The translations under genes and the position numbers were made by a program. Below the pieces are notes generated by a model. The model had not been told where the DNA came from. It ran no database searches and saw nothing but the letters and a program-made list of their open reading frames with translations. 64,000 nt of DNA, from the NCBI GenBank assembly GCA_002507175.1, contig DAZE01000012.1, positions 25,134 through 89,133 of the forward strand. Reading direction: 5' to 3'. The DNA comes from Euryarchaeota archaeon UBA558. Lineage in GTDB: Archaea; Thermoplasmatota; Poseidoniia; Poseidoniales; Thalassarchaeaceae. Of the stretch, positions 1 to 64,000 are shown in pieces. Position 1 is the stretch's first letter, and each line of letters opens with the position of its first letter.

Positions 1-209
1 TTTGCATATCCTGATACTGTCTCAACGAGGCTGGTGAACTGATCATATCGTTGTTGGAGGACGACATCCACATTGGACCAAGACTGTTCGACTCTGTTTT
101 CTTTTCGAACTATCCTGTTGTAGAGTCCGATGCCCCAAAAGAGGGCAATTAAAAGGACTATCCCAAAACAACTGGAACCTGCCAGTAATGCAATTGTAGC
201 GCCATCCAT
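1..209 (-). CDS. lemA: LemA family protein, N-terminal part (gene runs off the left edge)
   Basis: Not in the ORF track. The reverse complement of 1-209 reads MDGATIALLAGSSCFGIVLLIALFWGIGLYNRIVRKENRVEQSWSNVDVVLQQRYDQFTSLVETVSGYAK. This is an N-terminal TM helix followed by the YNxxV...V.QSWSxVDVxLQxRxD pattern typical of LemA. ATG at 209-207. Confidence 0.7.
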   Translation of the reverse strand, partial: MDGATIALLAGSSCFGIVLLIALFWGIGLYNRIVRKENRVEQSWSNVDVVLQQRYDQFTSLVETVSGYA

Positions 210-249
210 ATGGGCTCGGAAGACCGCAGAAGAGATGAACCTTGGCCTG

Positions 250-1788
250 TTATTTACTCAGGGCATGGTAGCCGTCATCTGATTCTACCACCAGGCGTTG
301 CTCGATCAGTCCATTGATGTGGGAAAGCGCCTGGTCCCTTGATAGCGCGACTGGAGCATTTGGCGAGTCTTGGTATGCTTCCAGAGTTATTTCAGCTAGA
401 CTGTGGATGCCACTCTGGATGACCTTCAAAATCCTCTCATGCCTCTGTTTACGATGATTGATAGTTCTGCCAAGCAGCCTATCTGGCGAGGCGCAAACAG
501 GGCCATGACTCGGGAAAAGAAGCTTAGGCTTGAGGGCCCTGAGACGTTCGAGACTACCCAAGTATCTTATCATTGAACCGTCTTGCGAGGGAATAAGGAT
601 TGTACCCACCATTGTCACATTGTCAGCCGACAAGATCCCCATCTCGGAAACCAGCGAGACCATGCCAGGGCAGTGCCCGGGAGTTTCAATGACAGTCCAT
701 GGGTATCCATCCGACAAATCAATCACCTGGCCATCCGCTATCTCAGTGCCACTTCCTATTTCCTCGATGGTCTCAGGAGAGGCCAAAATCGGACCGTCCA
801 GCAACACATTGATCATTGATTGATCACCAATATGATCAGGGTGCTTGTGGGTGTATAGCGCCCCCATCACGCTTTTTCCTTCTCCGTGGATCTCAGACAG
901 CCTCCTTTTGAGGATTTCAAAACCCTCCTCGTTCTGGACCGCAGGATCCACGATCAAGACTTTCTTACCCCTGCCGATGATGAAGCAATTGGTATGGGTG
1001 GCGGGGGGGAGAGTGGCCGTTGGTATTGGTAAGCACTCGACACCAGGTGCAAATTCTATTTTGTGCCGCCCCATTGGAGGTATCTTTGACATATTGGACA
1101 GTGCCGATAAAATTCCCTTTCCATCTAACCTCTTTTCAACAATGTCCCTCACAAAGGTGACTTGCGGAGGAGCCATCCTAGCTCTCCCGCATTGCCATTC
1201 AGATAGTAATTCTCCGGGAGCCCACCACTTGAACTGGGTAAATTCACTTCTCCCGGGCGGGTGCTTCGGTTCTATGCTGGTCTTTCCGAAAGGTATGTGA
1301 TAAAATCTGTTGGTGTAGCGAACAGGCGCTAGAGGGGGCGTGGTCCGTTCGGTGACAAGGGAGGCCAATCCTTCGTCAATTGTAAAAATGCCCTCATCGA
1401 TCCCCCTGCTCCAGGCCGTGTCGTCTGTACAGACCCTTTTCCTGATAAAATCGTCTACAACCATCCATTCACCACTAGTATCAAGAGCAAATCCAGTCTC
1501 TTCTGTCAGTTCTCTGAAAAGCGCTACGATCGAGGCACCGTCCTCCCGGCCCGCTCCAAAAAACCTAGTACCTGCAAATTTTCTATCTTGGGGGGAAACA
1601 CCCCCTCCGGGAAAGGCCCAAAATTCAGGGAAAGTGGGAACTTCTGGATGTCTTAGCCCCATCAACATCTCCACATCTTCGTTGACATACCTAGTGATTA
1701 TTGCGCTTGAAGCAAGGCGAGGCTCCTCAGGAAGTCGATTTGAATAGCCATTCACGCTTTCTCCGAGCGTGCGGGGGTATCTAATCAC
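250..1788 (-). CDS. Nudix hydrolase fused to a LACTB2-like metallo-beta-lactamase-fold hydrolase
   Basis: GTG start. The N-terminal half carries a Nudix box (LFRELTEETGF = REUxEExGU). The C-terminal half has HKHPDHIGD (HxHxDH) and a winged-helix tail (HGPV..INHRKQRHERIL) as in LACTB2-type MBL enzymes. It lies 17 nt downstream of the photolyase gene on the same strand. Confidence 0.75.
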   Translation of the reverse strand: MIRYPRTLGESVNGYSNRLPEEPRLASSAIITRYVNEDVEMLMGLRHPEVPTFPEFWAFPGGGVSPQDRKFAGTRFFGAGREDGASIVALFRELTEETGFALDTSGEWMVVDDFIRKRVCTDDTAWSRGIDEGIFTIDEGLASLVTERTTPPLAPVRYTNRFYHIPFGKTSIEPKHPPGRSEFTQFKWWAPGELLSEWQCGRARMAPPQVTFVRDIVEKRLDGKGILSALSNMSKIPPMGRHKIEFAPGVECLPIPTATLPPATHTNCFIIGRGKKVLIVDPAVQNEEGFEILKRRLSEIHGEGKSVMGALYTHKHPDHIGDQSMINVLLDGPILASPETIEEIGSGTEIADGQVIDLSDGYPWTVIETPGHCPGMVSLVSEMGILSADNVTMVGTILIPSQDGSMIRYLGSLERLRALKPKLLFPSHGPVCASPDRLLGRTINHRKQRHERILKVIQSGIHSLAEITLEAYQDSPNAPVALSRDQALSHINGLIEQRLVVESDDGYHALSK

Positions 1789-1804
1789 TATGACTGAAAA
1801 AAGG

Positions 1805-3448
1805 TCACAGCGTCTGACTTCCGTCGGGCCTCCAGACCCTGCCTGCAGAGAGGCTTTCGTATACGGAATCGAACAGGATACGATCGTTAATTTTCTTGTT
1901 TTCCGGTCTTTTTGAGAGTGTCCTTAGTGGCATCGACATCCTGAAATTTCCTTCGAACGCACTTTTATGCCGTTCCAGGTAAGCCCAATAAAGGGAGGAT
2001 ATGGGACAAGTTTTCTTGGGGTCAAGAGAGCATGATTTACAATAATCTCCCATGCGATTTATGTATGGGGCCCCCGATATGTAGGGCTTGGTCATCATAG
2101 AATCGCCTAGTGCGTATGTTCCCATGCCCATTACGTTAGGCTCTACGACCCAGTCATATGCATCGATGAATGATGCGTGAAACCAGTCGGTAAGCTCCCT
2201 TGGATTCACATCTAAAAGGCTAGCAATGTTGCTTTGAACCATCAACCTCGGAATGTGGTGGGTCCACCCATCCTCCATAACTGATTGAACAGTTTGGTCG
2301 AGGCAATTCAAACCTGATTTCTCACCCCAATATGCAATGGGAAGTTTACGATTCTGGTTTAGGTGATTAGGGTTTAGCTTGGGATAAACGCCATTACGCT
2401 CTGATTTCCACCACCCAGCGTCGTTCTCTGTGTTGAAGGTCCTGTTTACCTCCAAATTCTGAAAGCCATCAGTTACCACGTGGACATGGTGGACGTATTC
2501 CCTCCATACAATTTGTCGAATGAAGCCCTCTACGCTATTTAATGGGGCGTCCGTGGATAGTACTCGATCTACGATATCCATGGGAAGCAGTCTACTCAAA
2601 TTCAGAATTGAGGCTAGCCTGCTGTGAAAGAGCCCTCTGGATTTCGTGGTCATGGCATCCTCGTACTTTCCGAATAGAGGCAATACAGAAATGGCGTAGT
2701 CCAGAGCATCGTTCGCCTGTCCGATCGTCGTTGGCTGTGCAGAAAGGTCAACTGACCCCGGGTGCTCTTCAAACTTTGAGTTGACGAGTTCCTCAACCTC
2801 TCGGTCTATGCTGTCTTTGCAATAAGATGGAGGATCTGGGAGATCGTGCATCCCGTCCCACGGGGACCTGTTCTCGGAATCAAACGAATATTTTCCGCCG
2901 ATGGGTTTGGAACCATCCATCAATATGCCAGTTTCTTGTCTGAATTTTTGGTAGAAAGGTGCCATTCTAAAAGGAGGCTTGGTTCCTAGGGCCTCTGTGA
3001 ACCAATCGATGGGTGTAATCCATCCCTTGTGGGGATGCTCAATGAGCAGTCCGGAATCGATCAAAGGGGATAACTCATCTCGCGTAGACTTCTCTGCGGC
3101 TCTGATTGTGTGAATGATTCCCAAACTACCTAGATTCTGGAGTGTGACTGAATAATTCTCCTCGGTCATGATATAAGATACGGGGTGACCCTTTTCTTGG
3201 GCTTCAATTGCAAAGTGACGCATGTTCGAAATCAACATTGCGATTTTTTGTTTGTGATAAGGGCGGCTAGTGCCCTTTGCAATTGACTCGATGAGAATAA
3301 GTCCAGTTTCAGTTGGATCTTCGTCATTGAAGGGTATCAAGGATAGGTTAAGTTGGTCATAGAGGATGAAGACCCATCTCTTAGGGGAGGAATGTTTGTC
3401 GTTTCTGAGGTATGAGGGGAAACCCTCTCCATTCCGAGAACCCGACAT
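1805..3448 (-). CDS. Cryptochrome/photolyase family protein, FeS-BCP / prokaryotic (6-4) photolyase type
   Basis: N-terminus WVFILYDQLN. The C-terminal Cys pattern DYCKSCSLDPKKTCPISSLYWAYLERH matches the [4Fe-4S] ligands of COG3046/PhrB-CryB proteins. The ORF opens at 3520; I prefer the ATG at 3448 (MSGSRNGEG) because it leaves a promoter gap to the divergent crcB. Confidence 0.8.
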   Translation of the reverse strand: MSGSRNGEGFPSYLRNDKHSSPKRWVFILYDQLNLSLIPFNDEDPTETGLILIESIAKGTSRPYHKQKIAMLISNMRHFAIEAQEKGHPVSYIMTEENYSVTLQNLGSLGIIHTIRAAEKSTRDELSPLIDSGLLIEHPHKGWITPIDWFTEALGTKPPFRMAPFYQKFRQETGILMDGSKPIGGKYSFDSENRSPWDGMHDLPDPPSYCKDSIDREVEELVNSKFEEHPGSVDLSAQPTTIGQANDALDYAISVLPLFGKYEDAMTTKSRGLFHSRLASILNLSRLLPMDIVDRVLSTDAPLNSVEGFIRQIVWREYVHHVHVVTDGFQNLEVNRTFNTENDAGWWKSERNGVYPKLNPNHLNQNRKLPIAYWGEKSGLNCLDQTVQSVMEDGWTHHIPRLMVQSNIASLLDVNPRELTDWFHASFIDAYDWVVEPNVMGMGTYALGDSMMTKPYISGAPYINRMGDYCKSCSLDPKKTCPISSLYWAYLERHKSAFEGNFRMSMPLRTLSKRPENKKINDRILFDSVYESLSAGRVWRPDGSQTL

Positions 3449-3574
3449 AGCGTGTTGTGAATCCACGCACTGTGGTGATGTCACCCCCAAATGAAATCCT
3501 GTAATGCCCCACAATGCCATTTCATCCTCATATATCGCGACAAGTTCTATTTTCCTAGTCTACTAGATTTGGCC

Positions 3575-3940
3575 ATGCAAAACGCACTCCTCGTTGCCCT
3601 TGGGGGAGCGATTGGAGCCGTACTTAGGTGGTCTTTGGAGTCAATTTCTCCCACATCCAACATTTCGAGTGCCACCTTATCGATCAATTTGATCGGATCA
3701 TTCGGCCTGGGAGCACTGATGGCTGGGTTTTCAATGGGACATGCCTCAAAGGAAATCGTACATTTGTTGGGCATCGGACTACTTGGCTCATTCACGACTA
3801 TGTCCGCATACGCACTCCAGACAGTTGAGATCGGCAACTCCTCCGGCCTCTTATCCATGACAATGTATGTTGCCTTAACATCTTTAGGATGTCCGTTGAT
3901 GGCGCTGGGGGGTTGGAAACTCATGTCAATACTGACATAA
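3575..3940 (+). CDS. crcB: Fluoride ion channel CrcB/FluC
   Basis: MQNALLVALGGAIGAVLRWSL...INLIGSFGLG...LGSFTTMSAY are classic CrcB motifs. The product is 121 aa with 4 TM helices. The track ORF opens at 3491, but the ATG at 3575 gives the canonical length. Confidence 0.9.
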   Translation: MQNALLVALGGAIGAVLRWSLESISPTSNISSATLSINLIGSFGLGALMAGFSMGHASKEIVHLLGIGLLGSFTTMSAYALQTVEIGNSSGLLSMTMYVALTSLGCPLMALGGWKLMSILT

Positions 3941-3966
3941 CGACAATTTTTACGACTCCGCAGCGC

Positions 3967-3976
3967 TAAAAATAAT
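3967..3976 (+). promoter_or_regulatory. Candidate TATA box for the AKR gene
   Basis: TAAAAATAAT begins 27 nt upstream of the ATG at 3994, which would give a leaderless-type arrangement. Confidence 0.35.
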
Positions 3977-3993
3977 CACTTCCTCGGAATCCT

Positions 3994-4842
3994 ATGGCCA
4001 AACTGAGGGCAGTGAATCATGATGCGGAAACCAAGGAGGAAATCTCAGCTATAGACATGCCTGTGATTGGACTTGGGGTTTGGATGATGAATCAACCCAA
4101 TGAGTGCTTTCAAGCAGTGAGAAACGCAATATCAATCGGGTATAGATTGATCGATACTGCCAGGGCGTATGGTAATGAAAAGGAGGTTGGAGAGGCCATA
4201 AGGGATTCCAGTGTACCAAGGGAGGAAATAACCGTCGTCACAAAGTTGAGGAGAGTGCACGCAATTGGTTATGAATCTACGATCGAACATTGCAGACTCA
4301 GTTTGGAATTGTTGGGTTTGAAAAACATCGACCTATACCTTGTCCATGCACCCCCGGAAGACACAACTGCAAGAGAGCCAGTTTGGAGGGCGATGGAGGA
4401 TCTTCTCTCTGAAGGGATGGTGAGATCAATCGGGGTGAGTAATTACGGACTCCATCACCTGGAGCATCTCAAGAGTTATGCTCGCGTACTACCATCTGTA
4501 AACCAAGTTGAGTTGAACCCTTGGATTCAGAGGAGAGAATTGCATAAGGCAACTAAGGATATCGGGGCTCTGACGATGGCATATTCTCCATTGGCAAGGG
4601 GTCAAAAGGCACAGGATACACACTTGGAATCCATGTGTGAGGGCCTAGGATTCACAGCTCCTCAGGCAGCGATCAAATGGTGCATGGATAATGGGGCGGT
4701 TGTAATCCCAAAATCCAGCCATCCCGGGAGACAGCTTGAGAACTTCCAATCAATGGATGTCGATCTGTCAGGAATAATTGATGAGATGAACAAATTAGAT
4801 TCCAATTATGTCTCTGGATGGGATCCGACGGTGGAGCCATGA
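3994..4842 (+). CDS. Aldo/keto reductase (2,5-diketo-D-gluconate reductase-like)
   Basis: GYRLIDTARAYGNEKEVG, LYLVHAP, IGVSNY and IPKSSHPGR are AKR signatures. Confidence 0.9.
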   Translation: MAKLRAVNHDAETKEEISAIDMPVIGLGVWMMNQPNECFQAVRNAISIGYRLIDTARAYGNEKEVGEAIRDSSVPREEITVVTKLRRVHAIGYESTIEHCRLSLELLGLKNIDLYLVHAPPEDTTAREPVWRAMEDLLSEGMVRSIGVSNYGLHHLEHLKSYARVLPSVNQVELNPWIQRRELHKATKDIGALTMAYSPLARGQKAQDTHLESMCEGLGFTAPQAAIKWCMDNGAVVIPKSSHPGRQLENFQSMDVDLSGIIDEMNKLDSNYVSGWDPTVEP

Positions 4843-5027
4843 ACAGCAGTAGGGACCCAGAAACAATCGAGGAGGAACTCGAACTAATCGCAGAGGCTAT
4901 GAGGTTAGGAATAGACCCGTTTCCACCCAAAAGAGAGCGTAATAGAGTGGTGCGATTGACCCTAGGTTGGTTCATGATTGTTATAATGATCTCATGGGTA
5001 TCTCAGTTTCTCTACAGGGCCCTTTGA
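4839..5027 (+). CDS. Small hypothetical protein with a C-terminal TM helix
   Basis: ATGA start/stop overlap with the AKR gene (ATG 4839, TGA 4840-4842). Acidic N-terminus and hydrophobic tail LTLGWFMIVIMISWVSQFLY. I recognise no homology. Confidence 0.3.
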   Translation: MNSSRDPETIEEELELIAEAMRLGIDPFPPKRERNRVVRLTLGWFMIVIMISWVSQFLYRAL

Positions 5028-5070
5028 GTTGAGACGGAAAAAAGAAATGATGGAACCCCTTGGGGCGAGC

Positions 5071-5394
5071 ATGGCGAAATACATGTATTCAGGGAATTAC
5101 ACCTCGAAGGGTGCTGCTGGGTTGTTGAATGACGGAGGCAAGGCAAGGCACGAGGAGGCTCAGAAAGCCGCGGCTTCCATGGGAGGCTCCTTGGAGGCAT
5201 ACTACTGGAGTTATGGGGAAATGGACTTCATGATGATTATCAACCTGCCATCCGAGGAGATGGCAATTAAATTCTCACTTTACGTCGGTGCCTCAGGCGT
5301 CTTCAACGGTAAATTGACTCCTTTGATTACAGTGGATACCATGGAAGCCGCGACCTCCACAGAACTTCCGTTCATCAGACTGCCAGGAGAATGA
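5071..5394 (+). CDS. GYD domain protein
   Basis: MAKYMYSGNYTSKGAAGLL...GGSLEAYYWSYGEMDFMMIINLP matches the GYD-family pattern (kY...g.yT..G...l ... GeyD...i...P). The track ORF opens at 5029 (TTG); the ATG at 5071 gives the usual ~105 aa. Confidence 0.7.
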   Translation: MAKYMYSGNYTSKGAAGLLNDGGKARHEEAQKAAASMGGSLEAYYWSYGEMDFMMIINLPSEEMAIKFSLYVGASGVFNGKLTPLITVDTMEAATSTELPFIRLPGE

Positions 5395-5482
5395 AACCCT
5401 GTTGGTTGTGGCGCGTCTATTGGTAGATCAGTATTCCTTTGTCAAATGCCCAACACTTTGGCGGAACCAAATAACCTCATCC

Positions 5483-5558
5483 TGGTAGTCCCGCCCGGAT
5501 TCGAACCAGGGTCATGGCATCCAGAGTGCCATATGATGGACCACTACACTACGGGACT
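5483..5558 (-). tRNA. tRNA-Gln (anticodon CUG), 3' CCA encoded
   Basis: The reverse complement folds by hand as AGTCCCG-TA-GTGT..TCAT-A-TGGCA-CTCTGGA-TGCCA-TGAC-CCTGG-TTCGAAT-CCGGG-CGGGACT-A-CCA. All four arms pair. The A1:U72 pair is typical of archaeal tRNA-Gln. Confidence 0.9.
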
Positions 5559-5614
5559 TCTGGCAGTCGGTGAGTGGCTCTGTATTTCAACGAACCCATG
5601 TCAGTAAGTTCTCA

Positions 5615-6649
5615 TCATGCTTGGAATATGGCCATTATCTCTTCGTGCCTTTCCTTGCTGGGGCGCAGCATGTCCTCGCTGAGGTCGCACAGAGGCGTAT
5701 CGACGAGGCCCTGGTCTTCGTCAGCGGTTGGCATATCCGTATTATGATGGAGCAATCCTGTAATGTGCTTCTTGTCCACTTCCGCTTTGTGGAGTGCTGC
5801 TATTGCGGCAGTGGGATCCGTGTAGTCATATTCCATGGATAATGTCTCGAGCCTCAGCACACTACCATCGAATAGCTCTACATCCTCGAATCCACCCTCT
5901 GGAATGTCCACCTCGTTCATAGGTTGGAAATGATGTATGTAATCCACGCCGTGCAGCTCTTCAGATTGGGTCTTGACATACCCGTACGATTTGTAGGACT
6001 CATCGTTATTTGCAAAAGTCACGCATGGAGAGATCACATCGATAACAGCCATGCCGTTGTGGCTCAGCGCGGCTTTCATCAAAGACGTGAGCTGTTTCTT
6101 CGCTCCGGAGAAGGAGCGTGCTACAAATCCGCAGCCCAAATTAATGGCCAACTTGCACATGTCGATCGGAGGTTGCTCATTGGGTGCGCCCTTTCGCTTC
6201 TTGGATCCCTTCTCAACTGTAGCGGAATATTGCCCTTTTGTGAGGCCATAGACACCGTTGTTTTCAATGATGTAAACCATGTTTAGATTTCTGCGTATGG
6301 CGTGGATGAACTGGCCGATACCTATGCTTGCTGAGTCACCATCGCCCGAAACACCGAGGTAGACTAGGTCCTTGTTGACCATGTTGGCACCAGTAGTCAC
6401 CGATGGCATTCTTCCGTGGACAGTGTTGAATCCATGCGATTGACCAAGGAAATATGCGGGCGTCTTGGATGAACAGCCTATTCCACTCATTTTTGCAATT
6501 CTGCTGGGTTCTATGCCATTCTCCCAACACGCTTGAATTATGACTCCGGAAATCTGGTCGTGTCCACAACCTGGGCAAAGAGATGATGGCCCCCCTGTAT
6601 AGTCACTCTTTGGCCTATCAATCACGTTGAGTTTGATAACTTTGCTCAC
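5615..6649 (-). CDS. korB: 2-oxoacid:ferredoxin oxidoreductase, beta (TPP-binding) subunit
   Basis: CPGCGHDQI plus the TPP motif GDGDSASIGIGQFIHAIRRNLNMVYIIENNGVYGLTKGQ. 4-nt overlap with the alpha subunit gene. Confidence 0.9.
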   Translation of the reverse strand: MSKVIKLNVIDRPKSDYTGGPSSLCPGCGHDQISGVIIQACWENGIEPSRIAKMSGIGCSSKTPAYFLGQSHGFNTVHGRMPSVTTGANMVNKDLVYLGVSGDGDSASIGIGQFIHAIRRNLNMVYIIENNGVYGLTKGQYSATVEKGSKKRKGAPNEQPPIDMCKLAINLGCGFVARSFSGAKKQLTSLMKAALSHNGMAVIDVISPCVTFANNDESYKSYGYVKTQSEELHGVDYIHHFQPMNEVDIPEGGFEDVELFDGSVLRLETLSMEYDYTDPTAAIAALHKAEVDKKHITGLLHHNTDMPTADEDQGLVDTPLCDLSEDMLRPSKERHEEIMAIFQA

Positions 6650-8448
6650 TCTGCCCCCTCCTTCAAAACCTCTAGTATCAGGTCAGAATATATTCTTGCT
6701 CTAGGCGGCATACCGTCAGAGTAGGCTACGCTCGATATTTTTGGTACCAGATTTATTGGAAGCTCCTTCCTTAACACCCCGTATAGCTGACCATCTCGGT
6801 TTATCTCCAGAACTATCACTCTATTGTGCCGTTCAATGAACGCCTCTATGTCGGGGTGTAGGGGCACTGCCCTTACTCGGCATTGGCTAACTTTTAGGCC
6901 GGTTTCTTCTATGATGTCGTCTATTTCTTGTATTGAGTTTTCCATTGATCCCATGTAGATGATCCCCACATCTTGTTCGGTTTCCTCACGGATCACGGGC
7001 CCTGGGAGATGTTTCCTTGCATTGAATAATTTCTTCTTCAGGCGCATCATCAGTTTTTGGTACACCTCTGGATCCTCGCTGTATATTCCATCCTCGTCGT
7101 GACCGGTTCCCCTGTATAAAATGGGATCCAAACCCGAACCCGGTAGCGTTCTGTAAGGAACCCCATCTCCGTCAACATCCCTGTATCGGCCATAGTTTTC
7201 AATCGCGGCCATTTGTTCGGCTGATCGTAAGACTTTACCTCTGTCTATCGGTTCGTCTGGATAGTCAAAACCACTGCAGACCCAGTTATTCATTCCTAAA
7301 TCTAGGTCCGAAAAACCGAAAACTAAGGTTTGGAACCTCTCCGCATAATCAAACGCCCTCCATCCAAACTCGAAGCATTCCTCGACAGTTCCTGGGATAA
7401 GGACAATATGTTCTGTATCTCCGTGGCTTGCCTCTCGAAGGAGGTTCAAGTCCCCCTGTTGCGTTCTCGTAGGCAGCCCCGTGGAGGGCCCAACCCTGTT
7501 GACGTCCCAGATCACGCCCGGAACTTCTGCAAAGTATGCCAACCCGATAAATTCGGACATCAATGATATGCCCGGGCCAGAGGTGCATGTCATCCCTCTG
7601 CCTCCAGCCCAGCCTGCTCCGAGAACCATGCCTGCTGCTGCTAATTCGTCTTCGGCCTGGACGACGGCGCAAGTAGACTCGCCGTCTTCGGTGTCCCTCA
7701 GTTGTGGGAGCCAGTGAATTATTCCCTCTGCAAGGGACGAGGAGGGGGTAATTGGGTACCAGGATAGCATGGTGACTCCCCCGTAGATCGATCCAAGTGC
7801 CGCGGCTTCATTTCCGTCTATTAGGAATGTACCCTCTTTCTTATGTCGGGCTTCAACTGCATGTGGACAGTCCCATGTGATGTTTTCTTCGGCCATCTTC
7901 CTGCCTTCTTCTATGGCTCTAAGATTGACTTCCACGGCCGATTTCTTTCCTTTAAACTGCCGATTGACTGCCTTTTCAAGGGCGGCCTGATCTATCCCAA
8001 TCAGGTGCTGAATGACCCCAACGTAGTACATATTGGCGATCATCTTGGCCATTTTGGGGTTTATTCCGCGTGCGAGCTTTGTCATTGGTAGCCCGAAAAC
8101 GAGGCAATCATTCCGCTCAACCGGTAATTTCACATTCTCGTTGAAGATAATTATTGAGCCAGAATCAATTTTTTCTATGTCCTTAAACCAAGTATCCGCA
8201 TTCATCAAGACCTGTATGTCGGTTTTGTCCCCGGGTGCCTGGTACCCCTGATCGGAAGCACGAATGATGAACCAAGTGGGAAGGCCAGATATGTTGCTGG
8301 GGAATAGGTTCTTTCCACTGACTGGAACCCCCATCTCGAACATTGAGTTTAGGAGAATTAGGTTGGATGATTGGGATCCAGTCCCGTTGGCAGTTGCGAC
8401 GTTAATTACTAAGTCGTTTATTGATACATCCATTTCGGGAATACACAT
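6646..8448 (-). CDS. korA: 2-oxoacid:ferredoxin oxidoreductase, alpha subunit (two-subunit KorAB type)
   Basis: ATANGTGSQSSN, ITPSSSLAE and GGRGMTCTSGPGISLM are typical of the alpha subunit of a 600-aa two-subunit OFOR. An alternative ATG lies at 8433. Substrate (2-oxoglutarate or pyruvate) cannot be decided from sequence. Confidence 0.9.
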   Translation of the reverse strand: MCIPEMDVSINDLVINVATANGTGSQSSNLILLNSMFEMGVPVSGKNLFPSNISGLPTWFIIRASDQGYQAPGDKTDIQVLMNADTWFKDIEKIDSGSIIIFNENVKLPVERNDCLVFGLPMTKLARGINPKMAKMIANMYYVGVIQHLIGIDQAALEKAVNRQFKGKKSAVEVNLRAIEEGRKMAEENITWDCPHAVEARHKKEGTFLIDGNEAAALGSIYGGVTMLSWYPITPSSSLAEGIIHWLPQLRDTEDGESTCAVVQAEDELAAAGMVLGAGWAGGRGMTCTSGPGISLMSEFIGLAYFAEVPGVIWDVNRVGPSTGLPTRTQQGDLNLLREASHGDTEHIVLIPGTVEECFEFGWRAFDYAERFQTLVFGFSDLDLGMNNWVCSGFDYPDEPIDRGKVLRSAEQMAAIENYGRYRDVDGDGVPYRTLPGSGLDPILYRGTGHDEDGIYSEDPEVYQKLMMRLKKKLFNARKHLPGPVIREETEQDVGIIYMGSMENSIQEIDDIIEETGLKVSQCRVRAVPLHPDIEAFIERHNRVIVLEINRDGQLYGVLRKELPINLVPKISSVAYSDGMPPRARIYSDLILEVLKEGAE

Positions 8449-8508
8449 CCTTGCAAGCGTACAACAGCAGTGCGAGCGGGCCTACGCTGATGCATGAGGG
8501 ACTTGAGT

Positions 8509-8553
8509 ATTCCTATCTGATAAACGATTCCAATACAAGAAAAATTCCTATCT
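8509..8553. repeat. Exact 10-bp direct repeat ATTCCTATCT, two copies
   Basis: Copies at 8509-8518 and 8544-8553, 35 bp apart. They lie in the 148-bp divergent intergenic region between korA and the cyclophilin gene. Confidence 0.6.
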
Positions 8554-8596
8554 CAACATCCGTCATCTTTTCATTCCAGACACCAGCCGGCGGATC

Positions 8597-9631
8597 ATGC
8601 CTTCTACTTCTGTGAGGAACGCCGTTGCGAAGTCAAAAGATCTAATGGAAGACGGAGATTATGATGCAGCCTTGTCTACGCTGAGAGACACTTGGGACCC
8701 TAAACTAAGCAAAGGAGATCAAGTATTGCTCGTTAGATCCGCGGGGTTGGTCCACATGTCGCGAGGTCAAAATGACGAGTCGATTAGAAGGTTAGCATGG
8801 AAGGAATCGAGGAAGAGCTTTGAGCGTGCTCAGAAAATAGACCCAGGAAACAAGGAGACTCGAAAACAATTGAATGCCCTGATGTCCATGATGGACGAGG
8901 CAAATATACAAGTTGGAAGGGGATTTTCTATATTCGCAAATGGCGAGCCAACTCCTTTTGGGCTGCTAGCCATGTTCCTATCGGGTATCGTTCTACTGGC
9001 TGTATTCGGCCAAGGGCGAGACTTAATCACCGGTTGGGGTGAAGACGACACCTCGACCGTCCCCGACGGGGACACTGTCAGGTTGACTGTGAGTTATTAC
9101 CCACAAATCGGGGGTCAGAAGGTCACCAGTGAGATCGACATTCAACTATACCCCGATCTGGCGCCATCGCATGTTTCCAGTTTCCTCCAGCATGTAGAAA
9201 CCGGGCTATACGACCAGACAACCTTCCATCGGATAATCGACGACTTTATGATACAAGGTGGGGATTTCGAGAATTCAGATGGAACAGGTGGGTATGCTGC
9301 GAGTTTCTATGGTTATTGCAACGGGCAACAAGAGGCGAATGCAGGAGCCTGTTCTTTCACTCAGTACACACTGCCAGATGAAGCAGACAATGGACTCAAG
9401 CACCAGCCTTGCACCATCTCGATGGCCAAAACCAGCTCCCCCAACACAGGTGGCAGCCAATTTTTCCTAATCCCTGAGGACAGCACTCCAAGTTGGCTCG
9501 ATGGCCAACATACTGTGTTTGGCACTATCCTTGCGGGATGCGAGGCGGTGACCAGCATCAGCGAGGTTCCAACAGGCAGTAATGATCGACCAACAAATCC
9601 TGTAAATCTAGAATCAGCGATATTGCTGTGA
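8597..9631 (+). CDS. Membrane-anchored cyclophilin-type peptidyl-prolyl isomerase with a helical/TPR-like N-terminal domain
   Basis: The C-terminal half has FHRIIDDFMIQGGD...GGSQFFL...LDGQHTVFG (cyclophilin). One TM helix (FGLLAMFLSGIVLLAVF) lies at about aa 120-140. The N-terminal ~110 aa are helical. Confidence 0.85.
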   Translation: MPSTSVRNAVAKSKDLMEDGDYDAALSTLRDTWDPKLSKGDQVLLVRSAGLVHMSRGQNDESIRRLAWKESRKSFERAQKIDPGNKETRKQLNALMSMMDEANIQVGRGFSIFANGEPTPFGLLAMFLSGIVLLAVFGQGRDLITGWGEDDTSTVPDGDTVRLTVSYYPQIGGQKVTSEIDIQLYPDLAPSHVSSFLQHVETGLYDQTTFHRIIDDFMIQGGDFENSDGTGGYAASFYGYCNGQQEANAGACSFTQYTLPDEADNGLKHQPCTISMAKTSSPNTGGSQFFLIPEDSTPSWLDGQHTVFGTILAGCEAVTSISEVPTGSNDRPTNPVNLESAILL

Positions 9632-9677
9632 TGCGATTCTCCCGGCACCTTCAATTGCCACCTGCCGGAGGAGATGC

Positions 9678-12374
9678 ATGATGGGCGACACCTTGCCGTT
9701 TGATTCGATGAGGGAGTTCGAGAAGTCCGACGGCTCGACATCTCGTTTTGCATCCATAGGGGCTTTGGAGGAAGCGGGGCTGTGCGTTATTGAAGACCTG
9801 CCTTACACGATCCGCATTTTGTTGGAGTCCGCACTAAGGCTTTGCGATGAACGATTGATTAACTCAAAGGATATCCAAAATATTGCATCTTGGAGTCCCG
9901 ACTGCGAGAGGGGCGAGATACCCTACAGGCCCAGTCGGGTCCTGCTGCAGGACTTCACTGGGGTTCCTGCAGTGGTAGATATTGCGGCGATGCGGAATGC
10001 CATGGTCGAGATGGGCGGGAATCCAAACAAGGTTAACCCCCAGGTACCTGTTGATCTTGTCATCGATCACAGCATACAAGTGGATGCGTCAGGATTGGTG
10101 CCCAATGCACTGGAACTCAACCTTGAGTTTGAATATCACAGGAATATGGAAAGGTATTCATTCTTGAAATGGGGACAGTCGTCTTTCTCTAATTTTCGTG
10201 CAGTGCCGCCTGGTCGAGGGATTGTTCATCAAGTAAACTTGGAATGGATTGCGTCTGTCGCACGCGAAGAAAATGGTATCTGGTTACCTGATTCTTTGGT
10301 CGGCACTGATAGTCACACTACCATGATCAACGGATTGGGAGTGTTAGGTTGGGGAGTAGGAGGCATTGAGGCCGAGGCGGTTATGTTGGGCCAACCAATA
10401 TATATGCTCCTCCCCGAAGTGGTTGGGATGGAATTGACCGGTTCCTTGAAACCAGGTGTCACCGCGACGGATATGGCACTTAGGATTGTGGAAATGTTGC
10501 GGAAACATGGGGTAGTCGGTCGATTTGTTGAGTTCTTTGGTAGCGGATTAGATTCTCTGAACCTTCCTGATAGGGCCACTATCGCAAATATGGCTCCAGA
10601 ATACGGGGCAACATGCGGATTCTTCCCAGCAGACCAAGTCACACTGGACTATCTTGTATCATCGGGGAGAGATCCCTCTGCAGTTGAGGATATACTCCGC
10701 TATCTGCGAGCGAATTCCTTGTTCAGGCACGAAACCTCAACAACACCAAAATTCACGTCAACTCTACATCTAGACCTTTCTTCTGTGGCATCCTCAATGG
10801 CCGGTCCAAAGCGACCACAGGACAGGGTCGAGTTGGCGGTAATGAGGGACCACTGGCGGGAATCACTCACAGCACCATTGGGGCACTCTGGTCACGGGTT
10901 AGACCACTCCAATATTTCCGAAACTCGGCCATTGGTGGAAAGGGACACTGTGCTCAGCCATGGTTCTGTGGTAATCGCCGCAATCACCAGTTGTACAAAC
11001 ACCAGTAATCCGTCCGTCATGATTGGAGCTGGCCTACTCGCTAGGAATGCCATCGAGGCAGGGCTTTCAATCAAGCCATGGGTCAAACCTAGCTTAGCTC
11101 CCGGCTCTAGGGTAGTCACAGAATATTTGGAATCGGCGGGTTTAGATGAGGACCTCGCACAATTAGGATTCAACACGGTTGGTTATGGCTGTACAACCTG
11201 TATAGGAAACTCAGGACCGTTGGATGAAGACATAGAACAGGCCATAGACGAGGGAGACCTTGTAGTGGGCAGCGTATTATCTGGAAACAGAAATTTCGAA
11301 GGTAGGGTGCACGCCAAAGTCAAAGCCAATTACCTAGCGAGCCCCCCTTTGGTTGTCGCATATGCAATCGCAGGTCACCTTGATTTTGACTTCTCCTCCG
11401 AACCAATGGGATTTGACGAGGACGGCCTGCCCGTTTATCTGAAGGATATTTGGCCATCAGATCAGGATATCGGCGACGTGGTATCAAAGGCCATTTCTCC
11501 GCAGATGTATCGTGATAGATACTCGGACGTCTTGTCCGAGCCGCGCTGGGAGGCTATCCCTGCCGGGGACTCTGAGTTGTATCAGTGGGATCCAAAATCG
11601 ACATACGTCAGAAGACCCACCTTCTTGACCGACATACCCTCGGAGATCGAGCCAATTAAGCCGATCATTGGCGCTCGCTCGCTATTGGTTTTAGGAGACA
11701 GCGTTACGACAGATCACATCAGTCCAGCAGGAGCATTCTCAGTTACTTCACCTGCTGGGAAATACCTTCAAGATCACGGAATAGGTAAGACAGAGTTCAA
11801 TTCATACGGCAGCAGACGCGGAAATCACGAAGTCATGATGAGGGGGACTTTTGCCAATGTCCGAATCAAAAACAAGTTAGCACCGGGCACGACCGGGGGA
11901 TACACGACCCATTTCCCGTCCAACGAGGTCTTATCAGTCTTCGACGCCAGCATGAGGTATCAAAATGAAGGAACTCCCTTGATCGTCATCGCGGGTAGCC
12001 AATATGGAACAGGAAGTAGCAGGGACTGGGCCGCAAAGGGGCCACTTCTATTGGGTGTTAAGGCAGTAATCGCAACGTCGTTTGAAAGGATACACAGGTC
12101 CAATTTGGTCGGGATGGGGATACTGCCGTTGACATTCATAGAAGGACAAGGGCTTAGTGAAATCGGCCTTGATGGGAAAGAGTCATTCGATATCCCATCC
12201 CATCTTGCCACAAAGCCTGGACAACTCATCTCGATTACCGCCACAAACGAGGAAGGTGAATCAATCACTTTCCAAGCCAAGGTCAGGCTTGATACGCCTG
12301 TTGAAGTCGAATACTTTCAGAACGGAGGAATCCTTCAAACTGTACTTAGGGGCTTGGCCAAGCAGGAGTTGTAA
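9678..12374 (+). CDS. acnA: Aconitate hydratase A
   Basis: 898 aa with GTDSHTTM, ITSCTNTSNP and GCTTCIGNSG (Fe-S ligands), and the C-terminal swivel domain SSRDWAAKG. GGAGG lies ~8 nt upstream of the ATG. Confidence 0.95.
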   Translation: MMGDTLPFDSMREFEKSDGSTSRFASIGALEEAGLCVIEDLPYTIRILLESALRLCDERLINSKDIQNIASWSPDCERGEIPYRPSRVLLQDFTGVPAVVDIAAMRNAMVEMGGNPNKVNPQVPVDLVIDHSIQVDASGLVPNALELNLEFEYHRNMERYSFLKWGQSSFSNFRAVPPGRGIVHQVNLEWIASVAREENGIWLPDSLVGTDSHTTMINGLGVLGWGVGGIEAEAVMLGQPIYMLLPEVVGMELTGSLKPGVTATDMALRIVEMLRKHGVVGRFVEFFGSGLDSLNLPDRATIANMAPEYGATCGFFPADQVTLDYLVSSGRDPSAVEDILRYLRANSLFRHETSTTPKFTSTLHLDLSSVASSMAGPKRPQDRVELAVMRDHWRESLTAPLGHSGHGLDHSNISETRPLVERDTVLSHGSVVIAAITSCTNTSNPSVMIGAGLLARNAIEAGLSIKPWVKPSLAPGSRVVTEYLESAGLDEDLAQLGFNTVGYGCTTCIGNSGPLDEDIEQAIDEGDLVVGSVLSGNRNFEGRVHAKVKANYLASPPLVVAYAIAGHLDFDFSSEPMGFDEDGLPVYLKDIWPSDQDIGDVVSKAISPQMYRDRYSDVLSEPRWEAIPAGDSELYQWDPKSTYVRRPTFLTDIPSEIEPIKPIIGARSLLVLGDSVTTDHISPAGAFSVTSPAGKYLQDHGIGKTEFNSYGSRRGNHEVMMRGTFANVRIKNKLAPGTTGGYTTHFPSNEVLSVFDASMRYQNEGTPLIVIAGSQYGTGSSRDWAAKGPLLLGVKAVIATSFERIHRSNLVGMGILPLTFIEGQGLSEIGLDGKESFDIPSHLATKPGQLISITATNEEGESITFQAKVRLDTPVEVEYFQNGGILQTVLRGLAKQEL

Positions 12375-12376
12375 GT

Positions 12377-12979
12377 TTGAAATCTAGACTAGTGTTCAGA
12401 CACGATGACCACGAGATCATCGCTGTGATTGAGGGCCCAGAGGCATGGGTGAAACATTTTTCAGATCAAATAGGCATAGACACAGACTCTGGTTGGATGA
12501 TGGAACTAACCCATGGAAAGGGAACGAGCCCACTCAGGCCTAACAGTGATGAGCCAATCTTACCCGGCCCAACGCCTGACCCATCTAGGATACCAGCTGT
12601 GATCCGAGAAATAGGATCCTTTGACCCTACCCAGAATCCTGACTCCAATGCACCCCCGGATCTCGATGAAAATGAGTTGAAAATTTTCATCTCTGAGATG
12701 CCCGAGCCGCAAATCCCCCCAGACTCGATATCAATGGACCCGCTTACCGAGGAGTGGCTGAGGCTCGTCATGGCGATTGTCATCACAGAACACGGCCTTT
12801 CTTCTCTAACCCCGCAGAAGATAGCAGACCTACTCTCGGAAAGGACATCACTTGACGAAATTGCCGTCAGCCTAGCATTGAAGCGTTTGTGGGCCTCTGG
12901 GAAGGTGGATAGAATTCTAACAGATTCAGGTCATGAATACGCCCCTTCCCCCTCTTGGATACAAGTATACAGAGATTAA
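12377..12979 (+). CDS. Hypothetical protein (Pro-rich linker, helical C-terminal domain)
   Basis: TTG start 3 nt after the acnA stop. No recognisable motif. Coding is supported only by length, position and the absence of a competing ORF. Confidence 0.5.
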   Translation: MKSRLVFRHDDHEIIAVIEGPEAWVKHFSDQIGIDTDSGWMMELTHGKGTSPLRPNSDEPILPGPTPDPSRIPAVIREIGSFDPTQNPDSNAPPDLDENELKIFISEMPEPQIPPDSISMDPLTEEWLRLVMAIVITEHGLSSLTPQKIADLLSERTSLDEIAVSLALKRLWASGKVDRILTDSGHEYAPSPSWIQVYRD

Positions 12980-13009
12980 CAACAAGACTCAGCATTGCGC
13001 ATTTGTTGG

Positions 13010-13019
13010 TAAATAATAA
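13010..13019 (+). promoter_or_regulatory. Candidate TATA box for the giant surface-protein gene
   Basis: TAAATAATAA begins 34 nt upstream of the ATG at 13044. Confidence 0.35.
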
Positions 13020-13043
13020 GAGACCATTGGCACTCCGGGAGCC

Positions 13044-16000
13044 ATGCGCAGCGTAGGCAAGCCAAAAGGAAATGAGAATAGGAGGGCCAAGGCAATCACT
13101 CTAGTTGCCATGATGGTATCCATGACAATGCTTAGTTTGATTCCAGCGGCTAGTGCTTCGCAGATCACACAATACGCAGTCCAAAGGGACCCCCATTACG
13201 TTGACACAGGGGATTTGGACTGTGATGGGGACAATGACATCGTTGCCTCCAGCAGCATGGGCTTCTACCTCACGTCGATGTTCAACGATGGCTCCGGAGG
13301 CTTCCCTGACAGACAGGACATATTCATTGCGGGTGGAGTGGGAGATTCTCAACGGCAAAACATATTCCAGACTGCAAACAGCCAACAAATACAGATTGCT
13401 GACATTGACGGCGATGAAATGCCAGACATCGTCTATTTCCAGGAGAATGTCAGATTCGTAGGAGAAACCTTTGTCAGACCCGCTAACCTAACCGTCATCT
13501 GGGGTGAATGCAACAAAAACACGCATCAATGGGAGCGCGACATCATCGAAATACCCTCTCACCCATTTAGCCAAGGGATGGATATTGGCGACATAGACGA
13601 TGATGGAGATGATGACATCGTTCTTGCAACCATGGCCCCAGATGGCGGTCAGACCTATCTAGAGGTCTTCAAGGGCCCAGACCCAGGCCCCCAAGCAGAT
13701 CAGACGATCCTAATTCCCGCCCCGACGTACGGGCATTACAGCTACATTGAGCTAGGTCAATGGGGCGAGGACCTAGCGGGGGATCCCATTACAGGACAAA
13801 CTCTTCCCGGTGAATGCGAAGACCTCGATCTTTGGGTCCTCAGGACTCCGAGGTTTAATCCCGGGGCAGGATACTCCGTGGGCAACTACGACAACATGAC
13901 AGTACTGGAATACGATTGTGTTACTGGCCTCTATGCCGATCCAAACATTGGAGGATCCGGAGCCGCTGCCGTTCACGATTTTACTCTAGATGCTGAGCAT
14001 GGATATGAGCTGCAGATCGATGTAGAGGACACAGACGGTGATGGAATCGTCGACATGGTTGCTGCAGTTGACGGAATAGAGGGTAGAATCAGCTATGCTA
14101 CACGATCCTCCGTCGGATCAAATTGGGACACGAGGAACTACATTAATCTAGGAAACTACAAGGGCGCTTCAATCACAATCTCAGATGTCAACGGCGATGG
14201 AGAAATGGATTTCTTCATACCCACGGAACTGACACTAACACGGCTACAGGACTCATCCTCGAGGAACCAAACCTACACGACTGTTGAGAACCTCAGGGAA
14301 CTTAACAGCGTGGAGATAATTCTCTCCAATGGCCAAGGAACCGGATACCTTTCTCCGATTTCTTTTGATGTCGGCCGCAGACCCACGGTCGCTGCTCCGG
14401 CACAACTCAAAGGAGATGATACCACTGCCCAGGAGATCATAATCGGACAGAGAGATTACTCTTACCGATTCGGTAGCGGAGCCATGTGGATGGACAGCCT
14501 CGGGTGGCCCGGAGCAGGAGATTTTCTGTCTGTGCTTACGCTTGACAACCAAGATGTTGCAATCGATGGGTTAACGATCGCACCCGCTTCCACAGACCCT
14601 GCTACAGGAGATGCACAACTAGGTGAGGGTACGAGATTCGTCAACGTTACCCTGATGAACACAGGTCTCAATCCAGTGAGCGGATCAGTAGACCTAGACC
14701 TTTCCGTCAAGGAAGTCGTCGGCGGAGTGGACACATTGGTGTATTCAAACGATTTCGATGGAAACGAAGACAAAACAAATTGCACCGGCTGCACTTGGAC
14801 AGGTGCATCATACACCTCCGACTTCGCCCCGGGAACATCCTGGCACGCTGAGACGGGTTCAACCGCTGAGACTGAAAACGTCTCCACCTACGAGGCTGAC
14901 CATAATCCAACTGCATACATGTGGGCAGGACTTGACTACAACGGTACAGCAGAGAACAACTCGGGCTACTTCAACAACATGGATGAGGCATTTATCCTAG
15001 AGGACATCGATCTCACTGGGGCCGATGCGGCCTTCCTTGACGTGTCCATATTGTGTAGCGTGGCATTCACTAACCTCTTCCTTTCAGAGCCGTATGTCGT
15101 CCAGGAGAGATGGCTGTATGAAGACTCGTGCGGGATCGAGGCCTTCTCTGAAGGGCGTGGATGGGAAAGCGTCTGGTTCCAGGGCGGCTATGATCTAGAC
15201 CGATACTTCAACATCCTCCAACTGAACCAAGACCCCGAGCTGGAAATAAAGAACTTCGCTATTTATCCACAATACGTGACTGAATGGACCAATTACACCG
15301 AGGGCGGTGACGAGGACGAAGAGATAAACACGCTAGATGCCATCGACCTAACTCCCTATGCCGGGGAGGTGATTGACCTGAGGTTCAGATTCAGGAGCGG
15401 CCTTTACGGCTCAGTGGGAACAGCAGACACCTCATATGACACTGGCCTTGATGGTTTTGCGTTCGACAACATCACTATCATAAAAAGAAACACGGTATTT
15501 GGCCAAGAACAATCTATTTCACAACAAGTGAACTTCCAGCCCCTAGTAGCAGGAGAAGAGAGAGAAATAACTCTGTCAGCAGACTTCTTGGACAACACGA
15601 CCTACTACATCAGTACTGGTCTGACCAACTTCAATGGATTCGTAGATCAGGACCCCATCAATGACGCATTAAAGTTCCAGACCACTGTCAAGAACCTCTA
15701 TGACCCCGGATTGGTAGCTGACCCATTCGTTGATTTCGAACCAGGCGTGCGCTACGCCTCTGCCGAGTATCCTATCGAGATCAAGGTCCAGAACTTCGGA
15801 AACACTATCACAAATTGGACCACGGAAGCAGAAATATTCAATGCATTGCCCGATCTAACGGCCATAGAGGATTTTTCTGGAATCAATCCGATATGGTCTG
15901 ACGATGGGAACGAAAACGGAACAAGACTAGATGACTCTACCACTTCGAATCAAGTCCTCCCTCAAAATCAAGGTGTCTTCAAGAATTACGCATACTGGCT

Positions 16001-19000
16001 GGGCGATCCGGATGTCGGTTATGGCGATGATTGGAATGAACCAATGTCAGTAGGGCCAGTTGGGGTAGGCCAAACCGATTCTGACTATTCCTACGTTTCA
16101 TGGGATTATTACGCAGAGGGAGACTATCTCGTAGATCAATTTGGTAACATACAGACAGTCAGGGACCAAGCGGCATTATTCATAGAATGGACGAAACAAG
16201 GCCAATCATACAATGGGCTTGTCCAAGGATCATGGGTCGATCTGAACGAAAATGGCATCCAACGGACGAATATCGAGGATCCGCAGTTTCATGCCTGCGA
16301 AGACTTCGACAATGACGGGAATTATGATGAAGCTGAATACTTTGGAGATTTCGGAGACCGGGGATATTACACTTGGTTCGACTCTGAACAGATCGTGAAA
16401 TCGGTTGTACTCGATCTTACTCACATCATCCTGGAGAACAGGACATCGGACGAGACCTTCCAATGGAGGGATGAATGCACCTCACTGGAAGGCTCAGAAG
16501 TGACTCTCACTTGGAGATTCATCTCTAACGGAGATGGTATAAACGGAAACGCTGGATTAGCCGGCTTCGCAATTGACAATATCCGATTCGAGGAATTCAC
16601 CTTCGAAGATGACGGAAATTACAGTGTGGAGGTCAATGGCCTTGACTCCCAGGAGAGTCAAATCGTCAACCTCGGAACTCATGACTTCGACTCTGGGTTG
16701 TACAGGATCGACGTCCGAACAATTTTTGACAACAACGATCCAACGCAGAAATGGTACAACGCTGAGGAGGTTAATCCAAGTAACAACTTCTCCAAGGTCC
16801 AATTTTCAATAGATAGCGCAGAAATCACCCTTTTGCAGCCAAATGTTCTTGATTGTGTTGGAGATGTGACTTATGAGTGCGTTTATCCCATCAGTCCGAC
16901 CTCAGCACACACATTCTCATTGCCAATACTCAACGGTGTGATCGAGGGCGTTTACGAGGTGACTATGTCCATCCTCGACACAACTACTGGCCAGATGGTC
17001 TGGCAGGCAACCTCTGATAATGGGCCATTCGACCTAGTTCCACATCAGCGAGCCTTCGCGAATTGGACACTCGGAAGTAATGCACAGTTAGGCTCAACTG
17101 GAATGTTCAATTCCTGGGAGCCAGGAAGGGCATACAACTTGAGTTGGGACGCGAAGCTAGTCTCGGACGACTCAGAAAATGGAAACAAGAGATACTTTGA
17201 GATTACCTTCATGGACAATATCGATGTAGCTATACTTTCCAATCCAACCGACCAAAACCGCCTCCAGAGAGTCAAATCTGACTTGGAAGCAATGGGGATG
17301 ACCTACACTCAGTTCCGAACCAATGAGTGGGAGGACTATGTAACCGCAGATTGGACAGGTGTCTACCACAAGGTACTACTTCCATGGCAAACGGATTATA
17401 ATGCTGAATACGGAGATTATTATGAAAAGCTCAGCGAGGTAAGAGCTAGTGGCCTTTCAGTGATAGACGTCCTAGACAACTTCATGGTCAATGGTGGCAC
17501 ACTCCAGGTCCACTTAGGCCCATACAGGAATGACTACGTCCCAGACAACCTCCCATTTGGGATGGACATCCAAGAGAGGAATCCAGCCAACTCATCAATT
17601 AGATTCGACTACGATGATGTTCGAGTGATCGATAGATATCACCCACTCCTCGGAGGAGTTGACCTGACTGCGTTGCAGGGGGTCCACGGTGGACAATATG
17701 TCGCCTTGTCAGGCCTGGACATTTCACAGGTCCTTCCCAACCAAGTTCCTGCCGCTTGTGGTGGCAGGATATCTGATCCATTGGGCACCTTCCACAGCCT
17801 GCTGGGTAGCGTAGAATACGGCTCACAGTCTCTGTTGAGCCTATGCAACAGAGGGAATGGTGGCATGGTAGTCACAACATTGGATGTCGAGAACCCCAGC
17901 TTTTCTGAGCCTTATGGGGGCCAGACCATGCCTTTGCTATCGAATATGCTCGGCTACTCGGTGACTCCATATCCATTCGATTTTGGAATCGCAGGCGACA
18001 CGTTCGACCTGACCATAAACGGAGTCTCTCCCTCGATTAACACGGTCACTAAGGCCTACAACACGGTCTACATCAAGTCCAACTCAGAACTACAGTTCAG
18101 CTATGTTTCGGATGCGACTGATTTGATCGCAGACTGGACACTAGAGCCAGGTGGCGAAGACGCCGTGACTGGTTGGAACAGTGAAATAGTGGATCCAGGC
18201 GAATTTTCGCACGTTTCCCAGTCTTCTGCGGAGATACCCACACTAGGATCATTCTGCGTTGAGAGTACGTTGTCCTCGACTGGTTGCTTCATCGGTGCTG
18301 AATGGCTGTTGACGCTGTACCTACACGATGCTGAGGGCCATACTAGAATGACCTATGTGCGACTCATAACAAACGATACTCTTGCCGACGAGTCAGATCC
18401 AACGGCATCGATCAATCTCGTCGAGGACTCATTGACCGACGAGTACGTGGAAGACGACGGTACCAAGACCGTTGCCGGCACAAATTGGGATGTGCACAGG
18501 GTCAGACTAACCCCAACTGGCGACATAACCCTGTCTTTCTCAGGGGCGGAAAGCAACGATGCAGACGCTCCTGAGGGAGAAAGCGGCATACAGATGTACT
18601 CATGGAGGGTATATTTCGACTACCCAGTCACATCCCAACCCAGCCTTGATGGCCATGTCTTTGACATACCCGCGACCGCCGGAGGGGACTCCTTTAGCTA
18701 TACCTTCAGGAATGTCACCAGCGACGGCACACTTGAGAACCAGATAAGGCTCGAATTAATTGTATATGACAAAGCAGGGAAGTCCTCTTCAAAAGCAAGG
18801 ATGTACTTTGTGGTGGTTGGAGAGGATTTCGGTGACGAACCACCGGTCGTGACCTTCACTTCACCTAAGCCGAATGACTCCCAGACAGCAGATCGAGTCA
18901 CAATCAGCGGAAGCGTCGCCTCAGGAGCGGAGAACTCCGACGTGAGGATACAAGTTGCCCTAGCAGATCCTCTGATCCTAGATCTGTCGCCAACGCCTAA

Positions 19001-19499
19001 GGCTACTCAGAAGCAAATTGGCAAGTACAACGAAACAGGATTGCTGGGAGATGGCTCTACCTTCTCAATAACCCTCGATATCTCTGACCTGTACTCCGAG
19101 AGTGAGGGAGTACTCTCGACGGTGCATATTCGGGTAATCGAAGGAGATGGACAAAGGTACACCATATCTTCGAGTGAGGACATATACCTCCTCAAGCGAA
19201 GCAGCGATCCGTGCGTCAGAGATCCCTCAGCTGCAGGTTGCGATTCAGGGGTACAAGGTATCGGCCTTGTTATCCCTGTAGTCGGTGGTTTACTTCTAGT
19301 CCTCGCAATCGCAGGAGTAACACTAGCCATGAGGGGCAGGACAGGAACTACTGTGAGCGATGAGATACGATCCTTCCAAGGAGTCCAGGATCTGGATCCC
19401 GTGGAGGCATACGTCCAGCAGATGGTAGGCCAGGGGTATCCAGAAGATTATGCAAGGCAGTACGCGCAGGACTACTACGCTAACCTCAACAAGAAATGA
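13044..19499 (+). CDS. Giant surface protein (2,151 aa) with an FG-GAP / integrin-alpha-like propeller and a C-terminal membrane anchor
   Basis: Signal/anchor AITLVAMMVSMTMLSLIPAASA. Five Ca-loop repeats (DLDCDGDNDIV, DIDGDEMPDIV, DIDDDGDDDIV, DTDGDGIVDMV, DVNGDGEMDFF). Long acidic body. One C-terminal TM helix (GLVIPVVGGLLLVLAIAGVTLAM) followed by a ~55-aa Tyr/acidic tail. Confidence 0.85.
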   Translation: MRSVGKPKGNENRRAKAITLVAMMVSMTMLSLIPAASASQITQYAVQRDPHYVDTGDLDCDGDNDIVASSSMGFYLTSMFNDGSGGFPDRQDIFIAGGVGDSQRQNIFQTANSQQIQIADIDGDEMPDIVYFQENVRFVGETFVRPANLTVIWGECNKNTHQWERDIIEIPSHPFSQGMDIGDIDDDGDDDIVLATMAPDGGQTYLEVFKGPDPGPQADQTILIPAPTYGHYSYIELGQWGEDLAGDPITGQTLPGECEDLDLWVLRTPRFNPGAGYSVGNYDNMTVLEYDCVTGLYADPNIGGSGAAAVHDFTLDAEHGYELQIDVEDTDGDGIVDMVAAVDGIEGRISYATRSSVGSNWDTRNYINLGNYKGASITISDVNGDGEMDFFIPTELTLTRLQDSSSRNQTYTTVENLRELNSVEIILSNGQGTGYLSPISFDVGRRPTVAAPAQLKGDDTTAQEIIIGQRDYSYRFGSGAMWMDSLGWPGAGDFLSVLTLDNQDVAIDGLTIAPASTDPATGDAQLGEGTRFVNVTLMNTGLNPVSGSVDLDLSVKEVVGGVDTLVYSNDFDGNEDKTNCTGCTWTGASYTSDFAPGTSWHAETGSTAETENVSTYEADHNPTAYMWAGLDYNGTAENNSGYFNNMDEAFILEDIDLTGADAAFLDVSILCSVAFTNLFLSEPYVVQERWLYEDSCGIEAFSEGRGWESVWFQGGYDLDRYFNILQLNQDPELEIKNFAIYPQYVTEWTNYTEGGDEDEEINTLDAIDLTPYAGEVIDLRFRFRSGLYGSVGTADTSYDTGLDGFAFDNITIIKRNTVFGQEQSISQQVNFQPLVAGEEREITLSADFLDNTTYYISTGLTNFNGFVDQDPINDALKFQTTVKNLYDPGLVADPFVDFEPGVRYASAEYPIEIKVQNFGNTITNWTTEAEIFNALPDLTAIEDFSGINPIWSDDGNENGTRLDDSTTSNQVLPQNQGVFKNYAYWLGDPDVGYGDDWNEPMSVGPVGVGQTDSDYSYVSWDYYAEGDYLVDQFGNIQTVRDQAALFIEWTKQGQSYNGLVQGSWVDLNENGIQRTNIEDPQFHACEDFDNDGNYDEAEYFGDFGDRGYYTWFDSEQIVKSVVLDLTHIILENRTSDETFQWRDECTSLEGSEVTLTWRFISNGDGINGNAGLAGFAIDNIRFEEFTFEDDGNYSVEVNGLDSQESQIVNLGTHDFDSGLYRIDVRTIFDNNDPTQKWYNAEEVNPSNNFSKVQFSIDSAEITLLQPNVLDCVGDVTYECVYPISPTSAHTFSLPILNGVIEGVYEVTMSILDTTTGQMVWQATSDNGPFDLVPHQRAFANWTLGSNAQLGSTGMFNSWEPGRAYNLSWDAKLVSDDSENGNKRYFEITFMDNIDVAILSNPTDQNRLQRVKSDLEAMGMTYTQFRTNEWEDYVTADWTGVYHKVLLPWQTDYNAEYGDYYEKLSEVRASGLSVIDVLDNFMVNGGTLQVHLGPYRNDYVPDNLPFGMDIQERNPANSSIRFDYDDVRVIDRYHPLLGGVDLTALQGVHGGQYVALSGLDISQVLPNQVPAACGGRISDPLGTFHSLLGSVEYGSQSLLSLCNRGNGGMVVTTLDVENPSFSEPYGGQTMPLLSNMLGYSVTPYPFDFGIAGDTFDLTINGVSPSINTVTKAYNTVYIKSNSELQFSYVSDATDLIADWTLEPGGEDAVTGWNSEIVDPGEFSHVSQSSAEIPTLGSFCVESTLSSTGCFIGAEWLLTLYLHDAEGHTRMTYVRLITNDTLADESDPTASINLVEDSLTDEYVEDDGTKTVAGTNWDVHRVRLTPTGDITLSFSGAESNDADAPEGESGIQMYSWRVYFDYPVTSQPSLDGHVFDIPATAGGDSFSYTFRNVTSDGTLENQIRLELIVYDKAGKSSSKARMYFVVVGEDFGDEPPVVTFTSPKPNDSQTADRVTISGSVASGAENSDVRIQVALADPLILDLSPTPKATQKQIGKYNETGLLGDGSTFSITLDISDLYSESEGVLSTVHIRVIEGDGQRYTISSSEDIYLLKRSSDPCVRDPSAAGCDSGVQGIGLVIPVVGGLLLVLAIAGVTLAMRGRTGTTVSDEIRSFQGVQDLDPVEAYVQQMVGQGYPEDYARQYAQDYYANLNKK

Positions 19500-19504
19500 G
19501 GCCT

Positions 19505-20488
19505 TCAATTAGGTTTGAACTCTGTTGACCACTTACGGGAAATTCGTTGTCCTCCGGAAACGATTTTTTCGTGTCGCTCAAGCCAGGCGGATGGACGATA
19601 AGTCAGCATCTTCTTGTGTAACCTACCTCCTCTGATATCCTCAGGAATGCAAGTCTTGCCCGATGCCATCTCTATGTCAAGAGCCCGATCTAGATCGGTC
19701 GCATTCCGGTTCATCCATCTGAAAAGTGGTTCTGAGGCACGAGTCAGTGCATAGAATGCGATGAGTATCGTCATGAATGTGGCAACCTGCCCCCCTGCAC
19801 CATAGGACGAGAGGGATGCAGAGGCGACAAAACCTATCATGAAAACGAATGGTGCGATTATGAAAAACAGAAAATACGTTTGGGTTACAGGTTTCTGATT
19901 TCGAAACTTGCTTATATTCTTCCATTTTTGGTCGTTAGGGTCCTGCGGCCTGAAAATATCGCCTTTCTTTTTTTTCATTGCATCATTCAAATTTCTTCGG
20001 ACGTCCTCCAATCTCCTCTTTTGTGAAGTGGATAGCGATGATCCTTCAAGCGATAATATCTGATCAGAAACTTGCGATGCCATATCGTAATCGCCGTATC
20101 TGGCCAAAATAGAGGCCTGCTCGATAAGCGGAACCGGTGATTCTGGATTCACGTCCCTGTAATTCGACCACCATTCGAGGGCGTCTTCCAACATTCCAAG
20201 GTGATCAACAAGTATCAGGCCCCCTAATGCCCAGGCCTCATCCATGGAAGGATCGCATTCAACCGCCGATCTGAGACATCTTAGGGCATTCGCGGACTGA
20301 GAAAGGGTTGGATCAATCGGCTTACCACGGCTTCTGGGAGGTAAATTGAGGTCTGCTGCCTCGACCCAGAGTAGAGCGTTATCAGAATCTTCTTCCAGTG
20401 CGTTTTCAATTATCTGGAGAGAATCCTCTCGAGACTCGTTATTCCTGACTTCTGAAATCCATTCCGAGTTATGCTCCCGGTCAGCCAT
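19505..20488 (-). CDS. TPR-like repeat protein with two TM helices
   Basis: The N-terminal ~190 aa are helical repeats (ALLWVEAADL.., DEAWALGGLIL.., LIEQASILARYGDYDMA). Two hydrophobic helices follow (YFLFFIIAPFVFMIGFVASA, VATFMTILIAFYAL). Function unknown. Confidence 0.6.
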   Translation of the reverse strand: MADREHNSEWISEVRNNESREDSLQIIENALEEDSDNALLWVEAADLNLPPRSRGKPIDPTLSQSANALRCLRSAVECDPSMDEAWALGGLILVDHLGMLEDALEWWSNYRDVNPESPVPLIEQASILARYGDYDMASQVSDQILSLEGSSLSTSQKRRLEDVRRNLNDAMKKKKGDIFRPQDPNDQKWKNISKFRNQKPVTQTYFLFFIIAPFVFMIGFVASASLSSYGAGGQVATFMTILIAFYALTRASEPLFRWMNRNATDLDRALDIEMASGKTCIPEDIRGGRLHKKMLTYRPSAWLERHEKIVSGGQRISRKWSTEFKPN

Positions 20489-20523
20489 CGTTTCGCGGAG
20501 ACAAGCACATACGATGAATCCTC

Positions 20524-21144
20524 CTATCTCTGAGGTTTCCTGCGGGCTCTCTTCCTTCCTCTATCTGACTGATTGTATGAGCTCTTTTGTGTTTTCTTGC
20601 CCCCTGATGAGCGCCTCTTATTTTTGGGATTGGATCCCCTGCCATACTTCTTGTAAACAGATTGCCTATCCTTGATTCCTATATCGGAACTATGGTTCTC
20701 GTTCGTCCTTCTGGCTTCCGACCTCCTCTCGCCACAATTCGTACATCTTCCTGTTCTGGAGTTCAAGGTCCTGCATTTGCCACAAACCCATGTTGGGAGG
20801 ACTCTGTTCGACGTTCCATTTTTTCTTCGATTAGCCTTCTTCCCAATCGCCTTTGGGATACGATTTCTGGAACCTCGCTCCCCCTGATCCCCAAATCTTC
20901 CTTTCTTATTTGCAGATCTAAAAATCTCTACAGGTGCGCCAGTTGCTGAGGCAGGGTCTATGCTTTTAGATAGAACGACGTGAATTAACCCGGAATTGAC
21001 GCTTCCGATCACAGAATCAACACGTCCAATCTTCTGGCCCCCCTCAATCTGCACCGCCCAACCCAAACCTGGGGGCCTTCCCTCAAAATTGACCAATAGG
21101 CCACCGAGATGGGACATTGAAACTATGCGGCCTCTGACGGTCAT
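20524..21144 (-). CDS. gar1: Gar1-like H/ACA RNP protein with an added zinc ribbon and a Lys/Arg-rich tail
   Basis: The N-terminal 70 aa (RGRIVSMSHLGGLLVNFEGRPPGLGWAVQIEGGQKIGRVDSVIGSVNSGLIHVVL) align by eye with the archaeal Gar1 barrel (G.v.h...g.l.v....P.l...V.....iG.V.dvfGpv..py..v). They are followed by WVCGKCRTLNSRTGRCTNCG and a basic tail. Confidence 0.55.
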   Translation of the reverse strand: MTVRGRIVSMSHLGGLLVNFEGRPPGLGWAVQIEGGQKIGRVDSVIGSVNSGLIHVVLSKSIDPASATGAPVEIFRSANKKGRFGDQGERGSRNRIPKAIGKKANRRKNGTSNRVLPTWVCGKCRTLNSRTGRCTNCGERRSEARRTNENHSSDIGIKDRQSVYKKYGRGSNPKNKRRSSGGKKTQKSSYNQSDRGRKRARRKPQR

Positions 21145-23189
21145 GGTGCCCCCCGGTGACCCCTTCCATACATGAATGCAGCAGCAAGAATACCTATCGA
21201 GGAGGAATAAATTGGGAATGGAACAAACCCCACACCGTCATCATCTCCTTGCACCGGTTCCTCTCCTGGGATATCGGATGTCAATGCTAAGGTGGAATTA
21301 ACGCTACTTTCAGCAATTGCGCACATTCCTGATGTATCGCATCCACGAACGGAAACCGTATGGGGGCCGACGTCAAACAATCTAAAGTCAATAGGCCCAA
21401 CAGACCATGAGTTACCAAACGCTTGAACGGTTCCAATATTTGTCCCGTCAATGTACATAGTAAACGTCACATCTTCCCCATCCGGGTCGCTGAACATTCC
21501 GTTCATCTCCCATTCCGTCCCGGTCCATTTGGTCTCAAGGATTGACAAAATTGGAGGGGATCCTATCTTTTGAAGCACGATTTCACTCCTCTCTGAGCGG
21601 TCGTAAACCCCCTCTCCTGAATATTTGAACCAGACACCGAGGGGCCCGGGTGTTGCTATTCTGGCATCCCCAGAAAAGATAAGTTCTGTGACAGAGTCCG
21701 AAGAATTCAATATGATGGCCTCTTCATAAAAACTCGGACCACTGCCAGACCACTCGATGCCTATGGAAAGACCTACTTGAAGAAACTCTCCGTTTGATGG
21801 GTTTACTGTGTTTATTTCACTCAAGATTAAATCCAGGTCATCTAAAATGTCGAGGGATTCAGACTGGGCGCTCACCGAGAATCCTTTCATGATGTGAAAA
21901 TCGCGAACAGATGTAGATTGACCGGAGGCATCCTCCGCTGAACACGAAATAACGTTGTAATCGGAGTCACGTTCCATCGATACCACAATCGCTCTAGATT
22001 CAGTTACAAGATTGGTGTTGGACCCATTCTCTCGGCAAATCAAATCTAAGGATGACACCGCATCTTCGTCAGAGAACCAACTTGCGATTTCGTTCCATTC
22101 CGCGACTAGAACCATAGTGGACTCCAAAGTCGATGCCATCGAGCTGTAAATCCATGTAGTGCCATTTGCCGGCGCAGTTGAGGTCCAAATAGGACTTTCA
22201 TCTGTCGGAGGTTGGATAGTTGTCAAGTCAAAGAATAAGTCCTCTCCTGCGGGCCAGAAGGAACTAGGCCTATCCGGCATGATTGTGAGTACCATCCCTC
22301 CTTGTTCATCATACCCTGCGGTAGCCACTGAGGATCCATCACCAATGCAGGAACCTCTGATTGGAGTTGGAGAGCCCCCGTTAAGGAGATCTCTTCCCTC
22401 ACACTCTTCGAACATTGAGAGCCGCATGCCCTCGACATAAGGCGCGTTAACGGTGTAAGTCGCTCTTGAAATGTTTGAAGTATTCATAGCCAGAGTCAGG
22501 GTTTCGAGTGATTGTATGTTGTGTAAATCCACGGTGCCACTCAACATTAGTTCTATTCTACACTCGTCTGGATTATTGGCGTCAGTGTCACAATCCCTAG
22601 ACTCACCCGGTGCAACAGGGACTTCATAGCAATTGGTACTACCAAAGGTGTTGCATGATCGGACCGACTCGTGTCGTTCTGGGACCATATTCCATTCAGC
22701 GATTGAGACGCCATCTTCTACCCATGTGGCATTCCTCCAGTCTACTGCCGGACCGCCTCGGTGATACTCTCCATCCCTGACTCCTACTCTTGTCATTGTA
22801 TATTCTACGCAATCTGCTGCCACGGATCGAACTGCTTCTCTCTCATCGGATGAAAGCCATCCATCCCCTCCACTCGGTATCAGCCCATCAAGCAGGTCGT
22901 CCAAAAATGTCCGAAAGTCATCTGCCATGGTTCCGTTTATCCATGCTAATGCCTCTATCTGTGCAGTTCGCCAATTATCTGCCACTGTGACGTTAAAATC
23001 AGCCCATGTGTAAGTAAAAACATCTTCAAAAGAACTCTTGGAACACTGCGCCTCGAAGGAGGTGCCTCCTCCAAATTGACTCATTACTATGGATTCATCT
23101 TGCAGATTGGGACGATTTTCAATCCCAGCACTATTTACCCCAAGAAGAAACATAATCGCAATGATTGCTAGCGTAGGACTCCTGCCCAT
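21141..23189 (-). CDS. Secreted/cell-surface protein with a C-terminal anchor
   Basis: Signal peptide LAIIAIMFLLGVNSAG. Cys-containing acidic body. Ig-like C-terminal domain. Terminal GFVPFPIYSSSIGILAAAFMYGRGHRGAP (motif, TM helix, basic end). 4-nt overlap with the gar1-like gene. Confidence 0.65.
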   Translation of the reverse strand: MGRSPTLAIIAIMFLLGVNSAGIENRPNLQDESIVMSQFGGGTSFEAQCSKSSFEDVFTYTWADFNVTVADNWRTAQIEALAWINGTMADDFRTFLDDLLDGLIPSGGDGWLSSDEREAVRSVAADCVEYTMTRVGVRDGEYHRGGPAVDWRNATWVEDGVSIAEWNMVPERHESVRSCNTFGSTNCYEVPVAPGESRDCDTDANNPDECRIELMLSGTVDLHNIQSLETLTLAMNTSNISRATYTVNAPYVEGMRLSMFEECEGRDLLNGGSPTPIRGSCIGDGSSVATAGYDEQGGMVLTIMPDRPSSFWPAGEDLFFDLTTIQPPTDESPIWTSTAPANGTTWIYSSMASTLESTMVLVAEWNEIASWFSDEDAVSSLDLICRENGSNTNLVTESRAIVVSMERDSDYNVISCSAEDASGQSTSVRDFHIMKGFSVSAQSESLDILDDLDLILSEINTVNPSNGEFLQVGLSIGIEWSGSGPSFYEEAIILNSSDSVTELIFSGDARIATPGPLGVWFKYSGEGVYDRSERSEIVLQKIGSPPILSILETKWTGTEWEMNGMFSDPDGEDVTFTMYIDGTNIGTVQAFGNSWSVGPIDFRLFDVGPHTVSVRGCDTSGMCAIAESSVNSTLALTSDIPGEEPVQGDDDGVGFVPFPIYSSSIGILAAAFMYGRGHRGAP

Positions 23190-23327
23190 GGTGATGCAAG
23201 CCCCCCCTTACACTTCACTCTATGTCTTACGAGACGGAACGCATGAATGCCAATCAGGCTTTGGCATGAACAAAACAAGACCCCATTCCCACCAGATCCA
23301 AATAGAGGATTAGGCGACCCTAAATTA

Positions 23328-24047
23328 ATGGCAACCACGGGAGCTAGTGATGTAGTAGTCCATTTGGATGGGGTTGCCATCGGTTATGACAAGAACAAGC
23401 CATTGGCTGAAATCCCATCCTTGAAGATAAAAAACGGTGAGATTCTAGCAATCGCTGGCCCGTCAGGAATTGGCAAGTCGACACTCGTAAAGACAATCGC
23501 CGGCTTGGTTAGACCGCTTGCTGGCGATATTGAAGTGTGTGGTGTTATGGCACCTCGCAGGCCAGTGAGAGGGCAGTTAGGATACATACCACAACGATTG
23601 GGACTAATTCGCCATGCAAGCGTCTTCCACAATGTATTAATCGGCTCCCGTGCAAAATTCTGCGGCCCCCTAGATTTTTTTGCTTCTAAACAAGCGAAGG
23701 AATGGGCCAAGAAAGCGATTGAACAAATGGGGTTGGAGCATAAGACCTGGGAACCAATCAGGCGTTTATCCGGAGGAGAACAGAGGAGAGTCGCCACCGC
23801 TAGAACCCTCGCTCAAAGACCAAAATTAATCCTTGCTGATGAGTTCTTGAGTGAGTTGGACGAGGAAACAATGTCGAAAGTTGCGAACTCAGTTGTTGAG
23901 TATTCTCAGCAGGAAGGGGCTGCAGTAGTATTGATTGAGCATGACATCAGCCGGGCGAGAAGTATAGCTGACAGACTAGTTGTGATGGACGACGGGCGAC
24001 TAAACCCATTCCTATCAGAAACAAAAACTTTGGAGGTCAAGCTGTGA
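23328..24047 (+). CDS. phnC: ABC transporter ATP-binding protein, phosphonate (PhnC) type
   Basis: Walker A GPSGIGKST, signature LSGGEQRRV, Walker B LILADEF. The call is supported by the adjacent PhnE-type permease. The track ORF opens at 23247; ATG at 23328 (MATTGASDVVVHLDG). Confidence 0.8.
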   Translation: MATTGASDVVVHLDGVAIGYDKNKPLAEIPSLKIKNGEILAIAGPSGIGKSTLVKTIAGLVRPLAGDIEVCGVMAPRRPVRGQLGYIPQRLGLIRHASVFHNVLIGSRAKFCGPLDFFASKQAKEWAKKAIEQMGLEHKTWEPIRRLSGGEQRRVATARTLAQRPKLILADEFLSELDEETMSKVANSVVEYSQQEGAAVVLIEHDISRARSIADRLVVMDDGRLNPFLSETKTLEVKL

Positions 24048-24919
24048 CGAGAATGATTCGTGTCAATCCAGGACTTGTGTTATTTTCCTGTTTTTTCCTT
24101 GCAATATATCTGATGATTGGATCAGTGGAGGATTGGGGGCGACTTTCAAACGGATTGGGGAATCTGAGAATCTTCTTTTTCGAGTCTTTATGGCCTCCGG
24201 ATTGGAGTATTTTTGAGCCAAGACTGTACCCTGATTGCCAAGCACCAGGAGGACTATCAATAACGTGCTCGACAGCATGGATTGGTATGACAGAAACTCT
24301 GAAAATTGCCTTTATATCAACTGTTTTCGGGATGGTGATATCACTGCCCCTTTCCTTGTTAGCTGCAAACAACATAAGTACCCCGGGACTTTCGGTAGCC
24401 ACGCGGTTTCTGCTCGCATCACTGAGGAGCCTACCTTCAATAATATGGGCAATATTCTTTGTTATTCTGATAGGTTTCGGACCAATATCCGGCATCTTTG
24501 CGATGACTGTTTACACCGTGGGTTATCTCGGCAAACTTCAGTATGAGGCAATCGAGGGCATGAGTAGCCTCCCATTGGAAGCCGCTGAAGCTGCCGGCTT
24601 AGGTAGAATCGAGAAAACAATCAATATCGTTATTCCAGAATCTGCGAATGATTTGATTTCCCAGGCTATCTTCATGTTCGAATACAACGTTCGTCACGGT
24701 TCAGTCATAGGCATAGTCGGAGCAGGAGGAATAGGGTATTACATCGATCTATATCTTGGATTCTTGGTCTACGACAAAGTCATTGCATATCTCATTCTAG
24801 TGTTTATCGTGGTATTGGTAATTGACTCGATATCGGTTTACATAAGGTCATTTTTCACAGACGATAGGCCCACCAAGAAACCTACTTGGCAGTCAGTGTT
24901 TCTGCCAACATGGAAATAA
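24044..24919 (+). CDS. phnE: Phosphonate ABC transporter permease (PhnE type)
   Basis: EAAEAAGLGRIEKTINIVIPESANDLISQAIFMFEYNVRHGSVIGIVGAGGIGY matches the PhnE signature EAA..GA...P......f..N.R.a.v.G.VGAGGIG. GTGA overlap with the phnC stop. Confidence 0.8.
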   Translation: MTRMIRVNPGLVLFSCFFLAIYLMIGSVEDWGRLSNGLGNLRIFFFESLWPPDWSIFEPRLYPDCQAPGGLSITCSTAWIGMTETLKIAFISTVFGMVISLPLSLLAANNISTPGLSVATRFLLASLRSLPSIIWAIFFVILIGFGPISGIFAMTVYTVGYLGKLQYEAIEGMSSLPLEAAEAAGLGRIEKTINIVIPESANDLISQAIFMFEYNVRHGSVIGIVGAGGIGYYIDLYLGFLVYDKVIAYLILVFIVVLVIDSISVYIRSFFTDDRPTKKPTWQSVFLPTWK

Positions 24920-24935
24920 GTGTGAGGCAACAGAG

Positions 24936-25940
24936 TTACATTGACTCGACCATTTTTCTGACTGATTCCTCTGGGGATATCTCACCGTCCAATAGGTCGC
25001 ATAGGGAACTTAAGAATGGCGTATTCCATCCATTTCTATCCGCGGTATCGGCAAACATCCTCGCAGCGCGGACGCCCTCGGCAACCATGGTCATCTCGTC
25101 CAAAGCCTGTCCTAGACTCTTTCCTTGCCCCAATTTCTCTCCCAGAGTCCTGTTCCTGCTGCGAGGGCTCGTTGATGTGACATACAGATCTCCTATCCCC
25201 GCGGGCCCAAAAGCCGTATCGGGGCTGGCGCCCATCTTTGATAACAAGAATCTCCCCTCATTGAAACCTGCCTGAACTAAGGCCGCTTTCAGGTTGTCAC
25301 CTCCAATTGAGTCCCTCAAACCATCAACTATGCCGCATGCTAGTGCCACAGTGTTCTTGTAAGCCCCCCATAACTCTGCTCCGACAGGATCGTCTGCAGA
25401 GGTCAAAATAAGGGTCTTCGTTGACAACCTTTGAGCTATTTTCATTGCTACAGAATCATCATCACATGCGACCAGGGCGCTGGTAACTACTCCTCTTGCC
25501 ACCTCAGGAGCAATTGTTGGCCCCGTCAAGACCAGAACTGGGTTTGATTTGCCCTTTGATTTCAATTTCTGCTCAATAGCATTTGATATCATACCATCCT
25601 CACTTGCCTCTTCAGGTGCTAGACCCTTTGCGAGATCCAGTATGACATGGGAAGGCCTCAAATCCGGCAATACCAAGTCAATTACCTCTAATATTACTCC
25701 GCTAGGGAGTGCGAAGACGAGGATCTCAGAACTATCCAATATGTCCCCATGTGCCATGGTGGCCTGTAAATTTGGCATTTCTACGCCTGGTAGATATTTA
25801 TGATTGATGGATTCCATCATGAGTGACTCGTAAACGTCGTTTTCTATGGTCCAACCAATGACGGTGTGACCATCTTCGCTCCAAATCTTCGCTAAGGCAG
25901 TGCCCCAGTTTCCCATGCCAAATATCCCAATGCGCGCCAT
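24936..25940 (-). CDS. gpsA: NAD(P)H-dependent sn-glycerol-3-phosphate dehydrogenase (GpsA type)
   Basis: MARIGIFGMGNWGTALA (Rossmann fold), LTGPTIAPEVA, YKNTVALACGI and RNRTLGEKLGQGKSL match the GpsA family along the full length. Confidence 0.85.
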   Translation of the reverse strand: MARIGIFGMGNWGTALAKIWSEDGHTVIGWTIENDVYESLMMESINHKYLPGVEMPNLQATMAHGDILDSSEILVFALPSGVILEVIDLVLPDLRPSHVILDLAKGLAPEEASEDGMISNAIEQKLKSKGKSNPVLVLTGPTIAPEVARGVVTSALVACDDDSVAMKIAQRLSTKTLILTSADDPVGAELWGAYKNTVALACGIVDGLRDSIGGDNLKAALVQAGFNEGRFLLSKMGASPDTAFGPAGIGDLYVTSTSPRSRNRTLGEKLGQGKSLGQALDEMTMVAEGVRAARMFADTADRNGWNTPFLSSLCDLLDGEISPEESVRKMVESM

Positions 25941-26130
25941 GGAACCACCGATGACAGTCCGCGGTACGAATCTGTTATGACCTTGATGGGGGATTTCAAG
26001 AGGCCAATGGGGTAATCTGCCCTAGTTTAGCTGACCAAATTGATTCGAACCCCAAATAATCGATCATAAATCCAAACCTCAGTTTGGACGTAGTTCAGAT
26101 GAAAGACAAGATAACCCGCTCACGGCATTG

Positions 26131-26138
26131 TAAAATAT
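26131..26138 (+). promoter_or_regulatory. Candidate TATA box for tRNA-Leu
   Basis: TAAAATAT lies 26-33 nt upstream of the mature tRNA 5' end (26164). Confidence 0.4.
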
Positions 26139-26163
26139 GGACGATGGCCCCCATGAAACCAAA

Positions 26164-26248
26164 GCAGGGGTTCCCGAGCGGTCAAAGGGGCTGGGTTTAG
26201 GTCCCAGTGCGTAGTGCTTCGCAGGTTCGAATCCTGTCCCCTGCACCA
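26164..26248 (+). tRNA. tRNA-Leu (anticodon UAG), class II with a long variable arm, 3' CCA encoded
   Basis: Acceptor stem GCAGGGG / CCCCTGC. Anticodon arm CTGGG-TTTAGGT-CCCAG. T arm GCAGG-TTCGAAT-CCTGT. Discriminator A followed by CCA. Confidence 0.9.
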
Positions 26249-26315
26249 CACAAATACTTGCTATTTCTTGGAAATAAGCCAACGGCTTGATCAACTACCT
26301 CCCGAATCGATAACT

Positions 26316-28385
26316 ATGCCATCACGTGGCGAGGCTCATTCATTGGATCTCAACAAGGATGGAAAGGTAGACGTCGGAGATGTGGCCCACATATTCTCCG
26401 AAGCAGAGCGTGTTAGGTTAGACAGAGAATTAGACTCTATTAGAGAGAGAAGACTCGGAGACACCCGCTTCTTCAGATGGGCTGTCGAGGACTACGTACT
26501 CCTATTCGGAGTTGCTTTTGGAGGATTCTTCCTATTGCTGATAGCCACCGCGAGTACTGGTATAATTTCAGGGGAATCAGTTGCAATCGATCAGACTTTG
26601 TCAAAGACCCCGCTGGATAATGGGGGCGAATGTATAGACAAGCAAGGACAGATTTGGCTATCAGTATTCGAAGATCATCACGATCTAAGGATCAGGTCAT
26701 ATAACGTTCCGGAGATTGAAACGGGCATGATCGTCTCGTATACTAACCTAGAGGGGGTTGTTGTAGAGGAGGTCACACGTGGAGTCGGAGATCTGTCCAT
26801 TGCCATAGATGGAGAGAATCTGTTGATAGGGGAACAGATAGTTGCCGTCTCAATACTAAACTTAAGTCACAACCCAGATTCTGATGATGAGAACATCACT
26901 CTAGAATCCACTGAGTTTTTCTCTCAATCCTTTCCGATGGAAGTGGAAAATCGTGTCAAAGGATGGCTTTTTTCCAAGGGAGAGGTCATTGACATTGATC
27001 TGAAGGAAACCGGGCCTCGAGCATGTCTTACCTTCAAAGATCTCGGTGAATGGGGGTGGCTGCTGATGGCAGCTGAATGGGCTGGTGGAAGAGAGACTGC
27101 CATGTTGACTGGTGGGAGCGGAGGCGTTCCTGCTTGGTGGATGGCGTTCGTCTCTCTTGGAATGTCAATCGTATTTCTGTACATCCAATATCCACTGATG
27201 CACAAAATGTATCACCGAGAGGGCGAGGAAGCACTTAACAAAAAACAAGTCAAGAGGCTCATCTCTAGGATCCTAGAAAAATCTGAGAATGAGGCCACGA
27301 TAGAAATCGATTTTGAGCTCCTCAGGATGCAAGAAAGATCGATCTCTATCGACGTTTTTGTCCCCTATGTCCTAAAACCCCGTAGTATCATGACCCCAAC
27401 GGACATAAGATCTATTCTAATGCGAGATCTGCTTTCGGAATTTGCAATTTTTGGAGAGATGAGGCCACTTCAACTCAGGGTACAATCAATCAATGCAATA
27501 AAGACAGGGGAGCAAATACTCTTGGGCGAAGACCTGACCATTGAGGGGTTCGATCCAACAATCATTGTCGATGATTACAGGCCCTTTTTCGAATCCATAT
27601 CTATCGTTGGGACCATAGAAGATTCTGCGAGGCCAGTGATCCAAGAGTTACTGGACGAATATGATCTCGCGGACGAAGGAACCCTCGTTTCTGCAGACGA
27701 TAACGCGGTGTATGTCAGGATGATATACAGGCCACGAGTAAGATTTAGTTATTTTTTGTTCCCACGAAACTTCATTGAGATAGAAAATAGTCTCTCTGAC
27801 AGACTAAAGAAAGGGCTTTCGAGCCTATTGGAAGGTAGAAAAGTGATTGTCAGCGCCAGAAATTTAAGACGTACCTTGGCCGATCAAGCAGTGGCTGGTA
27901 GGGTAGAGCAAGGAGGCTCAAACTTTGCAGGAGAGGCACTAGTTGCAAAACAACCTGGAATTACGGGGACACTCCTCCAAACTGTGGGAGGAGACATCCT
28001 TTCCAGTGTGGAGTACGTAGCCCAGAGGAATAGAAATAGAATTGATAAATATGGATTTTGGGGACTGATATTTTTCGTTTGGATACCATTCATGGCAAGT
28101 GGCGTGCTCGTTGGGGCTATGCTAGGGTTGGTCGCAAGGATGAGGTTTGAGAGAGTGCTACTGGCAACTACGATCGGAGGCACAGCAGCATCAATAACCT
28201 GGGCTTACACCGCCCGAGGGATAATTGAGTTCATGGAGAGATATCAGGCTGAGGTTCTCATACCCTTCCTAATAGGGCTAGTTTTCCTATTCACATTCTT
28301 CCATCTTAGGAGAAATAAAAGGCTGAGGAGAGAGGAACTCTTCAGAGAATCAATGTCATTTTTCAATAGAGTTTCACTGGATTAG
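26316..28385 (+). CDS. Uncharacterised 690-aa polytopic membrane protein with an N-terminal EF-hand-like loop
   Basis: ATG at 26316; the track start at 26214 lies inside tRNA-Leu. Has a DLNKDGKVDVGD Ca-loop-like motif, a TM helix at about aa 60-85, further TM helices mid-protein, a ~290-aa soluble region and a C-terminal TM bundle. That bundle (WGLIFFVWIPFMASGVLVGAMLGLV) loosely recalls small multidrug-export (COG2426-like) proteins. Confidence 0.6.
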   Translation: MPSRGEAHSLDLNKDGKVDVGDVAHIFSEAERVRLDRELDSIRERRLGDTRFFRWAVEDYVLLFGVAFGGFFLLLIATASTGIISGESVAIDQTLSKTPLDNGGECIDKQGQIWLSVFEDHHDLRIRSYNVPEIETGMIVSYTNLEGVVVEEVTRGVGDLSIAIDGENLLIGEQIVAVSILNLSHNPDSDDENITLESTEFFSQSFPMEVENRVKGWLFSKGEVIDIDLKETGPRACLTFKDLGEWGWLLMAAEWAGGRETAMLTGGSGGVPAWWMAFVSLGMSIVFLYIQYPLMHKMYHREGEEALNKKQVKRLISRILEKSENEATIEIDFELLRMQERSISIDVFVPYVLKPRSIMTPTDIRSILMRDLLSEFAIFGEMRPLQLRVQSINAIKTGEQILLGEDLTIEGFDPTIIVDDYRPFFESISIVGTIEDSARPVIQELLDEYDLADEGTLVSADDNAVYVRMIYRPRVRFSYFLFPRNFIEIENSLSDRLKKGLSSLLEGRKVIVSARNLRRTLADQAVAGRVEQGGSNFAGEALVAKQPGITGTLLQTVGGDILSSVEYVAQRNRNRIDKYGFWGLIFFVWIPFMASGVLVGAMLGLVARMRFERVLLATTIGGTAASITWAYTARGIIEFMERYQAEVLIPFLIGLVFLFTFFHLRRNKRLRREELFRESMSFFNRVSLD

Positions 28386-28433
28386 AATACGCACCATTTA
28401 TAGTAGATTTAAATCTGAGATTTTCAATAACCT

Positions 28434-29135
28434 GTGATACCCATGCCCCTATTTAAAATGGAAAATATCCAGCGACACTATGAAACTCCAGCGGGAGTTG
28501 TAAAGGCGCTTGATGGTGTTAGTTTCAACGTAGAAGAGGGTGAGCGGGTTATTCTCCTAGGCCCATCAGGCTCAGGAAAAACTACACTTTTGAACTGTTT
28601 ATCTGGCCTAGATAGCCCAACCGGGGGGTCATACAAATTTCTTGGTAGCGAGGTACCACGCTATCATTCGGAAAAAATGACATCCTTCCGAAGGGAGAAT
28701 ATAGGATATGTTTTCCAGTTTTTCAACTTGCTCCAGGACCTTACTGTTCTCGAGAACATACTCTTGATCCAAGAACTTGCTGGGACCAAGAACCCCGCTC
28801 GCGCCAAGGAGCTTCTTGGGCTGGTGGGGCTACACTCTGAAGTCAACCGATTCCCCGGAGAAATCAGCGGAGGCCAACAACAACGCGTTGCCATTGCTCG
28901 TAGTATCGCCAAAAGACCCAAGTTGTTGTTGGGAGATGAGTTAACTGGAAATCTTGACACAGAAACCTCAAAGAAGGTCATGGAGGCACTCGTGAATGCT
29001 TGTAGACAGGAGGACATAACCTCCGTATTCGTCACTCACGATGAGGGCTTGATTAGATATGCTACCCGAGTGATTCGAATTGATAGCGGAAAAATCGTCT
29101 CAGACGAAATTGTCACCAATGTTAATGAAGACTGA
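28434..29135 (+). CDS. ABC transporter ATP-binding protein (MacB/LolD-type)
   Basis: GPSGSGKTTLLN, FRRENIGYVFQFFNL, ISGGQQQRVAIARS and LLLGDELTGNLD. Confidence 0.9.
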   Translation: MIPMPLFKMENIQRHYETPAGVVKALDGVSFNVEEGERVILLGPSGSGKTTLLNCLSGLDSPTGGSYKFLGSEVPRYHSEKMTSFRRENIGYVFQFFNLLQDLTVLENILLIQELAGTKNPARAKELLGLVGLHSEVNRFPGEISGGQQQRVAIARSIAKRPKLLLGDELTGNLDTETSKKVMEALVNACRQEDITSVFVTHDEGLIRYATRVIRIDSGKIVSDEIVTNVNED

Positions 29136-29144
29136 GGCGAGATA

Positions 29145-31586
29145 ATGTCAACCCTGTTGAATAAACGCTTGGCTCGTAGTCTATGGAGGACAAAAACCCG
29201 ACTCTTCGCAGTCGTGATGATGGTATCGGTAGGGGCATTCGCAGGAATCACATTTAGCGGGTATTCGCACAACCTCGACGGCATGTATGAAACACTGCAT
29301 GCTGACGATGACAAGGGCGCTAATCTCGCCGACATATGGATAGACAACCGAAGCACAACCTGGTCCCACGAGGAAGTCATGAACTTCTGTGGCGCATTGG
29401 AAACATCATGGCCTGCAGATATGGCCGAACTGGACTCATGTGAGGGTCGAACAATCGTGCAAGGTACAATGTTTCACACAACCAATGGAGGCACACAAAT
29501 AATCAACTCCCTCTGGCATGGTATTCCTGAGTTTGCCAACGCTGATAGGGTATGGATGCCATCAGGGCATAGTGAAGGCAGGGTAGCCTCTGCCGCTGAT
29601 GAGATAGTCATTGATGCCCATGTCGTCGAAGCACTCGATTTATCATTGGGGGATACCGTTAACATCGGCGCAGGAAGTTCGCCAGTTGAGTTCTCGATCG
29701 TTGGGATTGGATATCACCCACTTCACGTTTTTATGGCTCCAGAGGGCTCGATTTTCCCTCCAGAGCCAGGTCAGTATGTAGTCGGGTATGTCTCGGAGAG
29801 TGGCATGGCCCGTCTAACGAACAGTTCCATCGGCAACAGCAATACTATCATGTTGGATGTGGAAGGCACTCCTTCATTCGATCTTCCTGACACAGAAGAA
29901 TACGAGGGAGATGAAATTGATCTGGTGAAAAATCTTGTTTCTGGAGCTCTAGAAAACACTGAGTTGGATGGTCGAATCAGGGATAGGGGTCAGAATGAGC
30001 CAGTTGAAATCATGCGGCAAGACCTTGAGGGCGCCAAGCGAACTAGCCTACCCTTTGCAGTTATGATTGCTGCTATCGCCTCAATCACGATTGTCCTCAG
30101 CCTCCAACGCTTGGTACAAAGTCAAGCCAAAGAGATAGCAGCATTGCGAACGCTCGGCGTGAATAGAAGGTCATTGATGACTGGATATCTTATCGCTCCA
30201 CTTGCGATCGGTGCCACTGGCTGTGGGATTGGAGCAGTTATAGGACCATGGGGGGTTGACTACATGCTGGACTTCTACGAAGGCATTGTCGGCCTTCCCA
30301 TCACGGACAGAGAAGTTCCATGGCCAATTTATTCAAACATCATGATTCCAACAATCGCCGTAGTTTTCCTTTCAGGGGCATTCCCTGCCCTAAAGGCTAG
30401 TAAACTCGATCCTCTGGAGGTGCTCAGCGGTCAAAATCAAATTCGAGTGGGATCGAATACTCTTCGTCGCCTAACTTCTTGGTTGCCAACCACTCTCGGA
30501 CTATCTATCAGGTCAAGCATCCGAAAACCCGTTCGTTTGATGATGACCTTCCTCGCTGTTGGAATCTCTCTGATGCTTTTTGGCTCGGTCCAAATGATGT
30601 CGGCTGGACTTGAAGACACCATCGTGGGCGGACTAGAAGATCGACAATCCTGGGATGCCCAAGTCTACATCAACCAAGAGGGAGAAGACAAGGTCATTGA
30701 ATGGGCGAATCAACGAGGCGCCTCCTATGAACCGTTAATTGAGATGCCTTTGGGAGTAGTAGAGGATTCTGAGGGCTTGGACCGCATTTTCACAGTGGTG
30801 GGACTCGACTCTTTTACAGATGGGTTGCGAAATGTCAACATCATCCAAGGCCAGCCACCTGAGCCCAGCACTAGTCCCCATGAGGTCTTGATCGACGAGG
30901 GTGCAGCGACATTCTTGGGGTGGAACGTTGGAGAAACACATACAATCTTGCTGAATGGAGCGGAACACGATGTCACAATTGTTGGATTGACCCGGGGTGA
31001 ATTAGCGCGAACGATGTATTTCATTAGGGCTGAACTGGGAGAGGCCTTGGGAGTCAACGCCACGTCAATCTACCTCACACTTCCCGAGGGGGTCGACGTC
31101 GATTCATCGCTTGCAGAAGTATCCATTGGAGTAGTTGAGCGCAAGACCCTCATTGAGGGCATGAACAGTCTTATCGACCAACAGACCCGAATTTTCCTTG
31201 CTATGATGTATCTTGGGCTCATGTTTACTATCGCAGTGATGTTCAATACAATGATCATGAATGTCGCAGAACGGGATTTTGAACTCGCAACACTTCGAGT
31301 ATTGGGGGCATCAACCCTAAGTCTTGGAATTATGCTCCTCTTTGAAAGTCTTCTAATCGGAATCATTGGCGGTTTAATTGGCGTCCTCTTCGCATATGGC
31401 GGTGCGGTCGGACTGGCAGCCTCTTTCTCTACTTGGCAGTTCTACGTCACTATTTTGATAGTTCCTAGTGTAGCATATCAACTGATGTTGGGCGTGATTC
31501 TGATTGCAGTTGCAATGACTCCCATTGGTATATGGCGCTTGCGTCGGATGGATTTGGTGGAGAAGGTGAAGAACCTTACACAATAG
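29145..31586 (+). CDS. ABC transporter permease, FtsX/MacB family with two FtsX modules
   Basis: 813 aa. Each half has a TM helix, a large extracytoplasmic domain and three TM helices. The FtsX-type segments are around AALRTLGVNRRSL and ATLRVLGASTLSL. Confidence 0.85.
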   Translation: MSTLLNKRLARSLWRTKTRLFAVVMMVSVGAFAGITFSGYSHNLDGMYETLHADDDKGANLADIWIDNRSTTWSHEEVMNFCGALETSWPADMAELDSCEGRTIVQGTMFHTTNGGTQIINSLWHGIPEFANADRVWMPSGHSEGRVASAADEIVIDAHVVEALDLSLGDTVNIGAGSSPVEFSIVGIGYHPLHVFMAPEGSIFPPEPGQYVVGYVSESGMARLTNSSIGNSNTIMLDVEGTPSFDLPDTEEYEGDEIDLVKNLVSGALENTELDGRIRDRGQNEPVEIMRQDLEGAKRTSLPFAVMIAAIASITIVLSLQRLVQSQAKEIAALRTLGVNRRSLMTGYLIAPLAIGATGCGIGAVIGPWGVDYMLDFYEGIVGLPITDREVPWPIYSNIMIPTIAVVFLSGAFPALKASKLDPLEVLSGQNQIRVGSNTLRRLTSWLPTTLGLSIRSSIRKPVRLMMTFLAVGISLMLFGSVQMMSAGLEDTIVGGLEDRQSWDAQVYINQEGEDKVIEWANQRGASYEPLIEMPLGVVEDSEGLDRIFTVVGLDSFTDGLRNVNIIQGQPPEPSTSPHEVLIDEGAATFLGWNVGETHTILLNGAEHDVTIVGLTRGELARTMYFIRAELGEALGVNATSIYLTLPEGVDVDSSLAEVSIGVVERKTLIEGMNSLIDQQTRIFLAMMYLGLMFTIAVMFNTMIMNVAERDFELATLRVLGASTLSLGIMLLFESLLIGIIGGLIGVLFAYGGAVGLAASFSTWQFYVTILIVPSVAYQLMLGVILIAVAMTPIGIWRLRRMDLVEKVKNLTQ

Positions 31587-31594
31587 GTGGAAAA

Positions 31595-32386
31595 ATGAGG
31601 TTAGCTACTTGGAATTTGAACGGAATTAGGGCCGCTTACAAGAAGGGGCTGGATCAATTCATAAAAAAAATGGATGCAGATGTTCTTTTGTTCCAAGAAG
31701 TCAGGGCTTTGCCTGAACAGATGCCGGTGGATTGGACCCAACCTCCAGATTACAATGTCATTTGGCACCCGGCAGAAAAAAAGGGGTACTCAGGAGTAAT
31801 GACCTGCTCTAAAGATGAGATCATTGAAGTGAGAAGAGGGATAGAAACCAATTTGGATGACACTCTGGACCCAGAGGGAAGAGTCTTGGTCACGAGACAC
31901 GGCGAATTTACCTGCATAAACATGTATCTCCCAAATGGATCTTCTAGCCTAGAGAGGCAACATTACAAAGATATCTGGTTAGAAGACATGCTGGTATGGA
32001 GTCAGAGCTTTCTAGCAGATTCGAAGCCCTCATTGTTATGTGGAGATCTCAATATAGCCCACACGGAGAATGATATTTGGAATCCCTCGGGGAATCGAAG
32101 AACGTCTGGATTTCTGGACCACGAGCGAGAGTGGTTCGACAGGTTGTTGCAATCCGGTTGGAAAGATCTTGTTAGAGTGCAATTTGGCGGTATCAAAGGT
32201 CCATATTCATGGTGGTCGAACCGAGGAAGGGCCCGAGAATTGGACAGGGGTTGGAGAATTGATTACATATTGGCAAATCCAGCAGCAGCAGATCGGTTTG
32301 TTCGAGCCGAGGTAATCAGAGAAGGAGGTCTGAGAATATCGGATCATGCCCCGGTAATTGCTGACTTCTCTGATCATGGGCACTAA
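31595..32386 (+). CDS. xth: Exodeoxyribonuclease III (AP endonuclease)
   Basis: MRLATWNLNGIRA, LLFQEV, GDLNIAH and ISDHAPV. The track ORF opens at 31532, inside the upstream gene; ATG at 31595. Confidence 0.9.
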   Translation: MRLATWNLNGIRAAYKKGLDQFIKKMDADVLLFQEVRALPEQMPVDWTQPPDYNVIWHPAEKKGYSGVMTCSKDEIIEVRRGIETNLDDTLDPEGRVLVTRHGEFTCINMYLPNGSSSLERQHYKDIWLEDMLVWSQSFLADSKPSLLCGDLNIAHTENDIWNPSGNRRTSGFLDHEREWFDRLLQSGWKDLVRVQFGGIKGPYSWWSNRGRARELDRGWRIDYILANPAAADRFVRAEVIREGGLRISDHAPVIADFSDHGH

Positions 32387-32416
32387 TTCAAACGCAATAA
32401 CCACTCAGATTGAACC

Positions 32417-33211
32417 ATGACAACACCACTGAGCGACGCACTATCATCCCTCCTACCGGGTGGAAAAGGCGTTTGGGTACCCATGGATCATGGACTCACT
32501 TCCTTCCCAGTTCAAGGCCTTCGGAACATCGAGAAGGCGATAGATGATTGCATCAAGGGTGGCGTGGATGCGATAGTACTACAGAAAGGTGTCATGTCAC
32601 ACCAAATCAACAGGCTCTCATGGCCAAATTTCATTATGCACGTATCAGCATCTACCATCCATGCAGGGCTCAATTCAGACACCAAGGTACCAGTCGGGGA
32701 TCCTGGAGAGGCACAGGAAAGAGGCGCAGTAGCAATATCCTGCCAAATTAACTTGGGGTCCAATAATGAAGGCGAAATGATAAGGGATGCAGGATTGCTT
32801 ACCTCCGCAGCACTAGCTCATGACATGCCGGTGCTTGGTATGATCTACCCGCGAGGTCCTGGCCTAATCCCAATTGAGGGCGACAAAACCAAGGGAGTCG
32901 CACATGCCGCGAGATTAGCTTGGGAGCTTGGATGCCATGTAGCAAAGGTACCATGGACAGGGAGTGCGGATTCTTTTCATGATGTGTGTTCGTCAGTCCC
33001 GATCCCTGTCCTGATTGCTGGAGGCCAGCCAAACACATCATTCGCTCAAACCCTCAAGATCGTTGAGTCTGCAATTTCTGTTGGCGGTGCTGGGGTCTGC
33101 ATGGGTAGGCAGATATTCGGAGCTCACGATCGAATTGACAGAATAAGGGCGTTGAGGGCTATAATTCATGAGGGAAAAACCTCCAACGAAGCCATTCAAA
33201 TGATGGGGTGA
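32417..33211 (+). CDS. 2-amino-3,7-dideoxy-D-threo-hept-6-ulosonate (ADH) synthase, class I aldolase family
   Basis: VPMDHG, GMIYPRG, AHAARLAWELGCHVAKV and GGAGVCMGRQIF resemble MJ0400-type AroA'. The position directly upstream of DHQ synthase II supports ADHS rather than FBP aldolase. Confidence 0.75.
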   Translation: MTTPLSDALSSLLPGGKGVWVPMDHGLTSFPVQGLRNIEKAIDDCIKGGVDAIVLQKGVMSHQINRLSWPNFIMHVSASTIHAGLNSDTKVPVGDPGEAQERGAVAISCQINLGSNNEGEMIRDAGLLTSAALAHDMPVLGMIYPRGPGLIPIEGDKTKGVAHAARLAWELGCHVAKVPWTGSADSFHDVCSSVPIPVLIAGGQPNTSFAQTLKIVESAISVGGAGVCMGRQIFGAHDRIDRIRALRAIIHEGKTSNEAIQMMG

Positions 33212-33217
33212 AAACCC

Positions 33218-34174
33218 ATGGAAGTATGGCTAGACTTCACTGCTGGAAAGGATTTCAGCGATATCGACTCTGCCATGATTGAAAATGTGCAGAGGCAATG
33301 GCATGGTGAGTCAAAGGATGTCGCGGAAGTGGAGATAGATGGTTTCAGAGGACAGGAAGAAGCCGCCTCTTTAGTAGGATTGGTTGATTGGATACTCCTA
33401 CGATGCTCTGATTGGACCATGATCCCCCTGGAGAACATAATCTCTTCCTCTAGGGGCACTGGAACAAGAATCGCCGCAGCAGTCTCATCTTCGGATGACA
33501 TAACCGGAGCAGGATTCGCGTTGGAACACGGTGTAGACGCTGTGCTTATACCACCAAAAATTGATTTGTTGAATTACTCCTTGGCCATATCAAACCAAGT
33601 GGCGTCCAAGGAACGGACCCCTGATCAAGCACAATCGGTTTTGCAGTACTCCGAGGTCACTGACATCGCTGCAGTTGGAATCGGCGATCGGGTTTGCGTC
33701 GACCTCATTGATACTCTTGAATTGGGGGAAGGCCTCTTGATAGGCTCAACAGCAAACGCGATGGTGATGGTCCATGGTGAAACCGTGCCCTCAGAGTATG
33801 TCCCCACACGTCCATTCAGGGTAAATGCAGGGGCAGTACACTCATACTGCCTCATGGCCGATCAAACTACGAAATATCTCAGTGAGCTGGTATCTGGGGA
33901 CAAAGTCTCAGTGATTAATCTCAGAGGCACACTCAGGCATTCCACGGTTGGGAGAGTCAAAATAGAAAAGAGGCCGTTTTTACTGGTAAAGTACAGCGAT
34001 GGCAGCGTTTCTGGACAGGCAGCACTCCAACAGGCCGAGACCATCCGCCTAGTTGGATATGAGGGGCTTGTTAGTGTCACCAACATAAATGTCGGAGATA
34101 GAGTGCTGACCAGGATGTCCACCGGTATGCGACACATTGGAAGAGAGTTGGATGGGGTGATGAATGAGAGATGA
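33218..34174 (+). CDS. 3-dehydroquinate synthase II (archaeal type)
   Basis: GETVPSEYVPTRPFRVNAGAVHSY is the DHQS-II core motif. The size and the neighbouring genes fit. Confidence 0.85.
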   Translation: MEVWLDFTAGKDFSDIDSAMIENVQRQWHGESKDVAEVEIDGFRGQEEAASLVGLVDWILLRCSDWTMIPLENIISSSRGTGTRIAAAVSSSDDITGAGFALEHGVDAVLIPPKIDLLNYSLAISNQVASKERTPDQAQSVLQYSEVTDIAAVGIGDRVCVDLIDTLELGEGLLIGSTANAMVMVHGETVPSEYVPTRPFRVNAGAVHSYCLMADQTTKYLSELVSGDKVSVINLRGTLRHSTVGRVKIEKRPFLLVKYSDGSVSGQAALQQAETIRLVGYEGLVSVTNINVGDRVLTRMSTGMRHIGRELDGVMNER

Positions 34175-35013
34175 CATCAACCCCCAGTGTTGCTTACGGT
34201 GGTGTGAGCATACTTCATGCAGCAGGATGTGGGTGGGGATGTTCCACTCCTATTGATCTGTCTTGTAAGGCCATCATAAATAGGGAAAAAAAGGAAAATC
34301 ACTCGGATGATAGTGGCCTTCTAAGTCAGCTCCCATCATCAATTCTGTCCTTGACAGGGCAGGAAATTGATAGTGACATCAGTATATCGGTGGAGAGCGA
34401 GATACCTGCATCGATGGGCCTTAAATCATCCTCGGCTGTAGCGGTAAGTGCGATCAAGAGCGTAATTAACCAATTTGGAATTGACCTAAATTCAAGACAG
34501 ATCGTCGAAGTTGCAGCTGAAATGCAAATGAGGAGTGGTTGCTCAATGACGGGCTCATTTGACGACAATTGGGCTGCGATGGGCTTGAATTCTGCAATAA
34601 TCAGATTAGAATCAGAACTACCATCAGAGCCATTTGCCCAAACTGAAATCAATAATATGTATTGTACGATAATACACAGAGGGAGGAGAAGATCGACTCC
34701 CAAGTTATCGGATTTTGAAAAAATGAGGTCGAAATTTAAAATCGCGAAAAAAAAGTTGATTTCCGGCGACGTGATGGCAGCATTCAAAGAAAATGGACTC
34801 GCCGTGGCAGAATCCACTCAAGATCTAGAGGGCCTGAAGTTATTGAAAACACTTGATTCAATGGGACTCGCCTCGTCAATCACCGGATCTGGGCCAAGTA
34901 TTGCTATTCTTTATGAGGAAGATCAGATTGATTTAGTATCGGACTTTTCCAGATCATTTGAACGAATTATCACTACAAAGGTCCTTCAACGCCCCTGCAT
35001 GGAGGGGGAGTAA
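34171..35013 (+). CDS. Shikimate kinase, archaeal GHMP-kinase type
   Basis: GHMP motif PASMGLKSSSAVAVS. 4-nt overlap with the upstream gene and 1-nt overlap with aroC. Confidence 0.75.
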   Translation: MTSTPSVAYGGVSILHAAGCGWGCSTPIDLSCKAIINREKKENHSDDSGLLSQLPSSILSLTGQEIDSDISISVESEIPASMGLKSSSAVAVSAIKSVINQFGIDLNSRQIVEVAAEMQMRSGCSMTGSFDDNWAAMGLNSAIIRLESELPSEPFAQTEINNMYCTIIHRGRRRSTPKLSDFEKMRSKFKIAKKKLISGDVMAAFKENGLAVAESTQDLEGLKLLKTLDSMGLASSITGSGPSIAILYEEDQIDLVSDFSRSFERIITTKVLQRPCMEGE

Positions 35014-36104
35014 TGGGCATGGCGTTCGGAAACAAGATTCGGATCACGCTCTTCGGCGAAAGTCATGGGGAGTGTGTGGGAGCTCTTCTCGAAGGCATCC
35101 CTGCTGGAACCCCAATCGATTACGATTCACTAATCGAAGAGATAGAAAAGCGAAAACCAGGTAGAAAGGGGATGAGTAGGCGGTCGGAATCAGATGAGTG
35201 TGAGATTATGTCTGGCATCCATGAGGGGGTAGCCACTGGATGGCCCATCCTACTAATTGCCAAGAATGACGATGCAAGATCCAAAGATTACGGATTTCTA
35301 CCAGATCACCCAAGACCTGGGCATGCAGACATGGTAGAGATTGAAAGGTCAGGAGGATCCACGGATCTGCGAGGCGGCGGCTCCCAATCCGCCAGATTGA
35401 CACTGGGATTGGTGGCAGCAGCAAGTCAAGTGAGACAACTTATTACTGCTGAGAACGTAATCATCAAGGCTGGGCTTTACTCCGTAGGAGACAAATTTGC
35501 AGATTCTCTGGTGAACCTAAATTGGGATTCTACTGTTCAAAGCGATGACATGCTTAGATTGAATTGCTACGACTCCATGATGGCACCAGTTTTCTCTGAG
35601 GAGATAGAACTAACCAGAAAATCAGGTGATTCAATCGGGTCTACAGTGGAATGTGTGATCGAGGGTTTGCCCATGGGCATAGGAGAGCCATGGTTTGATG
35701 GCCTCGAACCTGCATTAGCGCGGGTTATGATGGCAATACCTGGCGCCAGAGCAGTAGAGTTCAGCAAGGGCTTCCAGTCATCAACAATGAAGGGGTCAGA
35801 ACACAACGACACTTGGACAATTCAGGCAGGCCAAATTTCTCCTGCTTCTAACTCCGGAAACCTTCCTGATGGCGCCTTAGGAGGAAGATCAACTGGTGCC
35901 ATCCTCCGTATGGTGGTCCACTTCAAACCGCCCAGCAGCATTTCAAAAACACAGACTACTCTTCATCTCCCAAGTGGAGCAAAAACTCCCCTAAAAATCA
36001 AAGGACGGCACGATCCAGTTATCGGGCCTAGGGCGGTCCCAGTCGTAGAAGCATCAGCGGTGCTGGTAATCGCTGATCTAATTGAAATGGCAAAACAAGA
36101 ATAG
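35013..36104 (+). CDS. aroC: Chorismate synthase
   Basis: FGESHGECVGALLEGIPAG, RPGHAD, GGGSQSARLT and GRHDPVIGPRAVPV. Confidence 0.9.
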   Translation: MGMAFGNKIRITLFGESHGECVGALLEGIPAGTPIDYDSLIEEIEKRKPGRKGMSRRSESDECEIMSGIHEGVATGWPILLIAKNDDARSKDYGFLPDHPRPGHADMVEIERSGGSTDLRGGGSQSARLTLGLVAAASQVRQLITAENVIIKAGLYSVGDKFADSLVNLNWDSTVQSDDMLRLNCYDSMMAPVFSEEIELTRKSGDSIGSTVECVIEGLPMGIGEPWFDGLEPALARVMMAIPGARAVEFSKGFQSSTMKGSEHNDTWTIQAGQISPASNSGNLPDGALGGRSTGAILRMVVHFKPPSSISKTQTTLHLPSGAKTPLKIKGRHDPVIGPRAVPVVEASAVLVIADLIEMAKQE

Positions 36105-36169
36105 AATTCTACTGTCTACTGGCATGAACAAACAGTGGAAAATAATCCGCCTTGGTCTAGTAAGGCAGT

Positions 36170-37096
36170 TTAATCAGCACGACCTTCTTGGAATTTTTGT
36201 ATTCTTGCAGGTAGGTTCACACTGAAAGATATGGCTATGAGGCCAAAGACCATAGCAGTACCCAGCGCAACTCCGTAAACACTGGTTAATTCGACGCTCT
36301 CACTAAGTCTGTTTGAGGAGACTTGGTCGAAAATACCAATTACAGCAGGAATTATTACATTAATCAAAAGTGTGATCAAGGCTACGAATCCTGCAATCAA
36401 CGGCGTGGTCCCAAGAGATCTGTTGTATTTCTGAATTATTCTTTCTTGCCCCATCACATACACTTCACGAGTCCTGATTGATGTGTCAAGCATAGAGAAG
36501 CGGATCACGCCCGACGAGAGTTCAATGTACATCACTAGGAAAAGAGCATAGAAAATTAACAACAATTTCTGTATGAATTCACTGTCAACGTCCAAAGCCG
36601 CCATTGCGAACTCGACCTTGCTCCCAGCGAATCTTACAGTAATCAAAATCATGGCTACTTGGGACAACAATATCATTCGTTGATCTCTCTGGATTACTCC
36701 ATAGGCTCCAACCAGAACTCCCCCAATCAACAGAAGATAGTGAATGAGTCCACTGAAGAAAGGCACCCCAACAAGATTGGATAGCCAAAACCATACCGTC
36801 CCCGAGGAAGGTGTTATGACGAAAGTTACTAAACCAAGGAGAATCAACGTTGTCACTGAAGCCATCTGAAGCCTAACAACAGTCTTGTTGGGGCTCAAGA
36901 ATCTGACAGATGGAACAAGAGGGCCTCCAAAAAATGATTCCACCCAAGTTGGAATCTTAGTTTCAGGGATGGCATCCCTTGGTATGGATGTGGATTGTGT
37001 GACTCGGCCGGCCGCTTTTTTCCTGCTGGGGGCAGAAGATCTTACGCTTTTTCCATCATATAGATGTGAGGTATCCGTTCTAGATTCTTCTGACAT
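36170..37096 (-). CDS. Polytopic membrane protein of unknown function (last gene of the MoxR/DUF58 module)
   Basis: ~45-aa polar N-terminus followed by ~7 hydrophobic helices. 9-nt gap to the DUF58 gene. Confidence 0.55.
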   Translation of the reverse strand: MSEESRTDTSHLYDGKSVRSSAPSRKKAAGRVTQSTSIPRDAIPETKIPTWVESFFGGPLVPSVRFLSPNKTVVRLQMASVTTLILLGLVTFVITPSSGTVWFWLSNLVGVPFFSGLIHYLLLIGGVLVGAYGVIQRDQRMILLSQVAMILITVRFAGSKVEFAMAALDVDSEFIQKLLLIFYALFLVMYIELSSGVIRFSMLDTSIRTREVYVMGQERIIQKYNRSLGTTPLIAGFVALITLLINVIIPAVIGIFDQVSSNRLSESVELTSVYGVALGTAMVFGLIAISFSVNLPARIQKFQEGRAD

Positions 37097-37105
37097 CTTT
37101 CCACC

Positions 37106-38401
37106 TCAGTATCCTCTAGCACCTGCCAGTGCAGTGACTAGTAGCATCTCCGGCTCCCAATCCATGATATTCGCTCCCAACCCTCTGATTTCTGTCATTA
37201 AGATATCCCTCTCTGTCTTTAGCAGCTCATATCCAACTGGATCGAGCCTTTTCGCGTCGAATTCAAAATCTATGCTGCTGGGGGAGAGTATTGTTACCAT
37301 GAAATTCCTAGCACGGAGGTCTCTCACGGCGTCGATTATGGTCGGGTCGTCTTCTAGTGGACTCAAGATGATGATCGGACTGCCTCTATTTATGTGCGGC
37401 ATCAACCTATTAGTCACCACTCTCAGGGGCGTGTTACCCTTTGCAACTGCTCCGGCCAGTTTAGTCAGGATGACGTAGAGCTGCTTTTTCCCAGTGTCCC
37501 TGTCTACCGAGACAATCTCGTCACCATATGTCACAAGACCAACTGAGTCACGCCTAGCAAGGAAATGCTGGGCCAGACTTGCAGCCGCTCTCGTGCTGTA
37601 CACAAGTGAGTTTCGGCTAACAGGGCCTGTTTCACTTATTGAGCGACTGTCGACAATTAGGATAATGTCACTGACAGCATCTCTCTCGTATTCATTCACC
37701 ATCATCTTGCCACCACTCCTTGCAGTTGCGTTCCAGTTTACTTTCTTCATGGGGTCCCCTGGTATGTACTCCCTGAGATTGTAGAAATTGGAACCCTCTC
37801 CGGGATTCCTTATGTTTACAGCACCTGTGAAAATTTTGGGGACCTTACTTTTTATCATCGCATCCTTGATATCTTCCATTTTGGGGAAAACTAAGAAATC
37901 ATCATACAGCTGTATCTCACGTTCATTATGGAATAGGCCGAAAGTATCCTGTATTCGAACACAGACTGGGCCAATGGTGTAGAATCCCCTCAGAGGGGCT
38001 TCTATGGTGTAAGATATCTCTGTCTCTCTTCTTCCTCCAAGTTCCATCAAGACGTAGTTTGCCCCTTTTTTTATTCGCATGACTTCTGGAACCCTGTCTC
38101 TGACTTCGATGATTTTCGCCATGGGGGTCCTATTTTGTATTCTGAGTACCACATCAATTTCTCCGTCCTCGAAGACTCTTGAAGAGGACACTTTTCTGAG
38201 GGCCGAAATTCCTCCGAGTTGTATCCCCTCGTCTGATTCGTTGTCCTCAAGCCTTCTCCCCGATGATGCAACATCTGCGTGAGAAGTTCTGAATGCAGCA
38301 TAGGTTAGGAATGATAGCAGAACAACTGCGACGGTGACAAGTTGTTGATTCCTTAGAACAAGCCCAAGCAGGTAGAGCCCAATAGCCAGAGATGCAAACA
38401 T
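37106..38401 (-). CDS. DUF58 (vWA-like) domain protein
   Basis: Two N-terminal TM helices. KKVNWNATARSGGKMMVNEYERDAVSDIILIVDSRS is the DUF58 core. Confidence 0.8.
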   Translation of the reverse strand: MFASLAIGLYLLGLVLRNQQLVTVAVVLLSFLTYAAFRTSHADVASSGRRLEDNESDEGIQLGGISALRKVSSSRVFEDGEIDVVLRIQNRTPMAKIIEVRDRVPEVMRIKKGANYVLMELGGRRETEISYTIEAPLRGFYTIGPVCVRIQDTFGLFHNEREIQLYDDFLVFPKMEDIKDAMIKSKVPKIFTGAVNIRNPGEGSNFYNLREYIPGDPMKKVNWNATARSGGKMMVNEYERDAVSDIILIVDSRSISETGPVSRNSLVYSTRAAASLAQHFLARRDSVGLVTYGDEIVSVDRDTGKKQLYVILTKLAGAVAKGNTPLRVVTNRLMPHINRGSPIIILSPLEDDPTIIDAVRDLRARNFMVTILSPSSIDFEFDAKRLDPVGYELLKTERDILMTEIRGLGANIMDWEPEMLLVTALAGARGY

Positions 38402-38458
38402 TGCTGACTTTCTGCTCCACGCCAGTGTAAATCCCCCCTACCTCGGTCATGTAAAACA

Positions 38459-39532
38459 TCAAACAGTTGGTACGGGAACTTGATTCAGTATATCACGCAC
38501 AACTTCTTCAGTCTCGAGCCCCTTAATTTGATGCTCCGGCTTCAATATGAGTCTGTGAGATACAGCCAACGTCGCGACGGATTTGACATCATCAGGCGTG
38601 ACGAAATCTCGACCTCGCATTGCAGCAGCAGCACGAGAGGTCTTGAGCAATGCTTGGGATCCACGCGGTGAGGACCCCACCAAGACACGGGGGTCCTCTC
38701 TCGTCCTCGACACTACCTCAACCATATACATTCTAACAGCAGGGTCAACGTATACGTCCTCTATTGCTTCTTGCATTGCGACAACTCGCGATGGGTCGGT
38801 AATGACCTCAACATCGACATCATCTTTCTTCCGCTCTATTCGTCTTGCGAGAATCTCGTCTTCGTCTCCTCTGTCGGGATATCCAACGCTCATCTTGAAC
38901 ATGAATCTGTCTAGTTGGGCCTCTGGTAGAGGGTACGTACCTTCTTGTTCGACTGGATTCTGTGTGGCCATTGTTAGGAAAGGCGCAGGTAATTTGTGGG
39001 TCACAGTCCCAATGGTGACCTGCTTTTCTTGCATGGCCTCCAGCAGAGCAGCTTGGGTCTTTGGAGGTGCACGGTTGATCTCGTCTGACAAGAGCAGGTT
39101 GCAAAAAATTGGTCCGGGCTTGAATGTGAACTCACCCTTCTTGGCATCATAGATGTTAGTTCCCGTGATGTCAGCAGGCAGAAGGTCTGGCGTGAATTGA
39201 ACCCTCTTGAAGTCGCAGCCTAGCGCGTCAGCGAAGGTGTTCGTCATCAGGGTCTTTGCAAGACCAGGATAGTCCTCGAAAAGTAAGTTTCCGTTAGATA
39301 GAATGTTGATCAGAACATTGTCGATTACGTGCGCCTTTCCGATAATTACCTTTTGAACCTCGCCTGAGATAGCCTTAGCGATGGCGCTAACTGCCGTAAG
39401 GCGATCACTTACTTTCTCCCCGCCTCGTGCTTCTGCTGCTTTTTTGGCATAGCCCTCTTCGATTTTATCTGCATTCTTCCCTTTGTTTTTTGTACTAGCT
39501 GGCGGCGGTGGTGTATCTGACATATCATTCAC
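38459..39532 (-). CDS. moxR: MoxR-family AAA+ ATPase
   Basis: LLFEDYPGLAKTLMTNTFADALGCDFKRVQFTPDLLPADITGT, LLSDEINRAPPKTQAALLEAMQE and ATQNPVEQEGTYPLPEAQLDRF. Confidence 0.9.
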   Translation of the reverse strand: MNDMSDTPPPPASTKNKGKNADKIEEGYAKKAAEARGGEKVSDRLTAVSAIAKAISGEVQKVIIGKAHVIDNVLINILSNGNLLFEDYPGLAKTLMTNTFADALGCDFKRVQFTPDLLPADITGTNIYDAKKGEFTFKPGPIFCNLLLSDEINRAPPKTQAALLEAMQEKQVTIGTVTHKLPAPFLTMATQNPVEQEGTYPLPEAQLDRFMFKMSVGYPDRGDEDEILARRIERKKDDVDVEVITDPSRVVAMQEAIEDVYVDPAVRMYMVEVVSRTREDPRVLVGSSPRGSQALLKTSRAAAAMRGRDFVTPDDVKSVATLAVSHRLILKPEHQIKGLETEEVVRDILNQVPVPTV

Positions 39533-39542
39533 TCCTGTGTCT

Positions 39543-41165
39543 TCAGTTTGGCTTTCCCCATTTACGTATAGCGACCATCAACTGTCGCAATTCTTGGGAC
39601 TGGTAAACGCGAGATTGGCTGTATGCCAACTCTACAAGTTTGGGATCATTGATCATGTCTTGCACTTCTGACGGGGGCTTAAGAGCCAGTTGATCCCTTG
39701 TTAGGTCATAGTGAACTCTGACTTTTGTGAACAACGCTTGTTGAACCCTTTCCCTGTAAGTTGAGGGATCTAATTTGCCAGGCCTTTCTTTGAATCTAGT
39801 GAGGTCAAACACATGTCTCCAGTTCTCTTTCTGTGGGACAACCATCATTGAAACTAATAAAAGCAATCCCACGTTCAAAACTACAAGCCACTTCAGGAAT
39901 GGGTTTGAGGTAAGTAAAACCACGGTACCCATTGTTTCTACGAAGGGCGCTGACAATCTGCCTGTTGAGTGTCTGCTTTCATCAAAGACAATTTGGTACT
40001 GGGATTTGTCATCTCTGAAAGTTGAGGATAATTCTGGATTCCTGTGCTCCATCATGTCATAAATTAGAGCGTAGAAATATGCAGAATTTCCATTCCATTG
40101 TCCTTCGGGGAGTACATCCAACCAACATGAATTTACCGTGTCGCAATTGGATCTTATTCCTTGGGTCTGGGCTTGTTGGAGATCCCACAGCATGTTTGAG
40201 AAGGCTTCATCATCAGCGACAAAGGTTATGCTCCCGGTGACATCTACCTCAGCGACCTCAGTGGTGCCAACGAAACCGCCTTGACTTTCTTGGGGTTTAT
40301 CAAAAGCTTTCACAGGATAATCCGCTCGGATGACCAGTGCTAGGTCACCTGGTGCAGGATTCCTGTAATCTCCTGCATCTCCGGTCCTAGCCACATCAAT
40401 GAAAGCACCAGAGGAGGCTCTTGCTAATACCTTTACACTTCTGTGATCCGGGTCGGTTTCGTCCAAGTCAGTTGGCTCAAATTTCATGCCAGTAGGCGAT
40501 CTAAACATAACAGGCAGTCTACAATTTGTCATTAGGTTGTTCCTAATCTGGCCGTCTGTACAAACTTGGCTGAGGTAGGCGGGTTGCATGGATTCCACGT
40601 CCTGGTTTACTGAGGCAGCGGACCATACGTTCCTCCATGATGGAGAATAAGGCTCACCATCATCGTTGTAGATAAGGAAATGTTGATTCTCATCATGTAG
40701 AGGGTCATCGAAAAAAGTCACCCCGAACAATGATGCCAATTCGTTTGCGTTAGAGTTCTCAGCAGCCACAATCACTTTTCCACCAGACTCTGTGACAAAG
40801 TTGTGAATCGCCCGCGCTTCGGTTTGATCGATTGGCTTTTCGGGCCCCACTATAACCAACATGCTTCTGTGCGGATCCCTCCAATCGTTGACGAGCATAG
40901 GTGTAGAGATGGTGTTTGCAACGTCATAGCCCAAAGAAACCTCTCCATTGCCTTTATCGAGATTTTCCATGAGCGTGGATCTCATCGTCGATAGTTGAGC
41001 AAATTTTTCTTCGTCGGTGTCTCCGCCTTCAACATACGCAGAATAATACGTTTCGTTTGATAAAACGAAGAACATCGGAAGAACCAACAACAGAATGGCA
41101 GTGACTGCAAGTGACCAAACCACGATTCTGTTGAACCGCTCTGCATCGCTGTCTGTTTTGGCCAT
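39543..41165 (-). CDS. Bitopic membrane protein with a large extracytoplasmic domain (DUF4350-like by architecture)
   Basis: N-terminal TM helix (VVWSLAVTAILLLVLPMFFVL), ~400-aa external domain, C-terminal TM helix and a ~95-aa cytoplasmic tail. 10 nt upstream of moxR. Confidence 0.55.
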   Translation of the reverse strand: MAKTDSDAERFNRIVVWSLAVTAILLLVLPMFFVLSNETYYSAYVEGGDTDEEKFAQLSTMRSTLMENLDKGNGEVSLGYDVANTISTPMLVNDWRDPHRSMLVIVGPEKPIDQTEARAIHNFVTESGGKVIVAAENSNANELASLFGVTFFDDPLHDENQHFLIYNDDGEPYSPSWRNVWSAASVNQDVESMQPAYLSQVCTDGQIRNNLMTNCRLPVMFRSPTGMKFEPTDLDETDPDHRSVKVLARASSGAFIDVARTGDAGDYRNPAPGDLALVIRADYPVKAFDKPQESQGGFVGTTEVAEVDVTGSITFVADDEAFSNMLWDLQQAQTQGIRSNCDTVNSCWLDVLPEGQWNGNSAYFYALIYDMMEHRNPELSSTFRDDKSQYQIVFDESRHSTGRLSAPFVETMGTVVLLTSNPFLKWLVVLNVGLLLLVSMMVVPQKENWRHVFDLTRFKERPGKLDPSTYRERVQQALFTKVRVHYDLTRDQLALKPPSEVQDMINDPKLVELAYSQSRVYQSQELRQLMVAIRKWGKPN

Positions 41166-41279
41166 TGTAATCGCCTACGCTGGCCCCCCACGGAGGCCGA
41201 CAAGGCTTTGCGGCATTCGCGAGGTGTTATAGGTTGCTGAAAGTCGATCTTGATTGCAAGGAGGAATTTTGAACAGATT

Positions 41280-42338
41280 TTACACTTTCCTGCGGATAAA
41301 AGCTGCAATCAACAATGACGTGCCTGTGCCTAAAACCCCGATGTGGGGAAGTCCCGTAGTTACAACCTCGACCGTCCCTGACCCGTCATCGACCGGCTCC
41401 TTGTCCCCACTTTCTCCGGTGGCGGCCTGTACCTCTATCCGAGTGGAATCAGTTGATGTTTGGCTGCCGTCAGAACCTTGGGAAACGATTTGAATATCCA
41501 CGTCGCAGGATCTGGAGGGGTGGCTAAGAGCGGCCTCAAATACCAGGTTTGCAGTGATTGTAGCCCCCGGCGCAATTTCTTTATTGGTTATTTCAGAGGT
41601 CTGAGACCCGACCGTAATCAATGTGCAATCCACAGAGACATCGGTTTCGGAAACCCTATCAGCGATGTTCCCATTGTTCTGGACAAAAACTCTGAGAATC
41701 GTGTCCGCACCCGCGTTCATCGGCCCGACAGGGTCGTCAATGCGAACTTCCAAGTTGAAAACCTCCGGTATCTCCAACTGAACATCGTCCGAAGCAGTAT
41801 CTCCCGGAAGGGCAATAGGGACCCCCTGTCTTGCGATAACCGTCCCAGTTACCTCGAACAGCTCACTGGTGCTTGCAGCGTAATTCAGCACATCCACACC
41901 GCTTACGACGCCATAGACAGTGGTATTCTCTCCTGCCGCCACACTCAAATCTCCCGGGCAGGACACCTGAGCATCGAATGGGGATGTACAATCCAATGAG
42001 ACTGTTATGGTGGTGATGCCGTTGTTTTCGACCAAAATCGGAATAGAGGCGTCGCCCTTATCCGAAAGTGTGATTTTTTGAATCTCTCCGTTTTCGTCGG
42101 AAATTGAAACAGACCAGGCTCCCGGACCGTCCTGTCCCACTACAGAATTCAAGCTAGAGAGTGCTAGAATGACAGTTGCAACTAGCCAGATGTGACTCTT
42201 TTTGAGGTCTCTTCCATCGCTCTTCTGGCCAACACGGAGGCCATTTTCTTTCGATATGCTGGTGGGAACCACGTATTCAGTACGGGTCGCACCGCTCTCT
42301 TGAGTTCTGCCCCCAGTCGCTCTGCTTCGAGGGCCCAA
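41280..42338 (-). CDS. Secreted beta-sandwich (CARDB/Ig-like) protein with a C-terminal anchor
   Basis: Signal-like KKSHIWLVATVILALSSLNSVVGQ. Two beta-rich repeats. Terminal GLPHIGVLGTGTSLLIAAFIRRKV. The start is uncertain: TTG at 42338 or GTG at 42272, and both overlap the upstream coxM-like gene. Confidence 0.55.
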   Translation of the reverse strand: MGPRSRATGGRTQESGATRTEYVVPTSISKENGLRVGQKSDGRDLKKSHIWLVATVILALSSLNSVVGQDGPGAWSVSISDENGEIQKITLSDKGDASIPILVENNGITTITVSLDCTSPFDAQVSCPGDLSVAAGENTTVYGVVSGVDVLNYAASTSELFEVTGTVIARQGVPIALPGDTASDDVQLEIPEVFNLEVRIDDPVGPMNAGADTILRVFVQNNGNIADRVSETDVSVDCTLITVGSQTSEITNKEIAPGATITANLVFEAALSHPSRSCDVDIQIVSQGSDGSQTSTDSTRIEVQAATGESGDKEPVDDGSGTVEVVTTGLPHIGVLGTGTSLLIAAFIRRKV

Positions 42339-43177
42339 TTGGGACCTTTATCGAGGGCTTCGATCAATTCTATGTGCTTCCGGGGGATGCTCTCGAATCC
42401 CGTGCTGGCCATATTGATTGTTGATACAGTCCCATCAGCTGAAATTCCCACAGAAAAGGCAACTCCTCCTTCAGGAAAATCCCAAGCCTCCCGCAGTCGA
42501 AGTTTCTGGTACGAGCCAATAAAGTCGGCGGAATTCTCCGGAAGTTGGATGTGTGTCACTATTTCCCCGGTTTCCAAGACGTTCCTCGTTATGCCATCCT
42601 CTTGGAAGAAATCTTCCAGTAACATGCTTCGAGTACCTCTGTGAGATGCCAGGTGGATTCTGGCATCCAAGCACATCAATGCTGGGGCAAGATCGCCCTG
42701 ATAAGTTGCGACGCATAGCTCATTCTGATTTGGAATCACTCTGCAATCTGCACCAGTGCCCTCATCGCACTTGTGGCAGTAATCTATGGATTTCCTCCAT
42801 GTTTCAGATTGGTTCAGCCAGAAACACCGGGTGTCCAAGCACAGGTTCCCTCCTAGTGTGCCAGATCTTCGAATCATCACGCTTGCGATTGTCCCCGCAG
42901 CTTCAACGATCAGAGGATGAGCGACAGTTGACTCTACAATGTCCTGAAGCCTCACCATTGCACCAATCCTTGTTGCCGATATGCCTTTGAGTTCACTAAC
43001 TCCGAATATAGAAATGACGTGAGGCTTTGGGTTTATTCCCCATTTATAGTTTGGAATCAAATCCGTACCTCCGGATATCCAGTCAAAATCATGTCCGCCC
43101 TCATGCAAATGCTTTGCTGTTTCGAGGGCATCATCGAGAGTTTTTGGCATGTGGACTTCAAATGCAGGCGTCTTCAT
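42182..43177 (-). CDS. Mo-hydroxylase FAD-binding medium subunit (CoxM/XdhB-like)
   Basis: FEVHMPKTLDDAL..ISGGTDLIP, GTLGGNLC and the C-terminal PPAYRKKMASVLARRAMEE. ATGA overlap with the large subunit gene. Confidence 0.85.
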   Translation of the reverse strand: MKTPAFEVHMPKTLDDALETAKHLHEGGHDFDWISGGTDLIPNYKWGINPKPHVISIFGVSELKGISATRIGAMVRLQDIVESTVAHPLIVEAAGTIASVMIRRSGTLGGNLCLDTRCFWLNQSETWRKSIDYCHKCDEGTGADCRVIPNQNELCVATYQGDLAPALMCLDARIHLASHRGTRSMLLEDFFQEDGITRNVLETGEIVTHIQLPENSADFIGSYQKLRLREAWDFPEGGVAFSVGISADGTVSTINMASTGFESIPRKHIELIEALDKGPNWALEAERLGAELKRAVRPVLNTWFPPAYRKKMASVLARRAMEETSKRVTSG

Positions 43178-45951
43178 TCAACTCCCTCCATGTGTCTTCG
43201 CTCTTTGTGCAGCCAAGCACTGCCGGCGAGTTTTGGATTCTCCAGATATTCTTGATCCGGAAGGACTTGAACAGTCCAGTCCGGATCATTTTCCTCCGGG
43301 GGTCCTGTGTCATGACGATTGAACAATTGCCCGTTGTAGTAGGCATCTGGATTTGGATTTAAGCGCCTTTCTCTATCACGTTTTGCGTGATCTTTTGCCC
43401 TTCGAATTAGTATATCAGAGAGGGGGGTCTGCTCTAGGGAGGGGTTAGGAAGATCCCTAGGATCTTTAATGCCCTGTTGTTTGCAAGCTTTCTCTATGGA
43501 TCTGTACAATCTGTCAGGGGTTAGTGGCAACTCATTGGTCCTCACCCCGATGGCGTCATAGACTGCATTACAAACTGCTGGAAGTATGGGTAGGAGAGGG
43601 CCTTCGCCAGCCTCTTTGGCACCAAAAGGCCCCTCTGGATCATTCGACTCGACGATAATAGGGACAACCTCCGGCATTTCATGAACCGTCGGTATCTTGT
43701 ATCCTAATAGGTCTGGATTGAGGAGATTGCCAGTCCTTCCGTACTTCATTTCCTCAGATATGACTTGTCCCAATCCCATGTGGCAAGATCCGATGATCTG
43801 CCCTTCCACGGAGAGTGGATTCAGTGCCTTACCACAGTCGTGCGCAGCCCAGACTTTCTCAACCTTGATCCGCCCTGTCTCTATGTCAACGTCTACTTCT
43901 GCCACATAAGCGGAGAAAGAATAAGCAGGAGCCAGTCCGGCCGCAGCCCCCTTGTGCATTTTCCCCATGGGTGGAGTTCTGTAGGATCCAGAGGCGATCA
44001 AAGCGCCCCTGTCTTCTTGTGCCTTGTGTAGCGCTTGGAGATAAGATACGCCGACAGCAGGATCCTTTTTGTTGAAAATCCTCCTGTCCCCCAGCACCAA
44101 ACAAGAGGCTTCAACTCCCGTGATTAATGACGCTGCCTCAATCAACTCGGACCGGACCTCCATTGCTGCGGAAACTGCAGCATTTGCATTCATGAATGTG
44201 ACTCTGCTAGAGTAAGAACCGAGGTCTACCGGAGACGTATCTGACTCCTTTGATCTTATTCTAATCATGTCCATCGGAAGGCCCAATACCTCAGCGACTG
44301 CTTGACCGACTACCGTGTCGGATCCCTGTCCGATGTCTGCGGCACCGGTATGAATCGTTACTCCTCCGTCCATGTCTATCTTCAGATGTACTGTGGCATG
44401 AGGAAACTTGTTGGGATCCCAGTGTATGGGAAGACCACTTCCAGATATGAAGAATCCACATCCGACACCTATCCCCTTTCCGAGCGGCATCTTTCTGAAT
44501 TTTTTATCCCACCCTGACTCCTTGCGGACCCTCTCCAGGCATTCTCTCATTCCGATCGATGTCACCCTAAAACCGGTAATTGTCGCAGAATGCGGGGGAA
44601 GCAAATTAGCCAGCCGCAGGTCGATGGGGTCCACGCCCAACTCTTCCGAAATATGGTCAATTCCCACTTCCACGGCACACCTAGAATTCACTGCACCGTG
44701 CCCCCTCATGGCTCCACTGGCGGGCTTGTTTGTCCAGACCCTTGCTCCGGTGTAGTGGAATGCTCCAATCTCATAAGGTGCCGTATGCAAAACACCGTTG
44801 TAGTAAGTGGTCACATGCCCGAACGAGGCGAATCCGCCCCCGTCAATCAAAGCATCAGTTTCAATCCCACTGAATCTTCCCTCTTTGTCGGCATGAATAG
44901 CCATCGAAATCCTTGATGGGTGGCGCCCTCTGTTCGTCCAGAACACCTCCTCTCTATCGAAGGTGATTCTAACTGGCCTACCGCTTTTTCTTGCAAGAAT
45001 GGCCGCGCACATCTCGTGAGGAAAAGGATCCGACTTGCCGCCAAAGCCACCCCCGACATACGTCCTGTGGACATTTATTTGATGCATTGGAATGTCCAAT
45101 ACATCTGCTAAGGCCCTATGAACGTAATGAGGCACTTGTTGCGGGGTGTAGAGGGTTAATCGGCCCCGAGGATCCCAATGAGCGACAACAGCATGCGGCT
45201 CGGTAAATCCATGGTTTACCCCTTTGAAAGTCCACTCGTTTTCATAGGATGCAATTGAGTTCTTCAAGTCTGATATTCTCCCAAATCTTTGGAAAACTCT
45301 TTTCTGAACATTTGACTCACCTATGTGATATATGTCCCTGTCGTGAATAGGGTCTGGTGAATCTTTAAGCCCGTCCCTCATGTCAAAAATAGGCTCTAGA
45401 TCTTGGTATTCTATCCTAACTGCAGCGGACGCCAGCCTCGCAGTTTCTTCGTCTTCAGCCGCGACACAAGCAACAATATCGCCAATATGCCTGACCTTCT
45501 CCAGTGCCATTGCATGCTCGTCCTTCGTGACGGGGAGGACTCCGAAAGCTGATGGCGCATCGATGCCTGTAGCGGTCGCCAAGACACCGGGAATTGATTC
45601 GACATCGGTCATGTCAATAGATAGGACTTTTGCATAATGACGGTCGCTTCGCACAAGGCGACCAATAATTTCTCCGGGCAGCCGGACATCGTCACCATAC
45701 ACAGCCTGTCCGGTCACCTTCCATCTGCTGTCGATCAATGGCGTTCTTTTTCCTATGATCCTACCAGTGACCAAGTCATCATGGCGATGGGGGCCCCATG
45801 GTTGGTCCAATTCCCCCCCTTGGCTTTGAGGAATCATACTGGGATCTCTTTTTTCCGAATTGGGCGATGAGCCGCCTGATCCTGGCCTAGTGAAGTCAAG
45901 CTTGCCAGGCTGTTGGCGATACCCGACGATCTCTTTCTTGTCTTCTGGCAT
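43174..45951 (-). CDS. Mo-hydroxylase molybdopterin-binding large subunit (xanthine dehydrogenase / aldehyde oxidoreductase / CoxL family)
   Basis: KVTGQAVYGDDVRLPGEIIGRLVRS (a/b hammerhead), GGGFGGKS, GAMRGHG and FGAKEAGEGPLLP (catalytic Glu region). The ATG at 45951 (MPEDKK) lies 4 nt after the small-subunit stop; the track ORF opens at 46041. Confidence 0.9.
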   Translation of the reverse strand: MPEDKKEIVGYRQQPGKLDFTRPGSGGSSPNSEKRDPSMIPQSQGGELDQPWGPHRHDDLVTGRIIGKRTPLIDSRWKVTGQAVYGDDVRLPGEIIGRLVRSDRHYAKVLSIDMTDVESIPGVLATATGIDAPSAFGVLPVTKDEHAMALEKVRHIGDIVACVAAEDEETARLASAAVRIEYQDLEPIFDMRDGLKDSPDPIHDRDIYHIGESNVQKRVFQRFGRISDLKNSIASYENEWTFKGVNHGFTEPHAVVAHWDPRGRLTLYTPQQVPHYVHRALADVLDIPMHQINVHRTYVGGGFGGKSDPFPHEMCAAILARKSGRPVRITFDREEVFWTNRGRHPSRISMAIHADKEGRFSGIETDALIDGGGFASFGHVTTYYNGVLHTAPYEIGAFHYTGARVWTNKPASGAMRGHGAVNSRCAVEVGIDHISEELGVDPIDLRLANLLPPHSATITGFRVTSIGMRECLERVRKESGWDKKFRKMPLGKGIGVGCGFFISGSGLPIHWDPNKFPHATVHLKIDMDGGVTIHTGAADIGQGSDTVVGQAVAEVLGLPMDMIRIRSKESDTSPVDLGSYSSRVTFMNANAAVSAAMEVRSELIEAASLITGVEASCLVLGDRRIFNKKDPAVGVSYLQALHKAQEDRGALIASGSYRTPPMGKMHKGAAAGLAPAYSFSAYVAEVDVDIETGRIKVEKVWAAHDCGKALNPLSVEGQIIGSCHMGLGQVISEEMKYGRTGNLLNPDLLGYKIPTVHEMPEVVPIIVESNDPEGPFGAKEAGEGPLLPILPAVCNAVYDAIGVRTNELPLTPDRLYRSIEKACKQQGIKDPRDLPNPSLEQTPLSDILIRRAKDHAKRDRERRLNPNPDAYYNGQLFNRHDTGPPEENDPDWTVQVLPDQEYLENPKLAGSAWLHKERRHMEGVE

Positions 45952-45955
45952 TGAT

Positions 45956-46522
45956 TCAGCCTCCGAAGCCCGGATCTGGATCACTCGCTGGCTCAGTAAT
46001 GGGCTTATTTTGAATCCCCTCCGAGAGAATCTTCGATGCACTCATTATTGAATCGACTATTTGTTGATAGCCTGTGCACCTGCACAGGTTTCCTTCAATT
46101 GCATCCATTGCCTCTTGTCGAGTTGGGGTAGGATTTGTTTCCAACAAAGCCGCACTTGTGACTAGGAACCCCGGAGTACAAAATCCACATTGACTGCCCC
46201 CACACTCGGCAAACATCTCTTGAATGGGATGTAGATGATGTCCGTCAGAAAGTCCCTCTACTGTGGTTACTTGACGGTCTTTTGCCTCTAAAGCCAAGGT
46301 CATGCATGATAATCTTGGTTTACCATCAATCAACACGGTGCAGCACCCACAGGTCCCCATGTCACACCCCCTCTTGGTGCCCAGTGATCCGATACCGTCC
46401 CTGAGTACATCGAGTAGAACGTCATAATTTTTGATGATTGTTTGCACTTGTTTCCCATTTACTGATGCAGTCCAGACCTCCACTGGGGGGTTGCCTGCCA
46501 AGGGGAGTGGATGGGATGCCAT
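45956..46522 (-). CDS. Mo-hydroxylase [2Fe-2S] small subunit (CoxS-like)
   Basis: GCDMGTCGCCTV, CGFCTPG and LCRCTGY are the two 2Fe-2S binding patterns. Confidence 0.9.
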   Translation of the reverse strand: MASHPLPLAGNPPVEVWTASVNGKQVQTIIKNYDVLLDVLRDGIGSLGTKRGCDMGTCGCCTVLIDGKPRLSCMTLALEAKDRQVTTVEGLSDGHHLHPIQEMFAECGGSQCGFCTPGFLVTSAALLETNPTPTRQEAMDAIEGNLCRCTGYQQIVDSIMSASKILSEGIQNKPITEPASDPDPGFGG

Positions 46523-46563
46523 GTTTACCGACTTGCATGCAGGTGTAAGAGACTTAGGGCTGG

Positions 46564-47271
46564 TCAGCCAATGTCGTCGACCACCTTAGACATCACTGAT
46601 TGTTCTATGAGTTTGAGATGACCTCCCATTGTAGATCTGGCCATGCCCATGCTTTCCGCCAGATCTTTGATCTTGATACCCCTTTCCTCAGAATAATAAC
46701 CTAGGATGACTGCTTGTCGCAATACTTCAATTTGCCGTTCAGTCAGTATATCTCTCCATACATCTCCTTCATTGCTCTTTACGGATTGTATGCTAATAGA
46801 GTCCCACGGCATCGTTATTTTGAACAATTCAATTAGTCGTTTCATGGAGTCTGACCTACCTGTGAAATTTAATTCGAGTCCGTCCTTGTCCAATCCATAG
46901 GGGGGGTGCAAGTGTATTTTTTCCAAATCCAACATCATCATAGGTATCGAGTGAGTCAAATTGACCGAAGCGAGGTATGAGCCCGTTACCTCGTCTTTTT
47001 CGTGGATTTCTAAAACATCAAAGGTCGGAATATCATCTATTTTTTCCAACCCACCTTCTTCGGGTATTATCTCAGCAAGGTGCTCAATACCATCTTCGCC
47101 AAGCTTCATGTGGGCGAGAATTTCGTATTTTTGCACGACGTCCATCAACTGCTTGAATTCTGTTATTCCCTCTAGGTCGGAACGATTCCATCGTAGCCTC
47201 AACCGCCGCACGATTTCCAAATATAACTCATTAGTTATGAAATTGAAGGTGGAGGGAAGCGACTTGCTCAT
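46564..47271 (-). CDS. HTH_10 (bacterio-opsin-activator-type) transcriptional regulator
   Basis: C-terminal LTERQIEVLRQAVILGYYSEERGIKIKDLAESMGMARSTMGGHLKLIEQSV. The N-terminal ~170 aa are an unassigned sensor-like domain. Confidence 0.8.
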   Translation of the reverse strand: MSKSLPSTFNFITNELYLEIVRRLRLRWNRSDLEGITEFKQLMDVVQKYEILAHMKLGEDGIEHLAEIIPEEGGLEKIDDIPTFDVLEIHEKDEVTGSYLASVNLTHSIPMMMLDLEKIHLHPPYGLDKDGLELNFTGRSDSMKRLIELFKITMPWDSISIQSVKSNEGDVWRDILTERQIEVLRQAVILGYYSEERGIKIKDLAESMGMARSTMGGHLKLIEQSVMSKVVDDIG

Positions 47272-48104
47272 GACTTACTTCTAGTCAAGAGTATGATCTC
47301 GCTACACACCGAAAAAGCGATTTCTTCAACTGTTACAGCCCCAATTGGAGAACCTATTGGACATCTGACTGAATTCAAACGCTCATCCGAGATGCCCTCA
47401 GTTCTAGCTGATTTTGCAAACTCCCTCCACTTTGTCTTGGAACCAATGCAACCCAAGCGGACTGGAAGCTCCTCGATGTGTGAAAGAAGCCCAATCAGTA
47501 GCTTCTGGTCTATTGCCCAATCATGGCCAAGCAGTAGGATGTCTGAAAATCGGGCTAGACTTGAGGGCGCTTCAGCCATCAAGAACTCATCAGCTTTGGA
47601 GTTGATCCTCTCCGATGCATTGGGGAACATTTCAGGAGATGCAAAGTACTCACGTTCATCGAAGACGCTATGGTGCCATCCCAATAGATCGCATGCCTCA
47701 CTGATAGCCTTGGCAACATGCCCACCGCCCATCAGGAGAATATGGGGACAGGGCTCAAACTTCTCGAAAGCCACAGTCACCCGGCCACCACAGAGGCTGT
47801 TTAGGTTGGTGGTAGAATCATCATTGGATGATGTGGAGAGGACGAATGTCTCGATGCCACCGAGAGACCCGTTTAGCATGGCACTGAGCCTTCCCTCGAT
47901 TTTAACCTCCAGACCTGCCCCGCCGACTGTGCCATGCCTGGCACCTGAGGAAGAAAATGCCATTTTTGCCCCTACTTTTGCGGGAACACTTCCGTCCGAC
48001 TCAATTATTGATGCCATTGCGACGGTATTCAACTGTTCGAGTTGATCCAATGCCCACATCATCGTCTTTGAGCCCATGAAAAAAACATCCTGAGCGGCGT
48101 TCAA
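47268..48104 (-). CDS. xdhC: XdhC/CoxI-family Mo-cofactor insertion chaperone
   Basis: N-terminal XdhC_CoxI region (ASIIESDGSVPAKVGAKM) and a C-terminal Rossmann region (ILLMGGGHVAKAISEA..). An alternative ATG lies at 48077. Confidence 0.8.
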   Translation of the reverse strand: MNAAQDVFFMGSKTMMWALDQLEQLNTVAMASIIESDGSVPAKVGAKMAFSSSGARHGTVGGAGLEVKIEGRLSAMLNGSLGGIETFVLSTSSNDDSTTNLNSLCGGRVTVAFEKFEPCPHILLMGGGHVAKAISEACDLLGWHHSVFDEREYFASPEMFPNASERINSKADEFLMAEAPSSLARFSDILLLGHDWAIDQKLLIGLLSHIEELPVRLGCIGSKTKWREFAKSARTEGISDERLNSVRCPIGSPIGAVTVEEIAFSVCSEIILLTRSKS

Positions 48105-48130
48105 ACACCCCTTGCAATATCCCGCCCTGA

Positions 48131-49375
48131 TTGGGAAGTGATAAGTCTTCTAGCCTCTTGTCACACCTCGTGAACCCCCTGCTGGAGACCGTCCTAGTTT
48201 CGATGCGGGATGCGTTCCTAGCTGTCACGGTATTCGTCGCTGTGATGGTTCTCTTGTTCAGTTGGTTGCAGTACCTCACTGCGGGACGGTTTGTTGATTG
48301 GATAAGGTCCAGAAAGAAGTGGCAACCGGTAATCGGTGCCCTCATGGGATTGATCCCGGGTTGCGGAGGCGCGATCATCATTATGCCGATGTTTGCAAAG
48401 GGGTACGTCACTTATGGGACCGTTCTGGCAACCCTGATTGCGACCTTAGGAGATTCTGCCTTCGTGCTGTTCGGGGCTGTCATTCAAGATGATAAATTTC
48501 TCACCCCGGTCCTGGTAGTTCATTTGATCTCATTTCTAGCAGGTGTGATCTGGGGGTACGGAGCGGACATGCTATCGATTACGCCGGAGAATCCCTTTGG
48601 GTCTAGGTCATCTGACCGTAATTCTGAGCATTCAGTTCATCAACTGAATGACCAATTTGAAGAATTTGAACACGGAGATATCATTTCCGAGTTAGCCAGA
48701 GAGAAGCCTGGTACCCTGTCCTACAAAATAGTTCACAATGGCTACAAAGTGTGGTGGTTGGTGACAATCAGTGGCCTGATCCTGGGCGTTTTACTCATAT
48801 TCTGGTTAGCTCAGGACCCAGATTACAACCCTGAATTATCAGCGGATATATCCACAAGAGATGGGATTCTGACTGTCATCGGTGTGACTGGCACGCTCTT
48901 GTCATTGGTGTTGTATGCTGCTGGCAAGAGCTTCATTGCTGACGATACTGAGGCCTCTATTGGGGACAAACTCCACTCATTCGACGAAACCCTGACCCAT
49001 GCTGCGTCGGAGACAGCATTTGTCACAGTATGGGTCTTGGTGGCGTACTTATTGTTCGAAGGCCTAATTGTTGCCACTGGAATAAGTGAATCAGACCTTG
49101 CTGCAGGGGGGGATGGCCCCATGGCCGTGGCAGTGGCTGCTTCAATCGGCTTGATCCCTGGATGCGGCCCTCAAATAATCGCATTTACTGCATACGTCGA
49201 GGGGATCTTCTCCTTCCCGGCGCTGGTCGCAAACGCAATATCACAGGATGGAGATGCCCTATTTCCTCTCTTGGTACGTCATCGGACCGCTTCCCTGTGG
49301 GCCACAGTACACACACTGCTACCAGGACTAATCTGCGGGATGATCCTACTGTCTTTTGGAATTGATCTTCCATGA
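48131..49375 (+). CDS. 10-12 TM permease with a duplicated GLIPGCG motif (possibly ArsP_2 / putative metal-transporter family)
   Basis: Two homologous halves, each with GLIPGCG (LMGLIPGCGGAIIIMP and SIGLIPGCGPQIIAFT). The family assignment is from memory only. Confidence 0.6.
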   Translation: MGSDKSSSLLSHLVNPLLETVLVSMRDAFLAVTVFVAVMVLLFSWLQYLTAGRFVDWIRSRKKWQPVIGALMGLIPGCGGAIIIMPMFAKGYVTYGTVLATLIATLGDSAFVLFGAVIQDDKFLTPVLVVHLISFLAGVIWGYGADMLSITPENPFGSRSSDRNSEHSVHQLNDQFEEFEHGDIISELAREKPGTLSYKIVHNGYKVWWLVTISGLILGVLLIFWLAQDPDYNPELSADISTRDGILTVIGVTGTLLSLVLYAAGKSFIADDTEASIGDKLHSFDETLTHAASETAFVTVWVLVAYLLFEGLIVATGISESDLAAGGDGPMAVAVAASIGLIPGCGPQIIAFTAYVEGIFSFPALVANAISQDGDALFPLLVRHRTASLWATVHTLLPGLICGMILLSFGIDLP

Positions 49376-49945
49376 GGCATATATCTCATTCCATGCCTTC
49401 TTCAAGAAGATCACATCCTCTGGAGTGTCTACATTAACGTGGATGTGGGTGTCTTCAACCTCAAAACGAGAGAATTTAATGAGGTCCTTGAGCGATGAGC
49501 TTGGTTTGGCCTTCTTGATGGCGGCGATCCCCCTCCAATCTAACATCACTGGATGACCTCCTCGACCGTTTTTCTCGGGGCAGGAGCTAGAATCTGCTTT
49601 CATCAAAATCATGAGTGTTTTTGAACTAAAACCCGGCCTGTCAATCGGTGCTAAAATTACTTTTTCCGGCCATCCAAGCGCTTCTAATCCAATTTGTATT
49701 GAGCCTGTCCTTCCTAGGTCTGGTTTATTGTTCCTAACAAACATCACAGAATCTGGATCGATGTCACATTCGTCTGAGTTGGGGCCAAGCACGACACATG
49801 TTCTCATACCGTGTTCTTTCATCACTCCAACCATTCTCGACAGGAGAGTCTGCCCACCCATATTTATCGAGGCCTTGTCAAAGCCCATTCTTCTACTCAG
49901 GCCTCCCGCCAATATCAAGCAATCCGGGGGATTTTCACTGGTCAT
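49346..49945 (-). CDS. mocA: Molybdenum cofactor nucleotidyltransferase (MocA/MobA family)
   Basis: CLILAGGLSRRMGFDKA (NTP_transf_3 motif). The context with CoxL-family and XdhC genes favours the cytidylyltransferase MocA. Confidence 0.8.
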   Translation of the reverse strand: MTSENPPDCLILAGGLSRRMGFDKASINMGGQTLLSRMVGVMKEHGMRTCVVLGPNSDECDIDPDSVMFVRNNKPDLGRTGSIQIGLEALGWPEKVILAPIDRPGFSSKTLMILMKADSSSCPEKNGRGGHPVMLDWRGIAAIKKAKPSSSLKDLIKFSRFEVEDTHIHVNVDTPEDVIFLKKAWNEIYASWKINSKRQ

Positions 49946-49952
49946 TGTACCA

Positions 49953-50957
49953 CTAACCTATGAATAACTGGGCGACATAGACAAAGTATCCAAGCAGCAA
50001 GAAGGCCCCCAACGGTTTTGATACTCCCTTGCCCAATAATATCGATACACCGATGATCCCAGAGCTCACAAGGAGGACCCAGATGTCTAGTGTCAGGAAG
50101 GATCCTGACACAGACAATCCTTGTGCTACAATCGCTCCAATTCCAAGGACAGCCATAACATTGGCCACGTTTGATCCGAGTATGTTTCCGATTGCTACGC
50201 CTTGGACCCCGCGGATCGAGGCAGTTATCGTGACTGCCAACTCAGGTAGCGACGTCCCAAAAGCAACAAGTGTGAGCCCGATAACTGCTTCTGAGACACC
50301 GATCGAGATGGCAAGCCCCACCCCTCCTTCAATCAGGAGATCTGAACCATATTTCACCAAAATGAGGCCAAACAAGAATGCAATAAGGGCATATGCGTAC
50401 CCTCGTGGTATCCAAGAATCCTCTTCATCATCATCGTCGCCCCCTCTTGTGCGGAAAATGTAAGCATAGTACCCCCCCATCGAGGAAATTGATAGAACTC
50501 CGAGCCATACTGGGAACTCCCCCATAACAACTGAGAGGACGACAAATGCGGTTGCAGCGAGCAACATCAAGGCATCTTGTTTGAGGCCCTTGTCGGGCTG
50601 AGATGCGGCTCCTATTAGCATCGCGATGGCCAAAACTAACATTACGTTAGCAATATTGGACCCAATGACGCCCCCAACAGCGAGATCCACGGCTTCCGGG
50701 CTACCGCGATTAATCGCGTTCAACACAACTCCTAGTTCTGGCAGACTCGTCCCAATCGCAACCAGAGTGAAACCAACTAAGAATGAGGGCATTCCAAGCA
50801 AGCCAGCAATTCTGATAGAGCCCTGAACGACCAATTCGCCTCCTAAAACCAGCAAAATCAGACCAATTGTCAATAGGACTCCGTCTGGAAGCCCTCCGAG
50901 CATGCCACCCCGTGGGTCTGATGAGATATAAGGAACGGGTGAACTATTCTGTATCAA
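49953..50957 (-). CDS. Ca2+/cation antiporter (CaCA family, YrbG-like)
   Basis: Two alpha-repeats, AIGTSLPELGVV and AFGTSLPELAVT. About 10 TM helices with an acidic central loop (GGDDDDEEDS). Confidence 0.85.
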   Translation of the reverse strand: MIQNSSPVPYISSDPRGGMLGGLPDGVLLTIGLILLVLGGELVVQGSIRIAGLLGMPSFLVGFTLVAIGTSLPELGVVLNAINRGSPEAVDLAVGGVIGSNIANVMLVLAIAMLIGAASQPDKGLKQDALMLLAATAFVVLSVVMGEFPVWLGVLSISSMGGYYAYIFRTRGGDDDDEEDSWIPRGYAYALIAFLFGLILVKYGSDLLIEGGVGLAISIGVSEAVIGLTLVAFGTSLPELAVTITASIRGVQGVAIGNILGSNVANVMAVLGIGAIVAQGLSVSGSFLTLDIWVLLVSSGIIGVSILLGKGVSKPLGAFLLLGYFVYVAQLFIG

Positions 50958-50958
50958 A

Positions 50959-53790
50959 TTAGAGTATTCTTTTGATGTGGCGGATCAATAATTCCACATC
51001 AGGAATGGTGTGGTCCTCCAGTGGTGGCGAGAAAGGAACTGGTACGTCAAGAGCCCCAATTACCACAGGGGGCGACTCAAGCGACCAGAATGATCCTTCT
51101 AGGACTGCAGAGGATATTGTGTGGCCAAAGCCACCAGTCCATTGCGCCTCTTGAAGTACAATCATACGCCCAGTCTTGTTAACTGATTGGATGCAGGTGT
51201 CTCTGTCGAACGGATTCAAAGTCCTCAGGTCGATAACTTCAACATCGATGCCCTCCGTTGAGAGTTTTCTTGAGGCATTCATGGCAACATGAACCATTGC
51301 ACCCCATGTTATGACAGTGACGTCCTCGCCAGGAGCTACAATTCGTGCCTTACCTATGGTGTGTCTCCCTTCACGTACTCTTTCTCTGACTGAATGGGTA
51401 TCTACATTCTGGCTTATCCGATCACCCCAACCAGTCAGACCTCCGCGCAAACCGTACAAGCCAATGTGCTCAAACAAGACAAATGGGTCATTCAGAGAGT
51501 GCCCCTCAATGAGTAGATCATAGGCATCTTGGGGGTTTGAGGGAAATCCGATTATCAGACCGGGGTCGTTTAGAAACCAAGATTCGATAACGTTTGCATG
51601 AAAGGGCCCACTCCTGGTTTTCCCACCAAGCGGGATTCTAACTGTAAGCGGGACCTCGGCCCCCCACCTCCATCTTAGTTGGGCCGCATTGTTAACGAGA
51701 GCATTCATTGCAAGGGCTGCGAAACCCCCGAACTGAATCTCGGCGATGGGTCGCAAGCCTCCTATTGCAGCACCAGTTGCGCTGTTGATTATTATCGATT
51801 CGGACAATGGCATATCGAGAAGTTTACCTTCGTGACCCTTTGCTCTGAGTGCTAGGTTCAATCCGAATGCTCCCGCAACTTCCATGTCCTCCCCCATAAA
51901 CAGAGCATTTTCTCCTTCGTTGTCTGCAATATCGACCATTGCATTTTGAATGGCCCTGCTGAAAGTCCAAGCATTCGAAGCAGCCTCAAACTTCATTGGC
52001 CCGATTTCTGATTGGCTGGTTGATGGTTTGATGCTTTCAAGATCTTTGATTTGTTGATGATGTGTTCTGGCGTTTGTAAGTTTTGACGTTCCAATAGCGA
52101 CCGATTCAGGCTCGGGCCATTTCATTGATTCGACGGCCAATCGCGCCTCAGCACAACTGGCTTCCTCTTCGTCAGCAATCGATTTGAGCAATCTAGAGCT
52201 GACACCTATCGACCGTAGTAAACGCTCATGATTCTCGATTGGCTCCTTCTTTGACCAATATTCCATCAAATCTTCTCCGACGTAGCCAGGAGGATTGCCA
52301 TTCTCAGCACCCAAGTACAGATCGTCATGGTGATGCGCATGTCCGCAACCCCTCATTGTTTCAACATGGACAATGCATCCGCCACAGCCCGATACGGCCA
52401 ATTCACGGGCAACTGAGACTGATGCATAGTAAATTGCAGGATCAGACCCATCTATGCTCCATGCCGGAAGTCCCACGGAGGCCCCTTTGTCCCCGAATGT
52501 CTCCGCACCAGATTGTTTGTTGGAGAATGTATCTAGCGCAATTTGATTGTTTTGGATTATGTAGCATATAGGCAACCCCCTTGCTCCGGCGAAATTTATG
52601 GCCTCCCAGAACTCTCCACTGCTGCTGCAACCCTCTCCTACAGGTGCTAGAGTAAACCTCCCATCGCCCTTCCTAGAAGAAGCAAGTGCAATTCCTGTAG
52701 CAGTAGCGCTTGCTATTGGCAGTGGCGCAGTGGGGGGCAAGATTCCGTGACTCCAGTCTCCTATGTGTAGATCCCTGCCCCCGAAGTCAGAATGGCCCCC
52801 ATCCATTTTGGATCCTGACTTGCCCATCTGGGCGGACATAATAGACAAGGGCGTTTGACCCATAGAAAGTGCAAGTCCAAGGTCTCTGATCATAGGGGCC
52901 GCCACATCCTTGCCCGATTGCAGGGCTGTCCCGCATGCTGCAATCGGTTCTTGCCAAGTTGATCTGAACCCCTTGCCACCAAATTTTGTCCCATCTGGGG
53001 TTTCTACACCCTCGACGAATAACTCCTTCAAATGCCGATCCAATACTCTAGTCCTTATCATTAGCCTATGCCAATGAATACGCTCCTCCTTGGTTATCGA
53101 TGAAAGATATGCGAGCCTCCTCAACAAGAGACGCAAATCTAAGATTAACCTAGTCCTTTTCCTTGAGAGGTATAGTCTACCACCTCTCCTTGGCATAATT
53201 TCAGCCTGCAACACTCTATTTATTTTGTAGGTGTGAAGCCTGTCCTCAAATGCATCATAAATTAGATCGCAGAATAATTCCGACCATTTATGAAAATCCT
53301 CTCCGTTCATCGATTTTGGCCCAACACAGTTTTCGAGTACATCTCTCACAAGTTCCAAGTATCCGTCCCATCTTTCAGCTGTGAACCTAAGAATCTCCTC
53401 ACTCAACTCTACTGGGTCTATGGCTTTGTTAAATCTCAGATGGCTCACAGGCCTCCAATCGCCTCCCCATATTTTGGGCAAGTCAGATTGATTTCCGTCG
53501 TATGTCTCCGAATCCATGCTTATTGGGTGGTTTCTACTGTTAGCTTCATGATCTAGTTCCACACTAGTTGATTTTTCTCTGACCCAGACCCTGGCATCGG
53601 ACTTCCTCCCCTGTCCTGTCTGTGATCTCTCGATCATTATCCGGGTCCTTTCAGAACACTCAGAGCATTTTCTATCTAGGGCCTTTAAGCCCTTTTTTCC
53701 CGATTTCCAAGGTTGATGATGATTACATTTCGGACATCTCCAAATGCCCGATATTTCATAGACCATGTTATATCCAAACCGGACAGGCAC
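50959..53790 (-). CDS. Fused 2-oxoacid dehydrogenase E1 alpha+beta (TPP-dependent) with a ~230-aa N-terminal zinc-ribbon extension
   Basis: E1 alpha covers about aa 240-560 (GEGCSSSGEFWEAINFAGARGLPICYIIQNNQIA is the TPP motif). E1 beta covers about aa 600-943 (FMGEDMEVAGAFG.., ESIIINSATGAAIGGLRP, FPSNPQDAYDLL). The N-terminus has CPKC..(21 aa)..CSEC. GTG at 53790 or ATG at 53766. Confidence 0.8.
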   Translation of the reverse strand: MPVRFGYNMVYEISGIWRCPKCNHHQPWKSGKKGLKALDRKCSECSERTRIMIERSQTGQGRKSDARVWVREKSTSVELDHEANSRNHPISMDSETYDGNQSDLPKIWGGDWRPVSHLRFNKAIDPVELSEEILRFTAERWDGYLELVRDVLENCVGPKSMNGEDFHKWSELFCDLIYDAFEDRLHTYKINRVLQAEIMPRRGGRLYLSRKRTRLILDLRLLLRRLAYLSSITKEERIHWHRLMIRTRVLDRHLKELFVEGVETPDGTKFGGKGFRSTWQEPIAACGTALQSGKDVAAPMIRDLGLALSMGQTPLSIMSAQMGKSGSKMDGGHSDFGGRDLHIGDWSHGILPPTAPLPIASATATGIALASSRKGDGRFTLAPVGEGCSSSGEFWEAINFAGARGLPICYIIQNNQIALDTFSNKQSGAETFGDKGASVGLPAWSIDGSDPAIYYASVSVARELAVSGCGGCIVHVETMRGCGHAHHHDDLYLGAENGNPPGYVGEDLMEYWSKKEPIENHERLLRSIGVSSRLLKSIADEEEASCAEARLAVESMKWPEPESVAIGTSKLTNARTHHQQIKDLESIKPSTSQSEIGPMKFEAASNAWTFSRAIQNAMVDIADNEGENALFMGEDMEVAGAFGLNLALRAKGHEGKLLDMPLSESIIINSATGAAIGGLRPIAEIQFGGFAALAMNALVNNAAQLRWRWGAEVPLTVRIPLGGKTRSGPFHANVIESWFLNDPGLIIGFPSNPQDAYDLLIEGHSLNDPFVLFEHIGLYGLRGGLTGWGDRISQNVDTHSVRERVREGRHTIGKARIVAPGEDVTVITWGAMVHVAMNASRKLSTEGIDVEVIDLRTLNPFDRDTCIQSVNKTGRMIVLQEAQWTGGFGHTISSAVLEGSFWSLESPPVVIGALDVPVPFSPPLEDHTIPDVELLIRHIKRIL

Positions 53791-53971
53791 ATTAATTATT
53801 CCTTTTTTATAAATTTGAAAAACATTATTAAAATTATTTTTGTCAATAAAATATACAATATAAAAACAACATGCTGAATTATAATATACATAATATAATA
53901 AATTATAATAAAATATTTTTACATATTATAATTTTAAATTTACGAAATTATAAACAAAAAATAAATTTTTA
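53791..53971. other. Extreme AT-rich intergenic island
   Basis: Hand count gives 17 G/C in 181 nt (~9% GC), against flanks that look roughly balanced. It contains the periodic palindromic ATTATAAT motif (see findings). Confidence 0.9.
53807..53813 (-). promoter_or_regulatory. Candidate TATA box for the E1-fusion operon
   Basis: The minus strand reads TTTATAAAAAA (archaeal TTTAWA consensus). It lies 23 nt upstream of the GTG at 53790 and 47 nt upstream of the ATG at 53766. Confidence 0.35.
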
Positions 53972-55054
53972 TCAATATCTTGGGATATTTTGGTCTACTT
54001 CTATAGACCACCTATCAATGCCGCCTTCGAGGTTCGCTATGGCCCCTTTGAAATCATCAAGACTTGAAAGATAATTCACGACTGCAGCAGATCTCACTCC
54101 TGAATGGCAGTATACAATTATCGGCAAATCACGGGGGAGTTCGTCTATTCTTGACGGGATTTGCAGGTGCTCAATCCTCGCAGAGGTCCCTCTTATGCTG
54201 GCAATCGATTCTTCAATTTCCCTCCTAACATCTAGTATGAACACACTCTCACCGGCTAAAATCCGCTTTTCAAGCTCTCTTGGCGTTATTTTCATGTCAA
54301 TTTTAGGTTTAGAAAAATCCGAATTGGTTTTTACCTGAGTGTTATTGAAGTTGAGAATACGAGATTCCATTTTCAAGGCGTTGAAAATTAGTAATTTACC
54401 CGAGAGGACCCCCTCAATCCCCAGTAGGACTTTCATGGCCTCTGTGGCTTGTATGGATCCAATTATCCCTGTCACAGACCCTAAAATGCCAGCCTCAGAG
54501 CAATTCGGAGCCAACTCGGGCGGGGGTGGTTGGGGGAATAAATCCCTATAATTCGGCCCATCTTGATAATTGAAAACCGAAACTTGCCCCTCAAACCTCA
54601 ATACACTAGCAAATACCCATGGTATCCCAAGTTCCTCGCATGCATCATTAAGGGCATACCTTGCAGCAAAATTATCAGTGCCGTCTATTACGACGTCAGA
54701 TCCTATTATCAGTTCGATCGCATTCTGTGGAGTCAATTTCTGTTTGAAGATCTTTATTTTCACAGCTGAATCGATTTTGCTCATCCTTTTCGCTGCAGAA
54801 TCCACCTTTTTCACACCAACGTCTTTTTCTGAGTGCAGGATCTGCCTTTGCAAGTTAGAGATATCCACTTCATCGTCATCGATAATTCTGATTTCTCCTA
54901 TCCCAGCTGCTACCAAGTACAAAAGCGCAGGACTCCCTAGGCCTCCTGCCCCAATCACTGAAACGATTGATTTTGAGAATCTTAATTGGCCTGATAAGCC
55001 AATCTGGTCAAGCACGATATGCCTGTCAAACCTTTTCAGTCGTAGCTCATCCAT
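53972..55054 (-). CDS. moeB: MoeB/ThiF/UbaA-family adenylyltransferase with a C-terminal rhodanese domain
   Basis: VIGAGGLGSPALLYLVAAGIG, SNLQRQILH and CSEAGILG, followed by the rhodanese active-site loop YCHSGVRS. Confidence 0.85.
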   Translation of the reverse strand: MDELRLKRFDRHIVLDQIGLSGQLRFSKSIVSVIGAGGLGSPALLYLVAAGIGEIRIIDDDEVDISNLQRQILHSEKDVGVKKVDSAAKRMSKIDSAVKIKIFKQKLTPQNAIELIIGSDVVIDGTDNFAARYALNDACEELGIPWVFASVLRFEGQVSVFNYQDGPNYRDLFPQPPPPELAPNCSEAGILGSVTGIIGSIQATEAMKVLLGIEGVLSGKLLIFNALKMESRILNFNNTQVKTNSDFSKPKIDMKITPRELEKRILAGESVFILDVRREIEESIASIRGTSARIEHLQIPSRIDELPRDLPIIVYCHSGVRSAAVVNYLSSLDDFKGAIANLEGGIDRWSIEVDQNIPRY

Positions 55055-55058
55055 GGAA

Positions 55059-55460
55059 TCAAAACCCGGGGGAATAGAGTCTAATGATGCATACTGTGAG
55101 GCTCAATCTCCCCCAGATGACGGTCATTTTTCTTGAGTTTAGGGGAGTGGGGGATTTGCCGGTCAGACTTGTCAGCAATCTATGAATGAAATTTTGTTGC
55201 AGAGCACTTTCTGGTTTCTCGATTCCAAGCAGCCAACGCTCAATGTCAGTAAGGATGCAATATCCATTCCTTGTATGCCATAGAATTTCAGTCGCGCAGT
55301 ATATTACCACTACAGCCCACAAGACGGAATCCCAAGGGGCTAGCCATCCTAATCCTACCAGTAGAGTCACAAGGACATGTGAAAAGTAAAATAATGAAGC
55401 CAATAACCTCCTTGGAAGTGTGACTTTTGTTTTATGTTCATTGAATGATACGGTTTCCAT
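55059..55460 (-). CDS. Small membrane protein (DUF2784-like)
   Basis: Three or four TM helices and GYCILTDIERWLL, which resembles the CPLT..E..LR motif of DUF2784. Weak call. Confidence 0.45.
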   Translation of the reverse strand: METVSFNEHKTKVTLPRRLLASLFYFSHVLVTLLVGLGWLAPWDSVLWAVVVIYCATEILWHTRNGYCILTDIERWLLGIEKPESALQQNFIHRLLTSLTGKSPTPLNSRKMTVIWGRLSLTVCIIRLYSPGF

Positions 55461-55469
55461 TACACCAAC

Positions 55470-56396
55470 TCAATGTTGTGACTCTAGCCATCGCTCTGCG
55501 TCTATTGCAGCCTGGCACCCCATTCCAGCAGCAGTGATTGCTTGTCTGTATCTTGTGTCTACCACATCCCCCGCCGCGAAAACGCCGGGAACGCTGGTCA
55601 TTGTATGTTCCTCGTGCAAGATGTAGCCCTCAGAGTCTGTCACCACCTGGCCAGCCAGGAATTCTGTGATCGGTTTGTGTCCAATCGCAATAAATGCTCC
55701 AGTACACGCTATCTCCTCTGTGGACCCATCTCTGGGATCTTCGATCAAAGCCCCCGTGAGTCCCTTCTCGTCTGATAACCACTTTGTGACTTGCCTGTGG
55801 GTCTTAATCTCAATTTTTGGGTGGGCTTTGGCCCTTTCAAGCATAACCTTGGAGGCTTTGAAAACATCCCTCCGATGTATAATGGTCACCTTTTCTGCAA
55901 AACGTGTCAAAAATGTCGCCTCTTCCATCGCGGAGTCCCCCCCTCCGATCACTATTACTTCCTCGTTCTTGAAAAACGCACCATCGCATGTGGCGCATGT
56001 AGAAATGCCCCTTCCTTTTTGATTTTCTTCGCCCTCGACCCCAAGCCAAGTTGCCTCAGCACCCGTGCAAATGATTATTGATTCAGCGTTGAATTCCTTA
56101 CCCTCTACCCAGACTTTGAAAGGTCTAGATCCCAGATCTACCTTCTCAACGTTCTTGTCTTGCACCTTCAATCCAAACCTCTCCGCCTGTGTTCTCAGTT
56201 CCAACATCATTTCCGGCCCGCCGATTCCTTGAGGGTACCCTGGGAAATTTTCAATGTCTGATGTGAGCATCAACTGCCCGCCTGACATGTAGCCTGCGAA
56301 CATCAGGGGCTCCATCATTGCCCTTGCAGCATAGAGTCCCGCGGTGTATCCTGCTGGCCCGGATCCGATGATTATCACGCTATGCGTCGTGGTCAT
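55470..56396 (-). CDS. trxB: Thioredoxin-disulfide reductase
   Basis: VIIIGSGPAGYTAGLYAAR (FAD site), CATCDG (redox site) and VIGGGDSAMEEA (NADPH site). ATG at 56396 (MTTTHSV) is preferred; the track ORF opens with TTG at 56471. Confidence 0.9.
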   Translation of the reverse strand: MTTTHSVIIIGSGPAGYTAGLYAARAMMEPLMFAGYMSGGQLMLTSDIENFPGYPQGIGGPEMMLELRTQAERFGLKVQDKNVEKVDLGSRPFKVWVEGKEFNAESIIICTGAEATWLGVEGEENQKGRGISTCATCDGAFFKNEEVIVIGGGDSAMEEATFLTRFAEKVTIIHRRDVFKASKVMLERAKAHPKIEIKTHRQVTKWLSDEKGLTGALIEDPRDGSTEEIACTGAFIAIGHKPITEFLAGQVVTDSEGYILHEEHTMTSVPGVFAAGDVVDTRYRQAITAAGMGCQAAIDAERWLESQH

Positions 56397-56467
56397 GTGG
56401 GAGCCAAGACGCAGGAGTCCCTTGAATATTGACACTGACAAATCTTTCCGTGAACCCCGGACAAGGC

Positions 56468-56866
56468 TCAATCGATCATTGAGTGCACCGCAGTAATTGC
56501 TGATCTTGCATGGGGTTCTAATCTTGGAGCAATGTGATGATTTTCGGCGCCAGGCCCTATAATTCCCAGACCAATGGGCTTGTTATGCTCAATTTGGAGA
56601 CTCAACAGACTGGATAAAACCGCTTGACCGATTACTAGTCCATGGTCGGTCTCGCCTCTTTCTATCACCCCAAGGCATGCCACTCCTAGGATATTCTCCT
56701 TTGATAACAATCTGGAACTGGCAAGTGGGACTTCAAAGGACCCAGGTACCCATACAACATCTGAGATCTGAATTCCCAGAGACTTCGCTTCCTTCTTGGC
56801 GTATTCCACCATCTTCTCTACGGATTTTCTGTGAAACTCCCCACAAACGAGTGCTATAGACTTCAT
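56468..56866 (-). CDS. ribH: 6,7-dimethyl-8-ribityllumazine synthase (archaeal short form)
   Basis: IALVCGEFH, VVWVPGSFEVPLA, LGVIERGETDH and GLGIIGPG. Confidence 0.85.
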   Translation of the reverse strand: MKSIALVCGEFHRKSVEKMVEYAKKEAKSLGIQISDVVWVPGSFEVPLASSRLLSKENILGVACLGVIERGETDHGLVIGQAVLSSLLSLQIEHNKPIGLGIIGPGAENHHIAPRLEPHARSAITAVHSMID

Positions 56867-57498
56867 CTCTTTACCAACCTTTCATTTAGTCGAATTACGG
56901 TATCAACAGCTGCCTGGGTGGTCGAGTCTATTTCGATATTCACCAAAGACCCTGCTACCTTGTTGCCGAGTGTCGTCCTTCGTAATGTTTCCGGGATTAT
57001 ATGCACCTCGAAACACCCTCCCTCGTGGGTATTGCCCACGGTTAATGAGATCCCGTCGATTGCAATGTAACCCTTCTCGAATATGTACATGGCTACCTTG
57101 TCGGAAGTCTGTATTGTCATATCACATGTGGATTCTCCGCTTTCGAAATCCTTGATTTGCGATATTTCGATAATTTTCGCGACTTCCATTACGTGACCTG
57201 ATACGAGGTGACCACCGACCTCCTTGCCGAAGGTGAGTGATCTTTCGTAGTTCAATTTGTCCAGAGGCTTGAATTTCCCCAAGGTGGACCTAGCAAGAGT
57301 TTCTTCGATAATCTGGAACGAAGCCTTGTGCCCGGAAACCGATGTGACGGTCAGACAGACCCCTTCTAATGAAATACTAGCTCCAATCTCGATGCCATTC
57401 AATGCACCATCTGGAAATTCTACCTCCCAATCAGCATATCCTTCCAATTTATTCGTTGACTGAAGAGTTGCAATTCCCTCAATTATCCCTGTAAACAT
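56863..57498 (-). CDS. ribE: Riboflavin synthase, bacterial/eukaryotic trimeric type
   Basis: MFTGIIEG..., GASISLEGVCLTV, GGHLVSGHV, IDGISLTV and HIIPETLRRTTLG are collinear with E. coli RibC/RibE. Confidence 0.9.
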   Translation of the reverse strand: MFTGIIEGIATLQSTNKLEGYADWEVEFPDGALNGIEIGASISLEGVCLTVTSVSGHKASFQIIEETLARSTLGKFKPLDKLNYERSLTFGKEVGGHLVSGHVMEVAKIIEISQIKDFESGESTCDMTIQTSDKVAMYIFEKGYIAIDGISLTVGNTHEGGCFEVHIIPETLRRTTLGNKVAGSLVNIEIDSTTQAAVDTVIRLNERLVKR

Positions 57499-57504
57499 AT
57501 TTGT

Positions 57505-57948
57505 TCACTCCTCGAAAGGTCCACCCTCTTCATTTGGCCAAAGGTTCAGTATCCTTGCGATTATCTTCCTCGTCCCATCGAGATCGTCAGACAGACCTTC
57601 AACTCTTACAACCCTCACGTTTGAGTATCCAATGGAAGATAATCCATCTCTTACAGAGTCAATCGAGTGTTTTTGATCGTATCCGAGTGCAATTACATCT
57701 GGAGAGATCTCATCAAGTATCTCGTAGATTGGGACAGAGGGAGGGTTGCCGACTACAGCCCTGTCAACCGGCTTAAGGCCCTCAACCATTCTTTTCCGTA
57801 GATCGTGATTAGTCACTGGCTCATGTTTCCTCGCTCGCACAGTATCATCATGGGCAACCACCACGACTAATTCAGATCCTAGTAACTTGGCCTGTTCTAG
57901 ATAGTGCAAATGTCCGGCGTGAAGAAGATCAAAGACTCCCACAGCCAT
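57505..57948 (-). CDS. ribL: FAD synthase (CTP-dependent FMN adenylyltransferase, RibL type)
   Basis: MAVGVFDLLHAGHLHYLEQAK..VVVVAHDDTV..LKPVD matches archaeal RibL. ATG at 57948; the track ORF opens with TTG at 57960. Confidence 0.85.
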   Translation of the reverse strand: MAVGVFDLLHAGHLHYLEQAKLLGSELVVVVAHDDTVRARKHEPVTNHDLRKRMVEGLKPVDRAVVGNPPSVPIYEILDEISPDVIALGYDQKHSIDSVRDGLSSIGYSNVRVVRVEGLSDDLDGTRKIIARILNLWPNEEGGPFEE

Positions 57949-57960
57949 TATTTTTGTCAA

Positions 57961-58692
57961 TCAATTCACCGTCCCATCATTGTTATAATGCTCCAATAAA
58001 TCATCACCAGTCAGCATGGGTATACCGTGTCTTTCAGCATATGCCCTAGCCTCCTCAACTGGCAATGCGCCGTCACCATCGGGTTGCAGCATCTCAGCAC
58101 CTATCGTACAAGGCACCAATCCTGCCATGCGAGCGATACTTACTGCGAGTTCTGTATGACCTTGTCGACTTGACAAGCCACCCGGAGATTCCCTGCAGAC
58201 TGGGATGTGCCCGGGGGTTCGAAACTCCTTGCCTAGGGCAATTTGCGCTTCCTCGTTGGAGAGGCCATTCCTCAGGACCTCACCGCTAAGCTCTCCAAAC
58301 CTTCGGGTAGTGAGGGCTCTATCTCTATCCGTTATGCCAGTGAAGGTATCTCTGTGATTAATCGAGAGTGTGAATGCTGACTTGTTGTCATACTGCAGGT
58401 CATCGGTCTTCAGACGATCCAAAACAGGGTGTAGTTGGACTAAAGCATGATTGGTATGGATATCTTGGAGCCATGGAAGATCGAATTTCTCTCCGATTTC
58501 ATTCCCAATTGCAAGGAACAACAACCCGCCACAGTCATTTCTCAATCTTCTCATCACCTGAGGTGTAGCGAATTGAGCAGGCCAGAGTAGGTCTGTTTCA
58601 CTTTCTCTGAATGAGGAATCAAACACCATGACTGGATTGCCAGATGCGAATTCCCGAATGGCTTTTTCCAAGGCGGGGGGTCCGACTCGCAT
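57961..58692 (-). CDS. ribB: 3,4-dihydroxy-2-butanone-4-phosphate synthase
   Basis: VMVFDSSFRESETDLLWPAQ, TPGHIP and GHTELAVSIARMAGL. Confidence 0.9.
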   Translation of the reverse strand: MRVGPPALEKAIREFASGNPVMVFDSSFRESETDLLWPAQFATPQVMRRLRNDCGGLLFLAIGNEIGEKFDLPWLQDIHTNHALVQLHPVLDRLKTDDLQYDNKSAFTLSINHRDTFTGITDRDRALTTRRFGELSGEVLRNGLSNEEAQIALGKEFRTPGHIPVCRESPGGLSSRQGHTELAVSIARMAGLVPCTIGAEMLQPDGDGALPVEEARAYAERHGIPMLTGDDLLEHYNNDGTVN

Positions 58693-58720
58693 GGCAATCT
58701 GATACGCGGTCGAGGTTCTG

Positions 58721-58728
58721 GTAAATAG
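58721..58728 (-). promoter_or_regulatory. Candidate TATA box for the rib-trxB-moeB operon
   Basis: The minus strand reads CCTATTTACC, ~30 nt upstream of the ribB ATG (58692). This implies a leaderless or near-leaderless mRNA. The element is near-symmetric and could also serve the divergent protease gene. Confidence 0.35.
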
Positions 58729-58733
58729 GGTGG

Positions 58734-58757
58734 CGTTTCAGGATAGGAACTGAAACG
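58734..58757. repeat. Perfect 8-bp inverted repeat CGTTTCAG-N8-CTGAAACG
   Basis: Read directly from the sequence. It sits in the ribB / protease-permease divergent intergenic region, next to the TATA-like element. Confidence 0.6.
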
Positions 58758-58800
58758 AACAAGCGCAAGGAACTTGAGGGGGATACCAGTCGGGGAAGTG

Positions 58801-61800
58801 ATGACCTCGACGCGCAGAGCCGTAGCCCTGCTTATTTTGGCAACCCTGATCATCCCAATGACTGCGTCCCAAATCAATCCGGATCATGAGAGGGGGGGCC
58901 TCGATGCCATGGGGGAATGGCAACCCCGTCATGCACTCGAGATACACGACGAATGGTGGGAAGATTGGTCCAGAGATGCTAACCAAGACAGAATAGATGA
59001 CAGGCTAGAATGGCTATTGACACAACCAGAAGAAGTATATTCAAAATGGTGGAAGCGAGCGGAGTCTGGACAGGCTAGAGTTTTTGTTGACTACGACCAC
59101 CATCCTTCCACATCAGATGTTCGAGCATTGGAAGCCTTGGGCGCATCCGTTACAATGAGGCCGGTTTATCTTGATAGCCTCATAGCAAATGTTCCACTAG
59201 AGTTAATCCACCCATCCTCCGCCATACTGGAGCTACCTGGAGTTGTCATGATAGAGGATCTTGGTCTTGCAGAGACCCACATGAACGAGGCAGTACCAAA
59301 CATGGGGGTGGAAGAAGTTTGGGCGCAATATGGCTACGACGGAACAGGCGTCACAATCGCAGTTCTTGACACAGGAGTTCGGGGCGACCACGCAGGGTTG
59401 GATGACATGGATGACGAGATAACCCTTGGTTGCGATCAACCAGACCCAGATCCATTCAACCCCAATCCAATAGTACTCGACTGCGACCCTAAAATATCTG
59501 CATTTTATGACGCAGTAATCACCGACTCTGAGCAACCCGCTAGAGAGTCTTATGATTCGGGCACTCATGGTTCCCACGTCGCAGGCATCGCAGCCGGTAC
59601 TGGAGGAGGACAAGAGTCTCCAGATGGTTCGAGATACGTCGGAGTTGCCCCCGGGGCCTGGGTAATCAACATCATGGCATGTTGCGACGGAGACATCCAG
59701 GACATCATAGAAGGAGCCCAGTGGGCAATTGAGAATAAGGATGCAAAGAACATAGACATTCTCACATCATCTTTGGGAGAACAACAACTAGAGATCCACT
59801 TCGACAATGACGGCTCATCAGCGTGGAGCCAACAGATGGATGCAGTCGCCGCGTCTGGAATCATTACATTCCTCTCGGCTGGCAACGAATTTGGAGGAGC
59901 TACATTTGCTGGGTGTAATACAATAGACAGCCCGGGTGATGCCAACCTGCCGATCACAGTGGCAAGTCTGGACAAAGATCTGGGCCTAGCAATTTACTCG
60001 AGTAGAGGATATACATCCGACGGGCGAGTGAAACCCGACGTCTCAACAATTGGGTCAAATATCATGGCACCAGATGCCGCCACGTCAGACGGCTACACCA
60101 GCAAATCTGGGACTAGCATGGCAACACCCCTCATGGCGGGAATTGCAGCGTTAATGGTCGAGGCCAATCCAGACATAACCCACGACGAAGTAAAGTCGAT
60201 AATCAGCGCTGACTCTATTGAAAGAGATATCCAGCTCTTGGATGACCCAGGATTCAATGACTGCAGCATACTTGAGACTAGACCCGATAATGAGTTCGGG
60301 TACGGCCAGGCAGATCCCTTGGTATTCGTCCAATCGGCTGGAGCAATAGACTCAACCCTCAATGTGACCATGGATTTGGACACCCTGCAGCAAATTGGGA
60401 ACGAATCCAGAATTTCCGGCACCTCGACTGGAGGTGTCCCAGGGGTTGGCTATGTGGAGGTGAAAGTTGGAGGAGGAGAATGGCAGCAAGCAGCTGACCT
60501 TTCCTCAAATAATGACTGGTCATCCTGGAACGTCAAACTAACTCCGCACTCAGAGTCCGGGAATTCAACAGTATATTCCAGACTCGTGATCAATGAGGAT
60601 AGGATGTCACCAGTCGATGCCCGAAGAGTAATCCTGATCGACGGTCAGATGGGCTCTGGCTCTGGGGCCGGCGGTCAGACGACAATCGGTGCCTATGTTT
60701 TCTTGATCCCCTTCTTGGCCACTGTAGCCCTGTTAGGCATTACAGCCCTGAGAGAGGACTGGGCAAACACGACCCCTGCAAAGAAGAAAGATGATGAAAA
60801 CGACAGAATAGACGATGGCGTATCATCCTTGCACAAAAATCCACTGGATCCGTTTAGGACATTTGTGGTTGAGATGAGGCGTGGTGGCGCACTTACCGAG
60901 AACAAGTCTCGGAGACTCTTCACGCTGTGCATCCTCTATTTCGCTCAAGGCCTGCCATGGGGATTCGCCAGCGTAACTTTCGCAGCATATCTGGTGGACA
61001 ACGGCGTAGCAATAGGCGACGTCGCCATATTGTTTGCGACCGTCGCACTACCTTGGACCTTCAAATGGATCTGGGGCCCAGTTGTCGACGCAGTGAACAT
61101 ACCCAGATATGGCGCGAGGCGCCAATGGGTCTTGATTGCACAACTCGGTATGGTCCTCACGTTGGGGACATTATTGTTGGTTCCAGACCTCAATGCAGAG
61201 ATTGAATTGGTCACTAGGTTGCTATTCATACACAACATATTTGCCTCACTGCAAGATGTGGGTACCGATGCACTTGCCGTAGAGATTCTCCAACCAAATG
61301 AGGTAGCAAAAGCGAACGGATTCATGTTCGCCGCAAAGCGGGCGGGGATCATTGTTGGCGGTGCCGTACTCGGAGTCGCGGTGACGAAGATAGGTATCGG
61401 TGGAGTAATCGTAATTCAACTCGCATTACTGTCAATCATCGTAGCAGTGCCGCTTACAATGGTGGAGAGGCCGGGTGTCAAGCTATTCCCATGGTCGAAG
61501 TCAGAGGATGAGTGGTGGCTCTCCGTAACCGATGCGGACGGGAACACTGAAGAGGGTCAGGAGGCCACGGACCCCTGGCTCGCAGAGGATCGATTCAAGG
61601 TTGCAAAAACAGTTGGATACACCCTTGACAGCACTAAAATAACCATATCCGCATTTTTGGCAGTCATAGGCATTTCGATATGGATAATTGGCTTCGCAGT
61701 TGATGTCTTCACAATCGATTTCGGACTGGGCGACGATCTCAGGAATGTGACAAATCCAATCAGCTATTCAGCGCTAGCAATTTCCCTGCTTTTGATGGGG

Positions 61801-62592
61801 CTCTCCTACACAAGCGTGGCCACATCTGTGACCACCAAAGCAGTCAGAAACCCGCTATCTTTCCTTCCTCCTAGCACAAAAAGAGGCGTTGCCGAGACGT
61901 CCTTCTTCCTCACGAAGGCATTCTCGGTCAGATCAGCATTCTTGTTGATCGGGCTGTGCCTCCTGTCGGAGTTGTACATTTTCGTGGGGCCCATTGTCAT
62001 TGACATATTCATCAACGAAGCAGGCTGGTCTCAAGCCAAGTACAACGGGATAGTCGGTGGGGTGGTTGTGTTCGGGGCACTAATCGGCCAGATCGTGGGA
62101 GGCCTACTCGGCGACAGGTTCGGAGTGAGGAGGGTTGCAATGGTTGGATTTACATCATTGGCACTGGCAAACGCGGGGCTGGCATTCCTCCAATCCATGT
62201 GGGAAAATACCTCTGTGATGACCATTTACCTCATCATCCAGGCATTTGTTGGTGGCATGGCTTGGATTTGCATCATATCCCTGAGCATGAGACTCACATG
62301 GAGTAAGGTCGGAGGAACACAATTCACCGCATACATGTCTCTGTTCAATCTCTCTGGCGTATTTGCTTACACCCTTACTGAGAGGATGATATCCGTGTTT
62401 GACTACACTTCAGCAATCTACATCGGTGCTGCGCTGACATTGATTACAGTCTTCATGCTAGTGTTCATAGATGAGGATGAAACTGACAGAATACTCGAGG
62501 AAGGCGACCCAGTGGGAACCGATGAACAGAACTCGACTAGTACCGACTCGTTTGAGGTGACAGGAGATGAACAACCCTATGTCGCAGTTTGA
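58801..62592 (+). CDS. Subtilisin-like (S8) serine protease fused to an AmpG/PAT-family MFS permease
   Basis: Single frame. Contains a signal peptide (AVALLILATLIIPMTASQ), the S8 triad (AVLDTGV, HGSHVAG, GTSMATP) and a TM helix at 60685-60750. A multi-TM MFS domain follows, with LYFAQGLPWGF and FKWIWGPVVDAVNIPRYGARRQWVL (AmpG-like). The track ORF opens with TTG at 58774; ATG at 58801. Confidence 0.8.
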   Translation: MTSTRRAVALLILATLIIPMTASQINPDHERGGLDAMGEWQPRHALEIHDEWWEDWSRDANQDRIDDRLEWLLTQPEEVYSKWWKRAESGQARVFVDYDHHPSTSDVRALEALGASVTMRPVYLDSLIANVPLELIHPSSAILELPGVVMIEDLGLAETHMNEAVPNMGVEEVWAQYGYDGTGVTIAVLDTGVRGDHAGLDDMDDEITLGCDQPDPDPFNPNPIVLDCDPKISAFYDAVITDSEQPARESYDSGTHGSHVAGIAAGTGGGQESPDGSRYVGVAPGAWVINIMACCDGDIQDIIEGAQWAIENKDAKNIDILTSSLGEQQLEIHFDNDGSSAWSQQMDAVAASGIITFLSAGNEFGGATFAGCNTIDSPGDANLPITVASLDKDLGLAIYSSRGYTSDGRVKPDVSTIGSNIMAPDAATSDGYTSKSGTSMATPLMAGIAALMVEANPDITHDEVKSIISADSIERDIQLLDDPGFNDCSILETRPDNEFGYGQADPLVFVQSAGAIDSTLNVTMDLDTLQQIGNESRISGTSTGGVPGVGYVEVKVGGGEWQQAADLSSNNDWSSWNVKLTPHSESGNSTVYSRLVINEDRMSPVDARRVILIDGQMGSGSGAGGQTTIGAYVFLIPFLATVALLGITALREDWANTTPAKKKDDENDRIDDGVSSLHKNPLDPFRTFVVEMRRGGALTENKSRRLFTLCILYFAQGLPWGFASVTFAAYLVDNGVAIGDVAILFATVALPWTFKWIWGPVVDAVNIPRYGARRQWVLIAQLGMVLTLGTLLLVPDLNAEIELVTRLLFIHNIFASLQDVGTDALAVEILQPNEVAKANGFMFAAKRAGIIVGGAVLGVAVTKIGIGGVIVIQLALLSIIVAVPLTMVERPGVKLFPWSKSEDEWWLSVTDADGNTEEGQEATDPWLAEDRFKVAKTVGYTLDSTKITISAFLAVIGISIWIIGFAVDVFTIDFGLGDDLRNVTNPISYSALAISLLLMGLSYTSVATSVTTKAVRNPLSFLPPSTKRGVAETSFFLTKAFSVRSAFLLIGLCLLSELYIFVGPIVIDIFINEAGWSQAKYNGIVGGVVVFGALIGQIVGGLLGDRFGVRRVAMVGFTSLALANAGLAFLQSMWENTSVMTIYLIIQAFVGGMAWICIISLSMRLTWSKVGGTQFTAYMSLFNLSGVFAYTLTERMISVFDYTSAIYIGAALTLITVFMLVFIDEDETDRILEEGDPVGTDEQNSTSTDSFEVTGDEQPYVAV

Positions 62593-62830
62593 GGGGCTTG
62601 ATACAGAGTTCCTCTTGTTCACCAAGGATGTCTGTGGCTACTGCGTAGCAGCAAAAAATCTACTCAATAGCAAGGGACTCACATACACTGAGGTCAACCT
62701 CCAGCAAGATCACGAGCTAAGGAATGCCCTGATAATGGAAACCGGCCACAAGACAGTGCCGATAATTTTTGACCTCAGGTCGGACGTCTTATTCGTTGGG
62801 GGCTATACCGAATTGAAGAATGCACTCTAG
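62567..62830 (+). CDS. Glutaredoxin/NrdH-like small redoxin
   Basis: LLFTKDVCGYCVAAKNLL (CxxC), TVPIIF and GGYTEL. Overlaps the end of the fusion gene by 26 nt; an alternative ATG lies at 62579. Confidence 0.8.
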   Translation: MNNPMSQFEGLDTEFLLFTKDVCGYCVAAKNLLNSKGLTYTEVNLQQDHELRNALIMETGHKTVPIIFDLRSDVLFVGGYTELKNAL

Positions 62831-63417
62831 TCGGATCTTGCGATTCTCTCCAAGGACCGAATCATGGCAGACTTCTGACTTAGATCAACCATGTGCCCTT
62901 TCTTGTGGCGAAATTCGTCTACCGTCCATCCTGCATCCTGAAAACATTTCAGGTGTTCCAGGGCGGCTTCGATCGGGATAATGTGGTCCTTATCCCCATG
63001 CATCCAAACGACCGACCGTGGCGGCAAATTGTTCAATTTTGCTTTCAGTTCCTTGTTCCTAACTGTTTTCGTGGCGATCAATACAAGTCCAACTACTCTG
63101 TCGAAAATATCTCTCTCACACATGGCCGAGGCTATGGCTCCTCCTTGGGAAAAACCTCCCAGTATCAGTTTTCCTGGGGGAAGAAGACCTTCCAATCGGT
63201 CCATCGAGATGGAAATCTGAGATTCGATTTCAGAGTCCGAAGGCCTTGAACCATGTTCACTCAGCCACCAAGCCCTGCCACCACTCGGATGGATAAATGG
63301 TCCCTCAGGGCATAGACAACCCCATCCACTTGGAGTAATTTCCTCTGCGAGAGGCAACATTTTGGCGGAAGTGCCAGTCATGCCGTGAAGCATGACTAGA
63401 TGACCCTTCAAGCCCAT
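62827..63417 (-). CDS. Alpha/beta hydrolase, phospholipase/carboxylesterase family
   Basis: LVMLHGMTG, nucleophile elbow GFSQGG, GDKDHIIP and a C-terminal His. ATG at 63417 (MGLKGHLVMLHG) is preferred over 63453. Confidence 0.8.
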   Translation of the reverse strand: MGLKGHLVMLHGMTGTSAKMLPLAEEITPSGWGCLCPEGPFIHPSGGRAWWLSEHGSRPSDSEIESQISISMDRLEGLLPPGKLILGGFSQGGAIASAMCERDIFDRVVGLVLIATKTVRNKELKAKLNNLPPRSVVWMHGDKDHIIPIEAALEHLKCFQDAGWTVDEFRHKKGHMVDLSQKSAMIRSLERIARSD

Positions 63418-63418
63418 A

Positions 63419-64000
63419 TCAAATGCTCCAAGAGAATCCGATGCCACCAGCAATCATTACATCCAACTCAGTCTGACCTGTAAAACTGGCAGTCAGGGTG
63501 TATTCTCCACTGGGGGAGGGAATCGTCCCTAGCGTACCGGATTCTGAAGCCCCTGGGCCCCAAAATCTCTCTAGAACGGAGGCAGAGGTGTGATCCCTCA
63601 ATGTCAGAGATATCGAGGACCCACCAGCCCCAGAGGATGCATCAATCAGATAGATCATCTCATCCCATGACCCGTCGTTTGGATGATCCTGAACTAGGAA
63701 TGAGTCCTCAACATCGCCACTGGGGCCATTATTCTGATATTCTCTGTCGAGTAAATCCCTTCCTCGGATGAAATGGACCTCTCCTTGATGGTCTGAGCCG
63801 CTCTGGGCAAGTGAGATTCTAAGAAGCTCAGTTCCATCTGAGTCCACTCTCACAAAAGATGTGATGAACTTAATGTCGTCATCATAGGCGAATGTCAGGC
63901 TGCCCCCATCTGCGGAAGTGGCTTTTACGTATGCTTTTTTGCCGTTTATGTTGGCACTCGCGGTCCAATCCTTCTCAAACAGTGTAAATGACCAGGTTTT
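63419..64000 (-). CDS. Hypothetical protein, C-terminal part (frame stays open to the right edge)
   Basis: The track starts it at a GTG at 63853. By hand translation the frame stays open for the stretch I checked upstream of that (...LTFAYDDDIKFITSFVRVDSDG...); I did not trace it all the way to 64000. Beta-rich and Ser/Gly-rich, with no motif I recognise. Confidence 0.45.
   Translation of the reverse strand, partial: KTWSFTLFEKDWTASANINGKKAYVKATSADGGSLTFAYDDDIKFITSFVRVDSDGTELLRISLAQSGSDHQGEVHFIRGRDLLDREYQNNGPSGDVEDSFLVQDHPNDGSWDEMIYLIDASSGAGGSSISLTLRDHTSASVLERFWGPGASESGTLGTIPSPSGEYTLTASFTGQTELDVMIAGGIGFSWSI

Follow-up and report, generated by a model that had tools for sequence, protein, structure and literature searches.

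Marine Group II archaea conserve a gene for a candidate digest-and-import protein that joins a subtilisin-type protease to a permease from the wider AmpG/SLC33A1 group

Does one archaeal gene encode both a secreted protease and a membrane permease in a single chain, and what might such a protein do? The question is raised by an open reading frame in the 64,000-nt stretch of DNA analysed here (the window), which an initial annotation described as an extracellular subtilase covalently fused to an AmpG/PAT-family MFS permease. Translation bears out the single uninterrupted frame of 1,263 residues (Table 1), and direct inspection, including the junction between the two halves, finds no stop or frameshift within 58801-62592. 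Translation from an alternative TTG at 58774 would lengthen the protein to 1,272 residues; the near-invariance of M1 among the aligned homologues makes the ATG at 58801 the likely start. The worry that the fusion results from a frameshift, from chimeric joining or from taking two genes for one is answered by its retention across a whole archaeal order. The same domain order, sought in other archaeal genomes, is found with both halves in one continuous frame in 78 of the best 80 species loci, all of them Poseidoniales (Marine Group II), and these independent genomes include single-cell genomes (AG-... isolates L010, L014 and L015) and a 1.3-Mb contig. The domains flanking the junction are under purifying selection, and we find no evidence for an assembly or annotation artefact in these data, where the sole short forms belong to a separate protease-only gene in a different context. 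An artefact, to which we assign a negligible probability, is thus rejected as far as the sequence data go, and on these data the fusion is a genuine single polypeptide conserved across Poseidoniales.

Table 1. Features of the fusion gene and its downstream neighbour, in positions of the window.
Feature	Residues	Position (nt)	Strand	Basis
Fusion ORF, 1,263 aa plus stop		58801..62592	+	translation, read through directly
Sec signal peptide (predicted)	1-23	58801..58869	+	hydropathy, conservation
N-terminal pro-region	24-180	58870..59340	+	Pfam search, AF2 secondary structure
Peptidase_S8 catalytic domain	181-502	59341..60306	+	Pfam E 3e-45, nearest solved relative, invariance, dN/dS
Catalytic Asp (VLDTG)	D190	59368-59370	+	invariant
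Catalytic His (HGSH)	H256	59566-59568	+	invariant
Oxyanion Asn (AGNE)	N362	59884-59886	+	invariant
Catalytic Ser (GTSMATP)	S439	60115-60117	+	invariant
Ig-like/fn3-like beta-sandwich spacer	515-615	60343..60645	+	AF2 pLDDT 70-92, Foldseek
Gly/Ser-rich short tether (13 residues)	616-628	60646..60684	+	translation
Extra transmembrane helix TM0, outside to inside	629-650	60685..60750	+	hydropathy 2.3, AF2
Charged cytoplasmic linker	651-700	60751..60900	+	hydropathy, AF2
MFS N-bundle, TM1-6	701-890	60901..61470	+	profile matches, AmpG alignment, invariance, dN/dS
Central region: acidic cytoplasmic loop and two extra TM helices	891-1035	61471..61905	+	hydropathy, AF2
MFS C-bundle, TM7-12	1036-1225	61906..62475	+	Pfam MFS_1 best stretch aa 1061-1230, invariance, dN/dS
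Acidic cytoplasmic C-terminal tail	1226-1263	62476..62589	+	hydropathy/translation, dN/dS
Glutaredoxin-family gene, 87 aa, CGYC		62567..62830	+	Pfam Glutaredoxin E 9e-16

The N-terminal half matches Peptidase_S8 (PF00082, MEROPS S8) over the full model (1-288), its score of 155.1 bits lying far above the threshold of 21.8. The complete triad first read from AVLDTGV, HGSHVAG and GTSMATP is present in the Asp-His-Ser order of subtilases, and D190, H256, N362 and S439 are invariant in two homologue sets (n = 13 and n = 22); the ectodomain is thus a putatively active protease of the subtilisin type. Hydropathy, charge distribution and conservation also support the predicted signal peptide noted earlier, which combines an RR n-region, a hydrophobic core (residues 7-22) and a terminal P-M-T-A-S before Q, the predicted cleavage point, with P19 and S23 invariant in the homologue alignment. 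The I9-like propeptide proposed with it is not confirmed: the pro-region matches no Pfam family, even at E 10, and the one hint is a beta-alpha-beta-beta...beta stretch at residues 91-151 of the AF2 model (pLDDT 71-85 over residues 90-150, the rest of the model being poor) that may be a propeptide. Propeptides of the I9 type are common in subtilases, not defining. Foldseek matches for the spacer that follows the catalytic domain are Ig-like domains, and its two N-x-S/T sequons (N534 and N588) are conserved, with N534/S536 and N588/S589/T590 invariant.

The single helix said to lead from the protease into the membrane, IGAYVFLIPFLATVALLGITAL, lies exactly where it had been placed and coincides with an AF2 helix at residues 632-651 (pLDDT 90). 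The charged linker behind it is likewise present, at about 50 rather than about 55 residues, and is variable and modelled with low confidence (dN/dS 0.09-0.47). From hydropathy, the distribution of charges and the AF2 helix map we predict 15 TM helices, an outside N-terminus and an inside C-terminus, which supports the topology originally argued for, in which the protease is outside, TM0 crosses the membrane and the MFS N-terminus is inside.

Three Pfam families exceed their thresholds in the C-terminal half, namely MFS_1 (100.9 bits against 33.4), BT1 (43.9 against 22) and Acatn (38.3 against 23.7, in a match that spans only model positions 2-87 of 546), so that HMM searches of each half return Peptidase_S8 N-terminally and transporter families C-terminally. 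The AF2 model of the permease (pLDDT 72.8) contains 6+2+6 helices after TM0 and yields 298 PDB matches in Foldseek at E <= 0.001; all 50 of those listed are MFS transporters, the best match to the MFS fold being AmpG (E 3e-12). The N-bundle carries an AmpG-type extended motif A (K755, W758, P760, D763, R773, R774 and W776), whose loop 2-3 core, G759-P-V-V-D763...G771-A-R773-R774, is invariant, and a TM4 motif, S-L-Q-D819-x3-D823-A-L-A-V-[DE]; none of K755, W758, P760, D763, W776, Q818, D819 and D823 varies among the aligned homologues. The two extra central helices, at about residues 949-970 and 976-1002, are an insertion missing from 12-TM paralogues, and the C-bundle contains a second motif-A-like loop, G1104-D1105-R-F-G-V-R1110-R, together with the signature GGTQFTAYM.

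Among PDB sequences, AmpG and SLC33A1 alone match the permease at E < 1e-9, the next MFS protein following at E 0.045, and a profile search agrees. E. coli AmpG (PDB 9c3f, 8zgz, 9j9z) is the best match in both sequence and structure, with about 16-20% identity limited to the N-bundle. The segments FKWIWGPVVDAVNIPRYGARRQWVL and ASLQDVGTDALAVEIL, on which the initial annotation based its family assignment, are found and align with motif A and TM4 of AmpG (PDB 9c3f), and the AmpG string that it quoted agrees with the chain of that entry. In this alignment AmpG K62, W65, P67, D70, R80, R81 and W83 correspond to K755, W758, P760, D763, R773, R774 and W776, and Q-D125...D129...D134 of TM4 to Q-D819...D823...E828 (E/D828); roles have been described for K62, W65, P67, D70, W83 and the TM4 Q-D...D residues in AmpG (PMC11568325). 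Other AmpG positions differ in the fusion, with Y59 replaced by Trp, K132 by Ala and S123 by Leu, and the alignment to the C-bundle site (K235/D238/E326) is weak, at 5-9 bits only. Human SLC33A1 (AT-1; PDB 9m0s, 9mun) is about as close (E about 4e-10 by single sequence, 2.5e-11 by profile), has WxPxxD...GRRxxW and QDxxxDxxA in common with the fusion permease, and also has Ala at the K132 position. The top NCBIfam match is TIGR00901, followed by the RhtX/FptX siderophore transporter family, but every AmpG cutoff is failed (TIGR00901, 116.6 against 350; NF008238, 56.9 against 756; NF008867, 86.8 against 656). The AmpG/PAT assignment therefore stands for the wider AmpG/SLC33A1 group (PAT, TC 2.A.1.25), in which membership is supported by the PDB, Pfam and top NCBIfam matches, and falls for AmpG proper; an AmpG orthologue is rejected on the failed cutoffs and on the absence of TM13/14, with a central helix pair instead.

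The full-length fusion is found in >120 protein clusters, with a 48% identical version in Marine Group III; it is encoded by a core gene that is syntenic, apparently present in one copy and set amid housekeeping genes. Values of dN/dS are 0.00-0.01 in the S8 domain, 0.00-0.05 in the MFS N-bundle and 0.00-0.06 in the C-bundle, compared with 0.10-0.20 in the central region, 0.24-0.7 in the C-terminal tail and about 0.1-0.7 in linkers overall, which argues that the permease is not a decaying anchor. The 87-aa glutaredoxin, whose best NCBIfam match is Grx3 (under cutoff), is encoded just downstream on the same strand in 73/73 evaluable loci; its start overlaps the fusion stop codon in 71, so the two genes are probably co-transcribed. 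The Marine Group III fusion is without this neighbour.

Related proteins show that the same kind of permease carries other ectodomains. An M28 aminopeptidase fused to an MFS of the same subfamily forms about 57 clusters and occupies, in other lineages, the conserved locus of the S8 fusion, the glutaredoxin gene being inverted at these M28 loci; in one lineage a 220-aa Cys-rich "domain X" replaces the protease at that locus, giving a positional orthologue with no protease at all. At this locus the ectodomain is swapped and the MFS and the glutaredoxin remain. A type-1-copper cupredoxin-MFS fusion is located away from this locus, and a 12-TM sister clade, 58-67% identical among members, carries M28 peptidase, cupredoxin and domains X and Y as ectodomains. 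All signature motifs are kept in the MFS parts fused to cupredoxin, M28, domain X and domain Y, and the permease may do the same job whatever its ectodomain. Of the three ectodomain types that can be identified, two are peptidases. There is also a paralogue that consists of the protease alone on a plain TM anchor, in its own constant gene context.

Digest-and-import is the leading reading of the fusion's function, offered tentatively as falling a little short of probable, and we infer within it the direction of transport, the identity of the cargo and the role of the glutaredoxin. After removal of the signal peptide, the protease would be held at the outer membrane face by the Ig-like spacer and the 13-residue tether, with TM0 and the flexible cytoplasmic linker joining it to a 14-helix MFS permease. 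It would cut dissolved or particle-bound protein at the cell surface, and the tethered permease would use an ion gradient to import the products before diffusion carries them off; the cargo would be oligopeptides, possibly with disulfides or glycans, and the glutaredoxin may reduce imported cargo that bears disulfides. Against this count the fusion of the same transporter frame to cupredoxin and to domains of no known type, the protease-less positional orthologue, the protease-only anchored paralogue and the missing or inverted glutaredoxin gene in Marine Group III and at M28 loci, and we know of no documented plain peptide uptake in the AmpG/SLC33A1 family. Marine Group II archaea also own an oligopeptide transporter (PMC6336850), which weighs on the same side. 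Digest-and-import gains support from the independent fusion of an M28 aminopeptidase to an MFS at this locus, from the strong purifying selection that acts on protease and permease alike and from the constant presence of the glutaredoxin gene at the evaluable loci. It is further supported by known family cargoes that are large and partly peptidic (PMC11568325, PMC12889552), SLC33A1 carrying the peptide GSSG (PMC12889552), and by the standing of Marine Group II as degraders of extracellular protein, with an extracellular S8 peptidase reported from every MAG in one study (PMC6864105, PMC6336850).

The permease might instead carry something that has no link with proteolysis, for instance a cofactor, a metal chelate or some thiol/disulfide compound, and serve as a platform onto which ectodomains are grafted for co-localisation, fixed stoichiometry or stable anchoring, with protease and transporter acting independently. 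Such an arrangement, which we consider rather unlikely, would fit the sister clade with its motif-bearing MFS parts, the exchange of ectodomains at a locus where MFS and glutaredoxin stay, and the rank of the RhtX/FptX family in NCBIfam. Yet one TM helix suffices to anchor the same protease, so anchoring alone cannot explain an order-wide 14-TM fusion; the predominance of peptidases among identifiable ectodomains also speaks against independence, and long-lived gene fusions usually mark functional coupling. An AmpG-like part in envelope turnover, in which the protease would trim (glyco)proteins on the surface of its own cell and the permease would recover the fragments, is by analogy conceivable and would suit a syntenic, apparently single-copy core gene whose closest solved relative is AmpG and whose conserved acidic and Lys residues match K62, D125, D129 and D134. 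It is nonetheless improbable: the AmpG family cutoffs are failed, K132 and Y59 are not kept, no envelope-biogenesis or peptidoglycan-recycling genes lie nearby and, to our knowledge, peptidoglycan is unknown in the host group. Export would invert the scheme, the MFS exporting a precursor that the external S8 domain processes in the manner of LanP leader peptidases or peptidase-containing ABC exporters. The protease-transporter fusions known so far (C39-ABC exporters) do work in export, and motif A says nothing on transport direction; we nevertheless judge this very improbable, as the neighbourhood conserved over at least 73 loci holds no precursor or biosynthetic genes, the closest solved S8 relative (3afg) is annotated just as 'subtilisin-like serine protease', and the M28 aminopeptidase variant is ill-suited to leader removal.

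Beyond digest-and-import by the S8 fusion itself, the attachment of non-peptidase ectodomains to this transporter frame points to a broader logic of ectodomain-tethered permeases. Poseidoniia might possess a modular class of these, in which TM0 and a PAT-type MFS core bear swappable S8, M28 or domain X modules at one locus and a cupredoxin elsewhere, wiring outside processing or capture to uptake; we regard this as possible but on balance doubtful, and extend the same doubt to its further element, a glutaredoxin that is translationally coupled to the core in Marine Group II. If true, the class would be a covalent counterpart of 'selfish' uptake, and the glutaredoxin pairing with the GSSG precedent of SLC33A1 would suggest disulfide-bearing peptides as cargo, from which these archaea would obtain reduced sulfur and nitrogen. 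Swappable ectodomains on one MFS frame with a coupled glutaredoxin may then outweigh the single fusion in importance, as an unrecognised design principle of nutrient acquisition that would extend AmpG/SLC33A1 family biology into archaea. Uncultured and among the archaea that are most abundant in the plankton, Marine Group II are thought to live on high-molecular-weight protein, and the fusion is a concrete candidate for surface-coupled protein use and the capture of hydrolysis products in dilute seawater. We find no description of an S8 protease-MFS permease fusion in the searched literature, where surveys count the gene as an 'extracellular S8 peptidase' without mention of its transporter half (PMC6864105).

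Known systems share parts of this design. AmpG imports large sugar-peptide cargo, GlcNAc-anhMurNAc-peptides, and places its extra helices C-terminally (TM13/14, forming a hydrophobic vestibule; PMC11568325), whereas the fusion has its pair between TM6 and TM7 and only an acidic tail after TM12; AmpG is also without ectodomain and TM0. SLC33A1, with acetyl-CoA and also GSSG (lumen to cytosol) as reported cargo (PMC12889552, 2026 preprint), is a eukaryotic ER protein of 12 TM helices without an ectodomain. The closest solved relative of the S8 domain (PDB 3afg/9ues; E 1e-35, residues 250-474) is, like the fusion ectodomain, an archaeal S8 protease with a beta domain on its C-terminal side, and differs in having no TM anchor and no transporter. 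This secreted, soluble protease we take to be Tk-SP of Thermococcus kodakarensis, a degradative enzyme and not a leader peptidase. Cell-envelope proteinases are also among the PDB matches of the S8 domain, and lactococcal PrtP with Opp/DtpT peptide uptake follows the same two-step logic, a surface-anchored S8 protease making oligopeptides that membrane transporters import, although protease and transporters are there separate proteins and the transporters belong to the ABC and POT families. Physical coupling of a peptidase to a transporter has precedents in C39 peptidase-ABC exporters, whose peptidase is cytoplasmic and serves export, and in ACE2-B0AT1, which pairs an ectopeptidase with an importer, as a non-covalent complex of families unrelated to those of the fusion.

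We find that the S8-MFS gene is a genuine fusion. Homologues have a nearly invariant Met at the position of the one encoded at 58801, so a length of 1,263 aa is adopted. The sequence strings quoted in the initial annotation are all present at the coordinates given there, and the uninterrupted frame that it described is confirmed, with neither a stop nor a frame change at the junction (nt 60600-60960, read directly). A homologue search returns >120 clusters at 57-98% identity, drawn from NCBI, JGI, ENA, Tara and Logan assemblies and all with S8 and MFS domains; those listed are nearly all 1,241-1,330 aa long, with one 1,202-aa partial, and carry the JGI automatic name 'subtilisin family serine protease/MFS family permease'. 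A scan limited to one genome per GTDB species gives 171 loci, and both halves are contiguous and in one frame in 78 of the best 80, which were examined; Poseidoniales single-cell genomes (loci L010, L014, L015) carry the fusion as well. We reject an artefact on the strength of the continuous frame, the fused loci and the concordant single-cell genomes, and there is next to no chance that a frameshift, chimeric join or annotation error explains the fusion. Two loci considered as frameshift-split fusions, L074 and L080, were rejected as such, as each holds a distinct gene for the protease alone, complete with stop codon, basic tail and a constant context. Nor are the apparent second copies within single MAGs paralogues: L004/L005 and L007/L066 are near-identical duplicate contigs within MAGs, and the copies at L020/L027 (MAG UBA181) are divergent yet syntenic, that bin being probably a mixed population.

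The window matches a contig of 'Euryarchaeota archaeon UBA487' gene by gene at 96-99% protein identity, and elsewhere in its 64 kb holds no further copy of either half. Its other genes include an ORF whose sole Pfam match is to FG-GAP-like repeats, probably a giant surface protein, together with a single-chain E1_dh, Transket_pyr and Transketolase_C protein, a xanthine-dehydrogenase-family molybdoenzyme and a photolyase-related protein. Named sources of the fusion are all Poseidoniales or Thalassarchaeaceae, with the exception of one contig binned as 'Candidatus Neomarinimicrobiota bacterium' (L076, NZWI01000049.1), which has an archaeal S8-MFS gene in archaeal synteny and is probably misbinned. 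When 1.84 billion representatives were searched exhaustively, only two of the best 150 clusters had both halves, one from Marine Group II and the other P0122 (48% identical; source name 'Marine Group III euryarchaeote'); the fusion is therefore restricted to the class Poseidoniia and is old.

Pfam places Peptidase_S8 at aa 181-502 (E 3e-45), and the C-terminal half matches MFS_1, BT1 and Acatn. In homologue alignments D190, H256, N362 and S439 of the S8 domain are invariant, and among solved proteases it is closest to the subtilisin-like serine protease 3afg/9ues (E 1e-35). Hydropathy reveals a hydrophobic core near the N-terminus (aa 7-25), with P-M-T-A-S|Q after it. The I9-like propeptide of the initial annotation is not recovered, with no Pfam match to an I9 profile even at E 10. 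The AlphaFold2 (AF2) model of the N-terminal half is poor (pLDDT 50.7), with only a beta-alpha-beta-beta...beta element (aa 91-151) and a beta-sandwich (aa 515-615) confident; the latter, the one part of this half meaningfully searchable by structure, resembles Ig-like and fn3-like domains. N-x-S/T sequons at N534 and N588 are conserved in the ectodomain.

A strong hydrophobic helix at aa 629-647 precedes a run of membrane helices. In the AF2 model of aa 620-1263 (pLDDT 72.8), the extra helix between ectodomain and permease, TM0, spans aa 632-651 and leads into a disordered linker. Two sets of six helices follow, separated by a disordered acidic loop and then a pair of additional helices (about aa 949-970 and 976-1002), and the chain ends in a disordered acidic tail. 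The model thus predicts 15 helices once the signal peptide is removed, with an external ectodomain and an MFS core whose two ends both lie inside the cell, the arrangement common to all MFS proteins. Clusters of basic residues follow TM0 and occupy loops 2-3 and 8-9. An N-T-S sequon (aa 1136-1138, T1137 invariant) lies in the predicted outer loop 9-10, and the positions of the ectodomain sequons and of this one agree with the predicted topology.

Both halves are under strong constraint. For close pairs, dN/dS (Nei-Gojobori) is 0.00-0.01 in the S8 domain, 0.00-0.05 in TM1-6 and 0.00-0.06 in TM7-12, and reaches 0.09-0.47 in TM0 plus linker, 0.10-0.20 in the central insertion and 0.24-0.7 in the C-terminal tail. 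The transporter bundles are therefore under constraint equal to that of the catalytic domain, and the permease cannot be a decaying membrane anchor.

The neighborhood of the fusion is fixed across Poseidoniales. Upstream and divergent lie riboflavin genes (DHBP synthase, a cytidylyltransferase-like protein, riboflavin synthase, lumazine synthase), thioredoxin reductase and a ThiF-rhodanese protein, often with a GHMP kinase just upstream on the same strand as the fusion; downstream follow a glutaredoxin, an alpha/beta hydrolase, an unknown secreted protein and an H+-pyrophosphatase. We dropped the operon as a functional clue, as the neighbors other than the glutaredoxin are housekeeping genes (riboflavin synthesis, thioredoxin reductase, a MoeB-like protein, H+-pyrophosphatase) whose conservation reflects shared gene order and not a pathway. 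The glutaredoxin gene is on the strand of the fusion; its start is within 50 nt of the fusion stop in all 73 evaluable loci (from L001-L078), and in 71 its projected start falls 13-28 nt before that stop, an overlap that suggests translational coupling to the S8-MFS gene. Marine Group III S8-MFS genes have an unrelated context, with tRNA-guanine transglycosylase upstream and an RRM protein downstream, and no glutaredoxin neighbor (L088-L090).

Coordinates of the fusion, its relatives and other genes of the window
Feature	Location	Coordinates	Strand	Details
S8-MFS fusion	window	58774 (TTG) or 58801 (ATG) to 62592	+	
Glutaredoxin-family gene	window	62567-62830	+	87 aa, CGYC
FG-GAP repeat ORF	window	13044-19499	+	2,151 aa
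Single-chain E1_dh/Transket_pyr/Transketolase_C	window	50959-53790	-	943 aa
Xanthine-dehydrogenase-family molybdoenzyme	window	43174-46041	-	955 aa
Photolyase-related protein	window	1805-3520	-	DPRP + FAD_binding_7
Gene with replacing ectodomain	L081/L082	4001-6610		
Gene with replacing ectodomain	L083	314-2923		
Gene with replacing ectodomain	L087	4001-6649		
Marine Group III S8-MFS	L088-L090	5001-8501		1,166 aa, about 48% identical
Cupredoxin-MFS	L085	1686-3668		
Cupredoxin-MFS	L086	730-2712		
Protease-only gene	L074	5974-8013		
Protease-only gene	L080	1333-3312		
Protease-only gene	L091-L096			

Outside the S8 fusions, the closest relatives of the permease half are proteins likewise built as ectodomain-TM0-MFS. 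Their modules are Peptidase_M28 (cluster P0126), a plastocyanin-type cupredoxin with C..H..M copper ligands (P0130), a Cys-rich 'domain X' of ~220 aa without a family (P0127, P0124, P0123) and another module without known identity (P0129), and P0158 has a C-terminal 3-keto-disaccharide-hydrolase-like domain. The M28-MFS fusion comprises about 57 clusters from 'Euryarchaeota/Thermoplasmatota archaeon' MAGs. Domain X has no Pfam match, and a homologue search with it finds only 15 clusters, most of them fragments that fall short of the protein's 882 aa. Alignment of the MFS parts separates a clade with the central helix pair, formed by Marine Group II S8-MFS and P0123 (mutual identity 63-68%), from P0124, which lacks the hairpin and is 50-53% identical to it, and defines a 12-TM clade of M28, cupredoxin, domain X and domain Y versions and one short form (58-67% identical to each other). 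Common to all are the signatures LYxAQG[IL]P, LPWxxKFxWGPxxD...GRRRxW, SLQDVxxDALAVD, ERPGxxxFPW and GGTQFTAYM. In the cupredoxin-MFS protein, which has type-1 copper ligands, a TM helix joins a 12-TM MFS that is about 58-63% identical to that of the M28 fusion; its gene follows one for an acyl-CoA dehydrogenase. Thalassarchaeaceae M28 proteins of about 860-910 aa (P0334, P0332 and similar) have C-halves with a weak Acatn match and no MFS_1 score, which may be diverged or degenerate permease halves.

Three ectodomains, S8, M28 and domain X, replace one another at a single locus. A 1.5-Mb contig carries a domain X-MFS gene with an overlapping glutaredoxin at the S8-MFS position (P0349, 94% identical to P0123), and other lineages have M28-MFS there with the glutaredoxin inverted; therefore TM0-MFS with glutaredoxin is the constant unit and the ectodomain is exchangeable. 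Judged by the identities of neighboring genes, the lineage with domain X falls inside the S8-bearing radiation. The protease-only gene (L074, L080, P0121) encodes 659-679 aa with an ectodomain 83-85% identical to that of the window, and closes with a single TM helix followed by a short, basic tail. Its context, with SnoaL-like and GtrA-like genes, is constant on nine contigs and unlike the fusion locus, with no MFS downstream. The S8 protease can thus evidently work, judging from these genes, as a plainly anchored ectoenzyme, and the protease-only gene may be a fission product in those lineages that have domain X in place of the protease.

We tentatively favor digest-and-import as the best single mechanism, a little short of even confidence: an active-looking degradative protease would be held a few nanometers from a permease of the importer type, as conserved as the protease, that would take up its products. 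We favor it because of this tethering, because the locus also carries this permease family joined to an unrelated aminopeptidase, because cargoes of the AmpG/SLC33A1 group are large (muropeptides, acetyl-CoA) and in part peptidic, because a cytoplasmic disulfide reductase appears translationally coupled and because the host belongs to a guild that subsists on extracellular protein (PMC6336850, PMC6864105). The case is weakened by the cupredoxin and other ectodomains without known identity on near-identical MFS frames, the protease-less positional orthologue and the self-sufficient protease-only paralogue; plain-peptide transport is also not documented for the AmpG/SLC33A1 family. The permease might instead be a generic frame that carries a cargo unrelated to proteolysis, which we consider unlikely but worth serious attention, while recycling of the envelope by protease and permease together is improbable and an arrangement in which the permease exports and the protease processes is more improbable still.

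The S8 and MFS domains are each ordinary, and the fusion is already in public databases under automatic names. We found no description of it in literature on S8-MFS or peptidase-MFS fusions and Marine Group II AmpG, nor in that on Marine Group II peptidases, AmpG structure and SLC33A1/glutathione; Marine Group II genome papers appear to count the gene merely as an extracellular S8 or 'sedolisin-like' peptidase. Most worth pursuing are the conservation throughout the order, the exchange of ectodomains at one locus and the coupling to glutaredoxin.

Among solved structures, AmpG and SLC33A1 alone are related to the permease half by sequence. A single-sequence search gives E about 1e-10 and a profile search 3e-15 and 3e-11, and the MFS ranked after them lies at E 0.045; AmpG is also the first-ranked structural match (E 3e-12). 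The top NCBIfam match is to AmpG-family TIGR00901, but at 116.6 bits versus a cutoff of 350, and the AmpG/PAT-type assignment of the initial annotation holds for the wider group and not for orthology. Across homologues the permease shows no variation at its motif A residues or at a group of polar positions. In an alignment with E. coli AmpG (9c3f), for which the cryo-EM study (PMC11568325) supplies residue roles, AmpG K62, W65, P67, D70, R80/R81, W83, D125 and D129 correspond to K755, W758, P760, D763, R773/R774, W776, D819 and D823, and D134 to E828 (D in most homologues), while Y59, S123 and K132 are not kept, being Trp, Leu and Ala (Ala in SLC33A1 too); the C-bundle alignment is too weak to judge. 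The extra helices of AmpG are C-terminal (TM13/14), whereas those of the S8-MFS permease are central. Because of this differing position and the residue alignment, we place the permease in the wider AmpG/SLC33A1 group rather than as an AmpG orthologue. SLC33A1 is reported to move oxidised glutathione from the ER lumen to the cytosol (PMC12889552, 2026 preprint), which in topological terms is import.
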